A DNA stretch of 64,000 bases from Candidatus Zixiibacteriota bacterium. Lineage in GTDB: Bacteria; Zixibacteria; MSB-5A5; GN15; JAAZOE01. Each line of letters begins with the position of its first letter. Positions within the stretch are counted from its first letter, which is position 1. Under the pieces are notes generated by a model. It was not told the DNA's origin. It worked only from the letters and a program-made list of their open reading frames with translations, and made no database searches. Both the position numbers and the translations under genes were made by a program. The stretch lies in NCBI GenBank assembly GCA_043819555.1, contig JBDREQ010000039.1:1453-65452 (forward strand). The letters are read 5' to 3'. Shown here one piece after another: positions 1-64,000 of this stretch.

Positions 1-1
1 G

Positions 2-253
2 GCCGGTTTAGCACATTGGGAACGATCGGATACAAGCGTTACCAATGAAAGTGGTTTTACTGCGTTGCCCAGTGGCCATCGTTACGAATGGGGATTTCAC
101 AGTGGCCCCGGGGGGCAAGCAGCCTTTTGGACTTCGACAGAGATTGACGACAACTCCGCATGGAATCGCTCTTTGCATAAGACGGAATCAAGCGTCAGTA
201 GTCTCGGTGGTATCAAGCAATCCGGGGCTTCGATTCGCTGTGTAAAGGATTGA
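2..253 (+). CDS. FISUMP (Fibrobacter succinogenes major paralogous) domain protein, 3' part only
   Basis: Frame is open from the window edge: ...HW...TNESGFTALPSG.R...AAFWTST...AWNRSL...GASIRCVKD*, the typical FISUMP C-terminus. Confidence 0.85.
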   Translation, partial: AGLAHWERSDTSVTNESGFTALPSGHRYEWGFHSGPGGQAAFWTSTEIDDNSAWNRSLHKTESSVSSLGGIKQSGASIRCVKD

Positions 254-412
254 TAATATGAGTCTAAAAACTAGACATTATATAATATAACATATGACTA
301 ACCCTAACATTAACCGATTTAAGGGGTGCAGGTCGACTTAATATTACTTTAGCGGAGAGACGATTCCTTATAAGTGATTGTAATTCATAATTATACGTTG
401 TTAGAAAATCAA

Positions 413-504
413 TGGCGGAGAGGCTGGGATTCGAACCCAGGAGGGGCTTTTGACCCCTACACGCTTTCCAGGCGTGCTCCTTCGGCCAGCTCGGACACCT
501 CTCC
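413..504 (-). tRNA. tRNA-Ser(GGA)
   Basis: Acceptor GGAGAGG/CCTCTCC-G-CCA, anticodon arm CACGC-CT-GGA-AA-GCGTG, long variable arm, GGTTCGAATCC T-loop. Confidence 0.97.
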
Positions 505-636
505 GTCTAAATAATCAATTGCCCATCTTAAACCGGACAAGCTGTCGATTCTGCTCTACTAAAAGCGCGAAATCGTTCCCCATTATATGGAATTTACCCG
601 TAAATGCAAAGGAAATTTAGATGATGCTTTTAACCC

Positions 637-1395
637 CTAATCTATACTTAACTGATGGGCAGAAGTAAATAATCTTCGAATCGTTAATTGGGCGGAAATG
701 ATACCGGTGACCGTCACTGCGGAGGCCAGCATATAGCCGACGATTATTTGAATTAGAACCGCCTTGAGAGGCGATGCTCCGGCCAATATCATACCTGTCA
801 TGGCTCCCGGCAATTGCACAATACCGACGATTTTTAGAAAATTTAACAGGCTCAGCATTCCTGCCTTTATAGACGCCCGATAATATGGATGCGAGGCCTG
901 ACGCCAGCTTTTCCCTAATGACAGCGATGTTTCTATGGCCAGTCTATTGGTTTTAATTTCAGAGTACAACCGCTCCATCACCAGAGCCGCACAATTCATA
1001 GAATTACCGATAATCATCCCTCCAAGCGGTATTATATAGTGAGCTTCGGGGCGGATTATTTGAACGGCTAACATTAGTCCGAGGGTAACTGTCAGAGCAG
1101 CAATGATTGCCACAGAAGCCAAAAACCAAGCGTGATTGATCTGGGGTACCCAGCGTGAAGTGGTGTGGGCGCCGACCATGACCATGATAATAAGCGTTCC
1201 CAGGATTGCAAAAATGTTTTCTAAATCAAAAATGAATTCAAGAGCATAGCCTATGGCAACCAATTGAATAAAGGAACGAAACACTCCAACAACGAGCTGT
1301 TTTTCTACGCCGATTCTTTGCCATCTTGTCAGAATAATCGCAAGAATCATTAATAAGACCGCAAAACCGACTTCTTTAAAACCGACATCAATCAT
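637..1395 (-). CDS. fetB: Iron-export ABC transporter permease, FetB/YbbM family
   Basis: RSFIQLVAIGY, IIPLGGMIIGNSMN, VGIVQLPGAMTGMILAGASP motifs. Confidence 0.85.
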   Translation of the reverse strand: MIDVGFKEVGFAVLLMILAIILTRWQRIGVEKQLVVGVFRSFIQLVAIGYALEFIFDLENIFAILGTLIIMVMVGAHTTSRWVPQINHAWFLASVAIIAALTVTLGLMLAVQIIRPEAHYIIPLGGMIIGNSMNCAALVMERLYSEIKTNRLAIETSLSLGKSWRQASHPYYRASIKAGMLSLLNFLKIVGIVQLPGAMTGMILAGASPLKAVLIQIIVGYMLASAVTVTGIISAQLTIRRLFTSAHQLSID

Positions 1396-2147
1396 CGCAA
1401 ATCACCGTTTATAAATTTCCGGGAGATTTCATTCATGGGGTTTTTGAATATCTCATCCGTTCTTCCCGATTCAATCAACCTGCCATCAGCAATGATTAAA
1501 GAATTCCCGCCCATTCTCAACGCCTGACCAAAATTATGGGTAACGATAATAAGGGTTAACGCAAGCTCTTGATTCAATCTCAATAACAATTTTTCAATTG
1601 TGCGAGCGGCCCCGGGATCAAGGGCTGATGTGGGTTCATCGAGAAGGAGAATTTCCGGTTCCATTACCAGAGACCGGGCCAAAGCGACTCTTTGTTTTTG
1701 ACCAACCGATAGTTTTTCAGGATCGGCATTAATAAGTTGAGGATCAAGTCCGACCATATCAAGAAATCCGGCCAGTGTTGTTGAATGAGAATCATTCCCC
1801 TCGGGCAATCCGTATGCCAAATTGTCCAAAACCGTACCCGGAAACAAATATGGAATCTGAAATGTTTTCGCGATTCGGCGCCTCAATTCCAGGACGGGGT
1901 ATGATTCCATCGGCGAATTATGAAACAGGATATCACCTGAGGTTTTTTCATCGAGCCGATTCAACAATCGCAACAGAGTGGTTTTTCCCGCCCCGGAAGG
2001 ACCAACAATTGAATAGATTTCATTCTTATTAAACTCACACGATACCGAATCAATTATCATGCGGCTGCAGGATTTTTCCGATACGGCTCTTGATAGATTA
2101 ATGAGTTTTAGTAAAGCGGAGTCAGAATTATTTAAATCGTCAGACAT
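1392..2147 (-). CDS. ABC transporter ATP-binding protein (FetA-like)
   Basis: Walker A GPSGAGKT, signature LSVGQKQR, Walker B LLLDEPT; 4-nt overlap with fetB. Confidence 0.9.
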   Translation of the reverse strand: MSDDLNNSDSALLKLINLSRAVSEKSCSRMIIDSVSCEFNKNEIYSIVGPSGAGKTTLLRLLNRLDEKTSGDILFHNSPMESYPVLELRRRIAKTFQIPYLFPGTVLDNLAYGLPEGNDSHSTTLAGFLDMVGLDPQLINADPEKLSVGQKQRVALARSLVMEPEILLLDEPTSALDPGAARTIEKLLLRLNQELALTLIIVTHNFGQALRMGGNSLIIADGRLIESGRTDEIFKNPMNEISRKFINGDLR

Positions 2148-2205
2148 GAAAGCAATATATCGCCTTCAATTTTCTGAACCAAATATTATTTAGCCGGTGC
2201 ATCAA

Positions 2206-3828
2206 CTATAGGCCAATTATCTCAATTTCAAAATCCGTCAGATCATTAGGAGCAATGAGATTATTTGACATTAATACGCGAGTCATTCCGAGGTTGGAAC
2301 TATTATTTGCCACATTCATATCAAATCCCATCACATAACTTGCTATAAGGCGGTTGCAATAATAATCATAAAGACCGATCTCAGATGCGGTTACTTTAAT
2401 TCCATATCTTTGGCCGTGATATTCAGAATTGGGCAAATGTTCATTAAATAATCCGCTTTGATAATTGCCCTCGGGTAAATTATGCTTATCGTACAATGTG
2501 ATTATGCAACCATTCGAAGAATTTGAAAAATCTATTTCCAGCAGGTAATCGAAATTTAGCTTCCATACCGAAAACCGGATTGGGCCAAGAATATTGATAA
2601 AAGTTGAATCGGCAGGAGTATTATAAATAAATGGTCTGATGCCGCAAAATTCAAAACGTGGCCAGAAATCATTAAATCCAGCCATAATTGAATTCCAGCT
2701 CTCTCCGGAAGCAGCTTCGATTATTGAAATGATGTCTGCCTGAGAAAAAGACCGGACTTCCCGGTCTGTCCCTGACAGCCGTCGATAAAGCTCCCGGAAG
2801 CTATTGGGTTTGCACAAGCGCATTAAGTAATTAACAAAAATCGCGCTGACGGGGTATGACGTCTCGGCCGATCCAATTTTGCCATAAAAATCCTCATAGG
2901 TCAGAATATCTTCGGCTCTGGTAATTCCAAAATGTAAATTCACATAACCCGCATAATGAATTACAGCCGGGGCGCGCCCCCATCGGCCGCCTAAATTACA
3001 TGCCAATCCTTCCTGCAAAAAAGGAACCGTATACAACGAGTTTTCTTTGAGAGCAAAATTGATCAAGATGTGAACCAGTTCATGTTCATGAGGTAATTCC
3101 TGAGTTATTACCGCATCAAGGGCCAAATCGCCCATGCCCCGGGCGGAAAAACCGGTGATAGCCAGCATTTCATCTTCGTTACAAAGATAATAGTATATTT
3201 TGTCTCCTGATAATTGGAGCATCCGGGCGGGAGTTATCTTTAGCCTCGCGCCAACTGAATCAATAAACTTATCGATTGCTTCGCAAGCGTATTTGTTTAA
3301 TCGACTGGCATCATTATAGAATATTCTGGTATAACGGGTGTCTTTTGTATTCCAATCCTGACAATGATAGAATGCAGGCGATGTCAGTCGCCAAATTTCA
3401 TCGCTGCCCCGGATGGCATCATAAGTATATTTTATTGTATCTTTACCTGATGTTACTGAAATTCCGGTTTTTGCTTTGTCGCCATTTTGCTCTGTGCCAA
3501 TAATAGACACTTTTGCCCTGCCATCTGAAATCAAATTGAGATTTTTCAATATGGTCGAGGCACAGTCATATTTTGCGGGAGTATCTGAAAACGAAATGCC
3601 CAGTCTATTTGATGCTGTGATAAAATTCGGATCCCAATATGATGACGCCTTTGAAAAATCCCCTGATTTTAACGCATTAAAATATAATTGAATAACAGAG
3701 TCAGGCGTTGACTGTGCCTGTGCATGCGTAAAATCAAAAATGAGAATTAAAAATAGAAAATATACAGACTGAACAATTGTTTTTCCCGGTTTTAGCATGA
3801 TGCTTAATTGTACATGAGAATTAACCAA
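2206..3828 (-). CDS. Secreted protein with gluzincin/peptidase MA-like zinc motif
   Basis: Hydrophobic N-terminal segment ending AQA; HELVH followed by FLQEGLA; start uncertain. Confidence 0.55.
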   Translation of the reverse strand: MVNSHVQLSIMLKPGKTIVQSVYFLFLILIFDFTHAQAQSTPDSVIQLYFNALKSGDFSKASSYWDPNFITASNRLGISFSDTPAKYDCASTILKNLNLISDGRAKVSIIGTEQNGDKAKTGISVTSGKDTIKYTYDAIRGSDEIWRLTSPAFYHCQDWNTKDTRYTRIFYNDASRLNKYACEAIDKFIDSVGARLKITPARMLQLSGDKIYYYLCNEDEMLAITGFSARGMGDLALDAVITQELPHEHELVHILINFALKENSLYTVPFLQEGLACNLGGRWGRAPAVIHYAGYVNLHFGITRAEDILTYEDFYGKIGSAETSYPVSAIFVNYLMRLCKPNSFRELYRRLSGTDREVRSFSQADIISIIEAASGESWNSIMAGFNDFWPRFEFCGIRPFIYNTPADSTFINILGPIRFSVWKLNFDYLLEIDFSNSSNGCIITLYDKHNLPEGNYQSGLFNEHLPNSEYHGQRYGIKVTASEIGLYDYYCNRLIASYVMGFDMNVANNSSNLGMTRVLMSNNLIAPNDLTDFEIEIIGL

Positions 3829-3862
3829 TGGTTCCCCCGAATTGGTATATGATTATTGTATT

Positions 3863-3888
3863 AAAAAAGGCGCGTTAAAAACGCGCCC
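3863..3888 (-). terminator. Intrinsic terminator downstream of PEP-CTERM gene
   Basis: GGCGCGTT/AACGCGCC stem with adjacent A-tract on + (U-tract on -). Confidence 0.7.
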
Positions 3889-3939
3889 AATCTAAAATCT
3901 ATATTCACTTGCCCCTTATGGGAAGTTAAATGTCTAGTC

Positions 3940-4575
3940 TTATTTCTTGAATCGGCGGAAAATTCCGGTGCCCGCAATACCCAAGCCTAATAGAGCCAGA
4001 GTCCCTGGTTCGGGGATGGCTTTTTGACCGTCATGCGAAAATGGCGCAAATTTGAATTTGCCGTCTGGTTCGCGGTAAAAACCATGAGCATCAAAGTGAA
4101 CACTTTCGTATGATGTGGAAATATTCAGGCTGAATATCCGCCCCATATCGGTACCATCTTCACCCGGCTGCATATCCATGACGACATGAGGAGCATCATT
4201 AACCAGGGCTGCTATTTCCAATTCAAAATAATTGGCCGGATAAATTCCATGAGAAGGGTAGGTGCCGGCATTGTCTCCAAATTCAGGAGGCGTCCCATAA
4301 GTAAAGTCGTTATAATCAACACTGTTTATGGACAGCGCACCATCGGTTGGAGTTTCGTCGGGCCCTAAAGATGTAACAAGGGTCAGACCATATATAGGCT
4401 TACTATCACCGCCCGATGTAATAACCTGTAGCTCAAAATCGGAACTGTAAGTAACCCAGGTTTGGCTGGCCGCGTCCCAGTCAGCGCCGGGGATATATAT
4501 CTGGATGGCCGGTACGGCAAAAGCCGCAGGAGCCATGAAGAAAATTGAAGTCACCAGGATAAGTAATTTTTTCAT
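3940..4575 (-). CDS. PEP-CTERM exosortase-target protein (choice-of-anchor N-like)
   Basis: Signal peptide; AVPAIQIYIPGA...FAPFSHDG; C-terminal IPEPGTLALLGLGIAGTGIFRRFKK. Confidence 0.88.
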   Translation of the reverse strand: MKKLLILVTSIFFMAPAAFAVPAIQIYIPGADWDAASQTWVTYSSDFELQVITSGGDSKPIYGLTLVTSLGPDETPTDGALSINSVDYNDFTYGTPPEFGDNAGTYPSHGIYPANYFELEIAALVNDAPHVVMDMQPGEDGTDMGRIFSLNISTSYESVHFDAHGFYREPDGKFKFAPFSHDGQKAIPEPGTLALLGLGIAGTGIFRRFKK

Positions 4576-4613
4576 AACTAGCCCTTTATCAAGTTATATT
4601 CAAGTATATTACA

Positions 4614-4629
4614 AGCAATCTATATGCCG
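4614..4629 (-). promoter_or_regulatory. sigma54 -24/-12 promoter of PEP-CTERM gene
   Basis: Minus strand CGGCATATAGATTGCT = GG-N10-GC, about 40 nt upstream of the ATG. Confidence 0.75.
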
Positions 4630-4772
4630 GGTTTGATTTAAATAATGGGGCAACGAAAAAATCCTAATTGATTTATTATCATACAGTTAAGGGAATTAAT
4701 AAAAACGACGGATAAGGCTATAATGATATTTTTTGCGGCAATATGCATCCAATTACCAAAATTATTTAATCT

Positions 4773-4791
4773 TTGTCAGGAATCTGGACAA
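4773..4791. promoter_or_regulatory. Putative enhancer (TGT-N11-ACA) for a sigma54 activator
   Basis: TTGTC-AGGAATCTG-GACAA inverted repeat about 145 bp upstream of the -24 element. Confidence 0.55.
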
Positions 4792-5024
4792 TTCATTTCA
4801 TGGTTATGATATATAATATTGTCAATCCAATTAAAATTGACGACGATAAAAACCGACAATCAATTATGTGTCAACAATATATGCGGTTAATTAAAAGTAG
4901 CAGTTGATTAGGCTCAATTACTTATGGCGTTTCTTTAATAATCTAAAGAATAGTTGTAAAGCAATTGGACAATTCTTGATTAACATGCCCGTATTAACCC
5001 AATTTTTTTTGAAAATATCTTACC

Positions 5025-6339
5025 TTAATTACATCCTGCACAGGGCCAGGGGCCGTTTTTGAACACATGGTTTATAAGAAATACTGCATCTCCGATATCA
5101 GTATCACCATCACAATTCACGTTTCCGGCACCAATATTATAAGGTCCGGGACCACCTCGAAAAACATAGCTAACCAGATAAACCGGATCGCCTATATTCA
5201 CTCTTTGATCATTGTTGGCATCTCCACACATAAAGGGCTGATTTATATATAAGGAAACGCTGTTCGAATAATAAATTGTCGCCGCGATATCGATACGCCC
5301 ATCTTCATCGAAATCCGCTGCGCATACTCCCCGCGCCGAACCAGTAGCATAAAAACTTATATTTTCGCAAAAATCTCCCTCCTCATTAAATAACACCGTT
5401 ATTCTTCCCTGATTATATTTCACAAAATTGGCGACAATCAAATCATCATCGCCATCGTTATCGACATCGCCCGGAATAATTGCCCGGGGGGAATATCCGG
5501 AAAAATAACTGGTGAATTCTCCAAATGTCCCATCGCCGTTTCCCGGTATTATTGAGATATTATCCGATTCATCATTGGCCACAGCAATATCAATATTTCC
5601 ATCGCCATTAAAATCGCCGGAGCAAGCCGATTTTGAACCAGGATCACACCGATATTCTAACAGCGGGTATTCAAATGATCCATCTCCTTTATTCAGATAA
5701 TAAATTAATCTTCCGGGGATGCTTTCCAAGTAATTTATTACGCCTATATCGATATCTTCATCATTGTCATAATCGGAAAGATCCAGACTATATGCGCGCA
5801 GCCCGACTCCAAAATCTCCTGTCTGGGTAAAGGTCGAGTCGCCATTATTCATAAAAATCTGTCCCCGTCCATTTATTGTGGTTATGACCAGGTCAATATC
5901 ATTGTCATTATCCAGGTAATCGCCTTTGACCGTTAACACTCCTTGCTCTGTTTCATAAGTGGAAGGTTCTCCAAAAGTACCATCGCCCTGATTGAATAGA
6001 ATAATTAAAGGGTTGAAGATTGGCGGAAATAACATCGCTGAAGCCATCCCCGTTTATATCCGCGATAAATACGGACCAGACATCGCCGCCGGCAGGATAA
6101 TTAGTGCTATCATAAAAAGTCCCATCGCCCGAACCCAGAAAAACTGTGATAGAAGCCGTAGAATAATTGCCAACAATAATATCCTGATGGCCATCAGTGT
6201 TGAGATCCGCACAGGTAATTGATTCTGGTTTAGTCTGTGTTGGCAGACAATATTTTTCGTAGAAAAAAGCGTCGGCGGCAGATGCATTTATGCCCGTGAT
6301 AATCATCAGTAACGCCAATGAAATAGGTGAGGATTTCAT
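5025..6339 (-). pseudogene. FG-GAP/VCBS-repeat secreted protein with dockerin-like C-terminus, frameshifted near 6010
   Basis: Signal peptide and the first repeats (DLNTDGHQD, DINGDGFSD) are in ORF 5953-6339; the remaining repeats and the CGDANND..GNVNCDG domain are in ORF 5025-6047. Confidence 0.75.
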
Positions 6340-6455
6340 GCTTTACCCCCTGAAATAAATACTATATAGCATAACACGAGATGCGTAATGGCTTATATTT
6401 AAATATATGGTCAATCGAAATGTTTGCAAGGAATTTTTCTTTCGAAATGGAGCAG

Positions 6456-7733
6456 TTAAATCAATAGGCCGCCACCCATTTGGGAAGGAATAAACTGAAT
6501 AATCTCTTTTCCCCCCCCAATCTCTTTGGGAAGGAGGATTTTTAAGTAATTATCACTGACAGCGTAATAATATCCTTCATTGTTTTTTGTGTTCTGGGAA
6601 ATAACATTTAGCTCATTTCCGATATGTTTTTTCATATGTCGAGATAGTATTTTATCGCTTATTTCTCGAGCAATGCCGCTTCTTTCTTTTATGATGGATG
6701 GATTTATTTTTTCGGGCATATCCGAAGCCCGAGTTCCCGGACGATCGGAATATGAAAATACATGGCCATAATCGAGAAAACCGGAATTGAGAATATTGAG
6801 CGAATTTTCAAAATCTTCATCGGTTTCACCCGGAAAACCGACTATCAAATCGCACCCGATTGTAATCATCTCGTCCTTATTCTTCACTCTTTCAATTATT
6901 TTCAAATATCCACTTCGAGTATACGGCCGATTCATGAGCTTCAATATTCTATCTGATCCGGATTGGAGAGGCAAATGCAGATGCCGGCAGACGCGGGGAT
7001 TATTGGCCACGAAATCAATCAAGTCATCATCAAGTTCATTCGGCTCTAGAGATGAAAGACGCAACCGGCTAAGCCTGGTATCTTTGAGAATCATTTTGAT
7101 CAGTCCGGCAAGATTTAATCCATTGTATTCGTATTTGCCCACGTGAACCGCTGTCAGGACTGCTTCGTGGTATCCTTTGATAACCAATTTCTTGATTTCA
7201 TGAATAATTTTGTTTGATGAAAAAGATACCAACTCCCCGCGCACTCGCGGCACAACACAATAGCTGCAATTCTGATTGCATCCCGTACCGATTTGCACCA
7301 TTGGTCGATTGGGCTGATTAATAATCTGATCGGGTAAATCCGTTTTTTTCAGACACGATGCGTGGCCAATATCACCCTCCTGAAATAAAATGGGATATTT
7401 TCCCATAAGTAGATCGGGCAATTCCATCTTCTGTTTATTATTAACCACAAGATCAACACTGTTCATTTCGGATAACATCTCTTTTTCGGAGACGGCATAA
7501 CACCCGGCCACGACCATTACAGCATCGGGATTTAGACGATAGGCTCGTTTGATTAGATTCCGGCAATCGGAATCGGCCCGCCCGGTGACAGTGCAGGTGT
7601 TCAAAATATAAAGGTCGGCTTTTTCGCTAAACGGCACTCTATGCAAACCACATCCGCTAAGTTTCGCGGCGATTTGTTCTGTTTCATATTGATTGAGCCG
7701 GCAACCGACCGTTGTTAAGGCCATTTTTTTCAT
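6456..7733 (-). CDS. mtaB: tRNA t6A37 methylthiotransferase (radical SAM)
   Basis: GCRLNQYE, NTCTVT, CNQNCSYC, RLRLSSLEP, HLHLPLQSGSD, YSDRPGT. Confidence 0.92.
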   Translation of the reverse strand: MKKMALTTVGCRLNQYETEQIAAKLSGCGLHRVPFSEKADLYILNTCTVTGRADSDCRNLIKRAYRLNPDAVMVVAGCYAVSEKEMLSEMNSVDLVVNNKQKMELPDLLMGKYPILFQEGDIGHASCLKKTDLPDQIINQPNRPMVQIGTGCNQNCSYCVVPRVRGELVSFSSNKIIHEIKKLVIKGYHEAVLTAVHVGKYEYNGLNLAGLIKMILKDTRLSRLRLSSLEPNELDDDLIDFVANNPRVCRHLHLPLQSGSDRILKLMNRPYTRSGYLKIIERVKNKDEMITIGCDLIVGFPGETDEDFENSLNILNSGFLDYGHVFSYSDRPGTRASDMPEKINPSIIKERSGIAREISDKILSRHMKKHIGNELNVISQNTKNNEGYYYAVSDNYLKILLPKEIGGGKEIIQFIPSQMGGGLLI

Positions 7734-7790
7734 GACTTATTATATGCTTATTGGTAAAGATGCCAAGTCTATTCTTCTTGTTTCGTAAAT

Positions 7791-7818
7791 AAAAAAGCCC
7801 GGACATTACCCGGGCTTT
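7791..7818 (-). terminator. Intrinsic terminator after rpsA
   Basis: AAAGCCCGG/CCGGGCTTT stem with A-tract on +. Confidence 0.8.
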
Positions 7819-7844
7819 AATCTTCAAATAGCTAATCGGAAAAA

Positions 7845-10079
7845 TTACTCGGTCGGTTTATCCTCATCTGGTATTGATTCGGATTCTGACTTAATATCTG
7901 CAGCTTCTTCTGCAGTTTTTTCCGAAAGTGTATCCTGAACTTCCGCCTCGGGTTCGGGAGCCGACTTCTCTTCAGGAGTTGAATCGGCCACTTCAGTCGA
8001 AACTTCTTCCACAGGAATAGCATCGGGAATCGGTTCAGTCATGTCGACCATTGTTTCTTTTTCAGATGCAGTTTCTTCGGTTTTTTCCGGTTCAGAAATG
8101 GGTTCAGCAGCCGGCGTTACAATTTCGCTAAGTGAATCACCAAGACTGACGCTCGTGGTTGTGGTTTCCGAGATAAACTTCTCATATTCATCGCGGTCGC
8201 GCTTCTCGAAATACTCCCTGATAGACAGGACTATTTTTCTCGCTCCCCGATCAAACTCTATGACCTTGATCGGAATATGCAAACCCTCAGTGAAATTCTC
8301 GGCCGTTTTATCATCGCCGTCTTTGGCCAGTTGATTGCTCGGCACAAATCCCTCGACCTCGCCATCCAGCTCAACGACCAATCCTCGATCCATGGATCGC
8401 ATGATTGTTCCCAGAACTTCATTTCCAATAGCGTATTTCTTCGCGTATTCCGGCCAGGGATCTTCCAGCAATTGCTTAATTCCAAGAGAAACTCTCCGAT
8501 TATCGGTATCAATCTTGAGAATGCGAACTTCAATGATATCGCCTTTTTTCATTATTTCAGAAGGATGCTGAATGCGTTTTGTCCAGGACATATCAGAAAT
8601 ATGGACCAGTCCATCAACACCTTCCTCTATTTCGACAAAAGCGCCAAAAGCGGTCAGATTGCGCACTCGACCTTTGACTACGTCACCGATCGGGTATTTC
8701 TCATGAATAGTCAACCAGGGATCGGGCTCCATCTGTTTTATACCCAGTGATATTTTCTCATTTTCCTTATCAACCGATAAAACAACCGCCTCGACGGAAT
8801 CGCCCATACTCATTATTTTGGACGGGTGTTTGATATGCTGAGTCCAGGACATCTCTGAGATATGAATCAATCCCTCAATGCCCTTTTCCAGTTCGACAAA
8901 CGCGCCGTAATCGGTAATGGAAACGACTTTACCTTTGACTCGCTTATTGATTGGGAACTTCTCATCTATATTTTCCCAGGGATAGGGAGTCAGTTGTTTC
9001 AAACCGAGAGATATTCGCGAAGTTCTATCGTCAAAATCAAGGATCTTGACGTTTAAGGAATCGCCCAACTGCACCATTTCGGAAGGATGTCTCATCCGGC
9101 CCCAGGACATATCGGTGATATGTAAAAGACCGTCAACTCCCCCAAGGTCAATAAAGACCCCGAAGTCGGTAATATTTTTTACGATTCCTTCGCGAACTTG
9201 TCCCAGTTCAATCTCTTCCAAAAGCTCATTGCGCAGTTGATCACGTTCATCTTCGAGAACAACCCGGCGAGAAACGACAATATTCCGACGGCTTTTATTT
9301 AGCTTAATGATTTTAACGCTCATGGTCGCGCCGATAAGAGCGTCAAAATCAGGCACCTGTCTCAAGGCAACCTGTGAACCCGGTAAAAAGGCATCAACAC
9401 CCATGACATCGACCACGACACCGCCTTTGATACGACGCTTAATCTTTCCGGGAACTAAATCGCCCGCGTCATGTGCGACGCGGATGCGATCCCAGACGCG
9501 CATGAAATCGGCCTTTTGCTTTGAAAGAACGAGTTGACCTTTACTATCTTCAACAGCTTCCAGATAAACTTCAATTTCGTCGCCAACTTTAATATTTACC
9601 TCACCGATGAATTCGTTTACAGGAATTATGCCTTCGGATTTAAATCCAACATCAACGATGATATCATCGCGGGTAACTCCAATTACCGTACCCGGAACAA
9701 TCTCCCCTTCCTTAATATCCCGAAGCGTGCCCTCATACATCGACATAAGTTCATCAAACTCTTCCTGGTTGTATTCTTTGGCATCTAGATCAGTCAGGCG
9801 CATAGAATCAACTACTTCTGGAACATATTCGACGACCGGAGCAACGATACGCTCTTTGGCTTTTTCGGAGATTCTCTTCTTTCGAGAAGTTTCAACTTTT
9901 TCGGCTGTCTGAGTAGTAGCGACTTTCTGTTCAACCGTTTCCGCGACTTTCGTCTTTACTTTCTTTGTCTTGGCGGCCTTGGTTTTCTTAGCGGTGGTTT
10001 TTTTGGTTTTGCTCAGCTTAACCTTATCACCTCCCGTCTGGTAAGTTTTGTTTGTTTTGATTTTTTCGGCTTCAGCCAT
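7845..10079 (-). CDS. rpsA: 30S ribosomal protein S1 with long Lys-rich N-terminal and acidic C-terminal extensions
   Basis: Six S1 repeats (VDVGFKSEG, DFGVFIDLGGVDGLLHITDMSW, GAFVELEKGIEGLIHISEMSW); SD AAGGAGG/GGAG upstream. Confidence 0.97.
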   Translation of the reverse strand: MAEAEKIKTNKTYQTGGDKVKLSKTKKTTAKKTKAAKTKKVKTKVAETVEQKVATTQTAEKVETSRKKRISEKAKERIVAPVVEYVPEVVDSMRLTDLDAKEYNQEEFDELMSMYEGTLRDIKEGEIVPGTVIGVTRDDIIVDVGFKSEGIIPVNEFIGEVNIKVGDEIEVYLEAVEDSKGQLVLSKQKADFMRVWDRIRVAHDAGDLVPGKIKRRIKGGVVVDVMGVDAFLPGSQVALRQVPDFDALIGATMSVKIIKLNKSRRNIVVSRRVVLEDERDQLRNELLEEIELGQVREGIVKNITDFGVFIDLGGVDGLLHITDMSWGRMRHPSEMVQLGDSLNVKILDFDDRTSRISLGLKQLTPYPWENIDEKFPINKRVKGKVVSITDYGAFVELEKGIEGLIHISEMSWTQHIKHPSKIMSMGDSVEAVVLSVDKENEKISLGIKQMEPDPWLTIHEKYPIGDVVKGRVRNLTAFGAFVEIEEGVDGLVHISDMSWTKRIQHPSEIMKKGDIIEVRILKIDTDNRRVSLGIKQLLEDPWPEYAKKYAIGNEVLGTIMRSMDRGLVVELDGEVEGFVPSNQLAKDGDDKTAENFTEGLHIPIKVIEFDRGARKIVLSIREYFEKRDRDEYEKFISETTTTSVSLGDSLSEIVTPAAEPISEPEKTEETASEKETMVDMTEPIPDAIPVEEVSTEVADSTPEEKSAPEPEAEVQDTLSEKTAEEAADIKSESESIPDEDKPTE

Positions 10080-10189
10080 TTCTCCATATCCTCCTTAAAT
10101 ATATTTACTCCCGGGCTTCGACCGGGGGTATTGCTTTCGTTATCGACAAATCAAGTGCTTTATTAAAGCTTCACATTCTCTATCTTGCG

Positions 10190-10807
10190 CTATTCTTTAT
10201 TGCCTTTATCTCTAATTTCTCCGATGCGATTCATCACCATTCGAGCCAGTTTATAATATCCATCCTTGTTGTCAGGATATTCTTTTATTTTAGCTACAGT
10301 TATTGGCTGCCCAAATTCAATAGTTATTCCTTTACGGTTAAACAACGCTTCTCGTACTTTATTCGTTCGCCGGGCAAATAAAGGCAAAATCGGGACCTCA
10401 GCTTTACGCGCGATCAATCCGATTCCTGGTTTAGGGTCAAGAAATACTCGTCCGTTTCCCCGGGTACCTTCTGGAAACATAAGAACGGCGCCGCCTTTTT
10501 CAAGACTGTCGTATACTCGATTAAGTGATTTTGGATCATAGACACCACGACGCACTGGAATTGTGTTCAGGCGGGTGATAATCCATCCCAAAATTGGTAT
10601 GTCAAAGAGCTCTTTCTTGGCGAAGAAATGAATCTCTCTTTTAATCATAACTGAAACAAATGGCGGATCGAGATACGATTGATGATTGGACGCGAATATC
10701 AACGATCCCGACATGGGGATATTTTCTTCGCCAATGGCCTTCAGGCCCAAAAAACCCATTCCCAAATAGCGTACTAACGTCCAAATTGTTTTATAAAAAC
10801 ACTTCAT
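10190..10807 (-). CDS. plsC: 1-acyl-sn-glycerol-3-phosphate acyltransferase
   Basis: NHQSYLD and FPEGTR motifs; between cmk and rpsA; ATG start at 10807 preferred. Confidence 0.9.
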   Translation of the reverse strand: MKCFYKTIWTLVRYLGMGFLGLKAIGEENIPMSGSLIFASNHQSYLDPPFVSVMIKREIHFFAKKELFDIPILGWIITRLNTIPVRRGVYDPKSLNRVYDSLEKGGAVLMFPEGTRGNGRVFLDPKPGIGLIARKAEVPILPLFARRTNKVREALFNRKGITIEFGQPITVAKIKEYPDNKDGYYKLARMVMNRIGEIRDKGNKE

Positions 10808-10808
10808 A

Positions 10809-11513
10809 TCAGCCGGCGAGCTTCTTCCCCGCAATTTTAATTATTGTCTCAACCTGTTCTTCAATAGACATGCGAGTTGTATCAACAACAACCGCTTCGG
10901 TAACCTTTTTCAAGGGCGATGCCTTTCGATTCGAATCATTCTTATCGCGGGTTTTGAGTTTTTCTATCTGTTCTTCAATTGTTGTTGAATGACCGTTTTC
11001 GATTGCCTCAAGAAATCGCCGTTGCGCCCGTACCTTTATATCCGCATCAAGATATACTTTTAAATCTGCCCGTGGAAATACAACCGAAGTCGTGTCACGC
11101 CCTTCAACGACAATACTGCCATTTTTCCCCATTTTCCGCTGCATAGCTACCAGAATTTCGCGCACTTTCGGATGTATTGCTATAGCCGATGAACCTTCAG
11201 TGGCTTCAGGCGTACGGATAGCATCGGTAACATCCTCACCGTTGAGAAAAACCAACTGCCCTTTTTCGGGATGGTTCTGAAATTCGATTGAGATTTTTGC
11301 CACAATTTGCGCCAGAGCATTTTCATCATCAAATGAAACGCTATGACGCAGGGCAAATAAAGCCACCGCCCGATACATGGCACCGGTATCCAGATAAGTG
11401 AATCCCAACTGATTTGCCAACATTCTGGCAGTGGTTGATTTTCCCGAACCTGCCGGACCATCAATGGCGATGATTTTTCCTTGAAAACTCAAGAGTTTAA
11501 TTGGTATCGCCAT
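10809..11513 (-). CDS. cmk: Cytidylate kinase
   Basis: IAIDGPAGSGKST, YLDTGAMYR, VEGRD, RDKND..R..SPL. Confidence 0.96.
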   Translation of the reverse strand: MAIPIKLLSFQGKIIAIDGPAGSGKSTTARMLANQLGFTYLDTGAMYRAVALFALRHSVSFDDENALAQIVAKISIEFQNHPEKGQLVFLNGEDVTDAIRTPEATEGSSAIAIHPKVREILVAMQRKMGKNGSIVVEGRDTTSVVFPRADLKVYLDADIKVRAQRRFLEAIENGHSTTIEEQIEKLKTRDKNDSNRKASPLKKVTEAVVVDTTRMSIEEQVETIIKIAGKKLAG

Positions 11514-11952
11514 AGCAGCCCGACAACATAACAGAAATATTCAAAAAAGCAAGGGGTAAATCCGCGGGACATGTAAATTTATTTGAATATGACCAATTCA
11601 TTAATGATCACAAATGGTATGCTATTCCGTATGTAAACCTTTGATATGCGGAGGCTTTGGCGGTTATTTATCACGACAGCTTTGGCTATGCTCAATCTCA
11701 CAAACCGCCAGTAACCAGGAAAAAACGACGTTATTAAAACTTAAAAAAGTGTTACCCATGTGCCAGGTCTATTTTGTTACCCAGGTATGGGTCCGTTCAA
11801 AACGCTGTGCTTATTATTGAGAAGGGCCACGGGTCCTGCTTAAAAATTGTTTGCACATAATACTAAACAATCTATAATGAACTGGTTTTATCAGGTTTTG
11901 TGCTACAATAAACCATGAACATTTAGATTTGCTAACCAAAAGGAGAACTAAC

Positions 11953-12432
11953 ATGACAAGGAAGACAATCACTCTCAGTACTGCTTTCCTCTTGCTGATG
12001 GTTTTTTTCATCAACTCGGCAGATGCCCAAATTAGATCAACGCTTCGCAACGATTTTGGTCTCGAATTATTGGGCAAAGCGGCACTCTACAGCTTCAATT
12101 ATCAATACATGGTTACCCCGATGATTGGGCTGGAAGCTGGTCTAAGTGCTTTAGGTGGGAGTGCGACCGACGCCACAGTATTTTTTGTTCCTGTCGGAGG
12201 GAGAATATATTTGGTGCCCAAGAATGGTTCTCCATTTCTCACCGGTGGTTTAGTATACCTGAATGGAACGTCTGATGCCGGTCCATTAGACTCCGAGACT
12301 TATGGCTATGGAGGTCTTGGTTTTGAATTCCGCTCCCAAAGTGGCTTCCTTTTTCGCGGGACTGCCTATGGACTTATTGCGGGTGGAGAGTTTTTTATAT
12401 GGCCAGGGCTGAATGTTGGTTACGCTTTTTAG
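11953..12432 (+). CDS. Small outer-membrane beta-barrel protein
   Basis: SD AGGAG, signal peptide, alternating aromatic strands, C-terminal WPGLNVGYAF. Confidence 0.7.
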   Translation: MTRKTITLSTAFLLLMVFFINSADAQIRSTLRNDFGLELLGKAALYSFNYQYMVTPMIGLEAGLSALGGSATDATVFFVPVGGRIYLVPKNGSPFLTGGLVYLNGTSDAGPLDSETYGYGGLGFEFRSQSGFLFRGTAYGLIAGGEFFIWPGLNVGYAF

Positions 12433-12474
12433 GCATCATATAAAACTGCATTGAGATAAAGTATAACTGACCGG

Positions 12475-12503
12475 TGGCCCACTGCAACTTGTTGCGGTGG
12501 GTT
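12475..12503 (+). terminator. Hairpin after beta-barrel gene
   Basis: GCCCACTGCAAC-TT-GTTGCGGTGGGT stem; weak U-tract. Confidence 0.45.
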
Positions 12504-12735
12504 CCCGCTTGGAGCTTATAGCTCAACATCTTTCATTTCCATTAACACTTCCCATTCCATTCCGGCATTCCTTAAATTATACTATTTATACTATTTAAGG
12601 CAAAGACAATTCTACCGATTGATTTCAAAATGCTCGCCCAATGGACGGGATAAAGACAAATGGATACATATATTTGGATTACTGAGAGTCAAAAATCTGA
12701 TCATCTTCGCAACAGCCAAAAACATGATGAATTTA

Positions 12736-12825
12736 TGGCGGAGAGGCAGGGATTCGAACCCTGGGAACCCGCGAAGGCTCAACGGTTTTCGAGACCGCCC
12801 CGTTCAACCGCTCCGGCACCTCTCC
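12736..12825 (-). tRNA. tRNA-Ser(CGA)
   Basis: Acceptor GGAGAGG/CCTCTCC-G-CCA, anticodon arm GCGGT-CT-CGA-AA-ACCGT, long variable arm. Confidence 0.97.
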
Positions 12826-12915
12826 GTCTATTAGTAAAATCGGGCAAACGCCCGCGACGAATCCCATATTAATCAAATGCATCTCAATGGTAAAGAGAAA
12901 ACTTGGTGTTAATTT

Positions 12916-13407
12916 TCAATCGATAGCCTCTATCTTTCGACATAAATTATCGACAAAATCCTTTCTCGGCTTCAATATTTGATAACTGACAAATGTCAGT
13001 GCGACAAACAACATCATAATTTCAATCGCACCACCTAAAACATAGAGCACCAAACCATACAAGGTATGCATCGCATTCAAACTGTACACGATAACAGATA
13101 TCGTAACCATCTGCCGGTTAAAAAATTCGCTGGCATCAATAACGGACGGGCATGGCCGTGAGCTGAGACTTTTGCGAATAAAATAAGCCGCCACGAAATC
13201 GGTAATACTGATAAACAGCAAAGCGTAAAACAGGATATGAATTTGGAGGTTGGGGAAAAACGGAACGTTTGCCGCCGTTTGAAAACTCTGGTCTTTAAGA
13301 TAAGCGGCGATAAAAAATATCACAACCGGTCCGAGGACATTCATAAACAAACCCAGATAATATGATTTTATAATTGCCTTCTGTTTTTCAATTTCAGAAA
13401 TAATCAA
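12916..13407 (-). CDS. Hypothetical membrane protein (about 4 TM)
   Basis: Hydrophobic segments; 4-nt overlap with tadA. Confidence 0.65.
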   Translation of the reverse strand: MIISEIEKQKAIIKSYYLGLFMNVLGPVVIFFIAAYLKDQSFQTAANVPFFPNLQIHILFYALLFISITDFVAAYFIRKSLSSRPCPSVIDASEFFNRQMVTISVIVYSLNAMHTLYGLVLYVLGGAIEIMMLFVALTFVSYQILKPRKDFVDNLCRKIEAID

Positions 13408-13886
13408 ACGCCACCCCCTTTTTTGTTTCTGATTATCAGGAAAAACGAACGCATCATCTCGGAAATCTCATCGGCCATCACCCTGCTTTCCAATTCTATC
13501 CGATGATTGAGACGGGGATCAGTCGGAATATTAAAAATTGAACCGCAGGCGCCAAACTTGGGATCGGATGGCCCAAAGACAATTTTTTTTATTCTGGCTA
13601 GTACCGCCGCTCCGGCGCACATCGAACACGGCTCAAGAGTACTGTACATAATTGCATTTTCAAGCCGCCAGTCTCCGATGATTTCGCAGGCGGAAGTAAT
13701 CGCTAAAATCTCAGCATGCGCGGTAGGATCTTTGAGCCGCTCCGTTTGATTGTATCCTCTGCCCAAAAGCTGATTCTCAAGTATGATAACCGCCCCGACG
13801 GGGACTTCACCGATTTGATACGCTTTTTGAGCCTCCTGAATTGCCATCCGCATCCAGAAATTATTATCGAAATTTTCATCAATCAT
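13404..13886 (-). CDS. tadA: tRNA adenosine(34) deaminase
   Basis: GEVPVGAV, DPTAHAE, LEPCSMC, DPKFGA. Confidence 0.95.
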   Translation of the reverse strand: MIDENFDNNFWMRMAIQEAQKAYQIGEVPVGAVIILENQLLGRGYNQTERLKDPTAHAEILAITSACEIIGDWRLENAIMYSTLEPCSMCAGAAVLARIKKIVFGPSDPKFGACGSIFNIPTDPRLNHRIELESRVMADEISEMMRSFFLIIRNKKGGGV

Positions 13887-14006
13887 TTATGAAATTTAGT
13901 GCGGCATGCATTTTAGGGCAAGGATTAATAACAGAAAAGACAATGCCGGCATTTCGTTAAAGCTCAAAATGCCGACGTTATTTATTTTGAAACAGGTTTT
14001 AATATT

Positions 14007-14540
14007 CTATTCGCTGCCCGATACGGTAATGATTATTTTGGCGGAGTCGATCACGAATTCACCAGTCGTATGACCGGGACTAATCCCGTAATAATCAAAT
14101 TGACCTTTTTTGGCCAGCGCCTTCATCCGATCAACTCCGGTAATAATTGAAAGCGATTGCTTATATGATATCTTCGATACTCCCGGGGCTACGGTAAATT
14201 CATCAATAATTTTGGTCGCCGCCCCCGGTACAGAAGTCGGAGAAGACAATGGCCCGCTGTAATCATCGATATAGGCGTTAAAAGTAACGCTGCCGCCGGT
14301 AGTATTGGTAATAAAAAATTCAGCGCCAACGGCATCGATAAAATCAATATTGTCTTTGTGTTTCTGCCAGGTTGCATCGTCGGTGACATCTACTTGATAA
14401 AAGTAAAAGTCCTCGTGTGCGGTAAACTCAAAGGTTTCCACAACTATAAACGTTCCCGAGACAATGTCATAGCATCCGGGGGCAATGAAAAGGAAAAGGC
14501 CCAGGAGCGGCAGAAAATATTTACATAATTTCGTACGCAT
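14007..14540 (-). CDS. Hypothetical lipoprotein
   Basis: Lipobox-like IAPG-C after a hydrophobic signal. Confidence 0.65.
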   Translation of the reverse strand: MRTKLCKYFLPLLGLFLFIAPGCYDIVSGTFIVVETFEFTAHEDFYFYQVDVTDDATWQKHKDNIDFIDAVGAEFFITNTTGGSVTFNAYIDDYSGPLSSPTSVPGAATKIIDEFTVAPGVSKISYKQSLSIITGVDRMKALAKKGQFDYYGISPGHTTGEFVIDSAKIIITVSGSE

Positions 14541-14552
14541 TTTTTACTCCCC

Positions 14553-15104
14553 CTATTCGCCGGTTTTAAAGTAATAGTTTAGGCCTGCAGTGATATATAA
14601 AGCCTTTTTTGAACCATTCTCCTGCAGGGCAACATTGGCTTTTCCTCGAATATCGAGATCAAATTGGGGAGAAAACCCAAAGCCAAAACCAAGTCCGATC
14701 GACCAGCCAAGTTTACTTTCATCGAAACCGGTATCATCGTTCTTAATTGAATATATCGCGGCTCCGAGAACCCCATAAGGTTTGAAACCGATGACGCCCG
14801 GAGAATTACCAAAAGTGGCGTCAACTCCATAGGAATTAATTTTGGAACCATCAATACCCGGATTGAAACCATCAATCGGATCGGGCTCCCCCCATTTGCC
14901 AAATGTAATATTGGGTTCCGCTGTTATCAATGGCATTATTTTGATTCGAGCTTTGAGACCAAAAACCGTACCATTGCCCTGATCATCCATAACTGCGGGT
15001 AAAATCAGTCCGCCAAACCCCCCCACGCCAAATTTCGCATCCTGACCAAAACTAACAGATGCCAGAATAATCGATAGAACAACAATAGGAATCATTATTC
15101 TCAT
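14553..15104 (-). CDS. Outer-membrane beta-barrel domain protein
   Basis: Signal peptide, KPYGVLGA, GWSIGLG, C-terminal AGLNYYF; SD GAGGAGG. Confidence 0.75.
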   Translation of the reverse strand: MRIMIPIVVLSIILASVSFGQDAKFGVGGFGGLILPAVMDDQGNGTVFGLKARIKIMPLITAEPNITFGKWGEPDPIDGFNPGIDGSKINSYGVDATFGNSPGVIGFKPYGVLGAAIYSIKNDDTGFDESKLGWSIGLGFGFGFSPQFDLDIRGKANVALQENGSKKALYITAGLNYYFKTGE

Positions 15105-15342
15105 AGCGTACCTCCTCTGGGAACAAGTTAGATTTTGCCTGTAATCAATTGCTAAAGAAAATACGCCTTTTTAACCAAGATTTGCAAACCATTTTTGACT
15201 AATTATAACATTCTTCTACTGCCCTTGCCATTACGATTTGATTTATTCAGAAAATTAACAAATGCAGATTGAAACCATTTGCCATCTGGTGGGTTAATGT
15301 TATATTAGCAGCCTGAAACAAAGCCATGATAAGGATAATGTT

Positions 15343-15696
15343 ATGATGATTACAATTTGCCGGGCCAAAATACACAGGGCGACGGTAACCGACGCCAATC
15401 TGGATTATCAGGGCTCGATAACAATAGATAAAAATTTAATTGACGCCGCCGGATTATTTGTCTATGAAAAGGTGCAGGTCGTAAATATCAACAATGGCGA
15501 AAGGTTTGAGACCTATGTCATTGAGGGCAAACCTGGAAGCGGTGAGATTTGTTTGAACGGCGCCGCCGCGAGACTGGGATTACCGGGGGACAAAGTAATA
15601 ATTATATCCTATGCTCAATTACACACTGACGAAATGGCTGATTTTAGGCCAAATATCGTCAAGGTTGATGCTAACAATAAAATAGTAGAAGCATAA
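15343..15696 (+). CDS. panD: Aspartate 1-decarboxylase
   Basis: [16 protein letters not shown] (G-S autocleavage site), [15 protein letters not shown]. Confidence 0.96.
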
Positions 15697-15704
15697 ATTA
15701 TCTT

Positions 15705-16457
15705 ATGAAAAACGCCGCCATAATATTAGCTGCCGGAAAAGGCAAACGGATGAAATCCGACTTGCCGAAAGTCCTGCACAAAATCATGGGTCGTCCAATG
15801 ATTGAGCATCTCATCGACACTCTATTATCATTGAACATTGATAAAATCGTCGTTGTCGTCGGTCATATGGCTGATTTGGTCAAGGAAGAACTTTCAGAAT
15901 ATTCTAACAAAGTGGAATTCACTTTGCAATCTGAACAGCTTGGCACTGGCCACGCCGTTTTGGTGACCGAAAAGCATTTCCGTGATTATGAGGGAAATAT
16001 ATTAGTTGTGGCCGGGGATGTTCCATTCCTATCGGCTGAAACATTGAGCAATTTAATCGCCATTCATTCTGATGAAAAGGCCGCTGCGACGGTACTTTCG
16101 TCTTCCCCGCCGGACCCTGCCGGTTATGGGCGAGTCATACGAACCAAAGGGACAAATACCGTCGAATATATAGTCGAACATAAGGACGCAAATGACGACG
16201 AATTGAAAATCAGTGAAATTAACACCGGCACATTTTGTTTCGATAGCAAATATTTATTTGAGAGTTTGAAAGAAATTAGAGCCGACAATAGCCAAAATGA
16301 ATATTACCTGACCGATATTATGGGAATTATACGGCGCAAAGGACTCAAGGCGGCCGTGTATATGACCGATGAACCGGATGAGGCGTTGGGAGTCAATTCA
16401 GAGGAGCAAATGACCGATTTGGAGAATCGCTTTGGCGAAAAGGATCGAAATTTATAA
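15705..16457 (+). CDS. GlmU-like N-acetylglucosamine-1-phosphate uridylyltransferase (N-terminal domain only)
   Basis: ILAAGKGKRMKSDLPKVLH, QLGTGHAV, GYGRV, EINTG, EYYLTD; no hexapeptide acetyltransferase domain. Confidence 0.88.
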   Translation: MKNAAIILAAGKGKRMKSDLPKVLHKIMGRPMIEHLIDTLLSLNIDKIVVVVGHMADLVKEELSEYSNKVEFTLQSEQLGTGHAVLVTEKHFRDYEGNILVVAGDVPFLSAETLSNLIAIHSDEKAAATVLSSSPPDPAGYGRVIRTKGTNTVEYIVEHKDANDDELKISEINTGTFCFDSKYLFESLKEIRADNSQNEYYLTDIMGIIRRKGLKAAVYMTDEPDEALGVNSEEQMTDLENRFGEKDRNL

Positions 16458-16573
16458 TCTATTTTTGTGCCTTTGGCGTATAACAATTAGTAACAGATAG
16501 TTAAATAGCGTTTTATATTTGTTGACAAAGTGGTTTGATACTCTTTAATTTAGATCAAAGTTTGGAGAAAGAA

Positions 16574-17050
16574 ATGAAATCCTCGTCAATCGTATTCACT
16601 GTAATTTTTTTCATAATGGGATCTATCAGTTTCGGTCAGATGGTCGAAAAGGCTGAAGTCAGGGAATTAACGGAAAAATACGATATGGGTTTGGGAAAAC
16701 AGCCTTCGTTTTCATTATTGGATCTTTCCCGTTTGAATTTTGCGCATTCTTATTCTTTAAGCTTCTTTTCCGGTGGAGGGATATCCGGATCTCAGGGATT
16801 ATATCGGGGCGCTCTTACATATCAGCTTTCCAAGCCTTTGACGCTGACTCTCGGTTTAGGAATCTTTCATGATCCCGGTTCACTCATCAGCGGCGACAGA
16901 GGATCAAACAACAGCGCTATGTTTTTGCCCTCCGGTTATTTGGATTGGAAACCCTCAGATAATTTCAGGATGTCAATAGGATTTGAAACCGTCCCGGCAT
17001 ACCGCTACGGACAAAACAATTTAGGGAGGTATAGTTTTTGGCGGCACTAA
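16574..17050 (+). CDS. Hypothetical secreted/outer-membrane protein
   Basis: SD GGAG, signal peptide, beta-strand-like pattern. Confidence 0.6.
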   Translation: MKSSSIVFTVIFFIMGSISFGQMVEKAEVRELTEKYDMGLGKQPSFSLLDLSRLNFAHSYSLSFFSGGGISGSQGLYRGALTYQLSKPLTLTLGLGIFHDPGSLISGDRGSNNSAMFLPSGYLDWKPSDNFRMSIGFETVPAYRYGQNNLGRYSFWRH

Positions 17051-17106
17051 CGCATGGAAATTTAATTAACGGGCACGTAATTTATCCTACCTCTCAATAA
17101 AACCCC

Positions 17107-17628
17107 ATGACAGAAAAAACAAAAAAATCAAAGGGCGGTTCGGCATATCGCATTAAGCGAGCCAAAAACAAAAAGCCGATTCGGTTTTTAGAATTTAGTA
17201 TCATTTTCCTTTTAATCGTCGTCGGCGCCTACGCCGCTTCTTTTATAGTGCAGGTTTCCAATGGCTATTCGAAGGAAAATCCGCCAACTGAATACTATAT
17301 TAACTTGCAGGTTCTTAATGGTTGCGGCGAAAAAGGAATTGCTAATAAATTGGCCAATAAAATTGAGGCATCGGTTAAAAAACCTCTGGCGGTGCGGATA
17401 ATCGATACAGATAATTTTTACAATTTTGGCGTCGAAAAGACATTTATAATATCCCGAAAAAGCAATCTCAATGCGGCCACTTTGCTTGCAACACAGCTAA
17501 ATATTGATCCGGAAGTAACTTATCGGGAAATTGAAGATAATTATCTTGATATCGGGGCAACTCTGATTCTCGGAAACGACTACCGGGACATTTTTGAAAT
17601 TGGTGAAAAGAATCGTGAAACCAGATAA
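17107..17628 (+). CDS. LytR C-terminal domain membrane protein
   Basis: One TM, QVLNGCGEKGIA, TLILGNDY. Confidence 0.8.
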   Translation: MTEKTKKSKGGSAYRIKRAKNKKPIRFLEFSIIFLLIVVGAYAASFIVQVSNGYSKENPPTEYYINLQVLNGCGEKGIANKLANKIEASVKKPLAVRIIDTDNFYNFGVEKTFIISRKSNLNAATLLATQLNIDPEVTYREIEDNYLDIGATLILGNDYRDIFEIGEKNRETR

Positions 17629-17658
17629 TATTTTATTTGGAGGAGTTTATTAAATCCC

Positions 17659-18000
17659 TTGACATCTCTTAATCTCGCACGGGCAGCCGGAAAACTGGCG
17701 CTATCTAAAAAGGCTTTTGATGTAAAGATATTAAAGCTTAAAAAACTGTCTTCTGTATGCGATTATTTTGTAATCTGCTCCGGGACAGTTGACGTTCATG
17801 TTAAGGCCATCGCCAACGCGGTGGAGCGCGGCCTGCGCGATAAAGGTATTCGCGCTTCGTATCGGGAAGGAACCGAAGGCGCCAATTGGATATTGCTGGA
17901 TTACTTTGATGTTTTGGTGCATGTTTTCAAAGAGGATACGCGCCAATTCTATGCGCTGGAAAAATTATGGGGCGATGCTCCGGTCGAAACATTAGAATAA
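17659..18000 (+). CDS. rsfS: Ribosome silencing factor
   Basis: DYFVICSG, WILLDYFDVLVHVF, FYALEKLWGD; TTG start with SD GGAGG. Confidence 0.95.
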   Translation: MTSLNLARAAGKLALSKKAFDVKILKLKKLSSVCDYFVICSGTVDVHVKAIANAVERGLRDKGIRASYREGTEGANWILLDYFDVLVHVFKEDTRQFYALEKLWGDAPVETLE

Positions 18001-18046
18001 TAGAACTCCCGCCCACAAAACCGAATGAAAAATCAATTATAAACGG

Positions 18047-19306
18047 ATGGTAGCAATTATGGAAATTTCTGAACTAAAAACAAAAACAATTGCCGAACTT
18101 CTAAAAATCGCCGAGGATCTGGATATTCCCGGGGTTTCCGGATTGAGGAAATCGGAATTAATTTACAAAGTCCTTGAATCCCAATCGACCCAGGACGGGA
18201 TGATTTTCGCTGAAGGCGTCCTTGAAATCCTGGATGAAGGCTATGGGTTTCTCCGTTCGTCCGATTACAATTACCAGCCGGGACCGGATGACATTTACGT
18301 CTCGCCTTCTCAAATAAAGCGCTTTGATTTGCGCACCGGTGATACTTTGTCCGGCCAGGTGCGTCCTCCGAAAGAATCCGAGAGATATTTCGCATTACTG
18401 AAAATTGAAGCCATTAACACCGAGTCGCCGGAAGTCACCAAACATAAAACTCTCTTCGACAATCTGACTCCGCTCTACCCCGAGGAGCCGTTCAATATGG
18501 AAACCAGCTCCGAAGAGCTCACAACCCGCATCATCGATTTGATGTGTCCCATCGGAAAAGGTCAGCGAGGTCTGATTACTTCTCCTCCCAAAGCTGGTAA
18601 GACAATCATTTTGCAAAAGATAGCCAATGCCATTACGACTAATCATCCCGAAGTAAAATTGATCGTCCTGCTTATCGATGAACGCCCTGAAGAAGTAACC
18701 GATATGAAGCGTTCGGTTGACGGCGAAGTAGTTTCCTCGACATTTGACGAACCGGCCGACCGCCATGTCCAGGTTGCAAATATGGTTTTGGAAAAAGCCA
18801 AGCGTTTGGTTGAACATAAGAATCATGTAGTTATCCTGCTCGATTCGATTACGCGACTGGCACGTGCTCATAATGCCGTTGTACCTCATTCAGGAAAGAT
18901 TCTCTCAGGCGGCGTCGATTCCAATGCCCTCCATAAGCCGAAACGATTCTTTGGGGCGGCCCGAAATATTGAAGAAGGCGGCTCTCTGACGATTATCGCC
19001 ACAGCTTTGATTGAAACCGGCTCGAGGATGGACGAAGTTATCTTTGAGGAATTTAAAGGTACCGGTAACATGGAGATGGTCCTCGACCGACGCATATCTG
19101 ACCGGCGCATCTTCCCCGCGATGGATATAAATCGCAGCTCGACCCGAAAAGAAGAATTATTGCAGAGTGCGGAAATTCTCAATAAAGTATGGATCCTGCG
19201 CAAATTCCTGGCGGAGATGAATCCCATCGAGGCGGTGGAATTTTTGATTGACCGCATTAAGAAATCAAAAAATAATAAAAAATTCCTTGATTCAATGAAA
19301 AACTAA
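18047..19306 (+). CDS. rho: Transcription termination factor Rho
   Basis: [46 protein letters not shown]; true start may be 18059. Confidence 0.98.
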
Positions 19307-19346
19307 AGAATAATCAATAATTCCGTATAAAATTGAAAATCGCTCG

Positions 19347-19370
19347 CCGGAGGTTATTAAACTTCCGGTT
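19347..19370 (+). terminator. Hairpin after rho
   Basis: CCGGAGGTT/AACTTCCGG stem. Confidence 0.5.
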
Positions 19371-19427
19371 GTGCACTAAAGGTTCTTATTAATTCACTTA
19401 ACGGCTGACTGCGGGGTAATTGAAAAG

Positions 19428-20240
19428 ATGTTAAGAAAAATAATTTTATGGTCGATCGCGATTGCTATGACAATCGTCGCCGCCCTTTATCAAAAATACA
19501 CCGGACCAACTTATCCCATTGAGGATTCAACTACTTTAAATGACACCAAAATTCATTATGTTTTAAATCGCAGTCATGGCGGCGATGATGATCAGCGGAT
19601 AGCGATTGCGGCAGCGGATACATCAATATCGGGACAGTTACTCTATAAGCGATATAACACTGAGGATGATTTTATAATTCTGAATATGACGCGTGAGGGC
19701 GATAGTATGTCCGCCTCGCTTCCCCATCAGCCTCCGGCTGGAAAACTGGAATATTATATTCACCTCGTTAGCGGTGAAAATTCTGTAAATATTCCTGATG
19801 AAAGAACTGTCGTAACCCGATTCAAAGGAGCCGTTCCGGATATTGTGTTGGCGCCTCACATTATCTTGATATTTTTGGCGATGCTTTGGTCAACCCGCAC
19901 TGGTCTGGAAGCCCTCATGCCCAATGGCAAGACTTCGAGTCTGACTATCCAGACAGTTATTTTGTTATTACTGGGCGGGATGACTCTCGGTCCAATTGTC
20001 CAGAAATTCGCCTTTGGAGAATTCTGGACCGGCGTGCCTTATGGATGGGATTTGACCGATAACAAAACTCTGGTGGCTTTTGTTGGCTGGTTGGTGGCTC
20101 TTTGGCGCCATCGTTATTCCCAATTCCCGCGCTTCTGGATTCTGGCGGCAGCGATTATATTAGTTGCGGTTTTTACCATACCGCACAGTATGATGGGCTC
20201 AGAATTGGATTATTCAACCGGTGAAGTGGAAACCGGTTAA
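19428..20240 (+). CDS. Conserved hypothetical membrane protein
   Basis: TGPTYP, LPHQPPAGKLEY, WTGVPYGWDLTDNKTL, IPHSMMGSELDY; several TMs. Confidence 0.75.
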   Translation: MLRKIILWSIAIAMTIVAALYQKYTGPTYPIEDSTTLNDTKIHYVLNRSHGGDDDQRIAIAAADTSISGQLLYKRYNTEDDFIILNMTREGDSMSASLPHQPPAGKLEYYIHLVSGENSVNIPDERTVVTRFKGAVPDIVLAPHIILIFLAMLWSTRTGLEALMPNGKTSSLTIQTVILLLLGGMTLGPIVQKFAFGEFWTGVPYGWDLTDNKTLVAFVGWLVALWRHRYSQFPRFWILAAAIILVAVFTIPHSMMGSELDYSTGEVETG

Positions 20241-20254
20241 TCACGGAAAGAAAA

Positions 20255-20560
20255 TCAGCAGCAACTCTCGTTTGCGGCGTTGGAAGAGCAATCACACGAT
20301 GGTTTGGTACCTTTTAGAATGCCGTTTAATATACCTGCCGCGCATCCAACCCCGCTCCTGACGGAAATTGCCCCGGATTGACAATTCAACGCGCAGGCTC
20401 CGCATTCCATGCATAAATCACGGTACATTAATACCGCCCGCTTGTTTTCAATTCCGAAGACCGCATGAGGACAAACGGTGACACACATTTGACATCCTTC
20501 GCATTTGGATTTATCAAACTCCAGCGTCACAACTTCGGATAAGTATTTTAAAGCCTGCAT
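20255..20560 (-). CDS. hgcB: Mercury methylation ferredoxin HgcB
   Basis: Two CxxCxxCxxxC motifs including CMECGAC, GVGCA, C-terminal CC; directly after hgcA. Confidence 0.95.
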   Translation of the reverse strand: MQALKYLSEVVTLEFDKSKCEGCQMCVTVCPHAVFGIENKRAVLMYRDLCMECGACALNCQSGAISVRSGVGCAAGILNGILKGTKPSCDCSSNAANESCC

Positions 20561-20570
20561 TTTTTAAACC

Positions 20571-21710
20571 TCATAGGAACAATCCAACAATCCATAATAC
20601 GGTTCCCAATATACCAATCGTGATTTGGCACGGCACCGCATATTTCATTTCTTTTAATACCCCGGAAAGCGACGTATAAGTGGACGCCCCCGTAAAATTC
20701 ATTGCGATAAAACTCGAGATGGCGATTATAATAAATATCCAGGCAGCAGACATGAAATATCCCGGGGTAAATTGCGGATAAAAATTGAAAAACAAACTTA
20801 CCGAGGCAATAGTCAATAATCCTATCCAGATGCCCTTCACTGAAAACGAACGTCCCGGCAGTACCGGTAATAAAACAGGAGCCCCGACAATCGCGATTAA
20901 ATAGGCAAAAACGAACAATAGAACGTTTTGTACCCCGTTCGTTGCCAATCTATAGATAGAATATCCGTCGCTTCCCAAACCACTTAAGATAAACATGATC
21001 GCGAGTACTAATAGGAGCTTTTTCAAATAGCCGGCAATTTCCATAGGTATTAGGGTAATCCGCTCGCCAATTTTAAAAGTAACTCGCCGCATTTCAGGGG
21101 TTGCTTTCATGCGATTCTCTAAAAATCGTCTAATATCTGCCGAGAAAACAGGTCCGAAAACAACCCGAAAACCGCTCATCTCTTTAACCCGAAAAGCGCT
21201 GACTCCGGTCGCCCCCAATTGTGGTACGATTATTCTGCGGTGCGAAACAACCTGTTCAAGACCGGAAGTTTTTATCCGGATAACTAACTCATTAGTACCA
21301 AACGTACCTTTTCCCGCCGCGCACCAGACATTGATACCCTTCGTATCTAAAACCAGGCCCCATCCGTCCAAACCGTCAAGGTCAGATCGGAGGTAATCAA
21401 AACTCATTTTGTAATTGGCCGAGACAAATACCGGTGATTTATCCGTCGGCTCTCCAATGGCGTACAATCCCGGAGTGACAATATGCGTTGTCCGGCCTAT
21501 TCCCCAGCGGCGTTTCCAATTTCCGATTTTGTCAGACAAGGTTAAGACCGTGCTAACCTTTGGAATTTTCCCAATTGGCGTGGAAATATGTTTATCAATC
21601 CATGGTTTATTATCCGCAATTAACTCAAATGCAGTATCTGGATTTTTTTGGCTTTCAGGCTGGCTGCAACACTGCCCGTTATTTTGTGAAAGCTCACTCA
21701 CGATGCTCAC
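20571..21710 (-). CDS. hgcA: Mercury methylation corrinoid protein HgcA
   Basis: Cap-helix GINVWCAAGKG, ANYKMSFD, PQLGATGV, C-terminal TMs, MNFTGASTYTSLSGV. Confidence 0.97.
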   Translation of the reverse strand: MSIVSELSQNNGQCCSQPESQKNPDTAFELIADNKPWIDKHISTPIGKIPKVSTVLTLSDKIGNWKRRWGIGRTTHIVTPGLYAIGEPTDKSPVFVSANYKMSFDYLRSDLDGLDGWGLVLDTKGINVWCAAGKGTFGTNELVIRIKTSGLEQVVSHRRIIVPQLGATGVSAFRVKEMSGFRVVFGPVFSADIRRFLENRMKATPEMRRVTFKIGERITLIPMEIAGYLKKLLLVLAIMFILSGLGSDGYSIYRLATNGVQNVLLFVFAYLIAIVGAPVLLPVLPGRSFSVKGIWIGLLTIASVSLFFNFYPQFTPGYFMSAAWIFIIIAISSFIAMNFTGASTYTSLSGVLKEMKYAVPCQITIGILGTVLWIVGLFL

Positions 21711-21715
21711 CTCTA

Positions 21716-22411
21716 TTAAAAAATCAACAAATAAAATCCTGCGATTAGCAAAATACAGCCTGCCGTATAGCGGATAATTTTAGCCGCCCGTTCAGATCTA
21801 AAAATAGCGGCTTTGCCATAAGAGAGCCCGGTTAAGACGGCGGCGGCTGGAAAGGAATAGCCTATCGCAAAGAAAGTCAAAATAATTATTCCCCATAGAG
21901 TGTGCCCCCTGAGAACCGCCAGACCAATCGCACCCGCCAGGGCAGGATTGCAGCCGATAGTACAAGCTGACGTTCCTCCCCCTACGACAAGACCAAAAAA
22001 GGCAGCACCCTTGATTGATTCGGGAACCGTCGGCTTATAATTTGTTACTATTCCCGGAATTTTCCAGGGTATTAAATCAAGAGAAACCGCTCCCAAAAAG
22101 ATTATTATCAATCCGGCCAATGTCTTCCAGTATATCCCCAGAGCACTCCCGGCTATTTGACTGATAAATCCTGCCGCCGCTCCAAGCAATCCCAATGACA
22201 GCATTGTCCCGATCATAAAAAACAATCCCGTAATGGCAATCGTTTTCTTGTCTATCTTTTCCTGTGATCCGCTGTATCCGGCGATAGCCCCCAAAACTGG
22301 TAATGTGCAGCATGAGCTGACCGAAGCCGCCAAACCCAGAACCAGGGAAGCCGGCAATATAATCCAGCCGTATTCGGGATTATCCAATATTTGCCGTAAT
22401 GTGTCAATCAT
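21716..22411 (-). CDS. CcdA/DsbD-family transmembrane thiol-disulfide electron transporter
   Basis: About 6 TMs; SCCTLP in TM1 and CTIGCNP in TM4. Confidence 0.75.
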   Translation of the reverse strand: MIDTLRQILDNPEYGWIILPASLVLGLAASVSSCCTLPVLGAIAGYSGSQEKIDKKTIAITGLFFMIGTMLSLGLLGAAAGFISQIAGSALGIYWKTLAGLIIIFLGAVSLDLIPWKIPGIVTNYKPTVPESIKGAAFFGLVVGGGTSACTIGCNPALAGAIGLAVLRGHTLWGIIILTFFAIGYSFPAAAVLTGLSYGKAAIFRSERAAKIIRYTAGCILLIAGFYLLIF

Positions 22412-22420
22412 ATTGAGTTC

Positions 22421-23032
22421 CTATGTACCGCAATTATTCGGATCACAGGTTGCCGGATCGCATCCACCCGATAAATATGCTTTCATGAGAATTGTTTCGG
22501 ATAGCTCACCAGTCAATATCGCCGGAGCCTTACCCTTTTTGGCTACGACTACCGCCGGTAGATTCGGAATATTAAGATTGTCAACCGCGGAAGAAAACAA
22601 TTCTTCGCCGGGCGCGGTTTTGGCGATTATAATATCTGCTCCGGATTTCCGAATCGATTCGGTAACATCCTCGACCATCCGTGATATTTCGGGATTTTTT
22701 TCCAAAGCCGAGCCTGCTCCTTCAAGAATAAGAAATAAAAAATCCGAATCGACCAGTAAATCATCGGTGAAAAATGAAGTTGTTTCAACCTGGCCAGGGT
22801 CAACACTCGCATTGGCGATTTCCCTTTCCTGATATCCAAGTGAGTAAATGGCTAATGCGATCGCCGTTAGCATGATAATCGAAAATATGATATTTTTTGC
22901 CTTTCGCCCCATTAATGATTGCCTGCCGCTATCAGTTGTACAACAACCAGTCGGTCCGCAATCGCAGGAATCAGCATTCAAATTATTCAATCGCTTGTTA
23001 TTATCGTTGCTCTCGAGATTATTGTCACCCAT
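22421..23032 (-). CDS. Cys-rich membrane-anchored hypothetical protein, possibly thioredoxin-like
   Basis: N-terminal CDCGPTGCC, one TM, C-terminal GGCDPATCDPNNCGT. Confidence 0.65.
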   Translation of the reverse strand: MGDNNLESNDNNKRLNNLNADSCDCGPTGCCTTDSGRQSLMGRKAKNIIFSIIMLTAIALAIYSLGYQEREIANASVDPGQVETTSFFTDDLLVDSDFLFLILEGAGSALEKNPEISRMVEDVTESIRKSGADIIIAKTAPGEELFSSAVDNLNIPNLPAVVVAKKGKAPAILTGELSETILMKAYLSGGCDPATCDPNNCGT

Positions 23033-23054
23033 TGCAATTACCTTTCCTATTCAA

Positions 23055-23414
23055 TTATCCTGAAAGATCAAAAACGTCATTCAGCTTCCCGCTGCAACAG
23101 CTTTTAAAAAACTGAGCCAGCTCAGTTATTACCTCTTCAGAAATCCAACACCTGGTTTTTTGCCCCACTTTTTCAAGTTGAATTAGCCCGGATTGATTGA
23201 GTTCTTTTATATGATGTGAAATTGTAGAAGGCGCAAGGTTCAGCTGGCTACCCAGGCGGCCGATACAATTCTGATCATCATCGCCCAATTCGCATTTTTC
23301 ATCAATGCTGCAACAGGAAACCAAAGTCAGAAACAACTGAAACCGGTTTGAATTCGATAGTGCCTTAAAAATCCTAACATATCCCTTATTATCTATAATT
23401 CGATTGTTCGACAT
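23055..23414 (-). CDS. arsR: ArsR/SmtB-family metalloregulator
   Basis: FKALSNSNR, LNLAPSTISHHIKEL...GLI; multiple Cys including two CC pairs. Confidence 0.9.
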   Translation of the reverse strand: MSNNRIIDNKGYVRIFKALSNSNRFQLFLTLVSCCSIDEKCELGDDDQNCIGRLGSQLNLAPSTISHHIKELNQSGLIQLEKVGQKTRCWISEEVITELAQFFKSCCSGKLNDVFDLSG

Positions 23415-23422
23415 ATGTCGAA
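23407..23422. promoter_or_regulatory. Putative ArsR operator (perfect 16-bp palindrome)
   Basis: TTCGACATATGTCGAA overlaps the arsR start codon and the predicted transcription start. Confidence 0.7.
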
Positions 23423-23449
23423 ATATACATATTCTGCTCCCGATGTCAA
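23422..23449 (-). promoter_or_regulatory. sigma70 promoter of arsR-hgcAB operon
   Basis: TTGACA (23449-23444), 16-nt spacer, TATATT (23427-23422). Confidence 0.7.
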
Positions 23450-23521
23450 TTAGATTTTTTGGAATAACCAGGATTCCTTAAAATCTCTTTCCTGAAGCGA
23501 TTGAAATATATAAATTAGGTC

Positions 23522-25846
23522 ATGGCATCATCAGGTCAGCATCCAAAACTGCGTTCGGATCTTGTCGTATCCGAACAGGAAACTGGCGGGCAAACGCTAT
23601 TCATACTGAAAGACCCGATTACTTTTCGATATTTTCGGGTACGCGCGCCTGAGTTTTATCTAATCAACCAGTTTGACGGGAAAACTGATAATGCGAGTAT
23701 CTCAAAACGGATGTTGGACAAGTTTGATTTACAAATCTCAACCGAAGCTATCGAACAATTCGCCAATAAGGTCGAGGCTCTTTATTTTTTCGAAGGTTCT
23801 CGGTCGGAATATGAAATATCATCGGGGCGATATAAACCTCAGGCAAAAAAGAGCCTTTTTTCAAATTTACTATTTGTAAAACTCAAGGCGTTTAATCCTG
23901 AAGGGATATTAAACGCCATATACCCTGCCGTAAAATTTCTATTTAATCCTGTCGCGGTTACGGCCATGATTCTACTAACTTTTTCCGGATTCTTAATTTA
24001 CTCTGCCAATTTTTATGAATTTCGCTTTAATCCCACAGCCATTTTTTCTTTGGGATCGCTCGTGACCATTTTCATTGTTCTGGCATTTATACTACTGCTC
24101 CACGAATTTGCGCACGCCTTAACCTGTCGGCATTACGGCGGACACGTGAGGGAAATGGGCTTTCTGCTTTTATATTTTCAGGTTTGTTTTTACGCAAACC
24201 TATCCGATTCGTGGCTTTTCAAGAAAAAATCGCATCGTCTGGCGGTTCTTTGGGCAGGACTGTTTTTTCAAATGGTTATGTTTTCCGCTGTTGTTTTTGG
24301 ATGGCGTGTTACCGTTATCGGGACCGGAATAAATCATTTTTTCTGGCTGGCGGCTAATATCAATCTTCTGGTAATCCTGATCAATTTTAATCCTTTGATT
24401 AAGCTTGACGGTTATTATCTCTTATCCGAAATTATCAATATCCCCAACCTGCGTGACCGGTCATTTCAATACTTAAGACAAGGATTCAAGAAATTCATCG
24501 GAATCGATTTATCATATAGAAATCCACCAAAACGCCAGGCGCGGATAATGCTTTTTTATGTCATTTTCGCTTCTTTTTACTCTCTACTCTTAATTCTGTA
24601 TGTCGGTCGAGCCGCATATCGGTTCCTGGTCGAAAACCTCGCCGGTAGCGGTTTTTTATTGTTTTTAGTGTTGCTGATTATTATTTTTCAAAAACCGGTC
24701 AGGCAATTTATAAGATTCGTAACTAAAAGAGAGGTCTTGAAGGCGATGGCATTCAAACCAAGAAATATAGTGATATTCACTAGCGTTCTTATTGTAGCGA
24801 TTGTCTTCCTGTTTATAATCCCCTTCCAGAGTCAGGTGGGAGCCGGGATAACCATTCAGCCCAAAGCGGAATTTCGAATTGTTCATCAATCTGCCCAGGG
24901 GCGTCTGGATTTATATCTGAGGGAAAGCGGCACAGAGCGAATATTTGGTACCGAACATATTCAATTATCATCCGGGGATTTAGCCGTATTGAGGCTTGTA
25001 CCTTTGGTCAAAGAAGGCGATATTGTAAAAAAAGGCGATACTTTGGCAACGATAATCTCCAGTCAGGTGTTGGGTAACCTTGATGCCGCTCGCGCTGAGC
25101 TTGACCGTTTGCAAAATGAAATAGCTCTGATACAATCGCCTCCCAAACCTGAAGAAATCACCTCGGCGCAGGCGGCGGTCAATGCGGCTAAAGCTAACGT
25201 TGAGCAAATGCAAAACGATGTCGATAGAAACAGGTCTTTATTTGAGAAAAATCTAATCGCTCGACAGGAAATTGAACAATCTGAATCATACCTGATTGTA
25301 GCCCAGTCGAATTTAAAAGAAGCTCAGGCAAAACTGGAATTAATCAAGGCGCCTCCAAAAAAAGAGGAAATCGACATCCTCAAATCGAAGATATCAACCC
25401 AAAATGCCTCAATACGTTATCTCGCCACTCAGGAGGCCGCCCAGGCAATTGTTACTCCCATTGATGGAGTTATCGTCGCGCAGTATCGCGATGAATTGTT
25501 GTTCAAAGTGGCCGATATGTCTCAAGCGGAAATCACCATGCCAATTGCCGATAACTTCCTCAAAATGATCCGGACCGATGCTGATGTTTCGGTTAAGGTT
25601 CGCAGTTTCCCCTCGCAGCTTTTCAACGGCCAGGTCATACAAATTTCCAATTCGGGAGATTTAGCTTTCTCCACCGACGACAGGTCGCGTTTCCCCGTTT
25701 ACGCTTTACTCGATAACCCCGATGGAGTTCTCCAGGACGGAATGAGCGGGTACGCAAAAATCTCCTGCGGTAAATCGTCTCTCTTCAATATTTTGTCAAA
25801 TCGCATAAAATCCAACCTGCGGGTAGAATTCTGGTCCTGGTGGTAA
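23522..25846 (+). CDS. RRE(PqqD-like) / M50 site-2 protease / HlyD-like adaptor fusion protein
   Basis: N-terminal PKLRSDL..ILKDP...YF...EFYLINQFDGK (RRE-like); HEFAH and NFNPLIKLDGYY (M50 zinc ligands); multiple TMs; VKEGDIVKKGD, coiled coil, TPIDG, GMSG.AKI (membrane fusion protein). Confidence 0.85.
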   Translation: MASSGQHPKLRSDLVVSEQETGGQTLFILKDPITFRYFRVRAPEFYLINQFDGKTDNASISKRMLDKFDLQISTEAIEQFANKVEALYFFEGSRSEYEISSGRYKPQAKKSLFSNLLFVKLKAFNPEGILNAIYPAVKFLFNPVAVTAMILLTFSGFLIYSANFYEFRFNPTAIFSLGSLVTIFIVLAFILLLHEFAHALTCRHYGGHVREMGFLLLYFQVCFYANLSDSWLFKKKSHRLAVLWAGLFFQMVMFSAVVFGWRVTVIGTGINHFFWLAANINLLVILINFNPLIKLDGYYLLSEIINIPNLRDRSFQYLRQGFKKFIGIDLSYRNPPKRQARIMLFYVIFASFYSLLLILYVGRAAYRFLVENLAGSGFLLFLVLLIIIFQKPVRQFIRFVTKREVLKAMAFKPRNIVIFTSVLIVAIVFLFIIPFQSQVGAGITIQPKAEFRIVHQSAQGRLDLYLRESGTERIFGTEHIQLSSGDLAVLRLVPLVKEGDIVKKGDTLATIISSQVLGNLDAARAELDRLQNEIALIQSPPKPEEITSAQAAVNAAKANVEQMQNDVDRNRSLFEKNLIARQEIEQSESYLIVAQSNLKEAQAKLELIKAPPKKEEIDILKSKISTQNASIRYLATQEAAQAIVTPIDGVIVAQYRDELLFKVADMSQAEITMPIADNFLKMIRTDADVSVKVRSFPSQLFNGQVIQISNSGDLAFSTDDRSRFPVYALLDNPDGVLQDGMSGYAKISCGKSSLFNILSNRIKSNLRVEFWSWW

Positions 25847-26115
25847 CTTTTTTTATTCCCCTTAATTAATTGTCTAATAATAAGTTGCGTGATTTTGTGT
25901 GATTCTTCGCATTAAATAATTGTCCCAGGCACTTGACAGAGAAGAAATATAATACTTGATTTGCATGCTGAATAGCAGTTTTCAGCACACAGGGATGTGA
26001 AATTGTTACACGGATTGTAACTTCGGTGCTTCATCCCAAAGACAGATAAGAGGAAACCACTCAGCATTATGCTGATGGCACTATATCGGACTCAAATACA
26101 TAGGAGGTGAACCCG

Positions 26116-26187
26116 ATGATCTACGAACTCGAAATCGAAGTTCTAGAAGAGAAGATTGCTCCTGGAATGAGCATGGGTGGTCAGTAG
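26116..26187 (+). CDS. 23-aa small peptide MIYELEIEVLEEKIAPGMSMGGQ, putative RiPP-like precursor
   Basis: AGGAGGTGA SD at 26102-26110, 5 nt before ATG; LExLEExIAP leader-like motif; downstream hairpins; next to the RRE-M50 gene. Below the ORF-track cutoff. Confidence 0.8.
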   Translation: MIYELEIEVLEEKIAPGMSMGGQ

Positions 26188-26264
26188 AATTGAAACCGCG
26201 AAGGAATTAACCCTCGCGAATTTCAATTCTGTCAAGTCAGGGGCCGCCATTGGCGGCCCCTTTC
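26186..26264 (+). terminator. Two hairpins 3' of the peptide ORF; the second is a likely terminator
   Basis: AGAATTGAAA...TTTCAATTCT (26186-26230) and AGGGGCCGCCA-T-TGGCGGCCCCT-TT (26239-26263), the latter overlapping the kinase stop codon. Confidence 0.6.
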
Positions 26265-29200
26265 CTATTGCCTAATACAACTTTTAAAGACTTTAACCGT
26301 CCCAAAAGCTTAATAATTCTCTTATCGGTATAGTATTTCTGTAGTTTTTCAGAATCAACTATTTTTTCTGATATTTTTTTAAGTACTTCAAGTGCATTTT
26401 GGGAATGAACAAACGAATCTTCGAATTCTTTAAGTTCAAATGTAATTTCGGATAATAAGCACGATGCCTGCCATTGTTCGGGAAGCATTCCGTTTTTTTG
26501 CGCAATCTTTAAAGCCTTGTTCAAAGACAACTTAGCGATGTCGAGTTTTCTTTCGCTGAATTCACACATGGCCAGATCTATATGGTATCTCGGCAAATCA
26601 ATATCTTCATCAATCGTGCCAAAATATAGTCTGGCATTATTCATAAATTTCTCAATATTTTTAAATTCATGGTTTTCAATTTCTTTTTCCAGCCGAGCCA
26701 AACCAATCACTGAAAACTCGCGTTGTGTATTCAATTTGGATTGTAGCTCTTCCGCCGCCCGGATATGTTTTTGATCTCCTGAAATATTAAAGTTATGAAT
26801 GTGTATGAAAAATTGGGCCAGTTTATCATCAATATCGACCGCCATTTCTTTGGCTTTCCTTAAATAATCTTCGGCCCTGTCAAAAACGTTTAAATCTTTA
26901 TATAATTTTGCAAGTTCCAAATAACAGGGCAAAATTGAAGCGCTGTGTTCCAGTTGCAATGCGGAAGATAAGGCATTTCGGATTTGAAATTCCGCTTCTG
27001 AGTAGACACCCATACGGCGAAGTATTTGCCCGGTCAGGCGTGACAGGGTAACTTTATGCGCTTCATCGTTCAAAATATCCGCGATCGCTTTTCCTTCCTG
27101 CAGGAATTTTAGGGCTCCACTTAACCTGCCAGCTAAGAGGCTTGCTTCCACAAGGTTTTCGTAATTAAGGAGTTGTTCTACTTTGATACCCATTTCTAAA
27201 TTAAGGTTAAGCGATTTCTCAAAAGCGCCAATGGCTGCAGATGCCTTCCCCATCATAAAATAGGTGAAACCCAGATTATTCCAGGTGCGGGCAATTTCCC
27301 CTTTATCACCCAGTTTTTTTTTGATTTCCAGGGCTTCGGAAAGATGTTTTACTCCATTCTCATATTCTCCACGCACAACATAAATGGAACCGATATTGTT
27401 CAGGCTTGATGCGATTTCACGTTGAGATTTTAGTTGTCTTTGCAATTCCAGGGCTTGAATATAATGTTCAAGGGCTTTATCCATTTTTCCGGCAACCCAG
27501 TACATATTGCCGAGATTATTGAGAGTCTGTGAAAGCCCCAATGGATCATCCAAACGCTCATACAATATCCTGGCTTGATTTAAAACCCGTATCCCCGAAG
27601 AGTAATCCGATTTGTCCTTATATAGGTCACCCAAAATTTTATAAGATTGGGCCGCAAGCAAATCATTTTCACCATTTTGGGAAAGTTCCACGACCCTGAC
27701 AAAAGAATGTTCGGCGAATTCAAGATACCCGGCCTCTTTTTCAACATTGGCTCGCCGAAACATCAATCTGGCCTGCTGGGAAATATCTTTCAGGCTTTTT
27801 GCAGCCTTTAGAGCCAGTTCAAGATACTCAAGCGATTTTTTCTGACTGACCGGAGTCTTATCAATGGCTGTGAGTAAAGATTCGATAGCCTTTTTGTAAT
27901 CTCCGGCCTGATAAAGTAAGTTTCCTCTTAATACCGCGAATGAATCAGAATTATCAAATATTTTTTCGATTTTCTTTGAAATAGTCCTGCGCGTTGATAA
28001 TTTCAACCTTCGGTTCAGGGAAGTGAGCAAAATCCGACGGCGTGAATCTGGAATATCAAACCACCACCTGAGGGCTGTTTTGGAATCAGAACAGATTATC
28101 TGAGCTATATCTTCGACTTTTTCCTCTACATCAGCCACTGCCAGGGCAAGGGCCAATTTGTTAAGCGAAAGCGAAGAGTTGTGCAATGGCCGCAATGCGA
28201 ATCGGGTCAATCGTTCAGGCCATTCAATACAATCAATTGATTGGTTTTGCCATCCCCAGTGGCCGTCCAGACGAGCAAACCGGCAATTATCAAAATTGTG
28301 TTCCAGAATTATTCTGACCCCAGCCGGATCAAAAAGCAGATCCTTTTCAATAAAATGCAATTGTTCAATTGAGAAACTGTGTTTTCCAAAAATCTCATAC
28401 AGCTTATTATCATTAAGCGCATCCAAGCCGTAAATAAGATGTCGAGGCCGAATTGCTTTCCTGAAGGGATATATGGAGCCCGCTTTGGCCAATTTTTCCA
28501 GTAATTCAAAAGCCGATGATGGCCTTTTTTCCGGATTTATTTCCAATAATGAGGATATTAAATCTTTTGTATTTTGCGAGAATTCACGAGCCAGCCCGGT
28601 TAGTCCTGGCCTTTCCCCTTCGGTTATCTGAGCGTTAATCTCAAGCGGATCGTTTTTTTCAGATTGAAATGGCAATGAACCCGAAGCCAGGTAGTAAGCC
28701 ATAACTCCAAAGGAAAACAAATCCGATCGCGGCGTTATTTTCTGGCCCATAACCACTTCTGGAGCCATGTATCCGACAGTTCCTGAGGTTTTGGGATTGG
28801 TTGCAATCCGGTGATCAGACGCCAGAGAAAAATCAGAAAGCTTTACATAAAATAATCGATTCAGCGCAAAATTAACATCCTCAAAACCCGGGGGACAGAA
28901 TACATTTGAGGGTTTTATATCATTGTGACAATAACCGGCGCTATGCAAAACATAAAGCGATGCCGCCGCCGCCGATAAAATCGCAAGGAGTTTATCTTCG
29001 GACAATTTCCCCGCGTAATTTTCAAGTATTTGCCCTTCACAAAATTCGATAGTAATAAATTTTCGGCTGGTGGAGGCAATTCCAATATCAAAGCACTTGA
29101 CAATACCGGGAAAATGAATTTTCTGAGAAATTAATTTTTCGGTTTCTATAAGCTGATCGTTTATATTTTCGAAAAAGCATTTTATTGCTATTGGTCTGGA

Positions 29201-29305
29201 AATATTTAGATGATGGGCCAAAAACACTTCGGCCGTGCCGCCCTCACCGATTTTTTTTATTACTTTATAATCCTCAGGGAAAGTTCTAATCACCGAACGC
29301 CTCAT
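26237..29305 (-). CDS. Hanks-type Ser/Thr protein kinase with C-terminal TPR array
   Basis: IGEGGTAEV, AIK, HNDIKPSN, DFS, GTVGYMAPE, SDLFSFG; TPRs such as SQTLNNLGNMYW, ASSLNNIGSIY, ARTWNNLGFTY. Confidence 0.9.
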   Translation of the reverse strand: MRRSVIRTFPEDYKVIKKIGEGGTAEVFLAHHLNISRPIAIKCFFENINDQLIETEKLISQKIHFPGIVKCFDIGIASTSRKFITIEFCEGQILENYAGKLSEDKLLAILSAAAASLYVLHSAGYCHNDIKPSNVFCPPGFEDVNFALNRLFYVKLSDFSLASDHRIATNPKTSGTVGYMAPEVVMGQKITPRSDLFSFGVMAYYLASGSLPFQSEKNDPLEINAQITEGERPGLTGLAREFSQNTKDLISSLLEINPEKRPSSAFELLEKLAKAGSIYPFRKAIRPRHLIYGLDALNDNKLYEIFGKHSFSIEQLHFIEKDLLFDPAGVRIILEHNFDNCRFARLDGHWGWQNQSIDCIEWPERLTRFALRPLHNSSLSLNKLALALAVADVEEKVEDIAQIICSDSKTALRWWFDIPDSRRRILLTSLNRRLKLSTRRTISKKIEKIFDNSDSFAVLRGNLLYQAGDYKKAIESLLTAIDKTPVSQKKSLEYLELALKAAKSLKDISQQARLMFRRANVEKEAGYLEFAEHSFVRVVELSQNGENDLLAAQSYKILGDLYKDKSDYSSGIRVLNQARILYERLDDPLGLSQTLNNLGNMYWVAGKMDKALEHYIQALELQRQLKSQREIASSLNNIGSIYVVRGEYENGVKHLSEALEIKKKLGDKGEIARTWNNLGFTYFMMGKASAAIGAFEKSLNLNLEMGIKVEQLLNYENLVEASLLAGRLSGALKFLQEGKAIADILNDEAHKVTLSRLTGQILRRMGVYSEAEFQIRNALSSALQLEHSASILPCYLELAKLYKDLNVFDRAEDYLRKAKEMAVDIDDKLAQFFIHIHNFNISGDQKHIRAAEELQSKLNTQREFSVIGLARLEKEIENHEFKNIEKFMNNARLYFGTIDEDIDLPRYHIDLAMCEFSERKLDIAKLSLNKALKIAQKNGMLPEQWQASCLLSEITFELKEFEDSFVHSQNALEVLKKISEKIVDSEKLQKYYTDKRIIKLLGRLKSLKVVLGNRKGAANGGP

Positions 29306-31089
29306 TAATCATCTGAATCAAGTTGACTGCAGGGTAATGAGATAGTAAATGTCGTGCCTTGTCCTTTCACGGAATCGACCCAAATATCACCGCCATGATT
29401 TTTTATAATTTTCAGACAATTGGCCAGGCCTAATCCATGACCTCCTTGCTTGGTAGTAAAGTTCGGCTCAAATATTTTTTCAATATTGTTTTCCGGAATA
29501 CCCGCGCCGTTATCGGAGACGCAAACCAATAGAGTATTCGAATTGTCGCCCAATTTGCACTGCAATTCAATTGAAGGATTGTCAGCTTCTTCCAAAGCAT
29601 CGGCGGCATTATTTAGGAGATTAAGCAATACTTGCTGGATTTGGCCAACATCGATATTAACCTCAGGCAACTCTCCCCCACACAACATCTTCATTTCAAT
29701 TTGCGCAAATCGCCTCTGAGTTTTTATGGTAAATAAAACATCATCCAATAGATGTTTGATGTCAAACTTGACCATTTCGGTTTCAAGCTTGGAAAAATCC
29801 ATAAGGCCATTTGTAAATCTCTTGATTTTACCGATATTGTCAACGACGCTGCGAATACTCTTGTCAACTTTGTCATACTGCCTCCGGTCAATGTTAATCT
29901 GAATCAGCTCGGCATTATTGGATATGATTGAAAGAAAATTATTCAATTCATGCCCAATGGAAGCAGCCATCTCGCCTTTGGCAACCAGTTTTTCTGACAG
30001 GATTACATATTTCTCAAGTATCACATTTTCGGTAATATCCTCAACAATGAGAATGGCTCCGGTTTTTTGGCCCGGCAGAGAATTGGTCCTTGACATTTTC
30101 AATGACAGTACTTTTTCTTCATATCCGGTATTATGAAAATACCGATCTTCTACAAAATCGCCCACTCCTGATATTACCGGTTCAATCATCTTGCGCCATT
30201 TATCATATTCCTTTTCCGGCACAAGATCGATAAAATTATTCTGACCTCTCTCGTTAGCGCCGTCAATGATTGAACCTTTATTTACCTGGAATATCTTAAA
30301 ACTAACATCGTTTATGGTGATAAGATTATAATCCGAATCAATCACTATGATTCCGACGGGGGATTGATCAATTATATCCTCATTGTATTGCTTCATGCGA
30401 CTCAGATGGCCGTAGAGCTGGGCGTTATGAATAGCAATTGCCGCCTGCTGTGAAAACAATTCAAATAAATATAAATCGGATTTCAAAAACAGCTTGGCCT
30501 GAGACGAGTTATCAAGATAGACAACTCCAATTACCTTGTTTTTAAGCTTAAGCGGAACGCACATGATTGAGCGGAGATGTAATTCGACAATCGATTTTTG
30601 ACTGGAATATCTTTCATCCTCCAGCGCGTCCGAAGTATAAATCGCATTTCCCGATTGTACGACTTTATTGGCTATTGAAAACGAAATCTTAAAAGTATCG
30701 TCCTGCGTTTCTTCATGGCGAATATTATGAGCGGTTTTGTACTGCAGCGTCCCATCTCTATCGAGCAACATAATAAAACCGCGTTCAGCCGAAAGTAATT
30801 CCACGGCCTTTTCCATAACGACCTGGAGAACATCTTCCAGGATTAAGGCTGAATTGATTCCGACTGAGATTTCCAAAATGGCTTTGAGATCATCGAGCCG
30901 AATCTTGTGAGTGTCAGCTTCTTCTGATATGCGAGGATTATTGCTGACTATATCATTCAGTGTCTTTTCCATTTCAGCCAGTACATTGTCGACCTGAAAT
31001 CGGTCTGTTGTTGAGCCCACATCGTCCCCCGATGATTTCGTATTCTCCACCCCCGTTTTATTCATATCTTTTTTCATAAAATTGGACAT
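29305..31089 (-). CDS. Cytoplasmic GAF-PAS sensor histidine kinase
   Basis: GAF (AERGFIML, SIMCVPL), PAS, H-box GHELNN, N-box LLNNAADA, DNGAGI, GHGLGL; TAATG overlap with the kinase gene. Confidence 0.92.
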   Translation of the reverse strand: MSNFMKKDMNKTGVENTKSSGDDVGSTTDRFQVDNVLAEMEKTLNDIVSNNPRISEEADTHKIRLDDLKAILEISVGINSALILEDVLQVVMEKAVELLSAERGFIMLLDRDGTLQYKTAHNIRHEETQDDTFKISFSIANKVVQSGNAIYTSDALEDERYSSQKSIVELHLRSIMCVPLKLKNKVIGVVYLDNSSQAKLFLKSDLYLFELFSQQAAIAIHNAQLYGHLSRMKQYNEDIIDQSPVGIIVIDSDYNLITINDVSFKIFQVNKGSIIDGANERGQNNFIDLVPEKEYDKWRKMIEPVISGVGDFVEDRYFHNTGYEEKVLSLKMSRTNSLPGQKTGAILIVEDITENVILEKYVILSEKLVAKGEMAASIGHELNNFLSIISNNAELIQINIDRRQYDKVDKSIRSVVDNIGKIKRFTNGLMDFSKLETEMVKFDIKHLLDDVLFTIKTQRRFAQIEMKMLCGGELPEVNIDVGQIQQVLLNLLNNAADALEEADNPSIELQCKLGDNSNTLLVCVSDNGAGIPENNIEKIFEPNFTTKQGGHGLGLANCLKIIKNHGGDIWVDSVKGQGTTFTISLPCSQLDSDD

Positions 31090-31152
31090 ACGTACTCCGC
31101 TTGGTTGTTTCTAACTACTCAAATTATCGGCAGTTATGCGGAAAAATATTAA

Positions 31153-31839
31153 CTAATCTGACTCTGTTTCCAGCTGATCAATTTTGAATTGTGGAGATGT
31201 AATACGATAAGTTATTTCACCAAATCCGATTACTTCCAGGAATTTTCCCAGAACAGAACCGAGAAAACTATCTTCTGCTGAAGTTTGGCCGGTTTTGGCT
31301 GAAAACTCGGAGATTTGATTGATTTCGGATGGCGATATTGAACGAGACATAATCTCAACATTAAATCTAAAATGTTCATCGACGGGGAACCGGGCGAGCA
31401 GTGTTAGCCTAAACTGAAGAGAGTCAGCGAGATAATCGGATAGATCCATTTGATTTGAAAATAATTTTGATTCTTTGGAGTTTGGAGAAAACCTGATGCC
31501 ATAATTATCTTTGGTCAGATCATGATTTAGAAGTATGGCTATTTTGCTCTCAAAAACTGATCTGTAACCAATAAGTTTTTGGGGCTTTTCAACTTTGAAT
31601 CGAAGATTTAGAAAAATATCCAGACCGGTTAACAAATCTTCCAAAACCGGCTGGGTCAAAACGGGAGTCAAATCCAGCCAAATTGAGATTGAATCGTTCG
31701 ATCCATAAATATCGTAATCAAATTCTATAGATTCATCATCAGCGTAAGTTACGGAAATAAGGACGCAATAGATTAAAAACAGAAATATTGCGCCCATTTT
31801 GCAAATATTGTTTGTTGCCATTACCAGTTTACAAATCAA
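31153..31839 (-). CDS. Hypothetical periplasmic protein (DUF4390-like)
   Basis: Signal-like N-terminus; context beside an NtrYX-like pair; family call tentative. Confidence 0.5.
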   Translation of the reverse strand: MICKLVMATNNICKMGAIFLFLIYCVLISVTYADDESIEFDYDIYGSNDSISIWLDLTPVLTQPVLEDLLTGLDIFLNLRFKVEKPQKLIGYRSVFESKIAILLNHDLTKDNYGIRFSPNSKESKLFSNQMDLSDYLADSLQFRLTLLARFPVDEHFRFNVEIMSRSISPSEINQISEFSAKTGQTSAEDSFLGSVLGKFLEVIGFGEITYRITSPQFKIDQLETESD

Positions 31840-31848
31840 AACAGCCTA

Positions 31849-33660
31849 TTAATCAAGGAAAGTTGAAATATCGCCAACCGCTACGAATCGAGCGTAAAAA
31901 ATTGGGTAATGGTTATCCTGATCCAGACGCTTTGATATAAATATCTTTAAATTGCTGTCAATATCAACGCCGACACTTATAGAGCTATACCATTTGTCAC
32001 TGGAATTCAACCGATTCTCTGATATTTTGCCCCCGTCGTACCTGATAAATGGACTTAAGTCGGATTTTGGAATACTAAAGAGGTATTCAATTCCGGCATA
32101 AACAAATTCATTCCCTCGAAATTCTTTATGTCGATACCCGTGCATGGTTCCCAAACCGCCTATAAAGAATTGACGGTTGAGCGGTATGCATTCACCTGAT
32201 AAATAACCGTAAGCGCCGGTTAGATTCAAATACTGATAGCGATTGAACCGGTTATAACGATCAAGTCGAACCTCAAATCGTTTAAAATCAAAGTCTCCGT
32301 TATACTCCTCCGGAGAGTATTCATATCGGGCATACCCGAGCCAGCCCCGGCGGGGATTCTTTTCATCATCTCGATTATCAATTGTATATGTCAGCATCAG
32401 ACTGCTTACCGTTTTATCCTCAAAGTCAGCTTTCAGATTTTGTAATTCACCGTGAGGTACCATATTATAATTGCCTCGAAATTCCTTATTTCCGAATACT
32501 GACCATAAAAACGGATGGGCATCAAGCCAGCGCTGTTTTTCCGACAAATATCCGATTTCAAACCGATTCCACCCCCACGGACTAAACCGAACATAACCAT
32601 AACCGCCCTCAGCCTCATAAAAATCTTTCCAGTCCTCATTGAAAAACAACGCAAATATTGTATTCTCATTATCTGAAATGATCAGATCATCGCTCGATTT
32701 TAGTAACCGATATGCGCGGCCGCCCAGCTCCAGAGGCATTTTGCCTCGTATCACCGTTTGAGACACCGACAGGCTGTATCTCCATCGTTTGGAGGCGAAG
32801 GCATATCCACCCTTAAGATCGAATGACGGCAAAAGCGAATCGGCGTGGCGGTATTTTATACCCGAGAATAATGACAGGCCGTCAACACGATTATAAGAAG
32901 CATCGCCACTCAGCCTGATATCGCTGTCGTAACTTTTCCAGCGCCGCGCCCTGGATCTTCTCGTGGTTCGTTGCCCTTTTTTCGATTTTATTTCACCATA
33001 AATTGATGATTTTTTATCGAGACGAACCCGGCCCATAACAGATATTACGTCACCCCTGACAACCGCCTTACTGCCAATGGTAATATCTCCCATTAAAGCG
33101 ATGACGTCTTTGTTTACTTCGCCATCGACTGTGATATCGCCGCGAAAAGCGATAACCGATCCCCGCAAAAAACCGTACTCTTCAACATTGAGTAAATTCT
33201 TAAAGGATAGTTTATCCCGTGTACGTCTCCGAAATGATGACTCCCGTTTTTCTGCATCATGGCCGGTAAATTCAAGAATATATTCGCCTTCAGCTTCTCC
33301 TGAAGTATAATTTATCATTTTTACATCTTCGAATAAGAGAGAAAACTCGGGAGACTCGATTCCTGTCCTATCAATAGTAAAATCGGGGCCGCAGGAAATC
33401 GTTCCGTTCTGATAAGTGAAATCACTGATATTGAAAACGTAATTACGCAATTCTCCATTGGCAAAAACAACAAATTCCCAGGTATCGGAATCCGCGATCA
33501 ATTTGGCCAACTGGTTTTGTGAAGTATCCGGGGCGTAGGTTTTATAATCGTCCGCGAATACCTGCGGCGTGGCGCAGATTGCTATCGCCATTATCATCAG
33601 ACTTACTTTAATCCATCTAAACATATCGATCTCCTCCATATTTATTATGGAGACATACAA
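31849..33660 (-). CDS. Omp85/BamA-TamA-family outer-membrane protein with bactofilin-like beta-helix segment
   Basis: Signal peptide; YNRVDGL; FFIGGLGTMHGY..KEFRGN lid-loop motif; GDITVDGEV/GDVI repeats. Confidence 0.75.
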   Translation of the reverse strand: MYVSIINMEEIDMFRWIKVSLMIMAIAICATPQVFADDYKTYAPDTSQNQLAKLIADSDTWEFVVFANGELRNYVFNISDFTYQNGTISCGPDFTIDRTGIESPEFSLLFEDVKMINYTSGEAEGEYILEFTGHDAEKRESSFRRRTRDKLSFKNLLNVEEYGFLRGSVIAFRGDITVDGEVNKDVIALMGDITIGSKAVVRGDVISVMGRVRLDKKSSIYGEIKSKKGQRTTRRSRARRWKSYDSDIRLSGDASYNRVDGLSLFSGIKYRHADSLLPSFDLKGGYAFASKRWRYSLSVSQTVIRGKMPLELGGRAYRLLKSSDDLIISDNENTIFALFFNEDWKDFYEAEGGYGYVRFSPWGWNRFEIGYLSEKQRWLDAHPFLWSVFGNKEFRGNYNMVPHGELQNLKADFEDKTVSSLMLTYTIDNRDDEKNPRRGWLGYARYEYSPEEYNGDFDFKRFEVRLDRYNRFNRYQYLNLTGAYGYLSGECIPLNRQFFIGGLGTMHGYRHKEFRGNEFVYAGIEYLFSIPKSDLSPFIRYDGGKISENRLNSSDKWYSSISVGVDIDSNLKIFISKRLDQDNHYPIFYARFVAVGDISTFLD

Positions 33661-33767
33661 ATCACATGCCTGATATTAATTTCATTATTGCGTCGCAACT
33701 TACGAGAATCCAATTGAATTCACCATGTATTTTTTACACGATACCTTAGGTTCTGACTGAGTATAAT

Positions 33768-35120
33768 TTACATTATTTTGAGTGATTTCAATTTTCGGGA
33801 TAGATTCCCGCGATCAATATTTAAATGCCGGGCTATCGCGGCGATATTGCCATCGTGCTTCTGATATAAATCAGAAAGAAATCCCTTTTCAAATTGGCGC
33901 ACGGCATGAGTAAGTTTATTCTCATCTCTTACAGAATCAAAATTAAAATCGCCTTTCCCCCACTGAAGCATTTCTTCAATCATTCCGACTGTAATTTCGC
34001 AGGGTTCGAATGTAAACATTATTTGCTGAACGAAATTTCTTAACTGTCTGATATTCCCTGGCCAGCCTTGGGCAGCCAGATATCCGAAAGCATCGGTTGA
34101 AAAAGAATAATGTTTTTCCGCGGCATCGGACTGTAGAAAATGATTAATCAAAAGTGGAATGTCTTCCACCCGGTCTTTCAAAGCTGGCACTTCTATAGAT
34201 ATCACATTGAGCCGGTAATACAGATCTTCGCGAAAAGAAGATGACTCTATTTGTTTCTTTAAGTTCTGGTTTGTGGCCGCCATTATATGGCAATTAGAAT
34301 TCTGAGTCGCATCAGAACCGACCTTTTCGAATTGACCCGATTCCAAAACGCGCAATAATTTAGTCTGTGCGGCCAGCGACAAATCTCCTATTTCATCAAG
34401 AAAGAGCGTTCCCTGCCCGGCTTTTTCGAACCTGCCGATTCTATCCTGTTGAGCTCCCGTAAAAGCGCCCTTAACATGACCGAATAATTCTGATTCAAAT
34501 AGATTTTCAGGAATAGCCGGGCAATTGACTATTACCAGGGGCTCCCCCCGGCGGGAGGACTTATAGTGAATATTATAAACGACTAATTCCTTACCGACGC
34601 CGTTTTCACCGGTAATTAAAATAGTCGCGTTGCTGTCTGCGGCTTTTGCGATTAGTTGTTTCATCCTCCGGATTGGTTCCGATTGTCCGATAATCGCATA
34701 CTTATCCAGAATTTTCTTAGATAAATTCTCCTCGGTTTTAAGCGACTTGCTCAGTCTCAAGGCGTGCCTGATGGTAATGAGTACTCGTTCAGGTACAAGC
34801 GGTTTTTCAATAAAATCGAAACTCCCCAGTTTAATTGCCATTACGGCCGTCGGTATATCCGATTTGCCCGAGATAATTATGACCGGAGTATTTTTAAGGC
34901 GATCGCCATTGTCGTCCAGAAATGTAATTCCATCCTTGCCCGGCATTTGAATATCAAGAAGGATCAGGTCAATATCCTGTCTTTTTAATATCTTTTCACC
35001 TTGTTCAGCCGATTCGACCGCAACCGTTTCGTACCCTTCATCGATCAGCATGCCGGATAGAGAGCTCCGAATGTATTTTTCATCGTCAATAATTAATATC
35101 ATGGCTTTCATCTTCCTCAA
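33768..35120 (-). CDS. sigma54-dependent response regulator (NtrX/NtrC-like)
   Basis: REC (IIDDE, LLDIQMP), GENGVGKE, GAFTGA, LFLDEIG, C-terminal HTH. Confidence 0.93.
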   Translation of the reverse strand: MRKMKAMILIIDDEKYIRSSLSGMLIDEGYETVAVESAEQGEKILKRQDIDLILLDIQMPGKDGITFLDDNGDRLKNTPVIIISGKSDIPTAVMAIKLGSFDFIEKPLVPERVLITIRHALRLSKSLKTEENLSKKILDKYAIIGQSEPIRRMKQLIAKAADSNATILITGENGVGKELVVYNIHYKSSRRGEPLVIVNCPAIPENLFESELFGHVKGAFTGAQQDRIGRFEKAGQGTLFLDEIGDLSLAAQTKLLRVLESGQFEKVGSDATQNSNCHIMAATNQNLKKQIESSSFREDLYYRLNVISIEVPALKDRVEDIPLLINHFLQSDAAEKHYSFSTDAFGYLAAQGWPGNIRQLRNFVQQIMFTFEPCEITVGMIEEMLQWGKGDFNFDSVRDENKLTHAVRQFEKGFLSDLYQKHDGNIAAIARHLNIDRGNLSRKLKSLKIM

Positions 35121-36543
35121 CCTCGCCCGTCACCTCAAATCGGGCGATTGTCTGTCCGTCACTTGAATTAATCTTAAATCGACCTCCGTGCTCGATTATA
35201 ATTTTCTCAGCAATCGTTAATCCCAATCCGGTTCCATTTGGCCGGGTTGTGAAATACGGCATAGTTGCCGATTTTAGAGCCTGAACGTCGATATTCGCCG
35301 CATCATTAACAACTTCAAAATAAACTTTATTGCCGCTTGTACTATTAGATATTTTAATTATGCCATTCGGTACGCAAAATTCAATGGCATTTTTTATAAT
35401 ATTGACCATAACTTCGCGCAATCGATCGGCATCCCCTTTGATTAAGCACTTCTTTGGGGCCTGATTGAATTCAAAATCGAATTGATCAAGTTGCCCCCGA
35501 TGCAGCGTTACGACTTCACGGCACAGTTGATTGAGGTCCATTAATCGTAGTTTTATTTCGGGCATCTTCGACAGAGAACTATAATCATTGGCCATTCTTT
35601 CAAGATGGGAAATTTCGCTTGAAATAGCTTCGAGAGAATCAGAGTAATCCTTGTACTCCGGCCTGTTTTTCAATTTATTCTTAAGGCGATAAAGAGAAAT
35701 TGAAATCGGCGTCAAGGGATTTTTTAATTCATGAGCCATACGGCGGGCAAATTCCTGCCAGGCTGCCATCCGCTCCGCGGATACGAGTTTCTGACGATTA
35801 TCTTCGAGATCCGCGACCATTTTTTTAAATGAACGGAATAGATTATTTACTTCATCGGTTCCCCAAATTTCGATTTCAGGCAATTCCCCGCTCGAAATTT
35901 TCCGGGACGCATCAGCTAAACTCTCAAGGGGGATTGTAATAGATGCAGATAATCGTCTTGACATATAATACGCCGCTCCGCCGACAATTACAAAAACTAA
36001 AAGCCCTCCGTAAATTATAAATTGCAAAAGACCCGGCTGGATATTTCGATAATGACGGCTCTCGCGAAGGCTCATCGCGGCGGCTTCAAAACCATTCAAA
36101 TATTCAGCGCGCATTATAAAACCGCCGGATCTTTTAATATTCCCAACTTCTGAGGAAGCCCCCAGGATAATATAATCATCTCCAACGTCACGAATAAATT
36201 GGCCGGAAGGCTCAAATGATATGAAGATCGAATCAGGCATTTCAATAAACTCGTCAGATTTGATAACAACCGTTGTCTGCCCGGAATCAATAACTATCCA
36301 ATCAAGGGAATTTGAAACTTCTCTAATATGATTTTGAATAATTAAGTTCATGGCAATTACCTGCAATTTCGATTCGACCAGACGCATTGAATTGATGGTT
36401 CGGTCTGGAGATAGATCTTCCATTATCTTATCCGAAGACTGAATTGTCAAATCAAGAAGATAATACCCGGCCAATACGATTATCAATGATGGAGCCAATG
36501 CGAATAAAATGAGATGACGGAATATTTTTGAGCGCAAATACAT
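35086..36543 (-). CDS. Membrane HAMP histidine kinase (NtrY-like)
   Basis: Two TMs, HAMP, AWQEFARRMAHELKNPLTPI, GTGLGL. Confidence 0.9.
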   Translation of the reverse strand: MYLRSKIFRHLILFALAPSLIIVLAGYYLLDLTIQSSDKIMEDLSPDRTINSMRLVESKLQVIAMNLIIQNHIREVSNSLDWIVIDSGQTTVVIKSDEFIEMPDSIFISFEPSGQFIRDVGDDYIILGASSEVGNIKRSGGFIMRAEYLNGFEAAAMSLRESRHYRNIQPGLLQFIIYGGLLVFVIVGGAAYYMSRRLSASITIPLESLADASRKISSGELPEIEIWGTDEVNNLFRSFKKMVADLEDNRQKLVSAERMAAWQEFARRMAHELKNPLTPISISLYRLKNKLKNRPEYKDYSDSLEAISSEISHLERMANDYSSLSKMPEIKLRLMDLNQLCREVVTLHRGQLDQFDFEFNQAPKKCLIKGDADRLREVMVNIIKNAIEFCVPNGIIKISNSTSGNKVYFEVVNDAANIDVQALKSATMPYFTTRPNGTGLGLTIAEKIIIEHGGRFKINSSDGQTIARFEVTGEVEEDESHDINY

Positions 36544-36548
36544 ATGAT

Positions 36549-37124
36549 TTATATATTATGCCGTTTGCGATACAGAGTTAACGCATCTCGGTGAGCCTGA
36601 AAAGCGATATTCTCCGGAATATTTCCGAAATCAAAATAAACCGCCCGGGTGGCATCATCACCTGGAGAAAGTTTGCCCCCAACGACATTGGCGTAATAGA
36701 GTACCAGGACGGCGTGAGTGCGGGGATCGTCCATGCCCATAAAGACATCGAACATCGACTGAATAGAAATATCAAGACCCGTTTCTTCTTTTATTTCCCG
36801 AATGGCGGTTTGCTGCGGATGTTCATCCCATTCAACAAACCCGGCCGGGATACACCAATCACCCAGCCCGGGGTTAATAGAGCGTTTGACCAAAAGGATG
36901 CTATCGTCTTTGACGATAATAGCCCCTGCGGCAGGGGCAGGGTTTTGATAATAGATAAAACCGCATGACCCGCAATGAGGCCGAATCGCCTCTTCAATCT
37001 TAGATATTTCCAGCTTATTTCCGCATCGCGGACAATATTGATAGCCATTGTAGTCGTTAAATTTCTGAAATTGTCTGCCGCTGATAAGATATTTGAGATC
37101 ATTGTCATTCATTGCCGTTCGCAC
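36549..37124 (-). CDS. NUDIX hydrolase with N-terminal zinc ribbon
   Basis: YCPRCG..CGSCG, YQNP, AGFVEWDEHPQQTAIREIKEETG. Confidence 0.9.
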   Translation of the reverse strand: MRTAMNDNDLKYLISGRQFQKFNDYNGYQYCPRCGNKLEISKIEEAIRPHCGSCGFIYYQNPAPAAGAIIVKDDSILLVKRSINPGLGDWCIPAGFVEWDEHPQQTAIREIKEETGLDISIQSMFDVFMGMDDPRTHAVLVLYYANVVGGKLSPGDDATRAVYFDFGNIPENIAFQAHRDALTLYRKRHNI

Positions 37125-39360
37125 CGTTCATTTTCAGGACAACGATAGTCGTGTCATCTTCGGCTGTTTGTGCCGGGGAGAAATCCCGCACCTCATTTAA
37201 TATTCCGGCCTGAATCTGTTCCGCGGTTTTATGCCGATTACTCACCAAATAATCAAGAATTCGATTTTCGCCGTATTCTTCTTCACTTGCATTCATGGCT
37301 TCAGAAAGCCCATCCGTATAAAGGAAAAGCAAATCATCCGGCTCAAGTTTTACCTTCACCGATTGGTATAAAACATTTTCAAAAGCTCCAATCACGGTTC
37401 CGCCCGCTTCCAGATATTCATAATTTCCATTAGAACGAATTAATATGGGGTAATTGTGACCGGCATTCGAAAATTCAAATTCGCCGGAATTGGGTTTAAA
37501 CTTTCCGAAAAATAGCGTCGCATATTTTTCAGATGATGATGACAGGCAGGAGACAATATTATTGACATTTGTCAGGGTTTCCGATACCTCTCGATTATTT
37601 CTAATTTCGCTTCTCAGAGTCGCCTGAATCTGGGCCGCCAAAAGAGCCGCCGGCATTCCCTTGCCGGAAATATCGGCAACAACCATTCCAACTCCACCAT
37701 CATTGTCGGTTTTGACAAAATCATAAAAATCTCCGCCAACTGTTCGCGAAGGTTCACTATGTGCGCAAATTGTAAAATTCTTTCCCTGGGGCGGAGTATC
37801 CGGCAGTAGTTCGATTTGAATCTGGCGAGCCAGATTCATTTCTTCTTCAAGGCGCTGCTTTACGAGAGAATCGTGATATAACCTCACGTTTGACAGGACG
37901 ACAATCATTTGATTGGCCAACGTCGCCAGTACCGTAAAATCTTCATAGGCGAATTTGAAACCGGTACTTTTATCGGTCAGGGCCATAAAACCGACCAAAT
38001 GCTCTCCTTCATTCAAAGGAACCACCAGATGTATGCCATCAGCCCCCATTATAGTCGCCAGCGGTGAACCCCTTTGCCAGCTTTCAATTCGGTCATAAAA
38101 AGTCGGGGCTTTCAATTGGCCAATCGCGCCCAACATTGGATCGGTATTGCTCAGTCGAGATTCAACCTTCCCCCCCACCGGAAAATAAAGATAGGTTTTA
38201 CTGGCGTCGTCATAAATTGAAAATCCAACTCCTTCGACCAGCATATTAGATTTTAATGTATCTTCTACGACCTTAAAAAGTCGCCGCCGGTCGAGAATAT
38301 TTATAATCTTTGACGATAAGCGATTCATGATGTTCCGATAGTCGGAACGATCGCGAATAAACAACCCCTTAATAATATTGTCAACGTAGTTATTGATTGG
38401 CTGGAATAAAATCAGGGCAACAATAATAAAACCAATATTGATGAGCGGCAGCTGTTGATCGAAAAAGGATTGAAGAACCGCCGAAAACTGGGTGATTATA
38501 ATAACATAAGCGCCTACCAAAAGCGCTGAAGAAACTGTATAAACCAGAGATTGCCTTAGGATTAACCTGATGTCTAAAAATTGATAGCGGATTATCGCCC
38601 AGGCGATAGAACTGACACCGATAACAAGGGCAAGAATCGTCAGAAGCGATGTCCATAGTTCTGATATTTCTATCATAAACAGGTTGGGCAGGATAAATGC
38701 AAATATATATAAGCCCAGGGATGCATGAATCCCCATAATAATGATGCGAACCTGCTTTCTTAAACGGTCGGCCTTGACATGCCGCATTCCCCGATACAAA
38801 TAGATTACGGCAAATATTACATAAGTGAGATTTATGAGCGCAAAAAACTTTTTATGCGACGCCAGGATTAGGCCGATTGGTACCATTAACCACTGGAACA
38901 CAGATAAAATCGGATCGAGCAGGCTCGTCAGCCAATTCTCCTGACCAGGCTTGACTGTAAACCAATTCAATAACTGATCCGTATCGGAAACAAAAAGAAC
39001 CAAAATAACATGGAAGAAATGGGGAAGAAAAATTAAAAACCGCCAGCGGATTTTTTTGCCGGCCAGCCGGTCATACGGAAATATCCAGGAGAAATAAAGC
39101 AAAACCGGGAAAAACAATTCCCAGATATAGAACATATTATAAAGATATGATTCTTTGAGGGGCGCACCGCTTTGATACGGAGAAATAACCGTGCCCAGCG
39201 CGGCGAAAATCGGCCCCAGCCCCGCCAAAAACAGCATTATTGAGGTTATGCGATTAAGGCGTATCTTGAATGAATCCCTTATGATCAGAATCGAAAGGAA
39301 AATCAGTCCAAAGCCGAACCCAAAATATATCAGCGCAAATATGAGAGCCTGTGTACCCAT
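37105..39360 (-). CDS. Membrane-bound GAF / SpoIIE (PP2C) phosphatase, RsbU-like
   Basis: Multiple N-terminal TMs, GAF-like region, VGGDFYD, VADISGKG, NAGH, YTDGLSEA, DDTT. Confidence 0.9.
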   Translation of the reverse strand: MGTQALIFALIYFGFGFGLIFLSILIIRDSFKIRLNRITSIMLFLAGLGPIFAALGTVISPYQSGAPLKESYLYNMFYIWELFFPVLLYFSWIFPYDRLAGKKIRWRFLIFLPHFFHVILVLFVSDTDQLLNWFTVKPGQENWLTSLLDPILSVFQWLMVPIGLILASHKKFFALINLTYVIFAVIYLYRGMRHVKADRLRKQVRIIIMGIHASLGLYIFAFILPNLFMIEISELWTSLLTILALVIGVSSIAWAIIRYQFLDIRLILRQSLVYTVSSALLVGAYVIIITQFSAVLQSFFDQQLPLINIGFIIVALILFQPINNYVDNIIKGLFIRDRSDYRNIMNRLSSKIINILDRRRLFKVVEDTLKSNMLVEGVGFSIYDDASKTYLYFPVGGKVESRLSNTDPMLGAIGQLKAPTFYDRIESWQRGSPLATIMGADGIHLVVPLNEGEHLVGFMALTDKSTGFKFAYEDFTVLATLANQMIVVLSNVRLYHDSLVKQRLEEEMNLARQIQIELLPDTPPQGKNFTICAHSEPSRTVGGDFYDFVKTDNDGGVGMVVADISGKGMPAALLAAQIQATLRSEIRNNREVSETLTNVNNIVSCLSSSSEKYATLFFGKFKPNSGEFEFSNAGHNYPILIRSNGNYEYLEAGGTVIGAFENVLYQSVKVKLEPDDLLFLYTDGLSEAMNASEEEYGENRILDYLVSNRHKTAEQIQAGILNEVRDFSPAQTAEDDTTIVVLKMNGANGNE

Positions 39361-39378
39361 ATTACCAATTAAACGAAC

Positions 39379-39810
39379 CTATAGCTTTTTGACGATTTCC
39401 ACCCGGGTTCCTCCACTCGAACCCCGTGAAACAATTAGATCGTCAACGAAATTCTTTACGATATATATCCCGCGCCCGACTTCTTTTAACAGATTAACAT
39501 CATCGACCGGATTTTCAACTCGGTCAACATTAAATCCTTCACCTTGATCGGTAATTACCACGCGCAGTTCATTCGGGGTAATAGAAAACCTGACTTCAAC
39601 CATTTTTGATATGTCCGATCCATTCCCATGCAAAATCGCGTTATTGACCAACTCGGAAACAGAAATGGCGATATCGGTAACAATGGAAGGATCAATGCCC
39701 GCCTGCAAAAATTTTTCCTCAAGATGCCGGTCAACTTCGGCCAAATAATCGGTGGAGGACGGGATTATTATGCCGTCAGGTAGTATTTCAGTTTTGCTCA
39801 TATGATACAC
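39379..39810 (-). CDS. Anti-sigma factor Ser kinase, RsbW-like
   Basis: SELVNNAILHG, DQGEGF, GRGIYIV. Confidence 0.9.
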   Translation of the reverse strand: MYHMSKTEILPDGIIIPSSTDYLAEVDRHLEEKFLQAGIDPSIVTDIAISVSELVNNAILHGNGSDISKMVEVRFSITPNELRVVITDQGEGFNVDRVENPVDDVNLLKEVGRGIYIVKNFVDDLIVSRGSSGGTRVEIVKKL

Positions 39811-39812
39811 TC

Positions 39813-39843
39813 AAAAAAAAGGCAGGCCATGTCACAACCTGCC
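39813..39843 (-). terminator. Intrinsic terminator or attenuator between STAS gene and RsbW-like gene
   Basis: GGCAGG/CCTGCC stem followed by U8 on the minus strand. Confidence 0.65.
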
Positions 39844-39867
39844 GGATGTTTTTGGGGTTGTGGCAAA

Positions 39868-40203
39868 TTAAAATGAATCAACGGCCTCATCGACCGAATC
39901 GAATGACTTGAAAACGGTTATTAATTTCGTAATCGTTAAAAGCGATTGGATCTTTTCAGTGACATTTGCCAAACGCAACTCCCCATCAGATTTTCTTAGG
40001 GTCGTTAATCCCGAAATCATTAGACCCAAACCGGTTGAATTCATCCAGTCAACTTTGCCCAAATCTATTACGACATTTGTCTTTTTTTGCTCGATCAAAT
40101 CATGTAAAAGATCGTGCAAAGCCGTTGATTCCGGCCCCCCCATGATTTTGCCCTTGGGTTCAATAACAACTATGCCGTTTTTTTCGAAATGGTTCAGTTT
40201 CAT
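39868..40203 (-). CDS. Anti-anti-sigma factor (STAS), RsbV-like
   Basis: VIDLGKVDWMNSTGLG phospho-Ser motif. Confidence 0.92.
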   Translation of the reverse strand: MKLNHFEKNGIVVIEPKGKIMGGPESTALHDLLHDLIEQKKTNVVIDLGKVDWMNSTGLGLMISGLTTLRKSDGELRLANVTEKIQSLLTITKLITVFKSFDSVDEAVDSF

Positions 40204-40494
40204 ATTTATCTCCTGAATTTGGTTATCTGTGCCTCGGTATCATGAATTTTTGAAATATGTAATACCCTCTATTGCCAAAAATCTCCCGAGTAACAATACC
40301 CATATTAAAGTGTGAAAGTCAAGGTTTTTCTGGACAGCAAACGCGCCACTATTCAAATTTACTATACTCTCTTAAATTCTATTTACCGTCATACAATCTC
40401 AATTAGGGAACAATAATGTTTAAAACCGTCTCTTTAATGCACCGTCAGATTTGAAAATTAAGTTTTTTACCACATTAGAAGTAATTTACGCCAA

Positions 40495-41691
40495 TTAAGT
40501 TGCATCCCCGGATGCGGGATCCGAAACGGATGGCGGGGGTGGCGGCGGAACTGGCGGCGGAACCGTTTCATCAATTGGTGGAGGAGGAGTAACTTCCGGC
40601 TGTTCGGAAATATCCAGCTTTTTTGGTTTCATTCCAAATCGTGAACTGATGACAGCCCCCATACCAATTGATACGACTATAAAGCCAAAAACTCCATGAC
40701 CAATATATGTTAAAATCGCGAGGACATCTAAATCGACAATTTCAAACATCATCGCGAGATATCGCCCCAATTCCAGAAAAATCACACCCAGTGCACCTGT
40801 TAAATACATTGATTCGCTCTTAACCCGAAGGATGCGGCGGATTAATCCTCCGATATAGATGGCGCCACCGACATAACCCAGCAGAATTAAAACTGGAAAC
40901 AAGATTACAACTACCGGCAAAAGAGGTATTCCAATAACCGTAATGGTCAGTATTAAAATGAGAGGGATAAATGAAATCCATATCAATAGTCCCCAGAAAA
41001 ACGAAGATAAAATTGCCGATTTAATCTTTCTGACAATGCGCCGCAAATTATTGGGCATTAGGGCCAAAAATATCATACATATAAAAAGCCAAAAAGCGGT
41101 AATAATATACTTTACATAATCCAGCAGAAAATCCGATAGTCCAATAATTCGAGGCGACAAATTCTTAAATATCGGTATTTCCTCTCGAGCTCCCCCGATT
41201 TTTCCGCCGCGACGCCGTACAATTTCTCCCGCTATTACGTCTCCCCGTATCTCTCCGCTGCTTTCAACCACTACCCTTTTAAGACTGATTACGTCATTAG
41301 TAACCAGACCCTTAACAACGACGTCATTGAATCCAAAAACAGTTCCCTCGATTCTTTCGTTAATATCTATAAAAACATCATCGAATAGTTCCACTAAATC
41401 GCCATCGTAAATTTCGGTGCAACGAATCTCTGGCGGTAATAAGATTTCGTCATCTATGGCTTCTTCACCATACTCGGATTCAGGTCGGGAGTATTTTTGA
41501 TATTTGACAAATTTCTCCTCGTCGGTATCATAATACCAGGTCTGGCCGGTCGAATCGATGGCAATCGTTTTTTCGTTGGAATGAGTAATTCGTATAAACT
41601 TCTGTCCCGTATCCTCCTGTGCGGAGGCTATTCCGACAGAAAATAAAAAAAATAAAGCAAATGCTAATTTAAAACGTAACCTGGTAATCAT
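40495..41691 (-). CDS. Membrane protein with bactofilin-like (polymer-forming) domain and Pro-rich tail
   Basis: Signal peptide, V.G.V/GEIRGDV repeats, about 5 TMs (ITVIGIPL), poly-Pro C-terminus. Confidence 0.7.
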   Translation of the reverse strand: MITRLRFKLAFALFFLFSVGIASAQEDTGQKFIRITHSNEKTIAIDSTGQTWYYDTDEEKFVKYQKYSRPESEYGEEAIDDEILLPPEIRCTEIYDGDLVELFDDVFIDINERIEGTVFGFNDVVVKGLVTNDVISLKRVVVESSGEIRGDVIAGEIVRRRGGKIGGAREEIPIFKNLSPRIIGLSDFLLDYVKYIITAFWLFICMIFLALMPNNLRRIVRKIKSAILSSFFWGLLIWISFIPLILILTITVIGIPLLPVVVILFPVLILLGYVGGAIYIGGLIRRILRVKSESMYLTGALGVIFLELGRYLAMMFEIVDLDVLAILTYIGHGVFGFIVVSIGMGAVISSRFGMKPKKLDISEQPEVTPPPPIDETVPPPVPPPPPPSVSDPASGDAT

Positions 41692-41692
41692 C

Positions 41693-42763
41693 TTAAAATT
41701 CCGAAAGAATTATCTCTCCCGATTTTGTCATCAGCGATACCTTCGGTCCCCCATGACCAAAAATGCCGGTTATCCTCGTCTTTGAAAAAGAATCAATTGA
41801 AATCGGGATCCGGGTATCGATATCGCCCGATTCCGCCTCGATTTTTATCTCCCCTCCGGAGGCAACCGGAACTAAAAACTCAATTGAGCCCGAAACGGTT
41901 TCTATAAAATAATCTTTGATCGAATTCAGCCCGGTCTTAATATTGATGTTACCCGACTCGGTAGAAACATCAAGCGCTCCAAAATCCTGCGAAATATTAA
42001 TCTTCCCTGAAGTTGATTTGAGCCTGATATCGCCCTCGATATGCTTCAAATCCATATTACCTGTAGTCTGGATCAGTATTAAATCACCGACAAGGTATTC
42101 TCCAGTTATCTGTCCGGAACTGTTTCGAATCTCAACGTCACCATTAATGGAATAAAAATTGACATCAGAACCGCTGGCATTGATACTTATTTTACCCTCA
42201 ATATCATTCAATTCCACCAAGCCGGAGGTAGTAGTAATTTCCAGAGCACCCTGATTATCTCTTATAGTGATGTTACCAGCCGTTCCGGAGATAAACAGCT
42301 TACCTCGAATTCCTGCCGTTTCAACATCCCCGGATGAGCTGTAAATATCTGCATTGCAATCAGTTGGAACGGAAATAACAAAATCAATCGAACCATAAGA
42401 AGATTCGCCCGATTTACCAAGAATTTTTTTCCAGAAGGAAGGCGAACGATCCTGAATTTTCAAAAATTGTGGTTCTATTGAAAAATGGCCGTCAACCTGG
42501 GCAACGCTAATCTGTACATGGTCGGCAACCAAATCGGCTTCATCTTTACTGTCGGCGTTAATTTTTTTGACGGCTTCAATTTTCAATATATTTTCATTGT
42601 TGGTCGTCAGAATAATATTACCATTGGCGCCTTTAATGGTCAGCTCCAGACCGGGTTCGACATCTATTATCTTTTGATATTCATACTGATAATCTTTTCC
42701 ATAAGATGACCCTGCCTGAAGTATTAACATCAATAGAACTATGATAAACCGAGACAAAACCAA
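41693..42763 (-). CDS. DUF4097-family beta-strand repeat protein
   Basis: Repeated TxSGxI/SSSGDV motifs, signal peptide; GTG start. Confidence 0.8.
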   Translation of the reverse strand: MVLSRFIIVLLMLILQAGSSYGKDYQYEYQKIIDVEPGLELTIKGANGNIILTTNNENILKIEAVKKINADSKDEADLVADHVQISVAQVDGHFSIEPQFLKIQDRSPSFWKKILGKSGESSYGSIDFVISVPTDCNADIYSSSGDVETAGIRGKLFISGTAGNITIRDNQGALEITTTSGLVELNDIEGKISINASGSDVNFYSINGDVEIRNSSGQITGEYLVGDLILIQTTGNMDLKHIEGDIRLKSTSGKINISQDFGALDVSTESGNINIKTGLNSIKDYFIETVSGSIEFLVPVASGGEIKIEAESGDIDTRIPISIDSFSKTRITGIFGHGGPKVSLMTKSGEIILSEF

Positions 42764-42777
42764 TTGTCAGCCTCCCG

Positions 42778-43341
42778 TCAAATACCTCGCAATTTCTTTT
42801 TCAAAAGCTCTCGAGCGCGAAATATCCTGGCTTTTATCGTTCCGACCGGAACTCCCAGTTCGTCGGCAATCTCCTCGTAAGATTTCTCTTCCTGATGCCG
42901 CGCGATAATAACTTTGCGGTATTTGTTGGGCAAAGCGCTAATCGCTTCATCAATCGATGATGCTCTCTCCCGCCGAACCATTTCTTCTTCAGGATGATGC
43001 CGATTATCCGGAATATCGATTGTAACCTGGCCGTTTTCGGTGCTTATCGGATTATCAAGCGACAACGCATTTATCCTTTTTTTTCTAATGTAATCGATTG
43101 AAGCATTTGCCGCGATTTTATACAGCCAGGTAGAAAATCGAAATTCGGAACGATAGGTTTTCAAAGAGCTAAAAGCTTTCATAAACGTATCCTGGGCCAG
43201 ATCGGATGCGATTTCTTTATCCCGCACAATCCGAAAAATAACATGAAGTACCGATCCCTGATGTTTCTCAACCAGGCCTCGATAAGCCTTTTGATCGCCT
43301 CTTAGGGCTTTTTCAATCAGTATATCGTCATCTAATGGCAA
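42778..43341 (-). CDS. ECF RNA polymerase sigma factor (SigW/RpoE-like)
   Basis: DLAQDTFMKA, FSTWLYKIA.N, SYEEIA..LGVPVGTIKARIFRAR. Confidence 0.93.
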   Translation of the reverse strand: MPLDDDILIEKALRGDQKAYRGLVEKHQGSVLHVIFRIVRDKEIASDLAQDTFMKAFSSLKTYRSEFRFSTWLYKIAANASIDYIRKKRINALSLDNPISTENGQVTIDIPDNRHHPEEEMVRRERASSIDEAISALPNKYRKVIIARHQEEKSYEEIADELGVPVGTIKARIFRARELLKKKLRGI

Positions 43342-43362
43342 CTCTTTGCCCTCAATCTAAAC

Positions 43363-43388
43363 TACGGCACAGAACTTTGTTAGTTGCA
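43363..43388 (-). promoter_or_regulatory. Putative autoregulatory ECF promoter
   Basis: TGCAAC-N16-CGTA on the minus strand, close to the SigW-type consensus TGAAAC-N16-CGTA. Confidence 0.65.
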
Positions 43389-43474
43389 GAGATTGCGCCC
43401 CAAAATACCCTGTAACCAATTAAAACACAATATAAATAACATCCGTCATGGAAATTCCGAAAATACGGACCATA

Positions 43475-43810
43475 TTACTTATCAGTCCATAATTCATAGG
43501 CCCGCCGCAAATGCGGTATAACGATTGACCCTCCGACAATCAAAGCGATAGACATCGTTTCATCGAATTCCTCGTCTGAAACTCCTTCTTCAATACACCG
43601 GTCGATGTGATAAGTAATACAATCATCACAGCGTAAAACCGTCGATGCGACCAAGCCCAATAGTTCTTTAGTTTTAACGTCGAGAGCTCCTTTTCGATAA
43701 CAGGCGGAATCGATCCCGAAAAAGCGTTTTATATTAAGATTGTCCCGATCGAGGATCACTTTATTCATAGTTTCCCGACGCTCCCGAAAAGCCTTAATTT
43801 TCTCGTTCAT
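43475..43810 (-). CDS. Carboxymuconolactone decarboxylase/AhpD-family protein
   Basis: GALDVKTKELLGLVAS.VLRCDDCITYH. Confidence 0.88.
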   Translation of the reverse strand: MNEKIKAFRERRETMNKVILDRDNLNIKRFFGIDSACYRKGALDVKTKELLGLVASTVLRCDDCITYHIDRCIEEGVSDEEFDETMSIALIVGGSIVIPHLRRAYELWTDK

Positions 43811-43906
43811 AATTTCCTCTTATTTTTAAAACAGCAACGATGCATTCAATAAAATTAGGCAGGAACAAAATTACAAGAGAGAATTTTTGACAAATGTAAG
43901 GCAGTA

Positions 43907-45019
43907 TTATTTTTTGATCCCGCCCAGCAGACGCTTTAAATCTTCAATCGGCTTGACTGGTGTCGGGTCGACGCCATTTAGAATCGCTAAATAAAAACTT
44001 GTAAAATCAGCTATTTGTACGAGTGAAAAGAGACGTTGGAGCTCATCGTCACCGCTGGATTCAATCTCAATGACTTCGACACCTTTGGCTTCAATCATTT
44101 CTTTAACAATATTCATTCGGGATTTGATCATGATACGGCTATTAATCAATTCATCGGAAGAAGTATAATCAGAACGATCCCTTAGAAGTACTGCGATTAT
44201 TTTGTCTTTGATTAATTCTATTCTTTCCCAGCCGACGATTTCGTTATGATTGCATTCTGGGAATTGATTGACAAATGATAAGACCTTGGCATTTTCGCTC
44301 AATTGCCCTTTAAATCGAATCGCGGCAGCTGATGTAAAATTGGTATTTGAATAAATTACCGGGATTTTATTATAGAGCTTTTCAGCCCATTGTTTACAAT
44401 TGTTATCTTTCAACAGCTTATCTATTAGATAGGATTTGGCCTGAATACCAAGAAATGAGGCAAGATTTTCTAAATCCGAGGGTTGAAGGCGGGAGACAAT
44501 CAAGTTATACAAAAGCATCACCAGAAGCCCGAATGAGTACCCAAGGGCGGCACGAGGTTGAATATCTTCTTTAGGTGATAGAATCGGGATATTTTTCCTC
44601 TTTGCGAACTCACCTATAGCTCCCCCAGTTGTAATAGCAAAAACTTTACACTTGCGGGAAACAGCCTGATACATGGCTGTCAGTGTTTCTTCAGTATTCC
44701 CTGAGTAAGACGAAACAATAACAACCGTTTTATCACGAGCAAAATACGGGAGATTATAGTCTCTGGAGACGATAATCGGAATTTTTGGATACTCACCCAA
44801 TACGGCTATGGCCAGATCTCCCCCAATGGCCGACCCGCCCATGCCGCAAATGACTATATTATCGATTTTATCTATATCCGGAAAATCTTCAGGATCGATT
44901 TTAGCTTGCTCCCAGATTTTAATCGCATCGCGAATTTGATTGGGAAAATCAACGATAGCATCATACATCCCACTCGGATCAAGTTCTTTAATTTTTCCCA
45001 AATTATCAAGAATACTCAT
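43907..45019 (-). CDS. Bifunctional phosphoglucose/phosphomannose isomerase
   Basis: GMGGSAIGG, SSYSGNTEET, QPRAA, ENAK, PECNHNEIVGW, DPTPV. Confidence 0.92.
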   Translation of the reverse strand: MSILDNLGKIKELDPSGMYDAIVDFPNQIRDAIKIWEQAKIDPEDFPDIDKIDNIVICGMGGSAIGGDLAIAVLGEYPKIPIIVSRDYNLPYFARDKTVVIVSSYSGNTEETLTAMYQAVSRKCKVFAITTGGAIGEFAKRKNIPILSPKEDIQPRAALGYSFGLLVMLLYNLIVSRLQPSDLENLASFLGIQAKSYLIDKLLKDNNCKQWAEKLYNKIPVIYSNTNFTSAAAIRFKGQLSENAKVLSFVNQFPECNHNEIVGWERIELIKDKIIAVLLRDRSDYTSSDELINSRIMIKSRMNIVKEMIEAKGVEVIEIESSGDDELQRLFSLVQIADFTSFYLAILNGVDPTPVKPIEDLKRLLGGIKK

Positions 45020-46785
45020 TGCAGCCAGCCGCCTTTCTTTTGCTGCCGTGTATATTCGTAAGCCTCGCGCAAAGCCCGTGATATCTTTTTAACGGTTGTC
45101 AGCCTCATCAGACGCGATACAAACCGTTTGGACTGGAGATAATCTAATCGCGAAATCCAGTCGGCGATTCCCGGTATCAAGGCCGGGTTCATTGACAGTT
45201 CATCGACGCCAAGTCCGACGAAAAAAGGAGTCAAATTTTTATCGCCAGCCATTTCTCCGCACACCGCCACCGGAATGCCATTGTCATGGGCGGCCAGGAC
45301 CGTCATCTGGATCAGCTTTAAAACCGACGGATGATAAGGAATATAATATTTGGCGACGCGATGATTAGCGCGATCAGCCGCCATTGTGTATTGTACCAGA
45401 TCATTGGTTCCAATCGAAAAGAAATCAACCAATTCGGCCAGGTAATCCGCCTGCATTGCGGCCGAGGGAACTTCAATCATAGCGCCAATCCGAATATTGT
45501 CATCATATGGTATCCGGGATCTCTTCAATTCGTTTTTTACCGTTTTTATCAAATCGCGCGTAGCGATAATCTCTGGCGCATCTGAAACCATTGGCAGGAG
45601 AATTCGGATATTACCGCAAACCGAAGCCCTGAGAATAGCTCTTATTTGGGTTTTCAATTGTTGGATTGAATCCAGAGAAACACGAATCCCCCTCCAGCCA
45701 AGGGCGGGATTTTCCTCATGAAGATTCTCCATTCCTTCGGCATATTTATCTCCTCCAAGATCAAAAGTCCTCAAGGTTACGGGAAGAGGACGAAATTTAT
45801 CAGCGATCTGAAAATAATTTTGAAACTGCTCTTCTTCAGATGGAAATGACTGGTCATTGAAATACAGAAATTCTGTGCGATAAAGCCCGACTCCGATCCC
45901 AAGACGAATCAGATGTTTGTCAAGCGGGCCGGGAATTTCGAGATTGGCCGCTATGCCATAGCGATGACCGTCCCGCGTTAGGGGGTTAATCGTTTTAGCC
46001 CGACCGAGAACCGCAAACGGCTGCGATTGTTTGCGGGTCCGGATACGATGGTAATTGTCGAGAATTTCTGAATCGGGATTGATAATAACTTCGCCTATAT
46101 TTCCGTCAATTATCATTTTCATACCGGTTGTCAATGAATCGGCAATGCTGATTTCCGTCATTACAGCAGGTATTCCGAGGGAACGCACGATTAATCCCAT
46201 GTGGGATGTCGGCCCGCCTTCTTCAGTCAAAAATCCAACGACTTTCTTTTTGGAATAAGACATTATCTGGCCGGGACTGAAAATCCGTCCTACCAGAATT
46301 GTCGGCTTTTTAAAATCGTTTTGAATGCTCGCACCGACACCGAGGAGCAGCGATAAAACCCTCTCGGAAACTGATTTTATATCATTTATCATTTGCCGCA
46401 AATACGGATCACGAGATTTTTGCAGAGCGGACAGGGTCTCGGCCAGAATTTCCTGAAAAGCGTATTCGGCATTTACTCGCCCATCCCTAATAGCATCAAT
46501 TACGCTCTCCTGAAATTTCTTGTCCGAAGCAATCATAACCTGCGCGTCAAATACATTTGCCCCCTGTTCCCCAATGGCAAGTACAGCCTTATTGCGCGCC
46601 ATTTCCAGTTCGGAAACCGTTTTATTAAGCGCTGTTTCCAGACGGATAATTTCTGATTTAATTTTCTGCTGTGGAATCGCTCTTCTGACAACCTGCAGGG
46701 TCGGATCCCGAACGACTTGCACTTCGCCAATCGCCAAACCGCCCGATACCGGAACACATTTTATTTTGAAATTTTCACTTTTCAT
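45016..46785 (-). CDS. ptsI: PTS Enzyme I
   Basis: GGPTSH phospho-His, GLYRTEF, RTFDLGGDK, ENPALGWRG, SIGTNDL.QY, CGEMA. Confidence 0.95.
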   Translation of the reverse strand: MKSENFKIKCVPVSGGLAIGEVQVVRDPTLQVVRRAIPQQKIKSEIIRLETALNKTVSELEMARNKAVLAIGEQGANVFDAQVMIASDKKFQESVIDAIRDGRVNAEYAFQEILAETLSALQKSRDPYLRQMINDIKSVSERVLSLLLGVGASIQNDFKKPTILVGRIFSPGQIMSYSKKKVVGFLTEEGGPTSHMGLIVRSLGIPAVMTEISIADSLTTGMKMIIDGNIGEVIINPDSEILDNYHRIRTRKQSQPFAVLGRAKTINPLTRDGHRYGIAANLEIPGPLDKHLIRLGIGVGLYRTEFLYFNDQSFPSEEEQFQNYFQIADKFRPLPVTLRTFDLGGDKYAEGMENLHEENPALGWRGIRVSLDSIQQLKTQIRAILRASVCGNIRILLPMVSDAPEIIATRDLIKTVKNELKRSRIPYDDNIRIGAMIEVPSAAMQADYLAELVDFFSIGTNDLVQYTMAADRANHRVAKYYIPYHPSVLKLIQMTVLAAHDNGIPVAVCGEMAGDKNLTPFFVGLGVDELSMNPALIPGIADWISRLDYLQSKRFVSRLMRLTTVKKISRALREAYEYTRQQKKGGWLQ

Positions 46786-46843
46786 TATACATCCCCACCA
46801 TATGATAATTTCCCCTTCGCTATCTTATCATTCCGAAATGCAA

Positions 46844-47113
46844 TTAATAAGTGTCACTGAATTTTCGCTTAAAAAGTTTCACCAATGCCTGGGAAGCTTC
46901 CTTTTCATCGCTCCCTTCAACCCGCAGAATGAGCTTGGTTCCATGCTCTGCCGCCAGAGCCATAACACCCAACATTGATTTGGCGTTTATTGTCATGTCC
47001 CCCTTTACCAGAAATATCTCGGATTCAAACTGCGCCGCTACTTGCACTACCCGGGCGGATGGACGGGCATGAAGGCCTAATTTATTTGTTACCGTAACCG
47101 TTTTCTCTATCAT
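46844..47113 (-). CDS. ptsH: Phosphocarrier protein HPr
   Basis: GLHARP, NAKSMLG. Confidence 0.95.
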   Translation of the reverse strand: MIEKTVTVTNKLGLHARPSARVVQVAAQFESEIFLVKGDMTINAKSMLGVMALAAEHGTKLILRVEGSDEKEASQALVKLFKRKFSDTY

Positions 47114-47114
47114 G

Positions 47115-48215
47115 CTAGACCGCGATGAACCGTTTCCCCGATAATTGTTTGATCAAACCGCGCAATTCCAAACTAAGCAAAAACCCCGAAACATTATTGG
47201 CCGTCATGCCTGTCTTGCGAACCAAAAAATCGATCTGTTTGGGTGAATCCGAAAGAATATCAATAATCAGATTTTCACCGTCGGACAATTCTTCAACCAT
47301 CTTCTTACCCGGGGCAATATAGTCATTTTTTAATTCCGGCAGTACTGAAAATATATCATCGGAAGAGATTAATATCCGCGCGCCGGTTTTGATCAGATCA
47401 TTGGCGCCCAGTGATTGCTTTGATGATAATTGTCCCGGAACCGCAAACAACGCCCTTCCCTGCGATAAGGCCAAATCAGCCGTCAACAACGCTCCTGATT
47501 TTTCACCGGCTTCCACTACGATTACAGCCTTTGATAGCCCGGAGATTACCCGATTGCGCCGAGGAAAATGCCCTGGGCTGGGTCCGGTTCCGGGGAAAAA
47601 TTCTGATATCACGGCGCCGTTTTCGCTAATTTCCCGATATAGTTTTTTATTTTCTCGCGGATAGATGACATCGATGCCCGAACCCAAAACAGCCAGCGTT
47701 CTTCCTCCCGCCTGCAGCGCTCCCCGATGCGATGCCGAATCGACCCCAATTGCCATGCCGGATACGATTGTAACATTTTTGGCAGCCAATTCGCCGGCCA
47801 TTTTACAAGCAGTCATCCTTCCATATTCCGAGGCATTACGAGACCCAACCACGGCAACGGCATTAATATCCGACGGTCCAATATTACCCTTTACAAAAAG
47901 AAACGGAGGCGGATCATAAATCTCAGATAAGGAAAGGGGATATTCCTCATCAAGAAGCGTTATTATATTTATCCCGTTTTTTCCTGCCCATTCCTCCAAC
48001 CTTCGGCCATAATTCAAATCCAGCCTTGTTTTTATTCGGACGGCTAATTCATCACTTATTCCTGGAATCTGTTTAAACTTATAACTATCCCAATCAAGTA
48101 TATCCGAAGCCCGTTCGATTCGTGACAAAATCGCCCTGATTTTTACCGGTCCTATATTTCCGACTGCGGCCAAACTCAAAATAATCGCGTGTGGGCTGAC
48201 AGTACCTTTACTCAT
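47115..48215 (-). CDS. dprA: DNA-processing protein DprA
   Basis: AVVGSR, VSGMAIGVD..SH, FPRRNRVISGLS, EAGEKSG, C-terminal winged helix. Confidence 0.95.
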   Translation of the reverse strand: MSKGTVSPHAIILSLAAVGNIGPVKIRAILSRIERASDILDWDSYKFKQIPGISDELAVRIKTRLDLNYGRRLEEWAGKNGINIITLLDEEYPLSLSEIYDPPPFLFVKGNIGPSDINAVAVVGSRNASEYGRMTACKMAGELAAKNVTIVSGMAIGVDSASHRGALQAGGRTLAVLGSGIDVIYPRENKKLYREISENGAVISEFFPGTGPSPGHFPRRNRVISGLSKAVIVVEAGEKSGALLTADLALSQGRALFAVPGQLSSKQSLGANDLIKTGARILISSDDIFSVLPELKNDYIAPGKKMVEELSDGENLIIDILSDSPKQIDFLVRKTGMTANNVSGFLLSLELRGLIKQLSGKRFIAV

Positions 48216-49188
48216 CGCCGGATTCTACACCTGCCAGTAATTGATTAAGCAATTGTTCAATACCCTCCCCTGAGACGGCTGAAATAAAACGATAATCGGA
48301 ATATTTCTTTCTCATTTCAGCAAGTTTTTCCGAATCAATTATATCCGTTTTGTTTATTGCTTTCACTATCGTGCGCCGAGTTAATTCGGGATCATATTTC
48401 CTGAGTTCTGAGAATAAATTCTCATATGTAATTTCGATATCCGATTCATACCCATCTATAATAAAAAGCAAAACGGCCGTTCGCTGAATATGTCGCAGGA
48501 ATTGGTGGCCCAAACCTTTACCCGTGCTGGCCCCCTCGATAATACCCGGAATATCAGCCATCACCATTGTCTTATAATCATGCATTTTGACAATGCCCAA
48601 ATTGGGAACCAAAGTTGTGAAGGGATAATCGGCTATTTTTGGTTTGGCGGAGGTCACTCTTGATAGTAGAGTCGATTTACCGGCATTGGGATAACCGACC
48701 AATCCAATATCAGCCAGAAGTTTCAACTCAAGGGCTAATTTAATTTTTTTCCCCGGCTGCCCGGGCGTAGCCTGCCGCGGGGTTTGATTGGTGGATGATT
48801 TGAAACTGTCATTCCCTTTGCCGCCCTTACCTCCAGGGGCGACGACGAATTGCATTTCATTTTCATCGAGATCAATAATTATATCTCCGGTATCCATTTC
48901 TTTTAATAAAGTACCTACGGGAACTTTCAAGACTACATCCTCACCATTATGGCCGGTTTTCAGGCTCCCCATTCCCGGATAGCCTTTTTGGGCTTTGTAA
49001 TGGCGTTTATATCTAAAATCCAACAATGTCCGCAAATTCTCATCGGCCTGAAATATAATATTACCACCGCGTCCCCCATTGCCGCCGTCGGGGCCTCCTT
49101 TGGCAATATACTTCTCTCGCCTGAATGAGACGCACCCGTCTCCGCCTCGGCCGCTTTCAATTTCTATTTCAACATAATCGATAAACAC
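48208..49188 (-). CDS. obgE: GTPase ObgE
   Basis: FRREKY..KGGPDGGNGG, GYPNAGKS, IADYPFTT, DIPG, NKTD; GTG start at 49188 after SD GGAGG. Confidence 0.96.
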   Translation of the reverse strand: MFIDYVEIEIESGRGGDGCVSFRREKYIAKGGPDGGNGGRGGNIIFQADENLRTLLDFRYKRHYKAQKGYPGMGSLKTGHNGEDVVLKVPVGTLLKEMDTGDIIIDLDENEMQFVVAPGGKGGKGNDSFKSSTNQTPRQATPGQPGKKIKLALELKLLADIGLVGYPNAGKSTLLSRVTSAKPKIADYPFTTLVPNLGIVKMHDYKTMVMADIPGIIEGASTGKGLGHQFLRHIQRTAVLLFIIDGYESDIEITYENLFSELRKYDPELTRRTIVKAINKTDIIDSEKLAEMRKKYSDYRFISAVSGEGIEQLLNQLLAGVESGDE

Positions 49189-49338
49189 TAGAAGCCCCTC
49201 CAAAAGCCTGATGTGATTCTTAGTTATTATCCCGTTGCTCAATATATATTTAAACCTCGCTCAAAATCCATCACTTTTTTATACCATTAATCGTCCTGAA
49301 TGATTAAATTGTAAAGTTCTAAGGAGGAGAACAATAAT

Positions 49339-49692
49339 ATGAAATGGCATAAAATCATTATGGGATTATTGGTTTTTGTTTTGGGAATAACAATCTCATG
49401 CGATAAGGCCGGCGATGATCATAAAGCGATGGATTTCGCCGGAAGAGTGACCGAGACGGATACTGCGGTTTACCTTGAAGGCGTAATCGTCACCGACAGC
49501 CAAAAAGATGCCGTCGATACAACCGATGAAAACGGATACTTTACCCTCCGCGAAATTAATTTTGAGAAGCACATGGTGTCATTTGAAAAAGAGGGATATA
49601 TAAAACTTGAAATGGAAATCGATTACCCTGGAAGTTTGTCCCACCCACTAGTTAGCAAACATGTGATCCTGGAAAAGGCGGAGGATGAATAG
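49339..49692 (+). CDS. Small lipoprotein with carboxypeptidase-regulatory-like beta-sandwich
   Basis: SD AGGAGG, lipobox TIS-C, TTDENGYF, FEKEGY. Confidence 0.7.
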   Translation: MKWHKIIMGLLVFVLGITISCDKAGDDHKAMDFAGRVTETDTAVYLEGVIVTDSQKDAVDTTDENGYFTLREINFEKHMVSFEKEGYIKLEMEIDYPGSLSHPLVSKHVILEKAEDE

Positions 49693-49729
49693 TCGGCAAT
49701 TATTATAGAATTTATTTTATATATACGTA

Positions 49730-50455
49730 TTATTTCCAAGATTCTGGACGGGTTAGATATTTCCCATTAGGTAAAGGTACACGATCTGGTAATTGGCTAC
49801 TTTCTAAATGCCACTTTAAAATTTGTTTACAATTGGCTTTCCCGACTAAGAATCGTAATGATCCAGCGGTTTTTCTATTTGGCACCGCTAAAATAATTTT
49901 CTTTTGAGGGTATATCATGTTAATTAGTTTTATTATAGGCTCAAAATCGGTATCTCCAGACATTAATAATGCTGTGTCATATTCATCAGCATTAGCGCCA
50001 TGCAACATTTGAATAGCAATATTAACATCAGTCTTCTTCTCTTCAAATGTATAGCCGATCGTATATCTTCCGTTTATCCAACCTTTGAGAACCTTAAACC
50101 TCTTCTTGCTTGCATTGTCCTCAACAATAAATGTTCTTTCAATAGACTTAAACTTACCAAGTACCGTTTTAACATTTCGTGTATTCAACGCGCGAATGAA
50201 TACTTGATGTCGCTCAATTTTCTCGGGCGCCCACTTAGCTAATGCCGTAAAATAATAAATAGATTTTATTTCAGAATTTTCAGGTAAAAAATATTTCCCC
50301 AAAATTGAATAATCCAACCACTTATATTTATTAAATCCAGGTGTTCTATCTAAGAAATGATATACATTGAAACCATCAATATATACTGAAACTCTATTCG
50401 GAGATAATTTGATCTTTTCATATTTCTTAAGATAGCGTTTGGATATCTTTTCCAT
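49730..50455 (-). CDS. NYN-domain (LabA/DUF88, PIN-like) putative ribonuclease
   Basis: YIDGFNVYH, EEKKTDVNIA, SGDTDF acidic motifs; visibly AT-richer than neighbours; start 50455 or 50461. Confidence 0.88.
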   Translation of the reverse strand: MEKISKRYLKKYEKIKLSPNRVSVYIDGFNVYHFLDRTPGFNKYKWLDYSILGKYFLPENSEIKSIYYFTALAKWAPEKIERHQVFIRALNTRNVKTVLGKFKSIERTFIVEDNASKKRFKVLKGWINGRYTIGYTFEEKKTDVNIAIQMLHGANADEYDTALLMSGDTDFEPIIKLINMIYPQKKIILAVPNRKTAGSLRFLVGKANCKQILKWHLESSQLPDRVPLPNGKYLTRPESWK

Positions 50456-50483
50456 ACGCAATCAAATTCAAAAGACATATAAT

Positions 50484-50549
50484 AAAAAAAGCCCAAGGTC
50501 ATGCCTTGGGCACCAAAGGGCTCGAAGACCCAAAGGATGTATACTTTTC
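50484..50549 (-). ncRNA. Candidate short structured leader/antitoxin RNA upstream of NYN gene
   Basis: Lies between a promoter and the terminator GCCCAAGG-N5-CCTTGGGC-U7; contains two CCTTTGG direct repeats. Confidence 0.5.
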
Positions 50550-50555
50550 ATTATT

Positions 50556-50584
50556 ATTATCGTCACAGATTTAATAATTGTCAA
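50556..50584 (-). promoter_or_regulatory. sigma70 promoter upstream of NYN leader
   Basis: TTGACA (50584-50579), 17-nt spacer, GATAAT (50561-50556). Confidence 0.7.
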
Positions 50585-50728
50585 GTCAATTATTAGACAA
50601 AAATATAGGATGAATTGTTCCCTAAAACTATTTTACCTTAATTATCAATAACTTACAGGCCTGCTCTTACTATTTATAAGATAACATAAATTCGTTTTTA
50701 ACAACAATTTTCAATTGATTTTGAGCCT

Positions 50729-51490
50729 TCATTTCTTAAAATACTCCGCCAGCGTATCGCGTAAATCGGAGCGGTCAATGTTTCGATACAATACACCCTG
50801 GTGAGCCAGTGAAATCTCGCCGGTTTCTTCAGATATTACAACCACAATCGCATCTGATTCTTCCGTTACGCCGATGGCCGCTTTATGGCGCATACCATAT
50901 AGTTTCCTGTACCGTGGATTTTTCGTCAGAGGAAGGGTACAGGCGGCAGCGGAAATATATTCACTCGAAATAATTACGGCTCCATCATGTAGCGGAGTAT
51001 AAGGCGTAAACAAAGTTGTAATGACTTCAGCCGATAATTGAGCGTTCAGTATCTTTCCAGTTTCAATAAAATTCTTCAGGCCGACTGACAGTTCAATAAC
51101 AAGAAGTCCTCCGTATTTCAATTCCGACAGTCGTATCGCCGCCCGGGCGACTTCGTCGATAATCTTCGTACCCTCATATTTAAAAATCATTCGAAATACG
51201 CCACTATGCCCCATCTGAGCCAGCATCCCGCGCAGTTCCGGCTGAAATATAATCACAAGAACGATAATACCAACCGTCGCGAAGCGTGTAAACAGCCACA
51301 TCAAACCTTCGAGACGAAACCAAAAAGCAATAAAAGCCAAAGATAAGACCAAAATCAAGCCTGTAATCATTTGGGCTGACCGAGTGCCCTTCATCAATGT
51401 CAGGAGCTTATAAATGATATAGGCCACGATAAGAATATCGAGTAAATCAATTAATCGAAATTTGATAAAACCAAGTGAAAATAGTTCCAT
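50729..51490 (-). CDS. cdaA: Diadenylate cyclase CdaA
   Basis: Three TMs, IFQPELR, PLHDGAV, GMRHKAA, SEETG. Confidence 0.93.
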   Translation of the reverse strand: MELFSLGFIKFRLIDLLDILIVAYIIYKLLTLMKGTRSAQMITGLILVLSLAFIAFWFRLEGLMWLFTRFATVGIIVLVIIFQPELRGMLAQMGHSGVFRMIFKYEGTKIIDEVARAAIRLSELKYGGLLVIELSVGLKNFIETGKILNAQLSAEVITTLFTPYTPLHDGAVIISSEYISAAACTLPLTKNPRYRKLYGMRHKAAIGVTEESDAIVVVISEETGEISLAHQGVLYRNIDRSDLRDTLAEYFKK

Positions 51491-52345
51491 CTAAACCTCT
51501 CGCATCGCAAACGCCATATCCAGCGCCTGCCGAGTTTGTGGCACGTCATGAGTCCTTATAATATCGGCTCCATTATTGACCGCAATCGCTGCGACGGCAA
51601 GCGAACCGGAAATCCGATTATCCGTATCGGCTCCTGTAATCCTGCCAATAAATGTTTTTCGCGAAGCGCCAACTAACAACGGCAATCCGAATGATTTAAA
51701 ACTTTTTAAGTGTTTAATAAGCTTCAAATTATCTTCCACACGTTTGCCAAATCCAATACCAACGTCAAGAATCAATTTTTCACGCTTAATACCATTAGCG
51801 ACGGCCAGGGCAATCCTCTCAGAAAAATATACGGAGACCTCATCAATAACATCGTCATAATATGGGGCGTCCTGCATCGATTTTGGTATTCCTTTAATAT
51901 GCATCATAATTACAGGGCAATTAAATCGTTTTGCGACTCTGGCCATATCGGTGTCAAAAGCCAAGGCCGATATATCATTAATTATATTTGCCCCCGCTGT
52001 CAACGCTTTTTCCGCGACGGACGCTTTGGTGGTATCGATTGAAATGGGAATTTCGGTAAACTCACGCAGGGATTCAATCACGGGAATGACTCTATTAATT
52101 TCTTCCTCGGCAGAAACAGGCTCCGAACCCGGGCGGCTGGACTCACCACCGATATCAATGATATCGGCACCTTCCTCAATCATGAGCCGGGCATTAGCGA
52201 CGGCTTCGTCGTGGGACGAAAAATTGACAGCAAAGGAATCGGGCGTACAATTGACAATTCCCATTACTGCCGGGCGGATTAAATTTACTTGGTTGTTATC
52301 AGACAGTGCAATGGCCAGTTTTTTGTTCGGCATTAAAACATTCAA
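51491..52345 (-). CDS. folP: Dihydropteroate synthase
   Basis: MGIVNCTPDSF, DIGGESSRPG, GIGFGK, GASRK, IRTHD. Confidence 0.96.
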   Translation of the reverse strand: MNVLMPNKKLAIALSDNNQVNLIRPAVMGIVNCTPDSFAVNFSSHDEAVANARLMIEEGADIIDIGGESSRPGSEPVSAEEEINRVIPVIESLREFTEIPISIDTTKASVAEKALTAGANIINDISALAFDTDMARVAKRFNCPVIMMHIKGIPKSMQDAPYYDDVIDEVSVYFSERIALAVANGIKREKLILDVGIGFGKRVEDNLKLIKHLKSFKSFGLPLLVGASRKTFIGRITGADTDNRISGSLAVAAIAVNNGADIIRTHDVPQTRQALDMAFAMREV

Positions 52346-52368
52346 TATCTATCAAGAATTCTTTATTT

Positions 52369-53001
52369 TTATCCCTTTATAAGCGCAAAAGCTTCGGCTC
52401 GCGTCGCATCCTTGCGCATACATCCTCGGATGGCCGACGTTATCGTCATTGTACCCGGTTTTTTTATTCCGCGCATCGTTAAACACAAATGTTCAGCCTC
52501 AGTAACAACCAAAACCCCTTTGGGATTTATTGTCCTGCGAATGATATTAGCCGCCTTGGACGTCATAACTTCCTGAGTAGTCGGTCGGCGCGCCAGAATC
52601 TCAATAACCCGCGCCAAATGTGAAAACCCGGTGATTTTATTGTCGTTAGGAATATAGGCGACATGAGCTTTCCCAAAAAACGGCAATAAATGATGTTCGC
52701 AAATCGAGTAAAATGGGATATCACGGACAATTACCATTTCATCCCGATTTTCGGCGGTATATAATGAGACTTTTTCGCTGGCTTTAATCCCTAATCCGGA
52801 AAACGCCTCAAGATAAAACTCAGCGACTCGTTCCGGAGTGCGCTGCAATCCCTCTCGATTGATATTTTCCCCGATACCCTCCAGAATCAGCCTTACGCCT
52901 TCGACAATTTTATCTCGATCAATCTGTTTGCGGCGCTTTTTCTGTGGCTTTTTCTGATTTTCCATCGGGGGGATTGATAATATTGTCGATTTCATTCCCA
53001 T
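52369..53001 (-). CDS. folE: GTP cyclohydrolase I
   Basis: [33 protein letters not shown]; true start is probably nearer 52923-52965. Confidence 0.93.
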
Positions 53002-54886
53002 CGATTATTTCTTTTTCCAGTAATGCTTCGGCAAGCCTGTGAAGCTTTTCAACATTATCGCTCAATAATCTCGTCGCTGTCTCTTCGGCTTCCTCAACAA
53101 ATCGTTTGATCTCGCTATCAATCAGCTGAGCCGTCGCCTCAGAGAAATCTCTTTGGTTCTGAATTTCCCGTCCCAGGAAGATATGCTCCTTTTGGGAACC
53201 GAAATCCACCGGGCCAAGCTTTTCGGACATACCCCAATTGCAGACCATTTTCCTTGCCAATACGGTTGCTTGCTGTATGTCCATTCCGGCGCCGGTATTG
53301 TATTCCTCAAAAATTAATTTTTCCGCCACGCGGCCGCCCATGGAATAAACCAGGCGGGTTTCCATATACCTTTTGTTATAGGTATGCTTATCATCGATTG
53401 GTAAATAATGTGTAACACCGAGAGCCCGGCCTCTGGGAATTATAGTGACCTTGTGCACCGGATCGGCCCCGGGAAGAAGCTTTGCGAGTATAGCATGACC
53501 CGCTTCGTGATAAGCAGTCGTTTTCTTTTCCGCGTCGGTAATCACCATTGATTTGCGCTCGGCGCCCATCATGACTTTATCTTTGGCGTTTTCAAAATCA
53601 GACATTTCGACTGAATCTTTGTCTTTACGCGCCGCCAAAAGAGCCGCTTCGTTTACCAGATTCGCAATATCGGCTCCCGACAGGCCGGGCGTTCCTCGGG
53701 CAAGAACTTTCAAATCTACGTCATTTTTCAGTTTTACTTTACGGGTATGGACCTTAAAGATTCCCTCCCGTCCCCTGACATCCGGTATATCAACCACAAT
53801 CTGGCGATCAAAACGGCCGGGACGCAAAAGAGCAGGATCCAAAACATCAGGTCGGTTGGTCGCGGCAATCAGGATTACGCCTTCGTTTGATTCAAAACCA
53901 TCCATCTCGACCAGAAGCTGATTCAGAGTCTGTTCCCGCTCGTCATGCCCGCCGCCCAATCCGGCCCCGCGATGGCGTCCAACAGCATCAATCTCATCAA
54001 TAAATATTATGCACGGAGCGTTTTTCTTACCCTGTTCGAATAAATCGCGAACGCGAGAAGCTCCGACACCGACAAACATCTCCACAAAATCTGAACCTGA
54101 CATCGAGAAAAAAGGTACGCCGGCTTCCCCTGCGATTGCCCGCGCCAGAAGAGTTTTTCCTGTTCCCGGGGCGCCTAATAGAAGAGCGCCTTTGGGGATT
54201 TTGCCGCCAAGCTTTTGAAATTTGCCTGGGTCTTTCAGAAAATCTATAATTTCTGATAATTCTTCCTTGGCTTCTTCGGCTCCCGCAACATCGGCAAAAG
54301 TGACTTTGGGCCGTTCATCAGTCAATAGTTTGGCACGGCTCTTACCGAAGGAAAATATCCCCCGCGGACCGCCTCCGCCCCCGCCCTGCATCTGACGAAT
54401 CATGAATAACCAGAAAAATATTAAAAGCAGCCATGGTGCTGTTGAGATTAGTATTGTCCCCCAGCTAAAACCCTCTTCACTGGCTTTGATTGCGATTCCC
54501 GCTTCTGACAGCTTTTCGACAAGTTTGGGATCTTCAAAAGGAATACGAAGGGCAAATTTCCGAAAACGTCCGCCTCCTGCCGATGTCGCGACCGTCATCT
54601 CTTCGGTAAAGCGTCCGGATAGTTTGCGATTAGTAAACTCGACCGAAGCAATATTACCCTGATCCAAATATCTCAAAAACTCTGAATAAGAAATCTGAGC
54701 GATGTCGGTATCGGCATCGCCAAAAAGACTGTAAATGACAAGGGCCGACAGAATCAACATTATCCAAAAAAAGGTCGTCCGACCGGCCCCTTTCCAGGAA
54801 GAGCCCTCTTTCTTATTATCAACTGGAGGTTTTTTGCCTCCCCCATGGGGCGGATTGGATTTATTTAAATTATCGTCAAACTTCAT
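52919..54886 (-). CDS. ftsH: ATP-dependent zinc metalloprotease FtsH
   Basis: Two TMs, [28 protein letters not shown]. Confidence 0.98.
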
Positions 54887-54904
54887 TAAGATTTTTCTCC
54901 GTGA

Positions 54905-55456
54905 CTATTTCCCAAAATCGACTACCTTACCAATAAATGGTAAATTTCGATATAATTGATTGTGATCGAGTCCGTATCCAATTACGAAATCCTTCTCAAT
55001 CGTAAAACCGGAATATTTTATATTAATATCCAGTTCGCGGCGTCCGGTTTTATTTAATAGTGTAACGATTTCCACACTGGCAGGTTCCAAACTATTTATC
55101 GACTTCAGGATCGAAACCGCTGTTCGGCCAGTATCAACGACACCTTCCACCATCAGGATATGTCGGCCAGCAAGTGACACCTGAGGCCCGCCGGATAAAG
55201 TCAGTTCTCCGGGCATATCGCCCGATCCGTAACTGTGAGCGGAAATAAACTCAACTTCTGAAGGAACGGAAATAGCCCTTACAAGATCAGCGATGAATAT
55301 AAAACAACCTTTCAAGACGCCAAGAATAATCGGGTTTTTGTTCTCATAATCTTCAGATATTTTCTTTCCCAGATCGCCAATCACGCGTGTAATTTCATTT
55401 TGAGGGAAAAGAAGCTCAAATGGCTTCGCTTTTAATTTAACGCCTTCCGATTTCAA
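54905..55456 (-). CDS. hpt: Hypoxanthine phosphoribosyltransferase
   Basis: GVLKG, ILMVEGVVDTGRT, FVIGYGLD...YRNLPFIG; tilS-hpt-ftsH synteny. Confidence 0.9.
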   Translation of the reverse strand: MKSEGVKLKAKPFELLFPQNEITRVIGDLGKKISEDYENKNPIILGVLKGCFIFIADLVRAISVPSEVEFISAHSYGSGDMPGELTLSGGPQVSLAGRHILMVEGVVDTGRTAVSILKSINSLEPASVEIVTLLNKTGRRELDINIKYSGFTIEKDFVIGYGLDHNQLYRNLPFIGKVVDFGK

Positions 55457-56858
55457 TTTTCAAAATTTTCCTTGTTTGTTTAGTTATCGCAAACCTTTGG
55501 TCAATTTCTATCCCTGCCAGCCACACTACCCCCTCATTATCATATAAAACCGGCAACTCATCACGTAAAGGACGAGAGTATTTTATATCCGTCAAAAAAT
55601 CCCGCGCCTTTTTTCTCCCAGGCCGTCCGTAAGGATGAAATCTGAGACCCCGTTTCAATCCCTCAATATTGAGGGGTAATCTAATGTTCTCCGCATCAAT
55701 ACAAGCCACTGACTTATCGCTCTGGTATCTCTCTATATCCTCACCCTCGCCTGTATATTCAAATTTAATCCATATCCCGGGATAATCCAAATCATATCTG
55801 CCCGGAATATCAATATTAAGGCTCTTTATCTCCCGTTCCGGCCCAAAAATAAAAAATTTTTCATTCAAATAATCAGCATACAGCTCAGCGCTGATTTGAA
55901 TCTTCCCGCTTTTACCGGTTTTAATTTTTTTGATCAGCCTTTCAACAAGGGCATAATCAATTTCTTCAATGCCGCAATGTTTCAATAAATGCACGACCAA
56001 ACGACGTTGAAGCCATACATCATAGTCTAATTTATTTTTCAAATCAAGAGTATTCTTCCCACCCGGCGTAACAGCGTGAAGTTTTCCAAATAATTTCGAA
56101 GTATATTTGTCGAGGAACCTTTCCTCTTCCCGCAGAATTTCCGAAAAGCGAATTATATTATCCCCGGCCGAAGAGGAAATATCTTTTTCGATTAATTTCA
56201 TCAGCCGATTACGTATCCGATTACGAGTGTAACGCGAACTGGCATTGGATCTATCAATCAAAAAACCAATCTTTTTGCTATCCAGGTATTCTATTATTTC
56301 CTCGCGGCTAACATCATAGAGAGGCCGAATAATATTATCCCGAAAAGATTGGAAACCGATCATCCCGTTACGGCTTGTCCCCCGTGCCAGATTAAATAGA
56401 ATTGTCTCGACTCTATCATCTCGATGATGCCCGGTCGCGATTTTATTATATCCATTCTCTTTTGCTATTTGCTGTAAGGCCTGATAACGATACTTCCGCC
56501 CCGTTTCTTCAGTAGCGGTTTTTTCCTGAAGCGACAGTTTGGGAATATTGATTTCGTCTTGAAAGAACGGCGCCTCTAACTTATGGCAAATCTGGCTGCA
56601 AAAAAAAATCTCCTTTTTGGCCGCACGCGGTCGAATTTTATGATTAATATATGCCGCGGCAAGAGAGATTTTGCATTGTTCTTTCAAACTGTAAAGAATA
56701 TTCAATAATGCGACTGAATCCGGCCCTCCTGATAAAGCCACCAAAATCCTGTCACCGGGAGCAATAAGGGAAAATCTATCTATTGTATCTTTGATTTTTC
56801 CGAGTGTTTCCAATATAAATACTGCCCTTTCAAGCCTCAGCCTATAGAATATAACCAT
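55437..56858 (-). CDS. tilS: tRNA(Ile)-lysidine synthetase
   Basis: ALSGGPDS, NHKIR, TGHHRDD, IRPL, RNRIR; start uncertain. Confidence 0.95.
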   Translation of the reverse strand: MVIFYRLRLERAVFILETLGKIKDTIDRFSLIAPGDRILVALSGGPDSVALLNILYSLKEQCKISLAAAYINHKIRPRAAKKEIFFCSQICHKLEAPFFQDEINIPKLSLQEKTATEETGRKYRYQALQQIAKENGYNKIATGHHRDDRVETILFNLARGTSRNGMIGFQSFRDNIIRPLYDVSREEIIEYLDSKKIGFLIDRSNASSRYTRNRIRNRLMKLIEKDISSSAGDNIIRFSEILREEERFLDKYTSKLFGKLHAVTPGGKNTLDLKNKLDYDVWLQRRLVVHLLKHCGIEEIDYALVERLIKKIKTGKSGKIQISAELYADYLNEKFFIFGPEREIKSLNIDIPGRYDLDYPGIWIKFEYTGEGEDIERYQSDKSVACIDAENIRLPLNIEGLKRGLRFHPYGRPGRKKARDFLTDIKYSRPLRDELPVLYDNEGVVWLAGIEIDQRFAITKQTRKILKIEIGRR

Positions 56859-57050
56859 TCAAACGCTCAATTGAAGAAATATTTTGACAATTATTTTGCG
56901 AACCCGGAACTCACCAGTGATAACATCGTTTTTATCTTTAGAATATCAAAAACTAATGAGGCGTTTTTTATTTTGCAATTATTGGGCGGGGATTTAAATA
57001 GACTGCCCTTGACAAGATTGGCCTTTTATATATTTTAGCGCGAGGCAGAT

Positions 57051-58091
57051 ATGAGTGACAATAAAACAAATTTCAAAATAAACGGACAGGTCAGAATGTC
57101 GGTCTCCGGAGTAAAATCAAGAAAAGTAAACAATCTCCTTGAAGCGGTCGGCAACACCCCTTTGGTCAAACTCAATCGACTCACCGTGGGATTGAAAACA
57201 ACGATTTATGTCAAACCTGAATTTATGAATCCCGGCGGTTCTATCAAAGACCGCATGGCTGTTTACATCTTAAATAAAGCCTTGACCGAAGGCAAAATCG
57301 GCCCCAGGACTACAATTGTGGAAGCTACCTCCGGCAATACCGGAGTCGCTGTGGCCATGTTCGGAGCGGTGCATGATTATCGGGTCATCCTCACTATTCC
57401 CGATAAAATGTCTGACGAAAAAGTCAATACCTTGCGCTCTTACGGGGCCGAGGTTCATGTCTGTCCCACTGCCGTTCCGGCCGATTCGCCGGAATCGTAT
57501 TACAGCTCCGCTGTCAGGCTGGCCGAGGAAACCGGCGATTATTTTTTATTGAATCAATACGAAAACCTGACCAATCCGGAGGCTCATTATCATCTGACCG
57601 CGCCGGAAATCTGGGAACAGACCGGAGGCGATATTGATATTCTCGTCGGCGGTGTCGGAACCGGCGGCACAATGTCGGGATGTTCAAAATATTTGAAAGA
57701 AAAAAATCCCAAACTGATTTCAGTAGCAATTGACCCGATCGGATCGGTCTTTGCCGATTATGCCGCAACCAAAAAATTAATTGAACCTCATCCCTATTTT
57801 GTCGAAGGAATCGGGGAAGATAAAAACTGCCCGACGCTGCAATACGAATATATCGATCATTTTATCAAAGTATCTGATAAAGACAGCTTTCTCACTGCAC
57901 GCGAATTAACCGCCAAAGAAGGAATTCTTGCCGGTGGTTCTTCGGGGTCGGCAGTCTGGGGCGCCCTCAAATATGCTCGAGAACATGACGCCAAACAGAC
58001 TATGGTCGTCATCCTGCCCGATTCGGGGATTAAATATCTGTCTCGCGTTTTCAACGACGACTGGATGCGCCAACACGGCTTTTTAGATTGA
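57051..58091 (+). CDS. PLP-dependent cysteine synthase / cystathionine beta-synthase family protein
   Basis: VGNTPLV, NPGGSIKDR, EATSGNTG, GTGGT, EGIG, LPDSG..YLS. Confidence 0.92.
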   Translation: MSDNKTNFKINGQVRMSVSGVKSRKVNNLLEAVGNTPLVKLNRLTVGLKTTIYVKPEFMNPGGSIKDRMAVYILNKALTEGKIGPRTTIVEATSGNTGVAVAMFGAVHDYRVILTIPDKMSDEKVNTLRSYGAEVHVCPTAVPADSPESYYSSAVRLAEETGDYFLLNQYENLTNPEAHYHLTAPEIWEQTGGDIDILVGGVGTGGTMSGCSKYLKEKNPKLISVAIDPIGSVFADYAATKKLIEPHPYFVEGIGEDKNCPTLQYEYIDHFIKVSDKDSFLTARELTAKEGILAGGSSGSAVWGALKYAREHDAKQTMVVILPDSGIKYLSRVFNDDWMRQHGFLD

Positions 58092-58150
58092 AATCTTTAT
58101 AAATTTGTATGGATGGTGCCCAACGGGCTCCAGCCAAATTAATATTTCTG

Positions 58151-58228
58151 TGTCATTCCCGAGAGCGAAGCGAGTCGGGAATCCAGAAATGCGTCAGTTA
58201 TTTTCTGCCCGCGCGCGCGGGTATGACA
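58151..58228. repeat. REP-like palindromic element (GTCATTCCCG...CGGGAATCC class)
   Basis: TGTCATTCCCGA...TCGGGAATCCAG at the left end and CCCGCGCGCGCGGGTATGACA at the right end; terminal inverted repeat TGTCAT/ATGACA. Confidence 0.65.
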
Positions 58229-58345
58229 TCGTATAGAAATTTGATTTAAGAATCACCACCGATTTGTCAGGGTTGTCATTCCGTCAGTTCCTGCCCTGAC
58301 AAAGGAGGAGTGTGAACTGACGGATAAAACCAATTCATCTTTCGT

Positions 58346-58372
58346 TTGACTCAAAGACGTTTTTGTTATAAT
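58346..58372 (+). promoter_or_regulatory. sigma70 promoter (extended -10) for MFS transporter
   Basis: TTGACT ... TG-T-TATAAT; the spacer is only 15 nt. Confidence 0.55.
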
Positions 58373-58414
58373 TTGGGGCAATTATTTATCTAATCACATC
58401 GAAGGGAGTTGTGC

Positions 58415-59893
58415 ATGTCCCAGACAACGATGACACAGCCGGCGCAAAAGACAGGTATGTTTGAGCAGTTGGCCGGATTTGGCCTGCCGTTCTGGATGGT
58501 CAATGTTATGGAAATGTTCGAACGTCTCGCCTACTATGGCGTGCGGGTCGTTATCCCCATCTATATCGCTCAGGCAGATCAAATCGGGGGCTTACATTTT
58601 TCGCAGTCTGATAAAGGCTGGATATTTTTCTGGTGGGCTCTGGTGCAATCATTGGTACCTGTTTTCTCAGGCGGGTTTGCCGACCGTTACGGCTACAAAA
58701 AGTCAATAGCTGTCTCCATCGTGATAAAAATAATCGGATATTTAATGATGGCAACGATGACTTCTTATTATCCATTCCTATTCGGATGCTGTGTTCTCGC
58801 AGCCGGCACAGCGATATTCAAACCGGGCGTGCAGGGCACAATGGCTCGATGCCTGAATAAAGACAATTCTTCAGTCGGCTGGGGCACGTTTTATATGCTG
58901 GTCAATATTGGGGGATTTTTGGGACCGCCTCTGGCCCATTTTCTCTATGGCATCTCATGGCCTACCGTATTTTACGGATGTGCTGTAATCGTCTCGCTCA
59001 ATTTCCTGATGCTTCTTACTTACAAAGAAGTCTCAGCAGGCGGTGAACAAACCGGAAGCGTCATGAAAGTCATCAAGATTACTCTTAACAATATCATTAA
59101 ACCCCGTCTGGCCGCGTTCGTCCTGATTATGTCCGGCTTTTGGCTGATGTTCATGCAATTGTTTGATATGCTCCCCAATTTTATAGTTGACTGGGTTGAT
59201 ACTACCAGAATCTCAGCGTTGCTCGGCAATCCATCCTGGATGACGGTCGAAACACCACGTGGGACGATGATTACCCAGGAGTGGCTGATTAATTCAAACG
59301 GAGGATTGATTATAATTGCAGTCGTTCTCCTGTCGTGGATGGTCTCTAAGATGAGGCGAATTCATTCCATATTTTTGGGTATTGTAATCGCTTCAATTGG
59401 ATTAATTCTCGCCGGATATTCGATGTCCGGGTACTTTTGCATCATTGGCATTCTGGTCTTTACCGTCGGTGAAATGCTGGCGTCGCCCAAAATGCAGGAT
59501 TATCTCGGAATTATTGCGCCCGAAGGCGAGAAAGCGTTGTACATGGGATATTCCAATATTCCCCTCGCGATAGGCTGGGCCCTCGGCAGCCTTATGGGAG
59601 GTAAAATATATGGAGCCATGGGAGACAAGGCCAATCTTGCTATTAAATATCTTACGGAACAGGGATATTTCGCCGAACCGCTAACCGGTCAGGCTTTCCT
59701 CGATTTCAGACCCGAGGCGATGCTAAAACTCCAGGAGCATCTCGGCATTGATGCCATCGAAGCAACCAATCTCCTTTGGAAAACTTATGACCCATACTGG
59801 CTGTGGACGCCTTTTGCCGCAATCGGAATTATTTCTGCAATTGGAATTTTCTTCTATGCTCGCTGGGTTAAAGACGTTGAGAAAGGCGTATAA
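58415..59893 (+). CDS. MFS transporter, POT/oligopeptide:H+ symporter-like
   Basis: EMFERLAYYG (ExxER), GGFADRYG, FYMLVNIGG; about 12 TMs. Confidence 0.85.
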   Translation: MSQTTMTQPAQKTGMFEQLAGFGLPFWMVNVMEMFERLAYYGVRVVIPIYIAQADQIGGLHFSQSDKGWIFFWWALVQSLVPVFSGGFADRYGYKKSIAVSIVIKIIGYLMMATMTSYYPFLFGCCVLAAGTAIFKPGVQGTMARCLNKDNSSVGWGTFYMLVNIGGFLGPPLAHFLYGISWPTVFYGCAVIVSLNFLMLLTYKEVSAGGEQTGSVMKVIKITLNNIIKPRLAAFVLIMSGFWLMFMQLFDMLPNFIVDWVDTTRISALLGNPSWMTVETPRGTMITQEWLINSNGGLIIIAVVLLSWMVSKMRRIHSIFLGIVIASIGLILAGYSMSGYFCIIGILVFTVGEMLASPKMQDYLGIIAPEGEKALYMGYSNIPLAIGWALGSLMGGKIYGAMGDKANLAIKYLTEQGYFAEPLTGQAFLDFRPEAMLKLQEHLGIDAIEATNLLWKTYDPYWLWTPFAAIGIISAIGIFFYARWVKDVEKGV

Positions 59894-59915
59894 ATACGCA
59901 AACTGCTGGAAAATC

Positions 59916-59944
59916 AGAAGGGGTCGTTTCCGACCCCTTCTTTC
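59916..59944. terminator. Terminator between convergent genes
   Basis: AGAAGGGGTCG-TTTC-CGACCCCTTCT-TT. Confidence 0.75.
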
Positions 59945-59966
59945 CTAGCCCCCTCCGGTGACAGTG

Positions 59967-60617
59967 TCACCTGAGAGCACTATTAAATATCCCTTGAGAA
60001 ACCAATCTTGTCAAATCTTTTCTTGAGGACGGCTTTTCAACCGTACGCATTTTTTCTGGCAGAGTTTCGGGATCACCCCTATGACCGATCGCGGCCATTG
60101 CCTGAACCTCAAAGCCGTCAGGTATACTCAAGTCTTTTTTGGCTTTTTCATAATCAAATCCGGCCATACCATGAACAACCAAACCTCTCCGGGCGCCTTC
60201 CAGAGCCATCATCCCCCAGGCCGAACCGGTATCGAAGGCATGGGTATTCATCGGTTTACCGTTGTGATCAAAAGTCGTTTTGGAAATTATAACCATCAGA
60301 ATTGAGGCGTCTTTGCACCACGCCTGATTGGCTTCAACCAGTAAATTAAAATATGTATCCCATTCCGGAGTGCCCTTTCTTGCGTAAAGAAACCGCCACG
60401 GCTGATTATTAAATGATGACGGCGCCCAGTGAGCCGCCTCAAACATGGCCAGCAAGTCATTTTCTTCCACCGCCGTTTCGCTCATCGCCCGCGGCGACCA
60501 GCGATTTCTGAAAATATCATGACTGCCATATTTATTCGACCGGTACTGGTCAATTTCAGGCCTATTATCGCTTATCTTGTTATCCGAATCCTGCTTTATT
60601 TCACCATTGACTAACAT
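59967..60617 (-). CDS. Nitroreductase family protein
   Basis: RWSPRAM, WAPSSFNNQPWRF, FDTGSAW, HGMAGFD. Confidence 0.92.
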   Translation of the reverse strand: MLVNGEIKQDSDNKISDNRPEIDQYRSNKYGSHDIFRNRWSPRAMSETAVEENDLLAMFEAAHWAPSSFNNQPWRFLYARKGTPEWDTYFNLLVEANQAWCKDASILMVIISKTTFDHNGKPMNTHAFDTGSAWGMMALEGARRGLVVHGMAGFDYEKAKKDLSIPDGFEVQAMAAIGHRGDPETLPEKMRTVEKPSSRKDLTRLVSQGIFNSALR

Positions 60618-60650
60618 ATCTTCACCTTGTTAAAATAATTGTTGACCGGC

Positions 60651-61130
60651 CTATTGAGAAATAAGTCCGCGGGAAACCATTTCCTGCTTTTCAGGAGGGC
60701 GTCGATGCTGTTGTTCCGCCGGATAGAATTTTTCAGCCGGTAGTATCTCTGTCGCGATAGGATATTTGTAAATTTTCAAATCCGATATCTCCATGGCCGA
60801 TTCAAGAGCCTGATTCCTCTGCTCGAGATTATTGTAAAAAATGGCCGATCGGTATTGTGAGAAAAGGCCACAGTCCTGATAATTCATCATCGTTGGATCA
60901 TGATTAATCCAGAAGATATCCAAAAGGTCCTGGTATGTGATGACATTGGGATTGAAAGTAATTTTTACCGCTTCGGCATGGCCAGATTGCCCGCAGCAAA
61001 CTTCCTGATATGTGGGATTAGGAGTATTCCCGCCGGTATATCCAACGGTGGTCGAAACCACACCATCAAATTTATTGAATACATTTTCAACTTCCCAAAA
61101 ACATCCCGCCGCAAAAATCGCTGTTTCCAT
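60651..61130 (-). CDS. msrA: Peptide-methionine (S)-S-oxide reductase, divergent
   Basis: FAAGCFW, VGYTGG..NPTYQEVC, GHAEAV, HDPT, QYRSAIF. Confidence 0.85.
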   Translation of the reverse strand: METAIFAAGCFWEVENVFNKFDGVVSTTVGYTGGNTPNPTYQEVCCGQSGHAEAVKITFNPNVITYQDLLDIFWINHDPTMMNYQDCGLFSQYRSAIFYNNLEQRNQALESAMEISDLKIYKYPIATEILPAEKFYPAEQQHRRPPEKQEMVSRGLISQ

Positions 61131-61326
61131 TTTTTATTACTCCGTTTACTTTTTGCCCCTGAATTTTTCATTGAAGTTCAAATCCGGGCAGGTTTACATA
61201 CTATTAATGATGTAACCGAAAATTAGTCCGGTTCGTTCCAACAAAATGGATTATATTAGGCAAATTTTACAAAGCCGCGATGAGATGAGAAAACGCGAAG
61301 CTAATGTAAATTTAAACGAATGTAGA

Positions 61327-62610
61327 TTACGACCAGAACTCAAAAAGATCATTAAGTTCTTCACGTTTTTTTAGAATTTCGAATTCACCGGAGCTATAAT
61401 TGTAACCGATCACTTTGGGCATTTGTCGGCTGTTATAGCGCGACCACATGCTCAATGTATAAGCTCCGGTGTCGTGAATTATTATTATATCTCCGGGATC
61501 GATTTTGGGAAGTTCTACTTCACAGGCAAGCATATCACCGGAAAAACAGAGCGGCCCGGCAATATTGTATTTCTGTTTATTATTTCCCGCCTTTAATTTT
61601 CCCCCCCCATCAAGGACCGAGATTTCATGGTACCAATCATCGGGACAATAGCATCTGCGCAGCATTAAGTCGGCGCCGACATGAATAATCGCGGTTTTGA
61701 TTCCGGATGAAGGTTTTACATATTCGACCCGGGAGGCAACAAACCCTGAATTGGCAAATAAATATCTGCCGAATTCGGTGATAAGCCTGAACTTAGAATT
61801 ATCGACATGCCCAAAAACTTCACTTACTCCTGCCGCATAGTCATAAGCTGAAATTAAAATATCATCGGGTCTATATTTTACCGGCAAACCGCCTCCAATA
61901 TTGATAGTTGAGATATGCCGCCCAGTGCCTTTATTTACTAATTCAACATTTGCTTCATTGACAAAATCCTTGAGTATTTTGGCGCCATTTATCAACATTT
62001 CGAGCGGGAAGCCCTGAGAACCAATATGTATGTGAACCCCTGACAGCCACTCATATTTAATAAAGCTCTCAATTATTTGACCGCGAAATTCATTGATAGG
62101 AATACCAAACTTGGAATATTCCCCAGCGGTGCTGCTCGACGCAATATCACCGAATCCAATCTGGGGGTTCAGTCTGATCCCTATTCTACTTTTGGAATCA
62201 ATTCTTTTGAGTAGTTCCTCAATGCGTCTTAATTCTTCAAATGAATCGGCATTAATATGGACTCCTTCGCGCAGGGCATACTCCAAATCATTAATGGTTT
62301 TTGCGGGTGAGTCAAAGATAATTTTATTTGGAGAAAATCCCGCCTTTTGTGCCAGGTATAACTCGGGCAATGACGCGGCTTCCGCGCCCAATCCCAGGTT
62401 TTTTGTCCGACTAAGAATCTTTGAAAGCGGATTGGCCTTGATCGCGACGGTATGCAGAGAATTCGGAGGAAAGGCATGCGTAACGTCATTTATTTTTGCG
62501 CCCAAAATCTCAAAATCATAAAAGATAACAGAGTCATCATTTGTCGAAAAAAGGTTTTCTGTAATGGCGCTGGAAACAGCTTTGCTTATTTTTTCCAGTG
62601 ATAAGTTCAT
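61327..62610 (-). CDS. lysA: Diaminopimelate decarboxylase family protein
   Basis: AIKANP, SKFG, HIHIGSQ, NIGGG, EFGR, AGPLCFSGD, GAY. Confidence 0.8.
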   Translation of the reverse strand: MNLSLEKISKAVSSAITENLFSTNDDSVIFYDFEILGAKINDVTHAFPPNSLHTVAIKANPLSKILSRTKNLGLGAEAASLPELYLAQKAGFSPNKIIFDSPAKTINDLEYALREGVHINADSFEELRRIEELLKRIDSKSRIGIRLNPQIGFGDIASSSTAGEYSKFGIPINEFRGQIIESFIKYEWLSGVHIHIGSQGFPLEMLINGAKILKDFVNEANVELVNKGTGRHISTINIGGGLPVKYRPDDILISAYDYAAGVSEVFGHVDNSKFRLITEFGRYLFANSGFVASRVEYVKPSSGIKTAIIHVGADLMLRRCYCPDDWYHEISVLDGGGKLKAGNNKQKYNIAGPLCFSGDMLACEVELPKIDPGDIIIIHDTGAYTLSMWSRYNSRQMPKVIGYNYSSGEFEILKKREELNDLFEFWS

Positions 62611-62933
62611 AATATCTCGCCTTTATTTATGATTAAGATATGGAGCGGGAGGTTTCAAATCAAGGCAGGCAATATGAAAATCAATTAAAAAAAATGAGGA
62701 GGCCGTGGCCCGAAGAACGAGGGGAAAAGACACTCCAGGCGCACAAAACCTCCTCAAAAAATTTATACGAATATAAAATGATTATGCAAAGAAAAAAGAA
62801 AAATATTTAAGCCTCCTTTTCAATCACTATAAATACTTTTTTGTCACGCCAAATTACCAATACTAAAAATACTTTTTCGAAGTCCCCGTTCGAAATCTGC
62901 CATGAACTAATATATGGAATTATTTTAAAAAAA

Positions 62934-63677
62934 TCAAATAAACTTTTCACGATTTTGGAGTTTTAAAAGCCCCATCAGTGTCATCAATATTGAGCCTGCC
63001 ACCAAATAAATGCGGTTATAGAGGGTAAGATCGGACTGTAAAATCCCCGCAAAGTCCTCAGTAGATTCGAATGGATTATAAAAGATATCCCATTTATTGG
63101 CGCTCTGATCTTCTGTTATGATATTGTAGATTAACAGAAAAATCACAAGGATAGCCGCTGTACCATTTCCGTTTCGTACAAAAGTCGACACCATAAACCC
63201 AAAACTGCCAACAAAAAGAAGAGGAAACATAATATGATAAATCATTGACCATAGACTAAAATCTGCCAAGGCCAATTGACAGAAAATTGCGTAAAGCAAT
63301 AATATACTTGCGGTTACGATATATTGAGTAACGCATCTGGCCAGCCAAACCTTATATCGATAATCCGGAATTCCAAAAAGTGTTTCAATCATACGAGAAT
63401 CGGTATCCCGCTGAATGGTGTACGTGGCCGGATAAAAAATCAGGAGAAGTCCCGGAGAATATAAGAAATAGTAAATATCCTGTGCTGTTGGAGGAGTGTT
63501 TTCCTCAATCGTGTAGATGATGACTATGGTCAGGAACAAGGCCAGCGACAGGAATAAAAAATATTTGAATTTGCCGGCAAAGACATGATTGGCGTTATAT
63601 CTGAAAAGGGAAATAATAAGCCTTAGTGTATCCAAAATTCTGGTACCGGTCAGATGTCTTTCTCGAGCATTCGTCAT
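62934..63677 (-). CDS. ABC-2-type permease-like membrane protein
   Basis: About 6 TMs; TAATG overlap with the upstream ABC ATPase. Confidence 0.7.
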   Translation of the reverse strand: MTNARERHLTGTRILDTLRLIISLFRYNANHVFAGKFKYFLFLSLALFLTIVIIYTIEENTPPTAQDIYYFLYSPGLLLIFYPATYTIQRDTDSRMIETLFGIPDYRYKVWLARCVTQYIVTASILLLYAIFCQLALADFSLWSMIYHIMFPLLFVGSFGFMVSTFVRNGNGTAAILVIFLLIYNIITEDQSANKWDIFYNPFESTEDFAGILQSDLTLYNRIYLVAGSILMTLMGLLKLQNREKFI

Positions 63678-64000
63678 TAATTCTCCTTGCCTCCGAGAAG
63701 CCATAAATATGAATCTTCCAGCGTCGGCGTCACTTGAACAGCGTTGGGGGTCGGCATAGTTTCCGCCAAAACGCGAATCCTAATATTATCACCCTCACGT
63801 GTATGATGAACAATACGTGCAGCGTTTCGCATTTTTTCAAATTCCGCGTCAGTAACATGCGCCTGCCAGACAAATCCCTCAGTAAGAGCGACCATATCCC
63901 GGGGAGTTCCAATAAATTTGACTTTGCCGTCTCCCAAAACCGCTAATTTGTTGCAGGAACTTGAAACATCTTCGATTATATGGGTTGAGAATATTACAAT
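63677..64000 (-). CDS. ABC transporter ATP-binding protein, 3' part only
   Basis: IVIFSTHIIEDV H-loop, C-terminal PTLEDSYL; frame open to the window edge. Confidence 0.85.
   Translation of the reverse strand: MVIFSTHIIEDVSSSCNKLAVLGDGKVKFIGTPRDMVALTEGFVWQAHVTDAEFEKMRNAARIVHHTREGDNIRIRVLAETMPTPNAVQVTPTLEDSYLWLLGGKEN

What the first reader, a model, noticed from the sequence alone, without database searches (positions are those of the whole stretch)
20255..23449. ArsR-led hgcAB mercury methylation operon in a probable Zixibacteria-like genome
Seen: arsR, Cys-rich membrane protein, CcdA-like gene, hgcA and hgcB, co-oriented with gaps of 5-22 nt. The NVWCAAGK and CMECGAC motifs are intact. Known: hgcAB is the required gene pair for methylmercury production, and arsR-linked hgcAB occurs in other methylators. 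Inference: this organism is a potential Hg methylator under metal(loid) control, in a poorly studied lineage.
Basis: partly seen in the sequence, partly recalled or inferred. Interest (0 to 1): 0.7.

Follow-up and report, generated by a model that had tools for sequence, protein, structure and literature searches.

The report
Mercury methylase behind arsenic-type accessory module
This Zixibacteria genome carries intact mercury-methylation genes (hgcAB) behind a metal-sensor gene and two cysteine-rich membrane genes that in other bacteria sit in front of the arsenic-methylating gene arsM instead, which suggests, untested, that the operon is an arsenic-type detoxification unit whose methylating enzyme has been swapped.

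Summary
Observation confirmed: five co-oriented genes; HgcA and HgcB pass NCBIfam cut-offs; markers point to Zixibacteria; 13-kb synteny with a same-genus genome argues against chimerism. The headline is not new: hgcA in Zixibacteria and ArsR-linked hgcAB are published, and 48 of 285 genomes of the phylum have hgcA.

What the tools add: the three front genes are a module for which I found no description. It has a distinct ArsR clade with a conserved palindrome over its own start codon, a membrane-anchored thioredoxin-fold protein lacking CxxC (X), and an ArsG/CcdA-related membrane protein (D). The module is followed by hgcAB or by arsM (12 and 19 of 38 metagenome loci), with at least four swaps on D's tree. 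Across the phylum arsM is depleted in hgcA genomes (8/48 versus 154/237) while acr3 is not (41/48 versus 164/237).

Best reading: an autoregulated, likely arsenic-responsive cassette with HgcAB in ArsM's slot, making methylmercury when Hg is present. Against: ND132 made no methylarsenicals, the family-level sign test is not significant, no expression data. This scan noted the arsM-slot idea before in Bacteroidales, without this module.

The parts
23422..23449 (-). Sigma-70-type promoter TTGACA-16-TATATT, 7 nt before the arsR ATG; no Shine-Dalgarno-like site, so a predicted leaderless transcript
   Evidence: Best site of the scan, 11 of 12; sequence; TTGAC at similar spacing in most related loci
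23407..23422 (.). Perfect 16-bp palindrome (TTCGA-N6-TCGAA core) across the -10 end and the arsR start codon; predicted operator, with a further half-site 9 nt downstream
   Evidence: single exact copy in the genome; at a fixed distance in 25 of 36 loci of this ArsR clade (22 with at most 1 mismatch) versus 0 of 44 other ArsR at 1 mismatch
23055..23414 (-). ArsR/SmtB-family repressor of a distinct clade; invariant Cys35, near-invariant Cys50 and Cys89, N-terminus MSN fixed by the palindrome
   Evidence: clade scores 130-181 bits versus at most 52 for full-length others; all 13 strong copies in the phylum lie upstream of hgcA
22421..23032 (-). Protein X: Cys cluster (23, 25, 30, 31), one transmembrane helix (48-66), thioredoxin-fold domain without CxxC, Cys tail (191, 196, 201)
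   Evidence: No Pfam or NCBIfam hit; model pLDDT 71 matches thioredoxins, best Z 11.1, rmsd 2.3, 87 aligned; hydropathy; not alignable to ArsF, probability 1.9%
21716..22411 (-). Protein D: six-helix DsbD/CcdA-superfamily membrane protein with Cys34/Cys35 and Cys150/Cys154; distant homologue of the organoarsenical permease ArsG
   Evidence: PF02683; Cys35 invariant and Cys154 in at least 90% of 20 rows; hhalign to ArsG 98.5%, E 2.7e-15; family members score 30-48 bits on NF040495, cut-off 200
20571..21710 (-). hgcA: corrinoid protein with cap helix NVWCAAGK, five transmembrane helices and an N-terminal CC pair (cysteine form of the CU motif)
   Evidence: NF040863 424 > 275; CU/CC motif described in passages of bioRxiv 10.1101/2022.07.06.499078
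20255..20560 (-). hgcB: two 4Fe-4S motifs, Cys73 and terminal Cys100-Cys101
   Evidence: NF040864 118.6 > 99; sequence; needed residues listed in PMC11588087 passages

Best explanation
This is an intact arsR-X-D-hgcA-hgcB gene cluster of a Zixibacteria genome in which hgcAB occupies the position that arsM holds behind the same three genes in other bacteria, and it likely works as a self-repressed, arsenic-responsive methylation cassette that is predicted to make methylmercury when Hg(II) reaches it. Steps. (1) Shown: gene order, motifs, conserved palindrome, partner swap, purifying selection. (2) Inferred, about 85%: one leaderless transcript starts at the arsR ATG and the ArsR dimer represses it by binding the palindrome over the start site. 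(3) Inferred, about 60%: As(III) or a methylarsenical binding Cys35/Cys50/Cys89 releases the repressor. (4) From established biochemistry, about 85% given expression and cobalamin: SAM methylates Cob(I)-HgcA, HgcB supplies electrons and its terminal cysteines hand over Hg(II), giving methylmercury. (5) Inferred, about 35%, my preferred role for the middle genes: D moves a thiol-bound metal(loid), most likely the methylated product, across the membrane by its two cysteine pairs, as its relative ArsG is reported to export organoarsenicals, and X's cysteine clusters on either side of the membrane load or unload it.
For: Family cut-offs met. Same order and flanks in a same-genus genome, 81% DNA identity over 13 kb, dN/dS 0.07-0.20 for all five genes. 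The site is empty in 3 family genomes and holds hgcAB alone in 2. D family in the phylum: 21 strong loci, 17 directly before hgcA, 3 before arsM, 1 in an acr3-arsC-permease operon. Metagenome loci found through D alone: of 38 with 600 bp or more downstream, 19 carry arsM, 12 hgcA, 7 neither; 6 of 6 arsM tested pass NF008823. At least 4 hgc/arsM changes on D's tree. The same ArsR clade and palindrome head 17 hgc and 5 arsM loci. True arsG directly precedes hgcA in 3 genomes. arsM in 8 of 48 hgcA genomes versus 154 of 237 others, Fisher p 6e-10, family-stratified p 3e-8; control acr3 41 of 48 versus 164 of 237; among acr3 genomes arsM 7 of 41 versus 129 of 164. This genome has acr3, an ArsC-like gene and metK but no arsM. 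In ND132 an ArsR upstream of hgcAB responds to arsenic and SAH (abstract); SAM is the HgcAB methyl donor (PMC11588087).
Against: ND132, which has hgcAB and no ArsM, gave no mono- or dimethylarsenicals, and its hgcAB deletion was as As(III)-resistant as wild type. Counting families as units the arsM depletion is 9 to 3, p 0.15; kin are not independent. Eight genomes have both genes and L026 has both in one operon. Only 17 of 49 phylum hgcA loci examined have D and 12 have the full R-X-D, so the module is not needed for hgcAB. The palindrome is not found elsewhere in the genome (1 exact copy, 1 other at 2 mismatches), so acr3 and arsC seem outside this regulon. The best solved relative of the repressor is an arsenic sensor (6j0e) but only 1-2 bits above zinc sensors. 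Three D loci lie before an NrfD-type gene without X. A preprint proposes halomethane dehalogenation as the metabolic role of HgcAB (abstract).
Confidence: 0.55

Rival explanations
1. Same operon and arsenic-type control, but X and D form a CcdA-like electron relay that keeps cysteines of the methyltransferase or of envelope proteins reduced, with no transport of metal(loid).
For: D is in the DsbD_TM family and keeps a cysteine in helix 1 and helix 4 as CcdA does (CcdA layout recalled). X has a thioredoxin fold and is fused to a SelW/Rdx-like domain in L120 and L164. Public sources label D cytochrome c biogenesis protein CcdA.
Against: X has no CxxC in its thioredoxin domain. ArsM and HgcB are cytoplasmic, so a transmembrane relay has no obvious client. 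D carries extra vicinal cysteines, more like a metal site.
Confidence: 0.25
2. hgcAB merely landed behind a metal-stress promoter; R-X-D is a general thiol or heavy-metal stress module, the link has no functional meaning, and hgcA and arsM exclude each other because of habitat or lineage.
For: 32 of 49 phylum hgcA loci lack D; hgcAB alone occupies the same site in two family members; family-level sign test p 0.15; no methylarsenicals in ND132.
Against: D is followed by a metal(loid) methyltransferase in 31 of 38 informative metagenome loci and 20 of 21 phylum loci; X-D lies after hgcB in L014 and L057 and between hgcA and hgcB in L219, so the link survives rearrangement; acr3 is not depleted in hgcA genomes.
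Confidence: 0.15
3. The operon's selected job is unrelated to arsenic or mercury, for example halomethane dehalogenation or one-carbon metabolism by HgcAB, with the ArsR sensing redox state or SAH.
For: Preprint 10.64898/2026.04.26.720869 reports CCl4 dechlorination by HgcAB (abstract only); ND132's ArsR also responds to SAH; the genome has an MttB-family gene beside a corrinoid protein.
Against: Does not explain why the same repressor clade, palindrome and X-D head arsM operons beside acr3 and arsC.
Confidence: 0.05

Closest known systems
HgcA/HgcB mercury methylation pair (NCBIfam NF040863/NF040864; Pseudodesulfovibrio mercurii ND132)
   Same: Both models passed; cap-helix cysteine, five helices, two 4Fe-4S motifs, Cys73 and terminal CC present.
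   Different: N-terminal CC instead of the CU selenocysteine motif although the genome has selA and tRNA-Sec; second HgcB motif ends CQ; activity untested.
ArsR2-hgcAB operon of ND132 (bioRxiv 10.1101/2022.10.17.512643; abstract and results parts 1-2 of 5 read)
   Same: Cysteine-rich ArsR-like gene upstream of hgcAB with cysteines in the loop after helix 2 and in the wing strand; host lacks arsM.
   Different: Two membrane genes lie between arsR and hgcA here; a conserved palindrome is identified here; whether the two repressors are one clade could not be tested (ND132 sequence not obtained).
hgcAB among ars genes (PMC7438021 Fig. 6 legend and passages; PMC10349881 passages)
   Same: Co-location of hgcAB with arsR, acr3, arsC and arsM is published.
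   Different: The passages searched do not mention DsbD/CcdA-like or thioredoxin-fold accessory genes, a swap with arsM, or exclusion between hgcA and arsM.
ArsE-ArsF-ArsG organoarsenical resistance system (NF040495 for ArsG; primary paper not read, cited in PMC9144182)
   Same: D is homologous to ArsG (98.5%) and follows a membrane-anchored thioredoxin-fold protein as ArsG follows ArsF; true arsEFG precedes hgcA in three genomes.
   Different: D is far below the ArsG cut-off and forms a separate clade; X lacks ArsF's CxxC and does not align to it; no ArsE gene here.
Zixibacteria as putative Hg methylators (PMC12484752, abstract and passages)
   Same: hgcAB plus an MttB-family methyltransferase and no MetH/AcsE-type pterin domain other than folP.
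   Different: That paper has no occurrence of arsR or synteny in its main text; operon structure and regulation are not described there.

Membership tests
HgcA (NF040863) | Score above the curated cut-off and above the HgcAB-like fusion model | tested here: met
   424 > 275; 196 < 285 on NF043039
HgcA (NF040863) | Cap helix N(V/I)WCA(A/G)GK and more than four transmembrane helices | tested here: met
   NVWCAAGK at Cys130; 5 hydrophobic segments by Kyte-Doolittle; criteria from PMC10349881 passage
HgcB (NF040864) | Adjacent to hgcA; two CxxCxxCxxxC motifs; Cys73; terminal CC | tested here: met
   118.6 > 99; C20-C30, C50-C60 (ending CQ, not CP), C73, C100-C101
HgcAB mercury methylase | Methylmercury formation | not testable with these tools
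   Needs culture or complementation
ArsR/SmtB family | Winged HTH_5 domain | tested here: met
   PF01022 27.2 > 22; NF033788 46 < 55 for this protein, 65 > 55 for clade member L147
As(III)-sensing ArsR | Three-cysteine As(III) site and release by arsenite | tested here: inconclusive
   Three conserved cysteines; Cys35 aligns with a cysteine of 6j0e, but scores do not separate arsenic from zinc sensors; binding untested
ND132 ArsR2 clade | Homology with the four-cysteine ArsR2 | not tested
   Sequence not obtained; only the paper's description read
ArsG (NF040495) | Score above 200 bits; SPCP and FCP motifs | tested here: not met
   No hit for the window's D at E 0.01; family members 30-48 bits; motifs differ
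DsbD/CcdA transmembrane superfamily | PF02683 over cut-off, six helices, cysteines in helices 1 and 4 | tested here: met
   39.4 > 27.1
DsbD/CcdA transmembrane superfamily | Structural match to solved CcdA | tested here: inconclusive
   Model pLDDT 68; CcdA 5vkv at Z 4.8, rmsd 4.8, 173 aligned, among unrelated rows
ArsF / redox-active thioredoxin | CxxC in the thioredoxin fold | tested here: not met
   No cysteine in residues 32-190 of X; hhalign to ArsF-like proteins 1.9%
Zixibacteria | Marker proteins closest to the phylum | tested here: met
   RpoB 71% versus 62% and 58%; Rho; labels of nearest homologues. Only five genomes compared; no phylogenomic tree

The most novel reading that the evidence does not exclude
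HgcAB is a cobalamin-dependent stand-in for ArsM: R-X-D is a dedicated support module for metal(loid) methyltransferases, in which D exports the methylated product (methylarsenite, and methylmercury in hgcAB hosts), and Zixibacteria keep either arsM or hgcAB because one does the job. D would be a first candidate methylmercury exporter encoded with hgcAB, and arsenic the native substrate of HgcAB.
Probability: 0.15. Interest if true: 0.88.

Novelty: new variant of a known kind. Interest (0 to 1): 0.5.

Why it matters
Why microbes keep hgcAB, what switches it on and how methylmercury leaves the cell are open questions. This locus supplies a repressor with a defined palindrome that can be tested in vitro, two candidate accessory proteins shared only with another metal(loid) methyltransferase, and a phylum-wide either-or pattern between hgcA and arsM. 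If arsenic induces this operon, arsenic-rich sediments and aquifers would be predicted to raise methylmercury output from a lineage in which about one genome in six carries hgcA. The mere presence of hgcAB in Zixibacteria is already published and is of modest interest.

Tried and rejected
Chimerism: rejected by synteny, GC in line with neighbours and shared flanks. HgcAB-like fusion family: rejected. Selenocysteine N-terminus: not present; none of 46 phylum loci scored showed CU, 30 showed CC, 3 more lacked a scorable motif. X as ArsF and D as ArsG: rejected as members. Complex prediction X with D: no verdict, score 0.01. Fold search for D: nothing at Z 8 or above; no solved relative by sequence. 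Atlas search for X gave unnamed clusters, and ArsD and thioredoxin as leads only; the Atlas search for D did not complete. Sequencing runs: no RNA holder listed; the one DNA run covered only scraps. Terminator scan: one site, below chance. Rfam: none in 14000-30000. MerB search in the genome rang nowhere, controls included. HgcA tree by FastTree only: the window's HgcA sits with its same-genus relative and has no supported wider placement, so no transfer claim is made; the D tree is the quick tree, the careful search did not finish, and the direction of the swaps is unknown. A search for the Corynebacterium ArsR operator found nothing useful. The mangrove paper PMC10689504 was not held; that it reports Zixibacteria methylators is recalled, not checked. 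No palindrome upstream of hgcA in the two family members lacking R-X-D.
Full report
Observation. HgcA scores 424 bits on NF040863 (cut-off 275) and HgcB 118.6 on NF040864 (cut-off 99); the HgcAB-like fusion model is not reached. HgcA has five hydrophobic helices and an N-terminal CC pair; HgcB has both cluster motifs (the second ends CQ), Cys73 and the terminal CC, the residues listed as needed in PMC11588087 (passages). Each gene is single-copy in the genome, which is 97% complete.

Host and assembly. RpoB is 71% identical to two genomes titled Zixiibacteriota against 62% and 58% for Latescibacterota and KSB1, Rho agrees, and the nearest homologues of D and ArsR carry the Zixibacteria label. 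A same-genus genome aligns over 13 kb at 81% with the same order, and dN/dS is 0.07-0.20 for all five genes. Among the 14 genomes of the family, the site beside the M50-HlyD gene holds the full operon in 3, hgcAB alone in 2, is empty in 3, and is different or cut off in the other 6. The operon is real, under selection and not chimeric.

What is already known. hgcA passes the cut-off in 48 of 285 genomes of the phylum. Zixibacteria are named as putative methylators in PMC12484752 (abstract and passages). ArsR-led hgcAB and hgcAB among ars genes are described in the ND132 preprint (abstract and results parts 1-2), PMC7438021 and PMC10349881 (passages).

Regulation. A TTGACA-16-TATATT site ends 7 nt before the arsR ATG, with no ribosome site, whereas the four later genes have purine-rich sites; I infer a leaderless transcript. 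A perfect 16-bp palindrome covers the -10 end and the start codon and occurs once in the genome. The repressor belongs to a clear clade (130-181 bits against at most 52). Of 41 rows scoring 60 or more, 5 lacked the anchor motif and were not counted; 25 of the other 36 have TTCGA-N6-TCGAA within 2 mismatches at exactly the same distance, 22 within 1 mismatch, against 0 of 44 other ArsR genes at 1 mismatch; 3 of the 11 misses are cut by contig ends and the rest look degenerate by eye. All 13 strong copies in the phylum lie upstream of hgcA. Cys35 is invariant, Cys50 and Cys89 nearly so. The ligand is not determined by sequence.

The middle genes. X has a cysteine cluster, one membrane helix, a thioredoxin fold without CxxC and a cysteine tail. 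D is a six-helix DsbD/CcdA-superfamily protein with cysteine pairs in helices 1 and 4, homologous to ArsG (hhalign 98.5%) but far below its cut-off. In the phylum the D profile gives 21 strong loci (260 bits or more, one split by a frameshift) and then nothing above 105 bits; 17 lie directly before hgcA, 3 before arsM and 1 after acr3-arsC-permease. The profile was built from hgc-linked copies, which biases towards hgcA. A metagenome scan with D alone returned 64 loci, 59 strong; of the 38 with at least 600 bp downstream, 19 have arsM, 12 hgcA and 7 neither. Two of the 38 are duplicates of another and two repeat phylum loci; one of the 7 is followed by what looks like the start of an arsM and three by an NrfD-type gene. 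Six of six arsM proteins tested pass NF008823. On D's tree (83 rows, quick method) the partner changes at least 4 times between hgcAB and arsM. D also accompanies hgcAB in 9 of 80 loci from Bacteroidota, Chloroflexota, Planctomycetota and Lentisphaerota, after hgcB in two of them. True arsE-arsF-arsG precedes hgcA in three Zixibacteria. But 32 of the 49 phylum hgcA loci examined lack D.

hgcA versus arsM. Prompted by an earlier scan note (e1-9991213), I tested exclusion across the phylum. arsM is in 8 of 48 hgcA genomes and 154 of 237 others (Fisher p 6e-10; stratified by family p 3e-8, odds ratio 0.11). The control acr3 is in 41 of 48 and 164 of 237, so hgcA genomes are neither less complete nor poorer in arsenic genes; among acr3 genomes arsM is in 7 of 41 against 129 of 164. 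With families as units the result is 9 to 3, p 0.15, and kin are not independent. This genome has acr3 and an ArsC-like gene on other contigs, metK, an MttB-family gene beside a corrinoid protein, selenocysteine genes and a heme-copper oxidase subunit, but no arsM.

Mechanism. Most likely the repressor blocks its own leaderless promoter until a thiophilic metalloid, probably arsenic, binds its cysteines; the transcript then yields X, D and HgcAB; HgcAB uses SAM (PMC11588087) and would methylate Hg(II). I favour transport of the thiol-bound methylated product for D, by analogy with ArsG (named an organoarsenical efflux transporter in a passage of PMC9144182), over an electron relay, at about 35% to 25%. 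That HgcAB itself methylates arsenic is the boldest reading and has direct evidence against it: ND132 has no ArsM, gave no mono- or dimethylarsenicals, and its deletion mutant was more sensitive to As(V) but not As(III); 20-30% of the arsenic was unaccounted for there.

Novelty. Searches for Zixibacteria with hgcA or methylators, hgcA with ArsR, hgcA-hgcB with cytochrome c biogenesis (0 papers), hgcAB with DsbD, CcdA or ArsD (30 of 105 listed) and hgcA with arsM (PMC10083202 passages) showed no description of this module or of the exclusion. The library lacks most subscription papers, and supplements of the ND132 preprint (Table S4) could bear on this and were not seen. Earlier scan notes contain the arsM-slot idea for other loci but no match to D's sequence. 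Verdict: a real hgcAB operon, a new variant of a known kind, interest 0.5, carried by the accessory module, the operator and the hgcA/arsM pattern rather than by the lineage.

Noticed in passing
L152, L153, L155 (upstream of hgcA): In three genomes of one Zixibacteria family hgcA directly follows arsG; in L152 and L155 thioredoxin-like arsE and arsF genes precede it.
   Followed up: partly
L120:5075-6073, L164:5223-6158: Protein X is fused to an N-terminal SelT/SelW/SelH-like domain (below cut-off); the ORFs may start after an in-frame TGA, not checked.
   Followed up: no
L198:1949-2779, L207:1935-2774, L057:6833-7528, L215:8130-8294: An MtrA-like corrinoid protein (NF002126 170 > 161 for L198) lies in or beside these arsenic operons, a second cobalamin protein in arsenic context.
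   Followed up: no
L015:982-1716 and L189, L194, L198, L207, L209, L214, L215: An unnamed lipoprotein-like protein with a cysteine tail sits between D and either hgcA or arsM; no NCBIfam hit.
   Followed up: no
L121 and L122 (G038): One genome has two full hgcAB operons with R-X-D, one with D split by a frameshift, and also arsM.
   Followed up: no
L219: X and a divergent D lie between hgcA and hgcB.
   Followed up: no
window 23522-25846 (+): 774-aa fusion of an M50/HExxH-like membrane domain with an HlyD-type adaptor, divergent from arsR and present in 14 of 14 family genomes; below all NCBIfam cut-offs.
   Followed up: partly
G000:C15:11563-14327: MttB-family methyltransferase beside a B12-binding protein, matching the methyl-supply proposal of PMC12484752.
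   Followed up: partly
L205, L206, L211: A long-branch subgroup of D lies before an NrfD-type gene without X or ArsR, possibly a respiratory role.
   Followed up: no
window 26237-29305 (-): 1022-aa protein that reads as a kinase domain followed by TPR-like repeats, overlapping a GAF histidine-kinase-like gene; no NCBIfam hit at 1e-45.
   Followed up: no

Follow-up and report, generated by a model that had tools for sequence, protein, structure and literature searches.

Organization of the locus

Within the window, a 64,000-nucleotide stretch of DNA from a Candidatus Zixiibacteriota bacterium, a forward-strand gene (positions 23522–25846) encodes a 774-residue protein that the preliminary description had read as an RRE-M50-HlyD fusion. 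The open reading frame, predicted folds and profile matches bear this out, each of the three parts being found by fold. The predicted RRE (aa ~6–92) appears in the model to resemble lasso-peptide RREs (6jx3, Z 10.3, rmsd 2.7, 83 aligned; 5v1u, Z 9.8). The PqqD-like character claimed for this N-terminus therefore holds as a fold, but Pfam PqqD gives no match on the window protein itself and a weak one on 25 of 34 homologous N-termini. Profile searches returned no other PqqD/RRE gene, and no second RRE or PF05402 match, elsewhere in the genome. The membrane part (aa 144–434), with seven predicted TM helices, matches SpoIVFB (8vjl, Z 10.6) and carries HExxH (HEFAH, aa 194–198) and NPxxxxDG (NPLIKLDG, aa 290–297, including N290, P291 and D296) in transmembrane context; H194, E195, H198 and D296 are invariant in 99/99 fusions aligned. 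The predicted periplasmic adaptor (aa ~434–753) matches EmrA (Z 14.7), so that the membrane fusion protein feature of type I/tripartite exporters is present. Its tip residues R569 (94/99), L/M573 (99/99) and S/A/T580 (92/99), which we take to be a TolC-docking motif, are kept. Close homologues of the fusion belong to named Zixibacteria, and a scan of the genome collection with a single protein query returned one locus only.

On the same strand, 269 nt after the fusion stop and led by the Shine-Dalgarno sequence AGGAGGTG (26102–26109), begins the previously noted small ORF (26116–26187), which is recognized by profile and conservation and encodes the 23-aa precursor MIYELEIEVLEEKIAPGMSMGGQ. It comprises a leader, MIYELEIEVLEEKIAP (26116–26163), and a predicted core, GMSMGGQ (26164–26184); the leader reads as acidic, lacking a hydrophobic signal stretch. 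A conserved forward-strand −35 box, TTGACA (25933–25938), likely marks the peptide gene's own promoter: its C-T-T-G-A recurs in 90% or more of 28 loci, the window has only a weak −10 box, and no sigma-54 promoter was found upstream in 54 loci. Two GC-rich hairpins (26196–26219 and 26239–26261), likely terminators, lie between the converging genes, and a hairpin with a U-run follows most homologous peptide genes. Of three RNA runs, one yielded three short contigs at depth 2–3; the peptide gene is covered by none of them.

The small ORF is not a chance occurrence, because the peptide profile, run against the 3.35-Mb genome, finds a single strong match (48.6 bits, against 9.0 for the next), because 28 of 30 relative loci have a leader-bearing ORF with conserved leader no more than 1.5 kb from the fusion, as had been anticipated, and because its invariant residues are written with all synonymous codons across 47 loci. 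In the two remaining loci the peptide adjoins the kinase instead. The peptide gene is genuine, and selection acts on it. The predicted variable core fared otherwise: cores are conserved phylum-wide, x-G-h-S-x-G-G-Q being the usual form. A heptapeptide is predicted in the window, but 40 of 48 cores measure eight residues to the motif end and 17/48 continue beyond it (31/48 end there); the motif Ser is present in 46/48. Two resemblances were considered and set aside. An AIP-like Ser lactone ring is disfavoured by the 31 cores with no driving tail, the non-invariant Ser and the lack of an AgrB-like gene nearby, and kinship with release-factor GGQ or ABC LSGGQ motifs is coincidence.

Converging on the peptide gene, a reverse-strand gene (26237–29305) encodes a cytoplasmic protein of 1022 aa in which a Ser/Thr kinase domain with invariant catalytic residues (aa ~10–280) is joined by a STAND-type linker, without NTPase, to a TPR superhelix (aa ~455–1015). 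The superhelix presents a conserved polar groove predicted to bind peptide (K523, K556, D560, N596, N597, N600, N637, E670, R673, N676, N677, E710, N714 and N717). Among the TPR fold matches listed, the best are LGN/Pins (Z 26.6) and then an APC subunit; RRNPP receptors are absent from the whole-model fold lists. Orthologues in families f11 and f16 (two of nine scanned) keep AAA_16 between kinase and TPR, and the protein reads as a STAND-type kinase rather than as RRNPP-like. Upstream, also on the reverse strand (29305–31089), lies the gene for a 594-aa cytoplasmic GAF-PAS-HisKA-HATPase histidine kinase, whose reported translational coupling is borne out by a one-base overlap with the kinase-TPR gene (TAATG). 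Neither kinase carries a TM segment or signal.

Genes kept, moved and lost together

Across 251 genomes of the phylum, fusion, peptide and kinase-TPR are all found in 172 and none scores in 34, while fusion and peptide are discordant in 14; the co-occurrence on which the receptor proposal had been made to hinge is thus observed. The 28 genomes scored as having fusion and peptide without kinase reflect largely a threshold effect, the kinase adjoining the peptide in the f7, f9, f14 and f19 loci checked, and g97 and G193 were wrongly counted kinase-less. Clean deletions that spare the histidine kinase occur at 15 loci in eight genera, including g26 and g69 of family f4, the tally being of loci and genera. 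They take the kinase along with the peptide and spare the histidine kinase, Omp85 and CLC neighbours. Where family f4 carriers hold the fusion at a separate locus, the peptide still stands beside the kinase in 17/17 loci with intact kinase, a separation that is probably one event. Two genomes are exceptions and count against the circuit: G193 has peptide and kinase with no RRE-M50 match, and G243 (93% complete, 620 contigs) keeps kinase and groove intact although no peptide or fusion was found in it. In favour of the linkage, genus g56, which has lost the kinase, bears 4–7 tandem precursors with a different core.

Ties between the histidine kinase and the other three genes are loose, for it survives the loss of all of them. 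Even so, it is likely the downstream partner of the kinase-TPR protein; its GAF domain is kept in five of the eight clean-deletion genera, which weighs against the circuit, and lost in g56, G047, G125 and G132 after kinase loss. The neighbouring Omp85-bactofilin gene was rejected as an outer-membrane partner, being kept in 5/5 genomes that lack the fusion.

The groove changes when the core changes and has degenerated in a clade that lacks both peptide and fusion. It is nearly invariant where the core is of the usual type, whereas in G033, whose core ends W-S-I-D, the first seven groove positions match other f3 members at 15%, against 85–98%. Clade g97, lacking peptide and fusion, shares with its f14 relatives 28% identity in the groove and 43% in the kinase; for peptide-bearing f14 members against the more distant f9, the figures are 66% and 34%. 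The decay is drawn from g97 as a single clade, and the comparison is partly circular because groove positions were chosen from peptide-bearing orthologues. Complex prediction for the G006 TPR region (aa 455–1015) with its own 33-aa precursor scored 0.01. Co-loss, co-migration and groove co-variation with the core make the receptor role, earlier advanced as speculative, the best-supported inference: they support functional linkage, with ligand binding predicted.

Relationship to known systems

STAND-type kinase-NTPase-TPR regulators exist, as do trifunctional kinase-AAA-GAF-histidine kinases. The AAA_16 of the f11/f16 orthologues and the coupled cytoplasmic GAF histidine kinase recall these proteins, but the NTPase has been lost in the window's order, the histidine kinase gene precedes the kinase gene, and the ligand is apparently a self-encoded peptide.

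The daptide pathway pairs the precursor MpaA with MpaP, an intramembrane site-2 protease that carries an RRE fused at its N-terminus (bioRxiv 10.1101/2023.03.08.531785; NF041824). Our fusion shares the RRE-M50 order of MpaP, and NF041824 is its best NCBIfam match (aa 12–400), but at 192 bits it falls below the cut-off of 300 and an adaptor is fused C-terminally. The daptide-type leader claimed at the outset stands in part: the acidic leader ends in A-P, with L at −7 and E at −6, but positions −8 and −4 differ from ELExMEAP and daptide precursor models match none of 51 peptides. The invariant C-terminal Thr converted to Dmp is a daptide feature, whereas none of 34 precursors here ends in Thr and the window peptide ends in Gln. 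No DapB (DUF-RRE), DapC, DapD or DapM is conserved in 42 loci, no ABC transporter lies nearby, and the core is polar, 7–8 aa long and coupled to a kinase-TPR protein.

RRNPP quorum sensing is defined by a five-point signature (PMC10075063). A small propeptide gene adjoining that of a cytoplasmic TPR protein, a short linear core and an Asn-rich groove are likenesses. However, RRNPP receptors span 250–500 aa, propeptides are secreted by Sec (or PptAB) and Opp re-imports them, whereas here the receptor would be a 1022-aa STAND-type Ser/Thr kinase, the leader is acidic and RiPP-type with its own protease, and the host is a diderm with no Opp in 39/41 genomes. The epipeptide M50 protease EpeP/YydH (LiaK), to which cleavage and export of a small ribosomal peptide are attributed (PMC10885120), likewise pairs an intramembrane M50 with such a peptide, but it serves a modified antimicrobial in Bacillus. 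Its model, NF058609, matches the fusion weakly and over aa 152–310 only, leaving out RRE and adaptor, and there is no TPR kinase.

Proteobacterial PqqD-M50-HlyD genes encode homologous fusions (25–28% identity over the RRE-M50 part) and adjoin extra adaptors and giant LEPR-XLL proteins, with TolC in one of two. They differ in that the cargo would be a giant protein, and extra adaptors, TolC or a SecA-like helicase are adjacent. The N-terminal L-H-V-E-P-I-E-P-R-I-L-L-S-A of these giants resembles the leader by eye; the leader profile scores them at a non-significant 1.6 bits, so common leader origin is not established. The available portion of 10.64898/2026.03.19.712371 does not assign the giants' export to such a fusion. 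We found no account of the present system in the literature searched. It is neither daptide nor RRNPP.

A proposed circuit and its rivals

The peptide, protease-exporter fusion and kinase, co-kept and co-lost in most Zixibacteria genomes searched, likely form an undescribed peptide-signalling circuit in two-membrane bacteria. The best explanation, to which we give a little under an even chance, is a three-gene circuit whose core is exported and re-sensed as a cell-to-cell or envelope-crossing signal. The fusion's RRE would bind the leader, L-x-[IV]-E-x-L-E-x-[KR]-[IV]-A-P, and its M50 site would cut after A-P; cleavage after P(−1), in daptide numbering, is suggested by L(−7) and A-P(−2,−1) occupying the same places as in daptides. 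The core may then leave by way of the adaptor and a TolC-type channel whose gene lies elsewhere, extended precursors presumably undergoing C-terminal trimming. It could re-enter by a general peptide transporter; in the cytoplasm, the TPR groove of the adjoining kinase would then sense it, and the kinase, once activated, might relay to the coupled histidine kinase.

Seven OMF/TolC proteins are encoded in the genome, all away from the locus. The lack of a tailoring enzyme, ABC ATPase or TolC beside the genes, stated at the outset, is borne out, none being conserved nearby in 42 loci; nor is any ABC, RND or MFS energizer or OMF, and the want of a linked ATPase or other energizer counts against export and re-sensing. 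The Opp importer (PF08352) was found in two of 41 genomes and not in G000, where a single SBP_bac_5 match lies outside any opp operon; POT/PTR2 occurs in 12/41, not in G000. An OPT transporter is present in 77/80 genomes, but as a dedicated importer it was rejected: missing from G034 in one scan, it is kept in 27/30 system-less genomes and so is not system-specific. Peptide pheromones are typically strain-specific, unlike this phylum-wide core. The pheromone/quorum-sensing circuit first envisaged is thus upheld in its linkage to the kinase-TPR gene, but conserved cores, many C-terminally extended precursors and the missing Opp leave "quorum sensing" unproven.

A close rival, though in itself rather unlikely, is an intracellular monitor, in which the peptide has no role outside the cell: a constitutive precursor is cut or removed by the fusion, and the kinase senses how much core or precursor the cytoplasm contains, reporting on M50-adaptor-TolC function. 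The same co-loss and groove data fit, as do a receptor and histidine kinase without TM or signal, the missing Opp, the conserved core and the peptide's likely own promoter (called strong from 28 loci). One leader ORF in the genome means one substrate and no other leader-bearing cargo, which cuts both ways, since an exporter without other cargo is an odd thing to watch. The conserved adaptor tip, a possible re-entry route in OPT and homologous fusions elsewhere that accompany long hydrophilic cores or giant proteins, exported by their look, favour export and re-sensing instead. That the core is ligand and the kinase-TPR protein its receptor is common to both explanations, and we consider it quite probable.

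Tailoring by the kinase is improbable. Here the TPR region would hold the precursor while the core Ser is phosphorylated, with cleavage and export to follow, and a phospho-peptide RiPP would result. The near-constant Ser, the invariant catalytic residues and the occurrence of TPR proteins in RiPP systems (NF041717 and NF040586 match weakly) would allow this. Yet some f9/f14 cores have A or I in place of Ser although the kinase alongside is catalytically intact, g97 keeps the kinase intact without peptide, g56 cores retain Ser without kinase, and GAF loss from the coupled histidine kinase after kinase loss argues for signalling rather than tailoring. More improbable still is that fusion and peptide yield a product for secretion, perhaps altered by enzymes encoded elsewhere, beside kinases that are merely long-standing neighbours: beyond Zixibacteria-like loci, this kinase accompanies the same leader and fusion in 6/80 metagenome loci (many contigs short), and in G029, G079 and G080 the peptide accompanies the fusion and not the kinase, but deletions remove kinase with peptide while sparing the other neighbours, the groove decays and co-varies with the core, and the genome yielded no other PqqD/RRE gene.

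Wider implications

Short-peptide signalling through cytoplasmic TPR receptors has been described for Gram-positive Firmicutes. In Zixibacteria, an uncultured phylum of diderms, a circuit of this kind appears to be built from unrelated parts, with RiPP-type recognition of the leader, protease and adaptor in one chain, and a STAND-type kinase whose predicted ligand is 7–8 residues long. Natural cognate and non-cognate pairs (the usual core, G033, f9/f14 and the decayed g97) make binding, cleavage and export testable. More speculatively, and with less confidence than doubt, RRE-M50-adaptor fusions may represent an unrecognized ABC-independent, leader-directed export pathway of diderms, spanning 7-residue peptides to LEPR-XLL giants, which Zixibacteria made into phylum-wide peptide communication with an NLR-like (STAND) Ser/Thr kinase as its reader. 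If true, this would assign a role to an unannotated protein family of very large size and suggest how the giant LEPR-XLL proteins may be exported; the RRE-M50 part is common to more than 10,000 clusters at 50% identity.

A candidate peptide-processing fusion and its precursor

The fusion, peptide and kinase-TPR genes constitute a real, co-evolving three-gene system, the mechanism of which we infer to combine RRNPP-like circuitry with leader processing of the daptide type; while likened to both families, the system is a member of neither. The window sequence confirms where the preliminary description placed four genes: a 774-aa fusion (23522-25846, + strand); a 23-aa peptide (26116-26187), 269 nt downstream and led by the SD sequence AGGAGGTG; a Ser/Thr kinase with a TPR superhelix (kinase-TPR; 26237-29305, - strand); and a GAF-PAS histidine kinase (HK; 29305-31089, - strand), whose stop codon overlaps the kinase-TPR start.

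The fusion was proposed to join an N-terminal RRE, an M50 metalloprotease and an HlyD-type adaptor, and each assignment is borne out. In an AlphaFold model (99-row alignment, pLDDT 83), the N-terminus forms three strands and three helices that resemble lasso-peptide RREs by fold search (6jx3, Z 10.3, rmsd 2.7, 83 aligned; 5v1u, Z 9.8), the membrane part resembles SpoIVFB (Z 10.6) and RseP (Z 10.1), and the adaptor part matches EmrA/MacA (Z about 14). These Z values are moderate for the small domains, but sequence evidence is concordant: a weak PqqD match in 25/34 homologous N-termini. Catalytic residues H194, E195, H198 and D296 occur in 99/99 rows, and NCBIfam matches are led by the daptide intramembrane metalloprotease (aa 12-400; 192 bits against a cut-off of 300) and followed by HlyD/RND adaptor models. 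From the seven hydrophobic segments, the RRE is predicted to face the cytoplasm and the adaptor to lie outside; the adaptor tip carries R569 (94/99 rows) and L/M573 (99/99), presumably a TolC-docking motif. Genome-wide, an RRE of this kind and an ORF with the leader each occur once, and PF05402 found no match; seven OMF proteins are encoded away from the locus. Close homologues of the fusion are Zixibacteria per their source records, and their annotation usually goes no further than efflux adaptor or putative peptide zinc metalloprotease.

The leader expected to be conserved beside homologous fusions is indeed present: in 28/30 loci no more than 1.5 kb separates peptide and fusion, and L5, L10, E11, A15 and P16 are invariant across 51 distinct precursors, with S19, G21 and G22 nearly so. 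Synonymous codons vary at the invariant residues (47 loci), and selection therefore acts at the protein level. A conserved TTGACA box stands upstream of the gene and a hairpin downstream. The motif [S/N/D]-x-G-G-[Q/E/L] occurs in 48/51 precursors, of which 31 end with it and 17 extend past it, and the core measures 8 residues to the motif end in 40 of those 48. P(-1) and L(-7) are spaced identically to those of the daptide leader, ELExMEAP (bioRxiv 10.1101/2023.03.08.531785), so cleavage is predicted after AP. Two genomes (G052 and G030; L086, about 7880-7970, and L087) possess a second SD-led ORF of 29 aa 3' of the precursor, with the same GISQGGQ core and an unrelated, hydrophobic N-terminus.

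We found no description of the fusion with its peptide or receptor in open PMC and bioRxiv; the daptide paper's supplementary RRE-family lists could include the family. Related papers treat the M50 proteases TglG, TmoG and EpeP (PMC10885120), the RRNPP signature (PMC10075063), Dmp as class-defining (PMC12749797) and giant proteins (10.64898/2026.03.19.712371, 10.1101/2023.11.21.568195, PMC10868602).

Kinase-TPR as a candidate receptor

A model of the kinase-TPR orthologue from G006 (pLDDT 90) matches PknB in its kinase part (Z 30) and the peptide-binding TPR superhelices of LGN/Pins in its TPR part (Z 26.6). AAA_16 is kept in 2/9 distant orthologues, which argues for a STAND-type protein that lost its NTPase in the window lineage. 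The predicted peptide-binding groove comprises 18 polar positions, nearly all on the first helix of each repeat, and is nearly invariant with the usual core (x-G-h-S-x-G-G-Q). In G033, where the core ends W-S-I-D, the first seven groove positions are 15% identical to other members of family f3, versus 85-98% for six others; further paired core/groove shifts occur in G012, G003, G062, G160 and f9/f14. Between f14 and f9, identity is 66% in the groove and 34% in the kinase; between peptide-bearing f14 and clade g97, which nests within f14 on a quick-method kinase tree, the values are 28% and 43%. Because groove positions were selected from peptide-bearing orthologues, whole helices were compared as well: first versus second TPR helices are 59 versus 42% identical in peptide-bearing f14, and 51 versus 60% in g97 (three sequences, one clade). 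G243 is a counter-example, with an intact groove and neither peptide nor fusion found.

Kinase-TPR is cytoplasmic, and we lean tentatively towards a signal in which the core peptide would be exported and then returned to it. Among general peptide transporters, Opp was found in 2/41 genomes, POT in 12/41 and OPT in 40/41 and 77/80, with no co-loss of OPT and the system; an intracellular monitor is a less probable reading. Kinase catalytic residues are present in every full-length row aligned, as they would be in a tailoring enzyme, a role we think improbable.

Distribution, losses and rearrangements

That the kinase is merely a neighbour of fusion and peptide is the least probable reading. In family f4, the fusion lies about 19-24 kb off or on a separate contig, probably through one event, and the peptide is still convergent with the kinase in 17/17 loci having an intact kinase (18/21 genomes fetched; G058 appears scrambled). 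G029, G079 and G080 are contrary cases: there the peptide has remained beside the fusion, apart from the kinase. Genus g56 has lost the kinase and kept the fusion, with 4-7 tandem precursors whose core, S-[RK]-[YWF]-G, differs from the usual one; in its members G151 (L188, 11659-13340) and G186 (L189, 10238-11260), the kinase is deleted, HK lacks GAF, and 5-7 tandem precursors carry the new core.

Full-length fusion is present in 56/61 order-level genomes. Across 251 phylum genomes, the fusion occurs in 210, the peptide in 204 and the kinase in 185, the last by a threshold too strict for distant families, since a kinase adjoins the peptide at the f7, f9, f14 and f19 loci checked; all three genes occur in 172, none in 34, fusion and peptide only in 28, and other combinations in 17. 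Because related genomes are not independent, loci rather than Fisher tests carry the weight. The HK locus was recovered in 24 of the 34 genomes scored as having none; clean deletions, with a CLC gene directly against HK, number 15 loci in 8 genera. At this locus G110 retains the kinase domain alone and G095 no kinase; that of G240 is non-orthologous and that of G174 is cut by a contig break. Four g97 genomes retain the kinase without peptide or fusion, and G193 has peptide and kinase with no fusion match. The Omp85 and HK neighbours persist through system losses, the HK GAF domain being lost in g56, G047, G125 and G132 and kept in five deletion genera.

The Omp85-type barrel (31849-33660, - strand), to which a bactofilin-like segment is joined, adjoins HK in 28/42 loci and persists in genomes that have lost the peptide system; another gene with a bactofilin domain is found at 40495-41691. 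The window also has an hgcAB-like mercury-methylation pair (20255-23414, - strand), preceded by genes for an ArsR regulator and a DsbD-like protein: a CdhD-like, hgcA-like membrane protein with NVWCAAGK (20571-21710, -), the motif and name of which we take to be those of hgcA, and its partner, a 2x[4Fe-4S] ferredoxin ending CC (20255-20560, -). Its occurrence next to the fusion is limited to several f1 genomes.

Related loci beyond Zixibacteria

At E <= 0.001, 10,577 representatives share the RRE-M50 part. Metagenome loci number 591; in the best 80 of these, a taxon-blind set, 50 have same-leader ORFs (49 by profile, 1 by pattern), with mostly long, Asn/Gly/Pro/Ser-rich, often tandem cores; kinase-TPR was seen in 6 of the 80, all with short cores, many contigs being short. 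On proteobacterial plasmids (2/4 regions examined), the neighbours of a homologous fusion include giant LEPR-XLL proteins, DUF3467 and extra adaptors, together with either TolC or a SecA-like helicase. From these loci, leader and fusion are a general module, and the kinase association is its Zixibacteria form.

Six metagenome loci (L228, L229, L231, L243, L267, L276) have arrays of 3-5 same-leader precursors adjoining the fusion, with 30-40 aa Asn/Gly/Pro-rich cores, the same ones shared between loci. G160 (L204, L205) encodes a second, adaptor-less RRE-M50 of 421 aa and a second precursor; these, like the G173 precursor (L194), adjoin ~780-800-aa sigma-54 activators, that of G173 containing TPR, which suggests that such peptides have further kinds of TPR receptor. 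Several f4 genomes carry upstream of the fusion (L066-L074) a candidate gene that we take to be DUF3467; its homologue in the window's genome is on a different contig, and annotated DUF3467 genes lie near the fusion on two proteobacterial plasmids (L208, L209). Finally, L035 (CAZJWR010000001.1), titled 'Ignavibacteriales bacterium', is an f1 Zixibacteria-type locus, and its title and genome taxonomy seem at odds.

Follow-up and report, generated by a model that had tools for sequence, protein, structure and literature searches.

The window analysed here, a stretch of 64,000 nucleotides from a Candidatus Zixiibacteriota bacterium, contains an unannotated gene for a peptide of 23 amino acids on the plus strand (26116..26187), with a gene for a protease-adaptor fusion upstream of it and a convergent gene for a kinase-TPR protein on its other side. 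The peptide gene begins with an ATG at 26116 and reads MIYELEIEVLEEKIAP-GMSMGGQ-stop, with its last base at 26187. The sequence TAGGAGGTGA at 26101–26110, followed by ACCCG and then the ATG, includes a Shine-Dalgarno sequence, AGGAGGTGA (26102..26110, +), located 5 nt upstream of the start codon and complementary to the 16S rRNA end of this genome, GATCACCTCCTTT. An earlier note on this DNA had pointed to an unusually long match to the anti-Shine-Dalgarno; the element is present and orthologues keep one, but the perfect match is nine bases long (AGGAGGTGA), and this 9-mer was seen 13 times genome-wide against 20.8 expected, with no excess over chance. The Shine-Dalgarno alone therefore proves nothing, and its strength was dropped as evidence for the gene.

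A −35-like element, CTTGACA (25932..25938, +), probably belongs to a promoter of the gene's own, as CTTGAC was found upstream of the peptide gene in 87 of 119 orthologues versus 5 in shuffles. In the window copy no canonical −10 region was found at 16–18 nt from CTTGACA, and a promoter scan calls no promoter there. A conserved upstream operator, as might serve autoinduction, was also sought, with the −35 element and AT-rich words being the only enriched words. Between the converging genes lie two hairpins (26184..26261, neither strand assigned; fold z = −6.6), of which the one at 26239–26261 is terminator-like on the plus strand and extends into the final codons of the kinase gene, while that at 26196–26219 is terminator-like on the minus strand.

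The case for the peptide gene being real rests on its conservation across relatives. Among 29 related loci examined, two had no downstream DNA and were left out, and a Shine-Dalgarno-led orthologous ORF follows the M50 protease gene in all 27 others. A peptide profile built from 51 sequences and searched in 201 genomes drawn from Zixibacteria matched 171 of them; one match (G081, within an 821-codon frame) was false, giving 170 of 201 genomes, mostly with a single copy. Of 119 distinct DNA copies, all have L(−7) and E(−6) and 118 have P(−1), with the conserved residues encoded by varied synonymous codons and Ser(+4) of the core encoded by both AGY and TCN. The window copy differs from a same-genus copy by two substitutions, both synonymous. 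No frame-disrupting change was seen among the 119 copies, though their collection had been limited to intact ORFs. The exact window peptide is absent from a collection of 15 billion proteins, in which two of three longer relatives looked up were present. We conclude that a phylum-wide, unannotated peptide gene is real. The hidden 23-codon gene proposed in the earlier note is thus upheld by the 27 loci, the 170 genomes and the codon-level conservation; the note had named a lack of homologues or broken frames as grounds for abandoning it, and homologues proved abundant, with no frame breaks in the copies collected as intact ORFs.

The division of the peptide into a leader of 16 residues and a core of seven, made of G, M, S and Q only, had also been read correctly from the window sequence. 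The leader, MIYELEIEVLEEKIAP (26116..26163, +), is acidic, with five Glu in its 16 residues, and has no hydrophobic run. Its family consensus, YxLxxExLEx[KR]IAP, and the analogy with daptide leaders suggest that it is an RRE-binding motif, with a cut predicted after Pro(−1). The core, GMSMGGQ (26164..26184, +), is the predicted mature signal on the basis of the family form and of the covariation of its terminal Gln with a residue of the kinase-TPR protein (see below). Across the family, cores range from 6 to 20 residues in length, with 8 residues in 64 of 119 and a usual form of xGxSxGGQ, and Ser is found at +4 in 81 of 119. Ser and Thr are both missing from 5 of 101 cores, some of these beside intact kinases, and none of the 101 ends in Thr. 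No family of tailoring enzymes recurs near the peptide gene in 60 loci clustered by sequence, so the core was taken as unmodified. It should also be noted that many cores (GFSQGG, GLSQGG, GYSLGG, GMSMGG) resemble GxSxG, the nucleophile elbow of alpha/beta-hydrolases. This is probably a coincidence, and a hydrolase elbow was set aside as an identity for the core, the resemblance being supported by no test.

The upstream gene (23522..25846, +) encodes a 774-residue fusion of an RRE, an M50 intramembrane zinc protease and a HlyD-type adaptor, predicted to be a processing and export protein. The model of its N-terminal part matches the lasso RRE 6jx3_B with a Z of 10.0 and an rmsd of 2.6 over 83 aligned residues; HlyD and M50 domains were found with Pfam, and NF041824 matches at 192 bits, under its cut-off of 300. 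The protein has six hydrophobic segments. The protease residues H194, E195, H198 and D296 (HExxH plus Asp) are invariant in 68 of 68 copies, and the adaptor domain is kept throughout the fusion family, which was found at E<1e-30 in 172 of the 201 genomes (counted from the table). The model for EpeP/YydH (NF058609) gave 25 bits against a cut-off of 225. In the search for a C39 peptidase or ABC ATPase, Pfam and NCBIfam show M50 and adaptor domains only, and there is no conserved ABC neighbour in the 60 loci; TolC-family genes lie elsewhere in the genome and may provide the outer channel for the adaptor-fused protein. On the other side of the protease gene, window positions 20255–23414 on the minus strand carry the mercury-methylation genes hgcA (424 bits against a cut-off of 275) and hgcB (119 bits against 99) and a gene for an ArsR regulator, transcribed divergently from the protease gene. 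Outside a few members of the family, none of these is kept next to the locus.

The convergent gene (26237..29305, −) encodes a predicted receptor of 1022 residues in which a Ser/Thr kinase is followed by a degenerate STAND region and a TPR array. No hydrophobic segment was found and the protein is expected to be cytoplasmic. Its N-terminus is a Pkinase domain of PknB-like fold, with no HTH or three-helix bundle, and the kinase catalytic residues are invariant in 72 of 72 copies. TPR families span residues 455–825, and the model is all-helical with a pLDDT of 93. AAA_16 was detected between kinase and TPR in two of five relatives scanned, and Walker A is present in 13 of 72 copies and missing in 59, including that of the window. 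Foldseek with the whole model returned kinases as its only matches, Pfam scans showed no toxic effector domain, and weak matches below cut-off were obtained to the TPR models of FxSxx-COOH systems and HaaT (55 bits for NF040586, whose cut-off is 300). The account in the earlier note had the peptide and the M50/HlyD gene right but missed this convergent gene, though the evidence below points to its product as the core's partner.

Directly upstream of the kinase-TPR gene lies a gene for a soluble GAF-PAS-histidine kinase (29305..31089, −), a possible output partner that is kept when the module is lost. Histidine kinases of about 400–420 residues without the N-terminal GAF part were seen in L055, L163, L314 and L316, which come from genomes without the kinase-TPR gene. 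This loss of GAF in several kinase-TPR losers hints that contact is made through the GAF domain. Further upstream in the same orientation (31153–36543, −) are genes for DUF4390-like and Omp85-family proteins, a sigma-54 response regulator and a HAMP histidine kinase, the last two of which we take to be ntrYX-like. A small gene and a phosphatase gene often stand upstream in the kinase operon (L061, L082, L091, L136, L153); these are presumably NUDIX-like and SpoIIE/PP2C-like, respectively, and the phosphatase could counter the kinase.

Of the 17 families with the system, 16 show the peptide and kinase-TPR genes tail-to-tail, while the junction between the histidine kinase and Omp85 genes of the same operon is less stable, being kept in 8 of 14 families examined (hand count). 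The protease fusion is missing from 29 genomes, 23 of which are at least 90% complete, and in 22 of these 23 the peptide is missing as well (the G081 match being counted as false). Together with the RRE fold, this bears out the tie between the peptide gene and the M50/HlyD gene that had been proposed from the window alone. Nineteen of the 23 have neither peptide nor kinase-TPR orthologue (two of the 19 have just a 1750-residue paralogue of the kinase-TPR protein), three, from genus g84, have the kinase only, and one (G187) has both. At all five module-loss loci that were read, the upstream flanking gene, presumably chloride-channel-like, now abuts the histidine kinase gene. Most of these losses may each have needed no more than one deletion, and certain genera may have inherited theirs from a common event. 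The f4 loss took two events, since the protease gene lies at an unlinked locus in relatives of the f4 loser. Peptide and kinase are kept, with no protease found, in G169, G187 and G191 (84, 93 and 83% complete), which, like the g47 genomes described below, counts against the three genes being strictly one unit.

The peptide gene is not adjacent to the kinase gene in family f10 and in G026, G100, G060, G013 and G158. In genomes where the genes have separated, the peptide gene lies with the kinase gene in about 44 of 51, with the protease gene in 5 and with neither in 2 (hand count). The median gaps flanking the peptide gene are 283 nt and 53.5 nt (n = 58 and 18), so that about 84% would be expected from gap lengths alone, and the genomes counted are kin and not independent; a tendency of the peptide to stay with the kinase was for this reason rejected as support. 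Four genomes of genus g47 have lost the kinase-TPR gene but have the protease and 4–7 peptide copies; in this genus the cores have turned into S[RK][WYF]GxD type with the leader unchanged, in favour of a link between core and kinase-TPR protein. Arrays of 4–7 peptide genes with such cores, of six residues, were read at L043:8500-9700, L055:6880-8320 and L163:6190-7230. Most g47 copies are preceded by a motif of approximately (T/C)GTAAG-N14-CCAAATA (read by eye), which is unlike the usual upstream motif and suggests another sigma factor and a changed role for the g47 peptides.

To relate the core to the TPR array, positions 2, 5, 6, 9, 12 and 13 of each repeat, which are presumed, as in TPR proteins generally, to face the groove, were scored. 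At these positions the central repeats carry a ladder of conserved Asn residues. In the three g84 genomes, which represent one event, peptide and protease were lost, the kinase was kept and the Asn ladder was lost: the groove consensus is held at 3–4 of 19 positions compared to 9–11 of 19 in the sister group, with structural TPR positions having fallen too. Identity of the TPR core between g84 and its sisters is 26–36% against 46–60% among the sisters, and that of the kinase 41–45% against 43–48%. Over 74 pairs of core and TPR, canonical cores go with a groove score of 0.83 and other cores with one of 0.64, the corresponding values being 0.74 and 0.66 for non-groove TPR positions and 0.76 and 0.74 for the kinase. 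This gap in groove score was matched by 10 of 2000 random column sets; in phylogenetically independent pairs the aggregate score went the same way in about four and the opposite way in none (p 0.125), which is not significant.

A single column stands out more clearly. Ser633, at repeat position 2 of the array (27407..27409, −), is present in 49 of 49 pairs whose core has G[GD]Q and in 5 of 25 pairs without it (phi 0.85, next column 0.60 of 961), and when the trait is relaxed to [GD]Q the counts become 50 of 50 for cores ending in Gln and 4 of 24 for the others (phi 0.88, against 0.58 for the runner-up among 961 columns). The Gln trait was picked after inspecting the data and three definitions were tried. 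Under the first definition, Ser633 went the same way as the trait in 6.6 of 8 independent pairs and the opposite way in none, the next best column, of 920, reaching 4.2. Among 36 held-out pairs outside the alignment, which are mostly kin of the training pairs but include families f15 and f19 unseen in training, Ser was found in 23 of 23 with Gln and was lacking in 12 of 13 without, so that the rule holds in 35 of 36; three of these rows (L164, L220, L231) are low-score partial alignments. Family f16 has Ser633 without the core Gln in four cases. In a control with the protease, the best of 734 columns had a phi of 0.56 and was no outlier (54 pairs; g47 and non-phylum rows omitted). We read the covariation as a sign that the core Gln probably contacts the TPR groove directly. 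It should be noted that it fits docking of a substrate equally with binding of a signal.

The explanation that we favour, and hold to be fairly probable, is that the core is a processed and exported peptide signal which is read by the kinase-TPR protein as its receptor; the binding, cleavage, export and re-import steps are ones that we infer. The cytoplasmic RRE would bind the leader, as in other RRE pathways, and the M50 site would then cut between P and G after Pro16, as proposed for daptides. The core may leave through the adaptor to a TolC-family channel without a dedicated ABC pump. It would re-enter cells, possibly by an OPT-family transporter, and sit in the TPR groove lined by the Asn residues, where its Gln would lie at Ser633, and switch the kinase. 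The STAND switch is intact in some families, and output could possibly pass through the neighbouring GAF-PAS histidine kinase.

Re-import is the weakest step of this mechanism. An OPT transporter was proposed because Opp is essentially absent, the Opp/Dpp ATPase (PF08352) being found in 1 of 26 relatives and not in this genome. The only family-5 binding-protein match (L306:5914-10516, in the window's own genome, C40) fronts a two-component pair and no permease operon; POT is absent and CstA present. An OPT-family transporter is found in 26 of 26 relatives and is kept in 39 of 40 genomes that lost the system, and OPT was accordingly rejected as a dedicated importer. With Opp nearly absent and OPT kept in the losers, no importer is tied to the system. 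In Cryptococcus, a quorum peptide is reported to be taken up by an OPT (PMC7537855).

The absence of Opp fits a cell-autonomous sensor, in which the precursor or the cut core would bind the kinase-TPR protein without leaving the cell that makes it, and the RRE-M50-HlyD protein would serve as a sink for its removal. What such a circuit would sense is export, translation or the state of the envelope, and not cell density. The covariation and the co-loss speak for it as well, peptide and kinase persist in the three genomes without a detectable protease, and the cores are nearly identical across the phylum, which leaves little species specificity. Against this, the outward adaptor domain is kept throughout the fusion, g47 has multiplied its peptide genes without a receptor, as would fit an exported product, and the variable C-terminal extensions of the cores suggest trimming outside the cell. 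We regard the cell-autonomous circuit as unlikely, although it is the strongest of the alternatives.

Since the covariation is compatible with docking, the kinase-TPR protein may instead be a tailoring enzyme, with the TPR docking the core and the kinase phosphorylating its Ser to give an exported phosphopeptide. The frequent Ser at +4 of the core (81 of 119) and the invariant catalytic residues of the kinase would agree with this. The 5 of 101 cores without Ser or Thr, some beside intact kinases, do not, and nor do the conservation of the kinase in the peptide-less g84 and the retention of peptides without a kinase in g47. The layout of kinase, STAND region and TPR with an adjoining histidine kinase is also sensor-like, and phosphorylation of the core is thus judged improbable.

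A role in biological conflict, with the processed peptide being an alarm or toxin that acts with the STAND-TPR protein as effector, is very improbable. The architecture does parallel actinobacterial peptide-processing systems described in section 24 of PMC7159879, some families carry AAA_16, and the matches to FxSxx-COOH-system and HaaT TPR models, weak and under cut-off, point in the same direction. Yet the locus is near-core, single-copy, syntenically stable and slow to change, 59 of 72 copies have no NTPase motif and the Pfam scans show no toxic effector domain. Least credible of all is a narrower reading along the lines of the earlier note, with the peptide only a minimal cargo or an unmodified microcin-like product of M50/HlyD export and the kinase-TPR gene an unrelated neighbour, for while two-gene units of peptide and RRE-M50-HlyD do occur without an adjacent kinase-TPR gene in other phyla and in g47, and rearranged genomes keep the peptide gene beside the kinase gene no more often than expected from the gap lengths, the joint loss, the decay of the TPR after peptide loss and the Ser633/Gln covariation all speak against it.

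The proposed peptide signal and its receptor were compared with known systems. Cytoplasmic TPR peptide receptors are described as a trait of Bacillota (PMC9765709). As in the RRNPP(A) systems (Rap/Phr, NprR/NprX, PlcR/PapR, Rgg/SHP, ComR/ComS, PrgX, AimR/AimP; PMC9765709, PMC10202637), a short propeptide gene adjoins a gene for a cytoplasmic TPR protein, the product is C-terminal and of 6–8 residues, receptor-only and multi-peptide lineages exist, and a site-2 (M50-clan) protease is involved, namely Eep in the maturation of the Rgg, ComR and PrgX peptides. RRNPP(A) systems have HTH or three-helix bundle outputs and Sec-signal or SHP-type hydrophobic leaders, whereas here a Ser/Thr kinase followed by a STAND region takes the place of those outputs and the leader is acidic and of RRE type; a dedicated RRE-M50-adaptor fusion, the absence of Opp and the diderm host also set the present system apart.

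The daptide leader, ELExMEAP with Pro at −1, is found beside an RRE-site-2 protease fusion (10.1101/2023.03.08.531785). The daptide pairs MpaA/DapA and MpaP/DapP, as presented there, share with the present system an RRE N-terminal to a site-2 protease and an E-L-E-x-x-x-A-P leader. They differ in that here no core of 101 ends in Thr, HlyD is fused, NF041824 falls below cut-off, and no genes of MpaB/C/D/M type (dehydrogenase, aminotransferase, methyltransferase, DUF-RRE) or ABC genes are conserved in the 60 loci. The peptide-processing systems with AP-ATPase (STAND)-TPR proteins, including FxSxx-COOH, in section 24 of PMC7159879 likewise combine a small precursor, a metallopeptidase releasing a C-terminal peptide, proposed there as signal or toxin, and a coupled protein with TPRs, of STAND type there and here with AAA_16 and Walker A in some copies but not in that of the window. 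Theirs are rapidly diverging conflict loci with a zincin-like peptidase and often radical SAM, whereas the locus here is stable and near-core, its protease is an M50 within the membrane that is fused to RRE and adaptor, and its effector is a kinase; no radical SAM neighbour family, as in FxSxx-type systems, was seen at the loci. In EpeP/YydH an M50 protein is thought to cleave and export a ribosomal peptide (PMC10885120), but there is no radical SAM epimerase here and RRE and HlyD are fused. Unlike PCAT/T1SS substrates, the leader ends in AP with no double-glycine, and an adaptor is present with C39 and ABC absent at the locus. The literature, searched mostly without subscription papers, gave no description of the system, and the main text of RRE surveys has no mention of M50/HlyD, although their supplements may list these proteins.

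The earlier note had also compared the leader with a motif of planctomycete exported proteins and had asked for a search of the rest of the genome for other proteins bearing it. The leaders of LEPR-XLL, Planc_extracel and ammosamide-lymphostin (NF033737) proteins are similar in having an acidic-hydrophobic LE-x-[RK] near the N-terminus, but the window peptide matches none of these models, with one of 51 family members each at E=0.13 and E=0.019 (the former for LEPR-XLL, NF012209), and PF07595 (Planc_extracel) has no match in either the window peptide or the family members. Here the motif ends in IAP and is followed by seven residues and no large extracellular body. In this genome LEPR-XLL has 0 matches at E≤1 and there is no Planc_extracel match, so the comparison was not supported; the peptide is also the only leader match above 10 bits in the genome, and no other cargo was found.

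Outside the phylum the leader is more widespread. A pattern scan was made in which 80 of at least 120 matching stretches were read, so that the counts are lower bounds. The leader heads Gly/Asn/Pro-rich peptides of 39–91 residues on at least 17 non-Zixibacteria contigs, labelled as Verrucomicrobia, Acidobacteria, Eisenbacteria, Gemmatimonadota, Planctomycetota, Deltaproteobacteria and Nitrospiria, and among the matches listed an RRE-M50 gene lies at most 5 kb away on 14 of these 17; three of four genomes without an adjacent RRE-M50 copy carry the RRE elsewhere. The occurrence of the same leader beside RRE-M50 genes in other phyla makes a broader M50/HlyD-linked leader route, as suggested in the earlier note, plausible. 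Look-alikes of the kinase-TPR protein (E≤1e-85) occur in three of ten non-Zixibacteria genomes bearing the peptides, none of them on the peptide's contig.

Several of these loci deserve mention. Long cores with a repeated GYEGQPGNQGG (L209, L217, L224) or of the form PGNNNPP-NNTNNPGNEG-GGQVSTG (L179, L195, L196, L197), all from outside Zixibacteria, are shared across phyla, and the precursors of both kinds adjoin stand-alone RRE-M50-HlyD genes without obvious tailoring enzymes. A protein of 1061 residues (L215:1865-5047, −) has the leader ELEERIAP and no NCBIfam match, and its genome has an RRE-M50 gene. Seven contigs titled Ignavibacteria (L189, L212, L231, L232, L248, L255, L211) have a locus of Zixibacteria type, and their labels are possibly loose; on L211 an orphan 25-residue peptide has neither neighbour within 5 kb.

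More tentatively, and with somewhat more doubt than confidence, we propose a phylum-wide peptide quorum sensing in diderms, assembled from components that are not known to act together, in which a RiPP-type leader would be read by a pump-less exporter made of RRE, M50 and adaptor, and an NLR-like kinase-STAND-TPR protein would be the cytoplasmic receptor for a re-imported peptide of 7–8 residues. This kind of peptide signalling has so far been described mainly in Gram-positives, and the phylum here is Gram-negative. If this is true, the majority of genomes in a diderm phylum would have a counterpart of the cytoplasmic TPR peptide receptors, one whose output is of kinase-STAND type, and peptide signalling would be extended accordingly. 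To our knowledge, the ligands of bacterial STAND-TPR kinases are mostly unknown, and the core would be a self-made ligand for one of them. The precursor of 23 residues is the smallest substrate seen here for the widespread RRE-M50-HlyD proteins and so offers a cheap test of cleavage and pump-less export, while the Gln/Ser633 pair offers a direct swap of specificity. The near-universal xGxSxGGQ signal could, if the proposal is true, let different species of Zixibacteria hear each other.

Follow-up and report, generated by a model that had tools for sequence, protein, structure and literature searches.

A covarying two-hairpin RNA linked to NYN ribonuclease genes: a candidate type III-like toxin-antitoxin cassette in a Zixibacterial genome

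Introduction

The closest described counterparts of the locus treated here are ribonuclease toxins controlled by small RNAs. In the type III loci toxIN, cptIN and tenpIN, a promoter is followed by an antitoxin RNA, a terminator and the gene for a ToxN/MazF-like RNase, and the antitoxins, built from tandem RNA units, are tandem pseudoknots (PMC3401426). The AbiF/RCd22 system, as outlined in PMC12373285, is built from a promoter, a short hairpin RNA with two motifs and an intrinsic terminator, with read-through into the RNase toxin gene; RCd22 acts in cis as well as in trans, through direct binding, and AbiF has been linked structurally to ancestral Cas13. A further group, comprising the DUF3800-I to -XI, drum and skipping-rope RNAs, consists of terminator-ended RNAs that accompany one protein family, on either side of its gene and in either orientation (PMC5737381). 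On the protein side, LabA/DUF88 NYN proteins are abundant, NYN.COG1432 is listed as "function unknown" (PMC5499597), and one bacterial NYN protein is reported to be a sequence-nonspecific ssRNase (10.1101/2024.04.08.588522). HEC-09 (PDLC04163), which is described as a single, Hma-embedded gene without an RNA partner and with an NYN fold like that of MARF1, gave E. coli no protection against any phage tested (10.1101/2024.01.29.577857).

The cassette described here lies in a stretch of 64,000 nucleotides from a Candidatus Zixiibacteriota bacterium, referred to below as the window. On its minus strand, a promoter is followed by a predicted two-hairpin RNA, a terminator and an intact NYN gene. 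Our preferred reading, in which we have moderate confidence, is that this is a type III-like toxin-antitoxin cassette whose two-hairpin RNA binds and inhibits the predicted NYN RNase; as part of the same reading, the two-part cassette would have been acquired horizontally. The basis is sequence comparison, which covered the promoter, the RNA fold, the terminator, the active-site residues, the linkage of RNA and gene, the free orientation of the RNA and the patchy spread.

As read from the sequence, the window cassette has the type III order of promoter, RNA, terminator and toxin gene, which it shares with toxIN, cptIN and tenpIN, and it has in common with AbiF both the layout and a location on mobile elements. 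Tandem RNA units, as in the three type III families, are found in a few NYN homologs. The protein, however, is an NYN rather than a ToxN/MazF-like RNase, and the RNA consists of two nested hairpins, mostly in one unit, rather than of tandem pseudoknots. Membership in toxIN, cptIN or tenpIN therefore fails, there being no ToxN-, CptN- or TenpN-like toxin, no pseudoknot signal and a single unit in the window. Membership in the AbiF family also fails, with no Abi_2/HEPN protein and no Rfam match to the AbiF motif RF03085: the AbiF toxin has a HEPN fold whereas the toxin candidate of the window is NYN/PIN-like, and in the NYN cassette the terminator hairpin is part of the repeated unit, which can also be inverted or placed downstream. 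The DUF3800, drum and skipping-rope RNAs resemble the NYN unit in their terminator ends and their either-side, either-orientation linkage, but they accompany another protein family, and the unit has no Rfam match to them. HEC-09 belongs to the same protein family as the window protein; the window copy lies outside any Hma locus, flanked by cdaA and a lipoprotein gene. The antitoxin of VapBC is a protein encoded next door. VapBC and other PIN-like toxins of type II loci share with NYN the PIN-like RNase fold and the acidic active site (PMC5499597), but the NYN family, unlike VapBC, has no conserved flanking partner gene.

The protein family is already known, as NYN.COG1432 and HEC-09, and its putative RNA partner appears to be new. 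The full-text literature searched gave no description of an NYN-linked RNA or antitoxin, although the supplements of PMC5737381 and PMC11109978, or the Cell 2025 AbiF paper, could contain the motif; the terms NYN, LabA and DUF88 do not occur in the body of PMC5737381, PMC11109978 or PMC8632094, nor in one supplement of PMC8632094. A table in PMC8040213 mentions NYN five times; the candidates concerned are 39-61 nt long and lie no more than 5 kb from NYN proteins, most of which carry LabA_like_C/OST-HTH or are of the YacP type.

Layout of the cassette in the window

The features of the locus are collected in Table 1. The promoter had been recognized in the initial annotation as TTGACA-17-GATAAT on the minus strand, and it is indeed present at 50584-50556. 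It agrees with the consensus at 11 of 12 positions, better than any other of the 19 promoter-like sites between 48500 and 52000; shuffles of that region average 11.3 such sites, so the number of sites is weak evidence when taken alone. The RNA length of about 66 nt given there holds when counted from a start near 50549, but the letters quoted for it make up 55 nt. The two CCUUUGG repeats to which it drew attention are the two arms of P1, with the 3x3 U-U internal loop, and the NYN reading frame, placed about 30 nt past the U7 tract, has its ATG 29 nt past it, at 50455, with an in-frame TTG at 50461.

Table 1. Coordinates of the cassette and its flanks in the window.
Feature	Position	Strand	Basis
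-35 hexamer TTGACA, predicted cassette promoter	50579..50584	-	Sequence; TTGAC invariant in 5 aligned leaders
-10 hexamer GATAAT, spacer 17 nt	50556..50561	-	Sequence
Predicted ~66-nt small RNA, candidate antitoxin	50484..50549	-	Start inferred ~7 nt past the -10 box, end placed at the U tract; family model matches
Single-stranded 5' motif ACAUC (last C is the first P1 base in the window copy)	50536..50540	-	Sequence, folding
Hairpin P1: CC...GG base, 3x3 U-U internal loop, UUCG-containing loop	50513..50536	-	Folding; family covariation
Hairpin P2: CCC...GGG base; also the stem of the intrinsic terminator	50491..50511	-	Folding; family covariation
U7 tract of the terminator	50484..50490	-	Sequence
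NYN (LabA/DUF88, PF01936) predicted ribonuclease, 241 aa, HEC-09 family	49730..50455	-	Pfam, PADLOC, predicted fold
Low-GC (31.8%) insert from the cdaA stop to the convergent lipoprotein gene; variable slot	49693..50728		Comparison with relatives
cdaA diadenylate cyclase, upstream flank, outside the cassette	50729..51490	-	ORF, Pfam
Small lipoprotein-like gene (CarboxypepD_reg-like), downstream flank	49339..49692	+	ORF, Pfam

Folding of the RNA segment gives z = -2.5, with 1 of 200 shuffles equally stable. P1 is a weak hairpin in the window copy, and in the predicted ensemble of the full-length RNA the terminator pairs have probabilities of 0.93-0.999. The gene had been described as AT-rich, and its GC content is 33.1% against 43.6% for the genome, within the lowest 0.35% of 4574 genomic windows. 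P2 is the sole terminator-like site in the interval between cdaA and the NYN gene, and in this genome it may have the further effect of halting transcripts that run on from the cdaA operon.

The RNA unit as a covarying family

Homologous loci were taken from the best 80 genome matches, 13 viral matches and the best 80 metagenome matches, and 169 with enough flank were left after four truncated loci had been dropped. The unit found at these loci runs from a promoter through UCAUC, a hairpin with CC...GG feet, usually one C and a hairpin with CCC...GGG feet to a U tract. Among the matches listed, it lies upstream of the NYN gene and on the same strand at 142 of the 169 loci, 60 of which were used to train R1, a covariance model built from a structure-blind MAFFT alignment of leaders. 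By model, the rest divide into seven loci with a weak upstream match, three with a divergent unit, one with a downstream unit, one with a convergent unit and 15 without a hit. At held-out metagenome loci R1 matches upstream in 51 of 78, and model R2 recovers 19 of the 27 misses, again upstream. By their record titles, the homologs with loci among the matches listed come from about 20 phylum-level groups. A promoter-like site (at least 8 of 12 matches) precedes 103 of 121 distinct units but only 54 of 354 shifted null positions, and 80 of these 103 promoters end 11-16 nt before P1.

The RNA is nearly constant in length, at 60-70 nt, with variation confined to the paired stems and no variable guide segment. 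Stems and loops vary in sequence, and the invariant part consists of the 5' UCAUC tail and the C-rich and G-rich feet of the two adjacent helices; the consensus UCAUC is found in 66 of 124 units and the ACAUC of the window in 11 of 124. Covariation was assessed on 61 leaders. They came from a set of 79, out of 91, for which a parser had detected a pair of hairpins, and picking them in this way inflates pairing. In the structure-blind MAFFT alignment of these 61, all 18 pairs change on both sides (10 of 10 for P1), and 77.1% of cells are paired. Shuffles gave 62.7% (0 of 500), and slid controls 29-55%. The P2 stem covaries too in the family alignment, as do the held-out metagenome matches of R1, in an alignment fitted to the model. 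G-U cells outnumber A-C cells by 117 to 34 in the leader alignment, so the fold is strand-specific. No pseudoknot or loop-loop signal was detected, the top covarying column pairs being those of the nested stems. P1 and P2 of one locus may share the same loop, which would make them two like binding sites; the test gives p = 0.001 for 95 units, p = 0.004 at 60% protein identity and p = 0.19 at 50%. A search of Rfam 15 gave no match at gathering score, with a best E of 2.1 in the window region and only tRNAs at 14 homolog loci. By these comparisons, the RNA is a covarying family without an Rfam entry, and would be new even if the antitoxin idea fails.

The window's own RNA copy is, on the sequence comparison, a divergent member of this NYN-linked family. 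Under R3, a model built without the window's clade, it scores 22 bits and is the only match in the window (E = 0.027), but genome-wide it is the third of four matches (E = 0.65), and a sequence-only profile gives E = 17. Its membership in the family follows from its position and from four related leaders, two of them nearly identical, which keep the promoter, a CAUCC or AAUCC start and both stems with compensatory changes.

These results bear on the plainest account of the hairpin, by which P2 is an ordinary terminator of the cdaA operon, an objection raised in the initial annotation, or a DNA palindrome, and P1 is incidental. That no other terminator-like site separates cdaA from the NYN gene fits this account, as does the lack of genome-wide significance of the window copy taken alone under the held-out model; but the closest relatives keep promoter, P1 and P2 in other contexts with compensatory changes, the family as a whole covaries with an excess of G-U over A-C, and in one relative with an empty site (G002), where the lipoprotein-like gene lies directly beside cdaA, the RNA element is absent. 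Since the unit is conserved, and covaries in unrelated contexts, we take the account to be largely refuted and give it hardly any weight.

A possible antiterminator, formed by the 5' segment and the 5' arm of the terminator, had also been proposed from the window copy. There the pairing is feasible: at -9.5 kcal/mol it is the lowest-energy fold of the 47-, 50- and 54-nt prefixes of the nascent RNA, and it is absent from the full-length ensemble. As a family mechanism the antiterminator switch was rejected, the pairing within a unit averaging -4.07 kcal/mol compared with -3.92 for mismatched loci (n = 124), with equal means and only 12 of 124 units reaching -8 kcal/mol.

When weak matches are included, the unit is a same-strand leader at 149 of the 169 loci (about 88%), with the start codon a median of 12 nt after the end of the model match. 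Some RNases are known to regulate themselves through the leaders of their own mRNAs, as with the leaders of rnc and rne. By analogy, a non-toxic NYN protein might bind or cut the two-hairpin leader of its own mRNA and so set its own level, the short RNA being a by-product; the predominance of the leader position fits such a scheme, as does the fact that RCd22 represses abiF in cis as well (PMC12373285). The evidence on the other side comes from the units that have left the leader position, described in the next section.

A scan of 151 genomes of the phylum returned 14 model matches, eight of which, including seven of the best eight, adjoin an NYN homolog. The other six (one strong, five weak) have no NYN gene within 1.5 kb. 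The strongest match of the scan (L190:1501-1568, minus strand, E = 2e-11) is among these six; it has no evident promoter and lies between two direct repeats of about 125 bp, and the same genome has an NYN-linked copy elsewhere. It is likely, from this arrangement, that the orphan unit is a deletion scar. At another locus, L197, a weak unit-like element (1501-1568, minus strand, E = 0.0016) precedes a DUF3800 gene (820-1467, minus strand), a member of another family tied to small RNAs.

Two further observations concern other NYN genes. A second, distant NYN paralog in the window's genome has upstream of it a single C-rich/G-rich hairpin that resembles P2 (L094:1415-1445, on G000:C9) and does not match the unit model; other NYN subfamilies may have RNAs of their own. 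A variant of the unit, in which the first hairpin is longer (L204:3880-3990), precedes the NYN gene of many Klebsiella plasmids, a gene that sits near IS26, RES and HNH genes. At four plasmid or prophage loci R2 gave no convincing match (best full-length E = 3.3), and the units there were recognized by eye and by folding.

Units outside the leader position and in tandem

The unit lies off the leader position at 10 loci, three of them clear by the held-out model and seven weak or recognized by eye. In L098 (G038) an intact NYN gene has a clear divergent unit (E = 2e-6) with its own promoter, TTGACT-19-TATAAT, and the unit of L100 (G006) is divergent in the same way. Weak divergent units were found by model in L067, L075 and L076, and by eye in L068 and in the Thermus plasmid locus L205. 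Downstream convergent units occur in L178 (E = 0.016) and, by eye, in the prophage locus L207, while L170 has a downstream unit on the same strand (E = 5e-4); neither L170 nor L178 has a unit upstream of the NYN gene. A script found promoter-like sites (at least 8 of 12 matches) for seven of the 10 off-position units. When orientation is mapped on a protein tree built with FastTree, four changes are required for the divergent state, at least three of them forced by branches with support of at least 95, and two for the convergent state. Because these states arise repeatedly on the tree, the unit was re-oriented several times and kept.

Tandem arrays were found at a few loci. L086/L087 contain three tandem units, each starting with UCAUCCC, and a U-rich tail follows only the last of them. 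Two to three copies occur in L082 and two in L024. Inside the arrays P2 is repeated without a U tract. An automatic parser finds tandem units in 2 of 148 cases compared with 8 of 393 in the null set, which is not above the null, and the arrays rest on the repeated motifs and on model matches (E = 0.0026 and 0.004), seen in a single lineage and in L024. A search of E. coli genomes for the tandem-array locus L086 gave no match.

The relocated, inverted and tandem units together point to an RNA that acts in trans; they fit one that works by itself on the protein, and on these sequences it is probably more than a leader. Downstream, convergent and divergent units cannot be sense-strand leaders of the NYN mRNA, and a leaky terminator before the gene, together with the variable, defence-type slots described below, fits a toxin better than a self-regulating RNase; for these reasons we consider autoregulation in cis unlikely, though it deserves to be kept in mind.

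Divergent or convergent units can also be read as cis-antisense, since they could overlap NYN transcripts. By a type I-like scheme of this kind, the RNA would pair with the NYN mRNA, UCAUC meeting the context of the AUG, and block translation. UCAUC is complementary to GAUGA, and weak ribosome-binding sites are common, 67 of 136 genes reaching -4 kcal/mol. The pairing itself shows no excess: among 136 same-strand upstream units the 5' segment pairs with its own start at -5.99 kcal/mol, compared with -5.90 for permuted pairs (p = 0.30), comparison with the starts of other genes gives p = 0.42 (n = 118), and with the usual layout RNA and mRNA are of the same sense. Antisense control therefore seems to us highly improbable.

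A different role in trans would make the RNA serve the NYN protein as cofactor, scaffold or dedicated substrate, within an active ribonucleoprotein or a sensor, comparable to the DUF3800-associated, drum and skipping-rope RNAs. The DUF3800-associated RNAs, too, lie to one side of their gene or the other and face either way (PMC5737381), and the computed evidence does not separate inhibition from activation. A guide-like part that varies from unit to unit is, however, lacking in this RNA of fixed length, and a terminator between RNA and gene predicts an excess of RNA, as it does for antitoxins (PMC3401426). We regard a cofactor role as distinctly unlikely, and the preferred reading remains that of an inhibitory RNA.

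Genomic setting and spread

The initial annotation correctly placed the gene among housekeeping genes, but the slot itself varies between relatives. Of 41 related genomes, 6, counting that of the window itself, have a match to the window NYN protein, and none of five relatives has the NYN cassette in the slot after cdaA. A genome of the same genus has an AbiEi/AbiEii pair there; the remaining four have, one each, a SatD-like protein (below the cut-off) with a DUF3307 protein, an omptin, an unassigned protein and an empty site. With five states in five relatives (site right after cdaA, window 50729-50693 region; L105, L106, L107, L108, L109), the comparison marks this site as an insertion hot spot in the window's group of relatives. 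At the boundaries of the window insert, the only repeat found is a match of 8-9 nt.

More widely, NYN homologs were found in 407 plasmid records, at 13 viral loci and in three phage records. No recurrent partner gene emerged among 150 neighbouring ORFs of 79 loci; a neighbour of the RM, TA, CBASS, GmrSD, DarT or SIR2 type occurs at 13 of the 79, a count without a baseline. Individual settings include a cassette with its RNA between the hsdS and hsdR genes of a type I RM system (L028), a cassette immediately preceded by another NYN-domain gene (L036:505-1125), and an NYN gene between the integrase and the immunity repressor of a mycobacterial prophage (L207:2504-3124, gene 6 of prophiGD43A-1).

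The NYN protein

The window protein matches Pfam NYN PF01936 with E = 2.8e-12 and 47.8 bits (cut-off 24.2) and the PADLOC HEC-09 model (PDLC04163) with E = 2.6e-45; all 46 aligned homologs match HEC-09. Its matches in Pfam, PADLOC and the PDB are only of the NYN type, and NCBIfam gave none. The predicted structure (pLDDT 93) finds 2qip, 5yaa and 6fdl as best folds, and resembles VPA0982 and the NYN domain of MARF1. The acidic residues D27, D143, D168 and D170 are intact, and they are kept in 171, 172, 174 and 174 of 174 proteins, respectively. Close database homologs are labelled Zixibacteria.

A long beta-hairpin insertion (NYN residues ~101-140, window ~50155-50035), possibly a site for zinc or for contact with RNA, contains a CxxC in 135 of 174 homologs. 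In the window's clade it is replaced by a longer, cysteine-free hairpin.

Proposed mechanism and significance

The type III-like layout of promoter, RNA, terminator and RNase gene that had been proposed for this locus proves to be conserved and covarying, and it accompanies the NYN gene from one unrelated setting to another. Alignment and covariation of homologous upstream regions, the check suggested with that proposal, thus came out in its favour. The initial annotation had left a choice between an RNA-antitoxin module and a self-attenuated one. The former gains support because units are relocated, inverted and in tandem and because an AbiE pair occupies the slot in the nearest relative; self-attenuation by an RNA switch is unlikely as a family mechanism because the antiterminator pairing is not conserved. 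The type III-like reading is weakened by a published screen in which HEC-09 did not protect its host.

On the preferred reading, the cassette would work as follows. The promoter would make much of the short RNA, and leakage through the terminator would give a little NYN mRNA. The NYN protein would recognize the invariant part of the RNA, namely the 5' UCAUC tail and the C-rich and G-rich feet of the helices, and the bound RNA would keep the RNase off. Should host transcription fall or the cassette be lost, the RNA would decay first, and the freed, broad RNase would cut cellular RNA and arrest growth, in the service of phage defence or of cassette maintenance.

If this reading is correct, the unit would be the first RNA antitoxin for a PIN-like fold in the literature searched, and the missing half of HEC-09. 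The RNA-controlled toxin systems, a class that includes AbiF, would gain a new fold on the toxin side and another on the antitoxin side. A dedicated RNA partner would offer a direct and cheap handle on the function of the LabA/DUF88 NYN proteins, and a switch made of a small RNase and a 60-nt RNA would be attractive for structural work. Even without an antitoxin role, the unit would constitute a new covarying RNA family spread over about 20 phylum-level groups.
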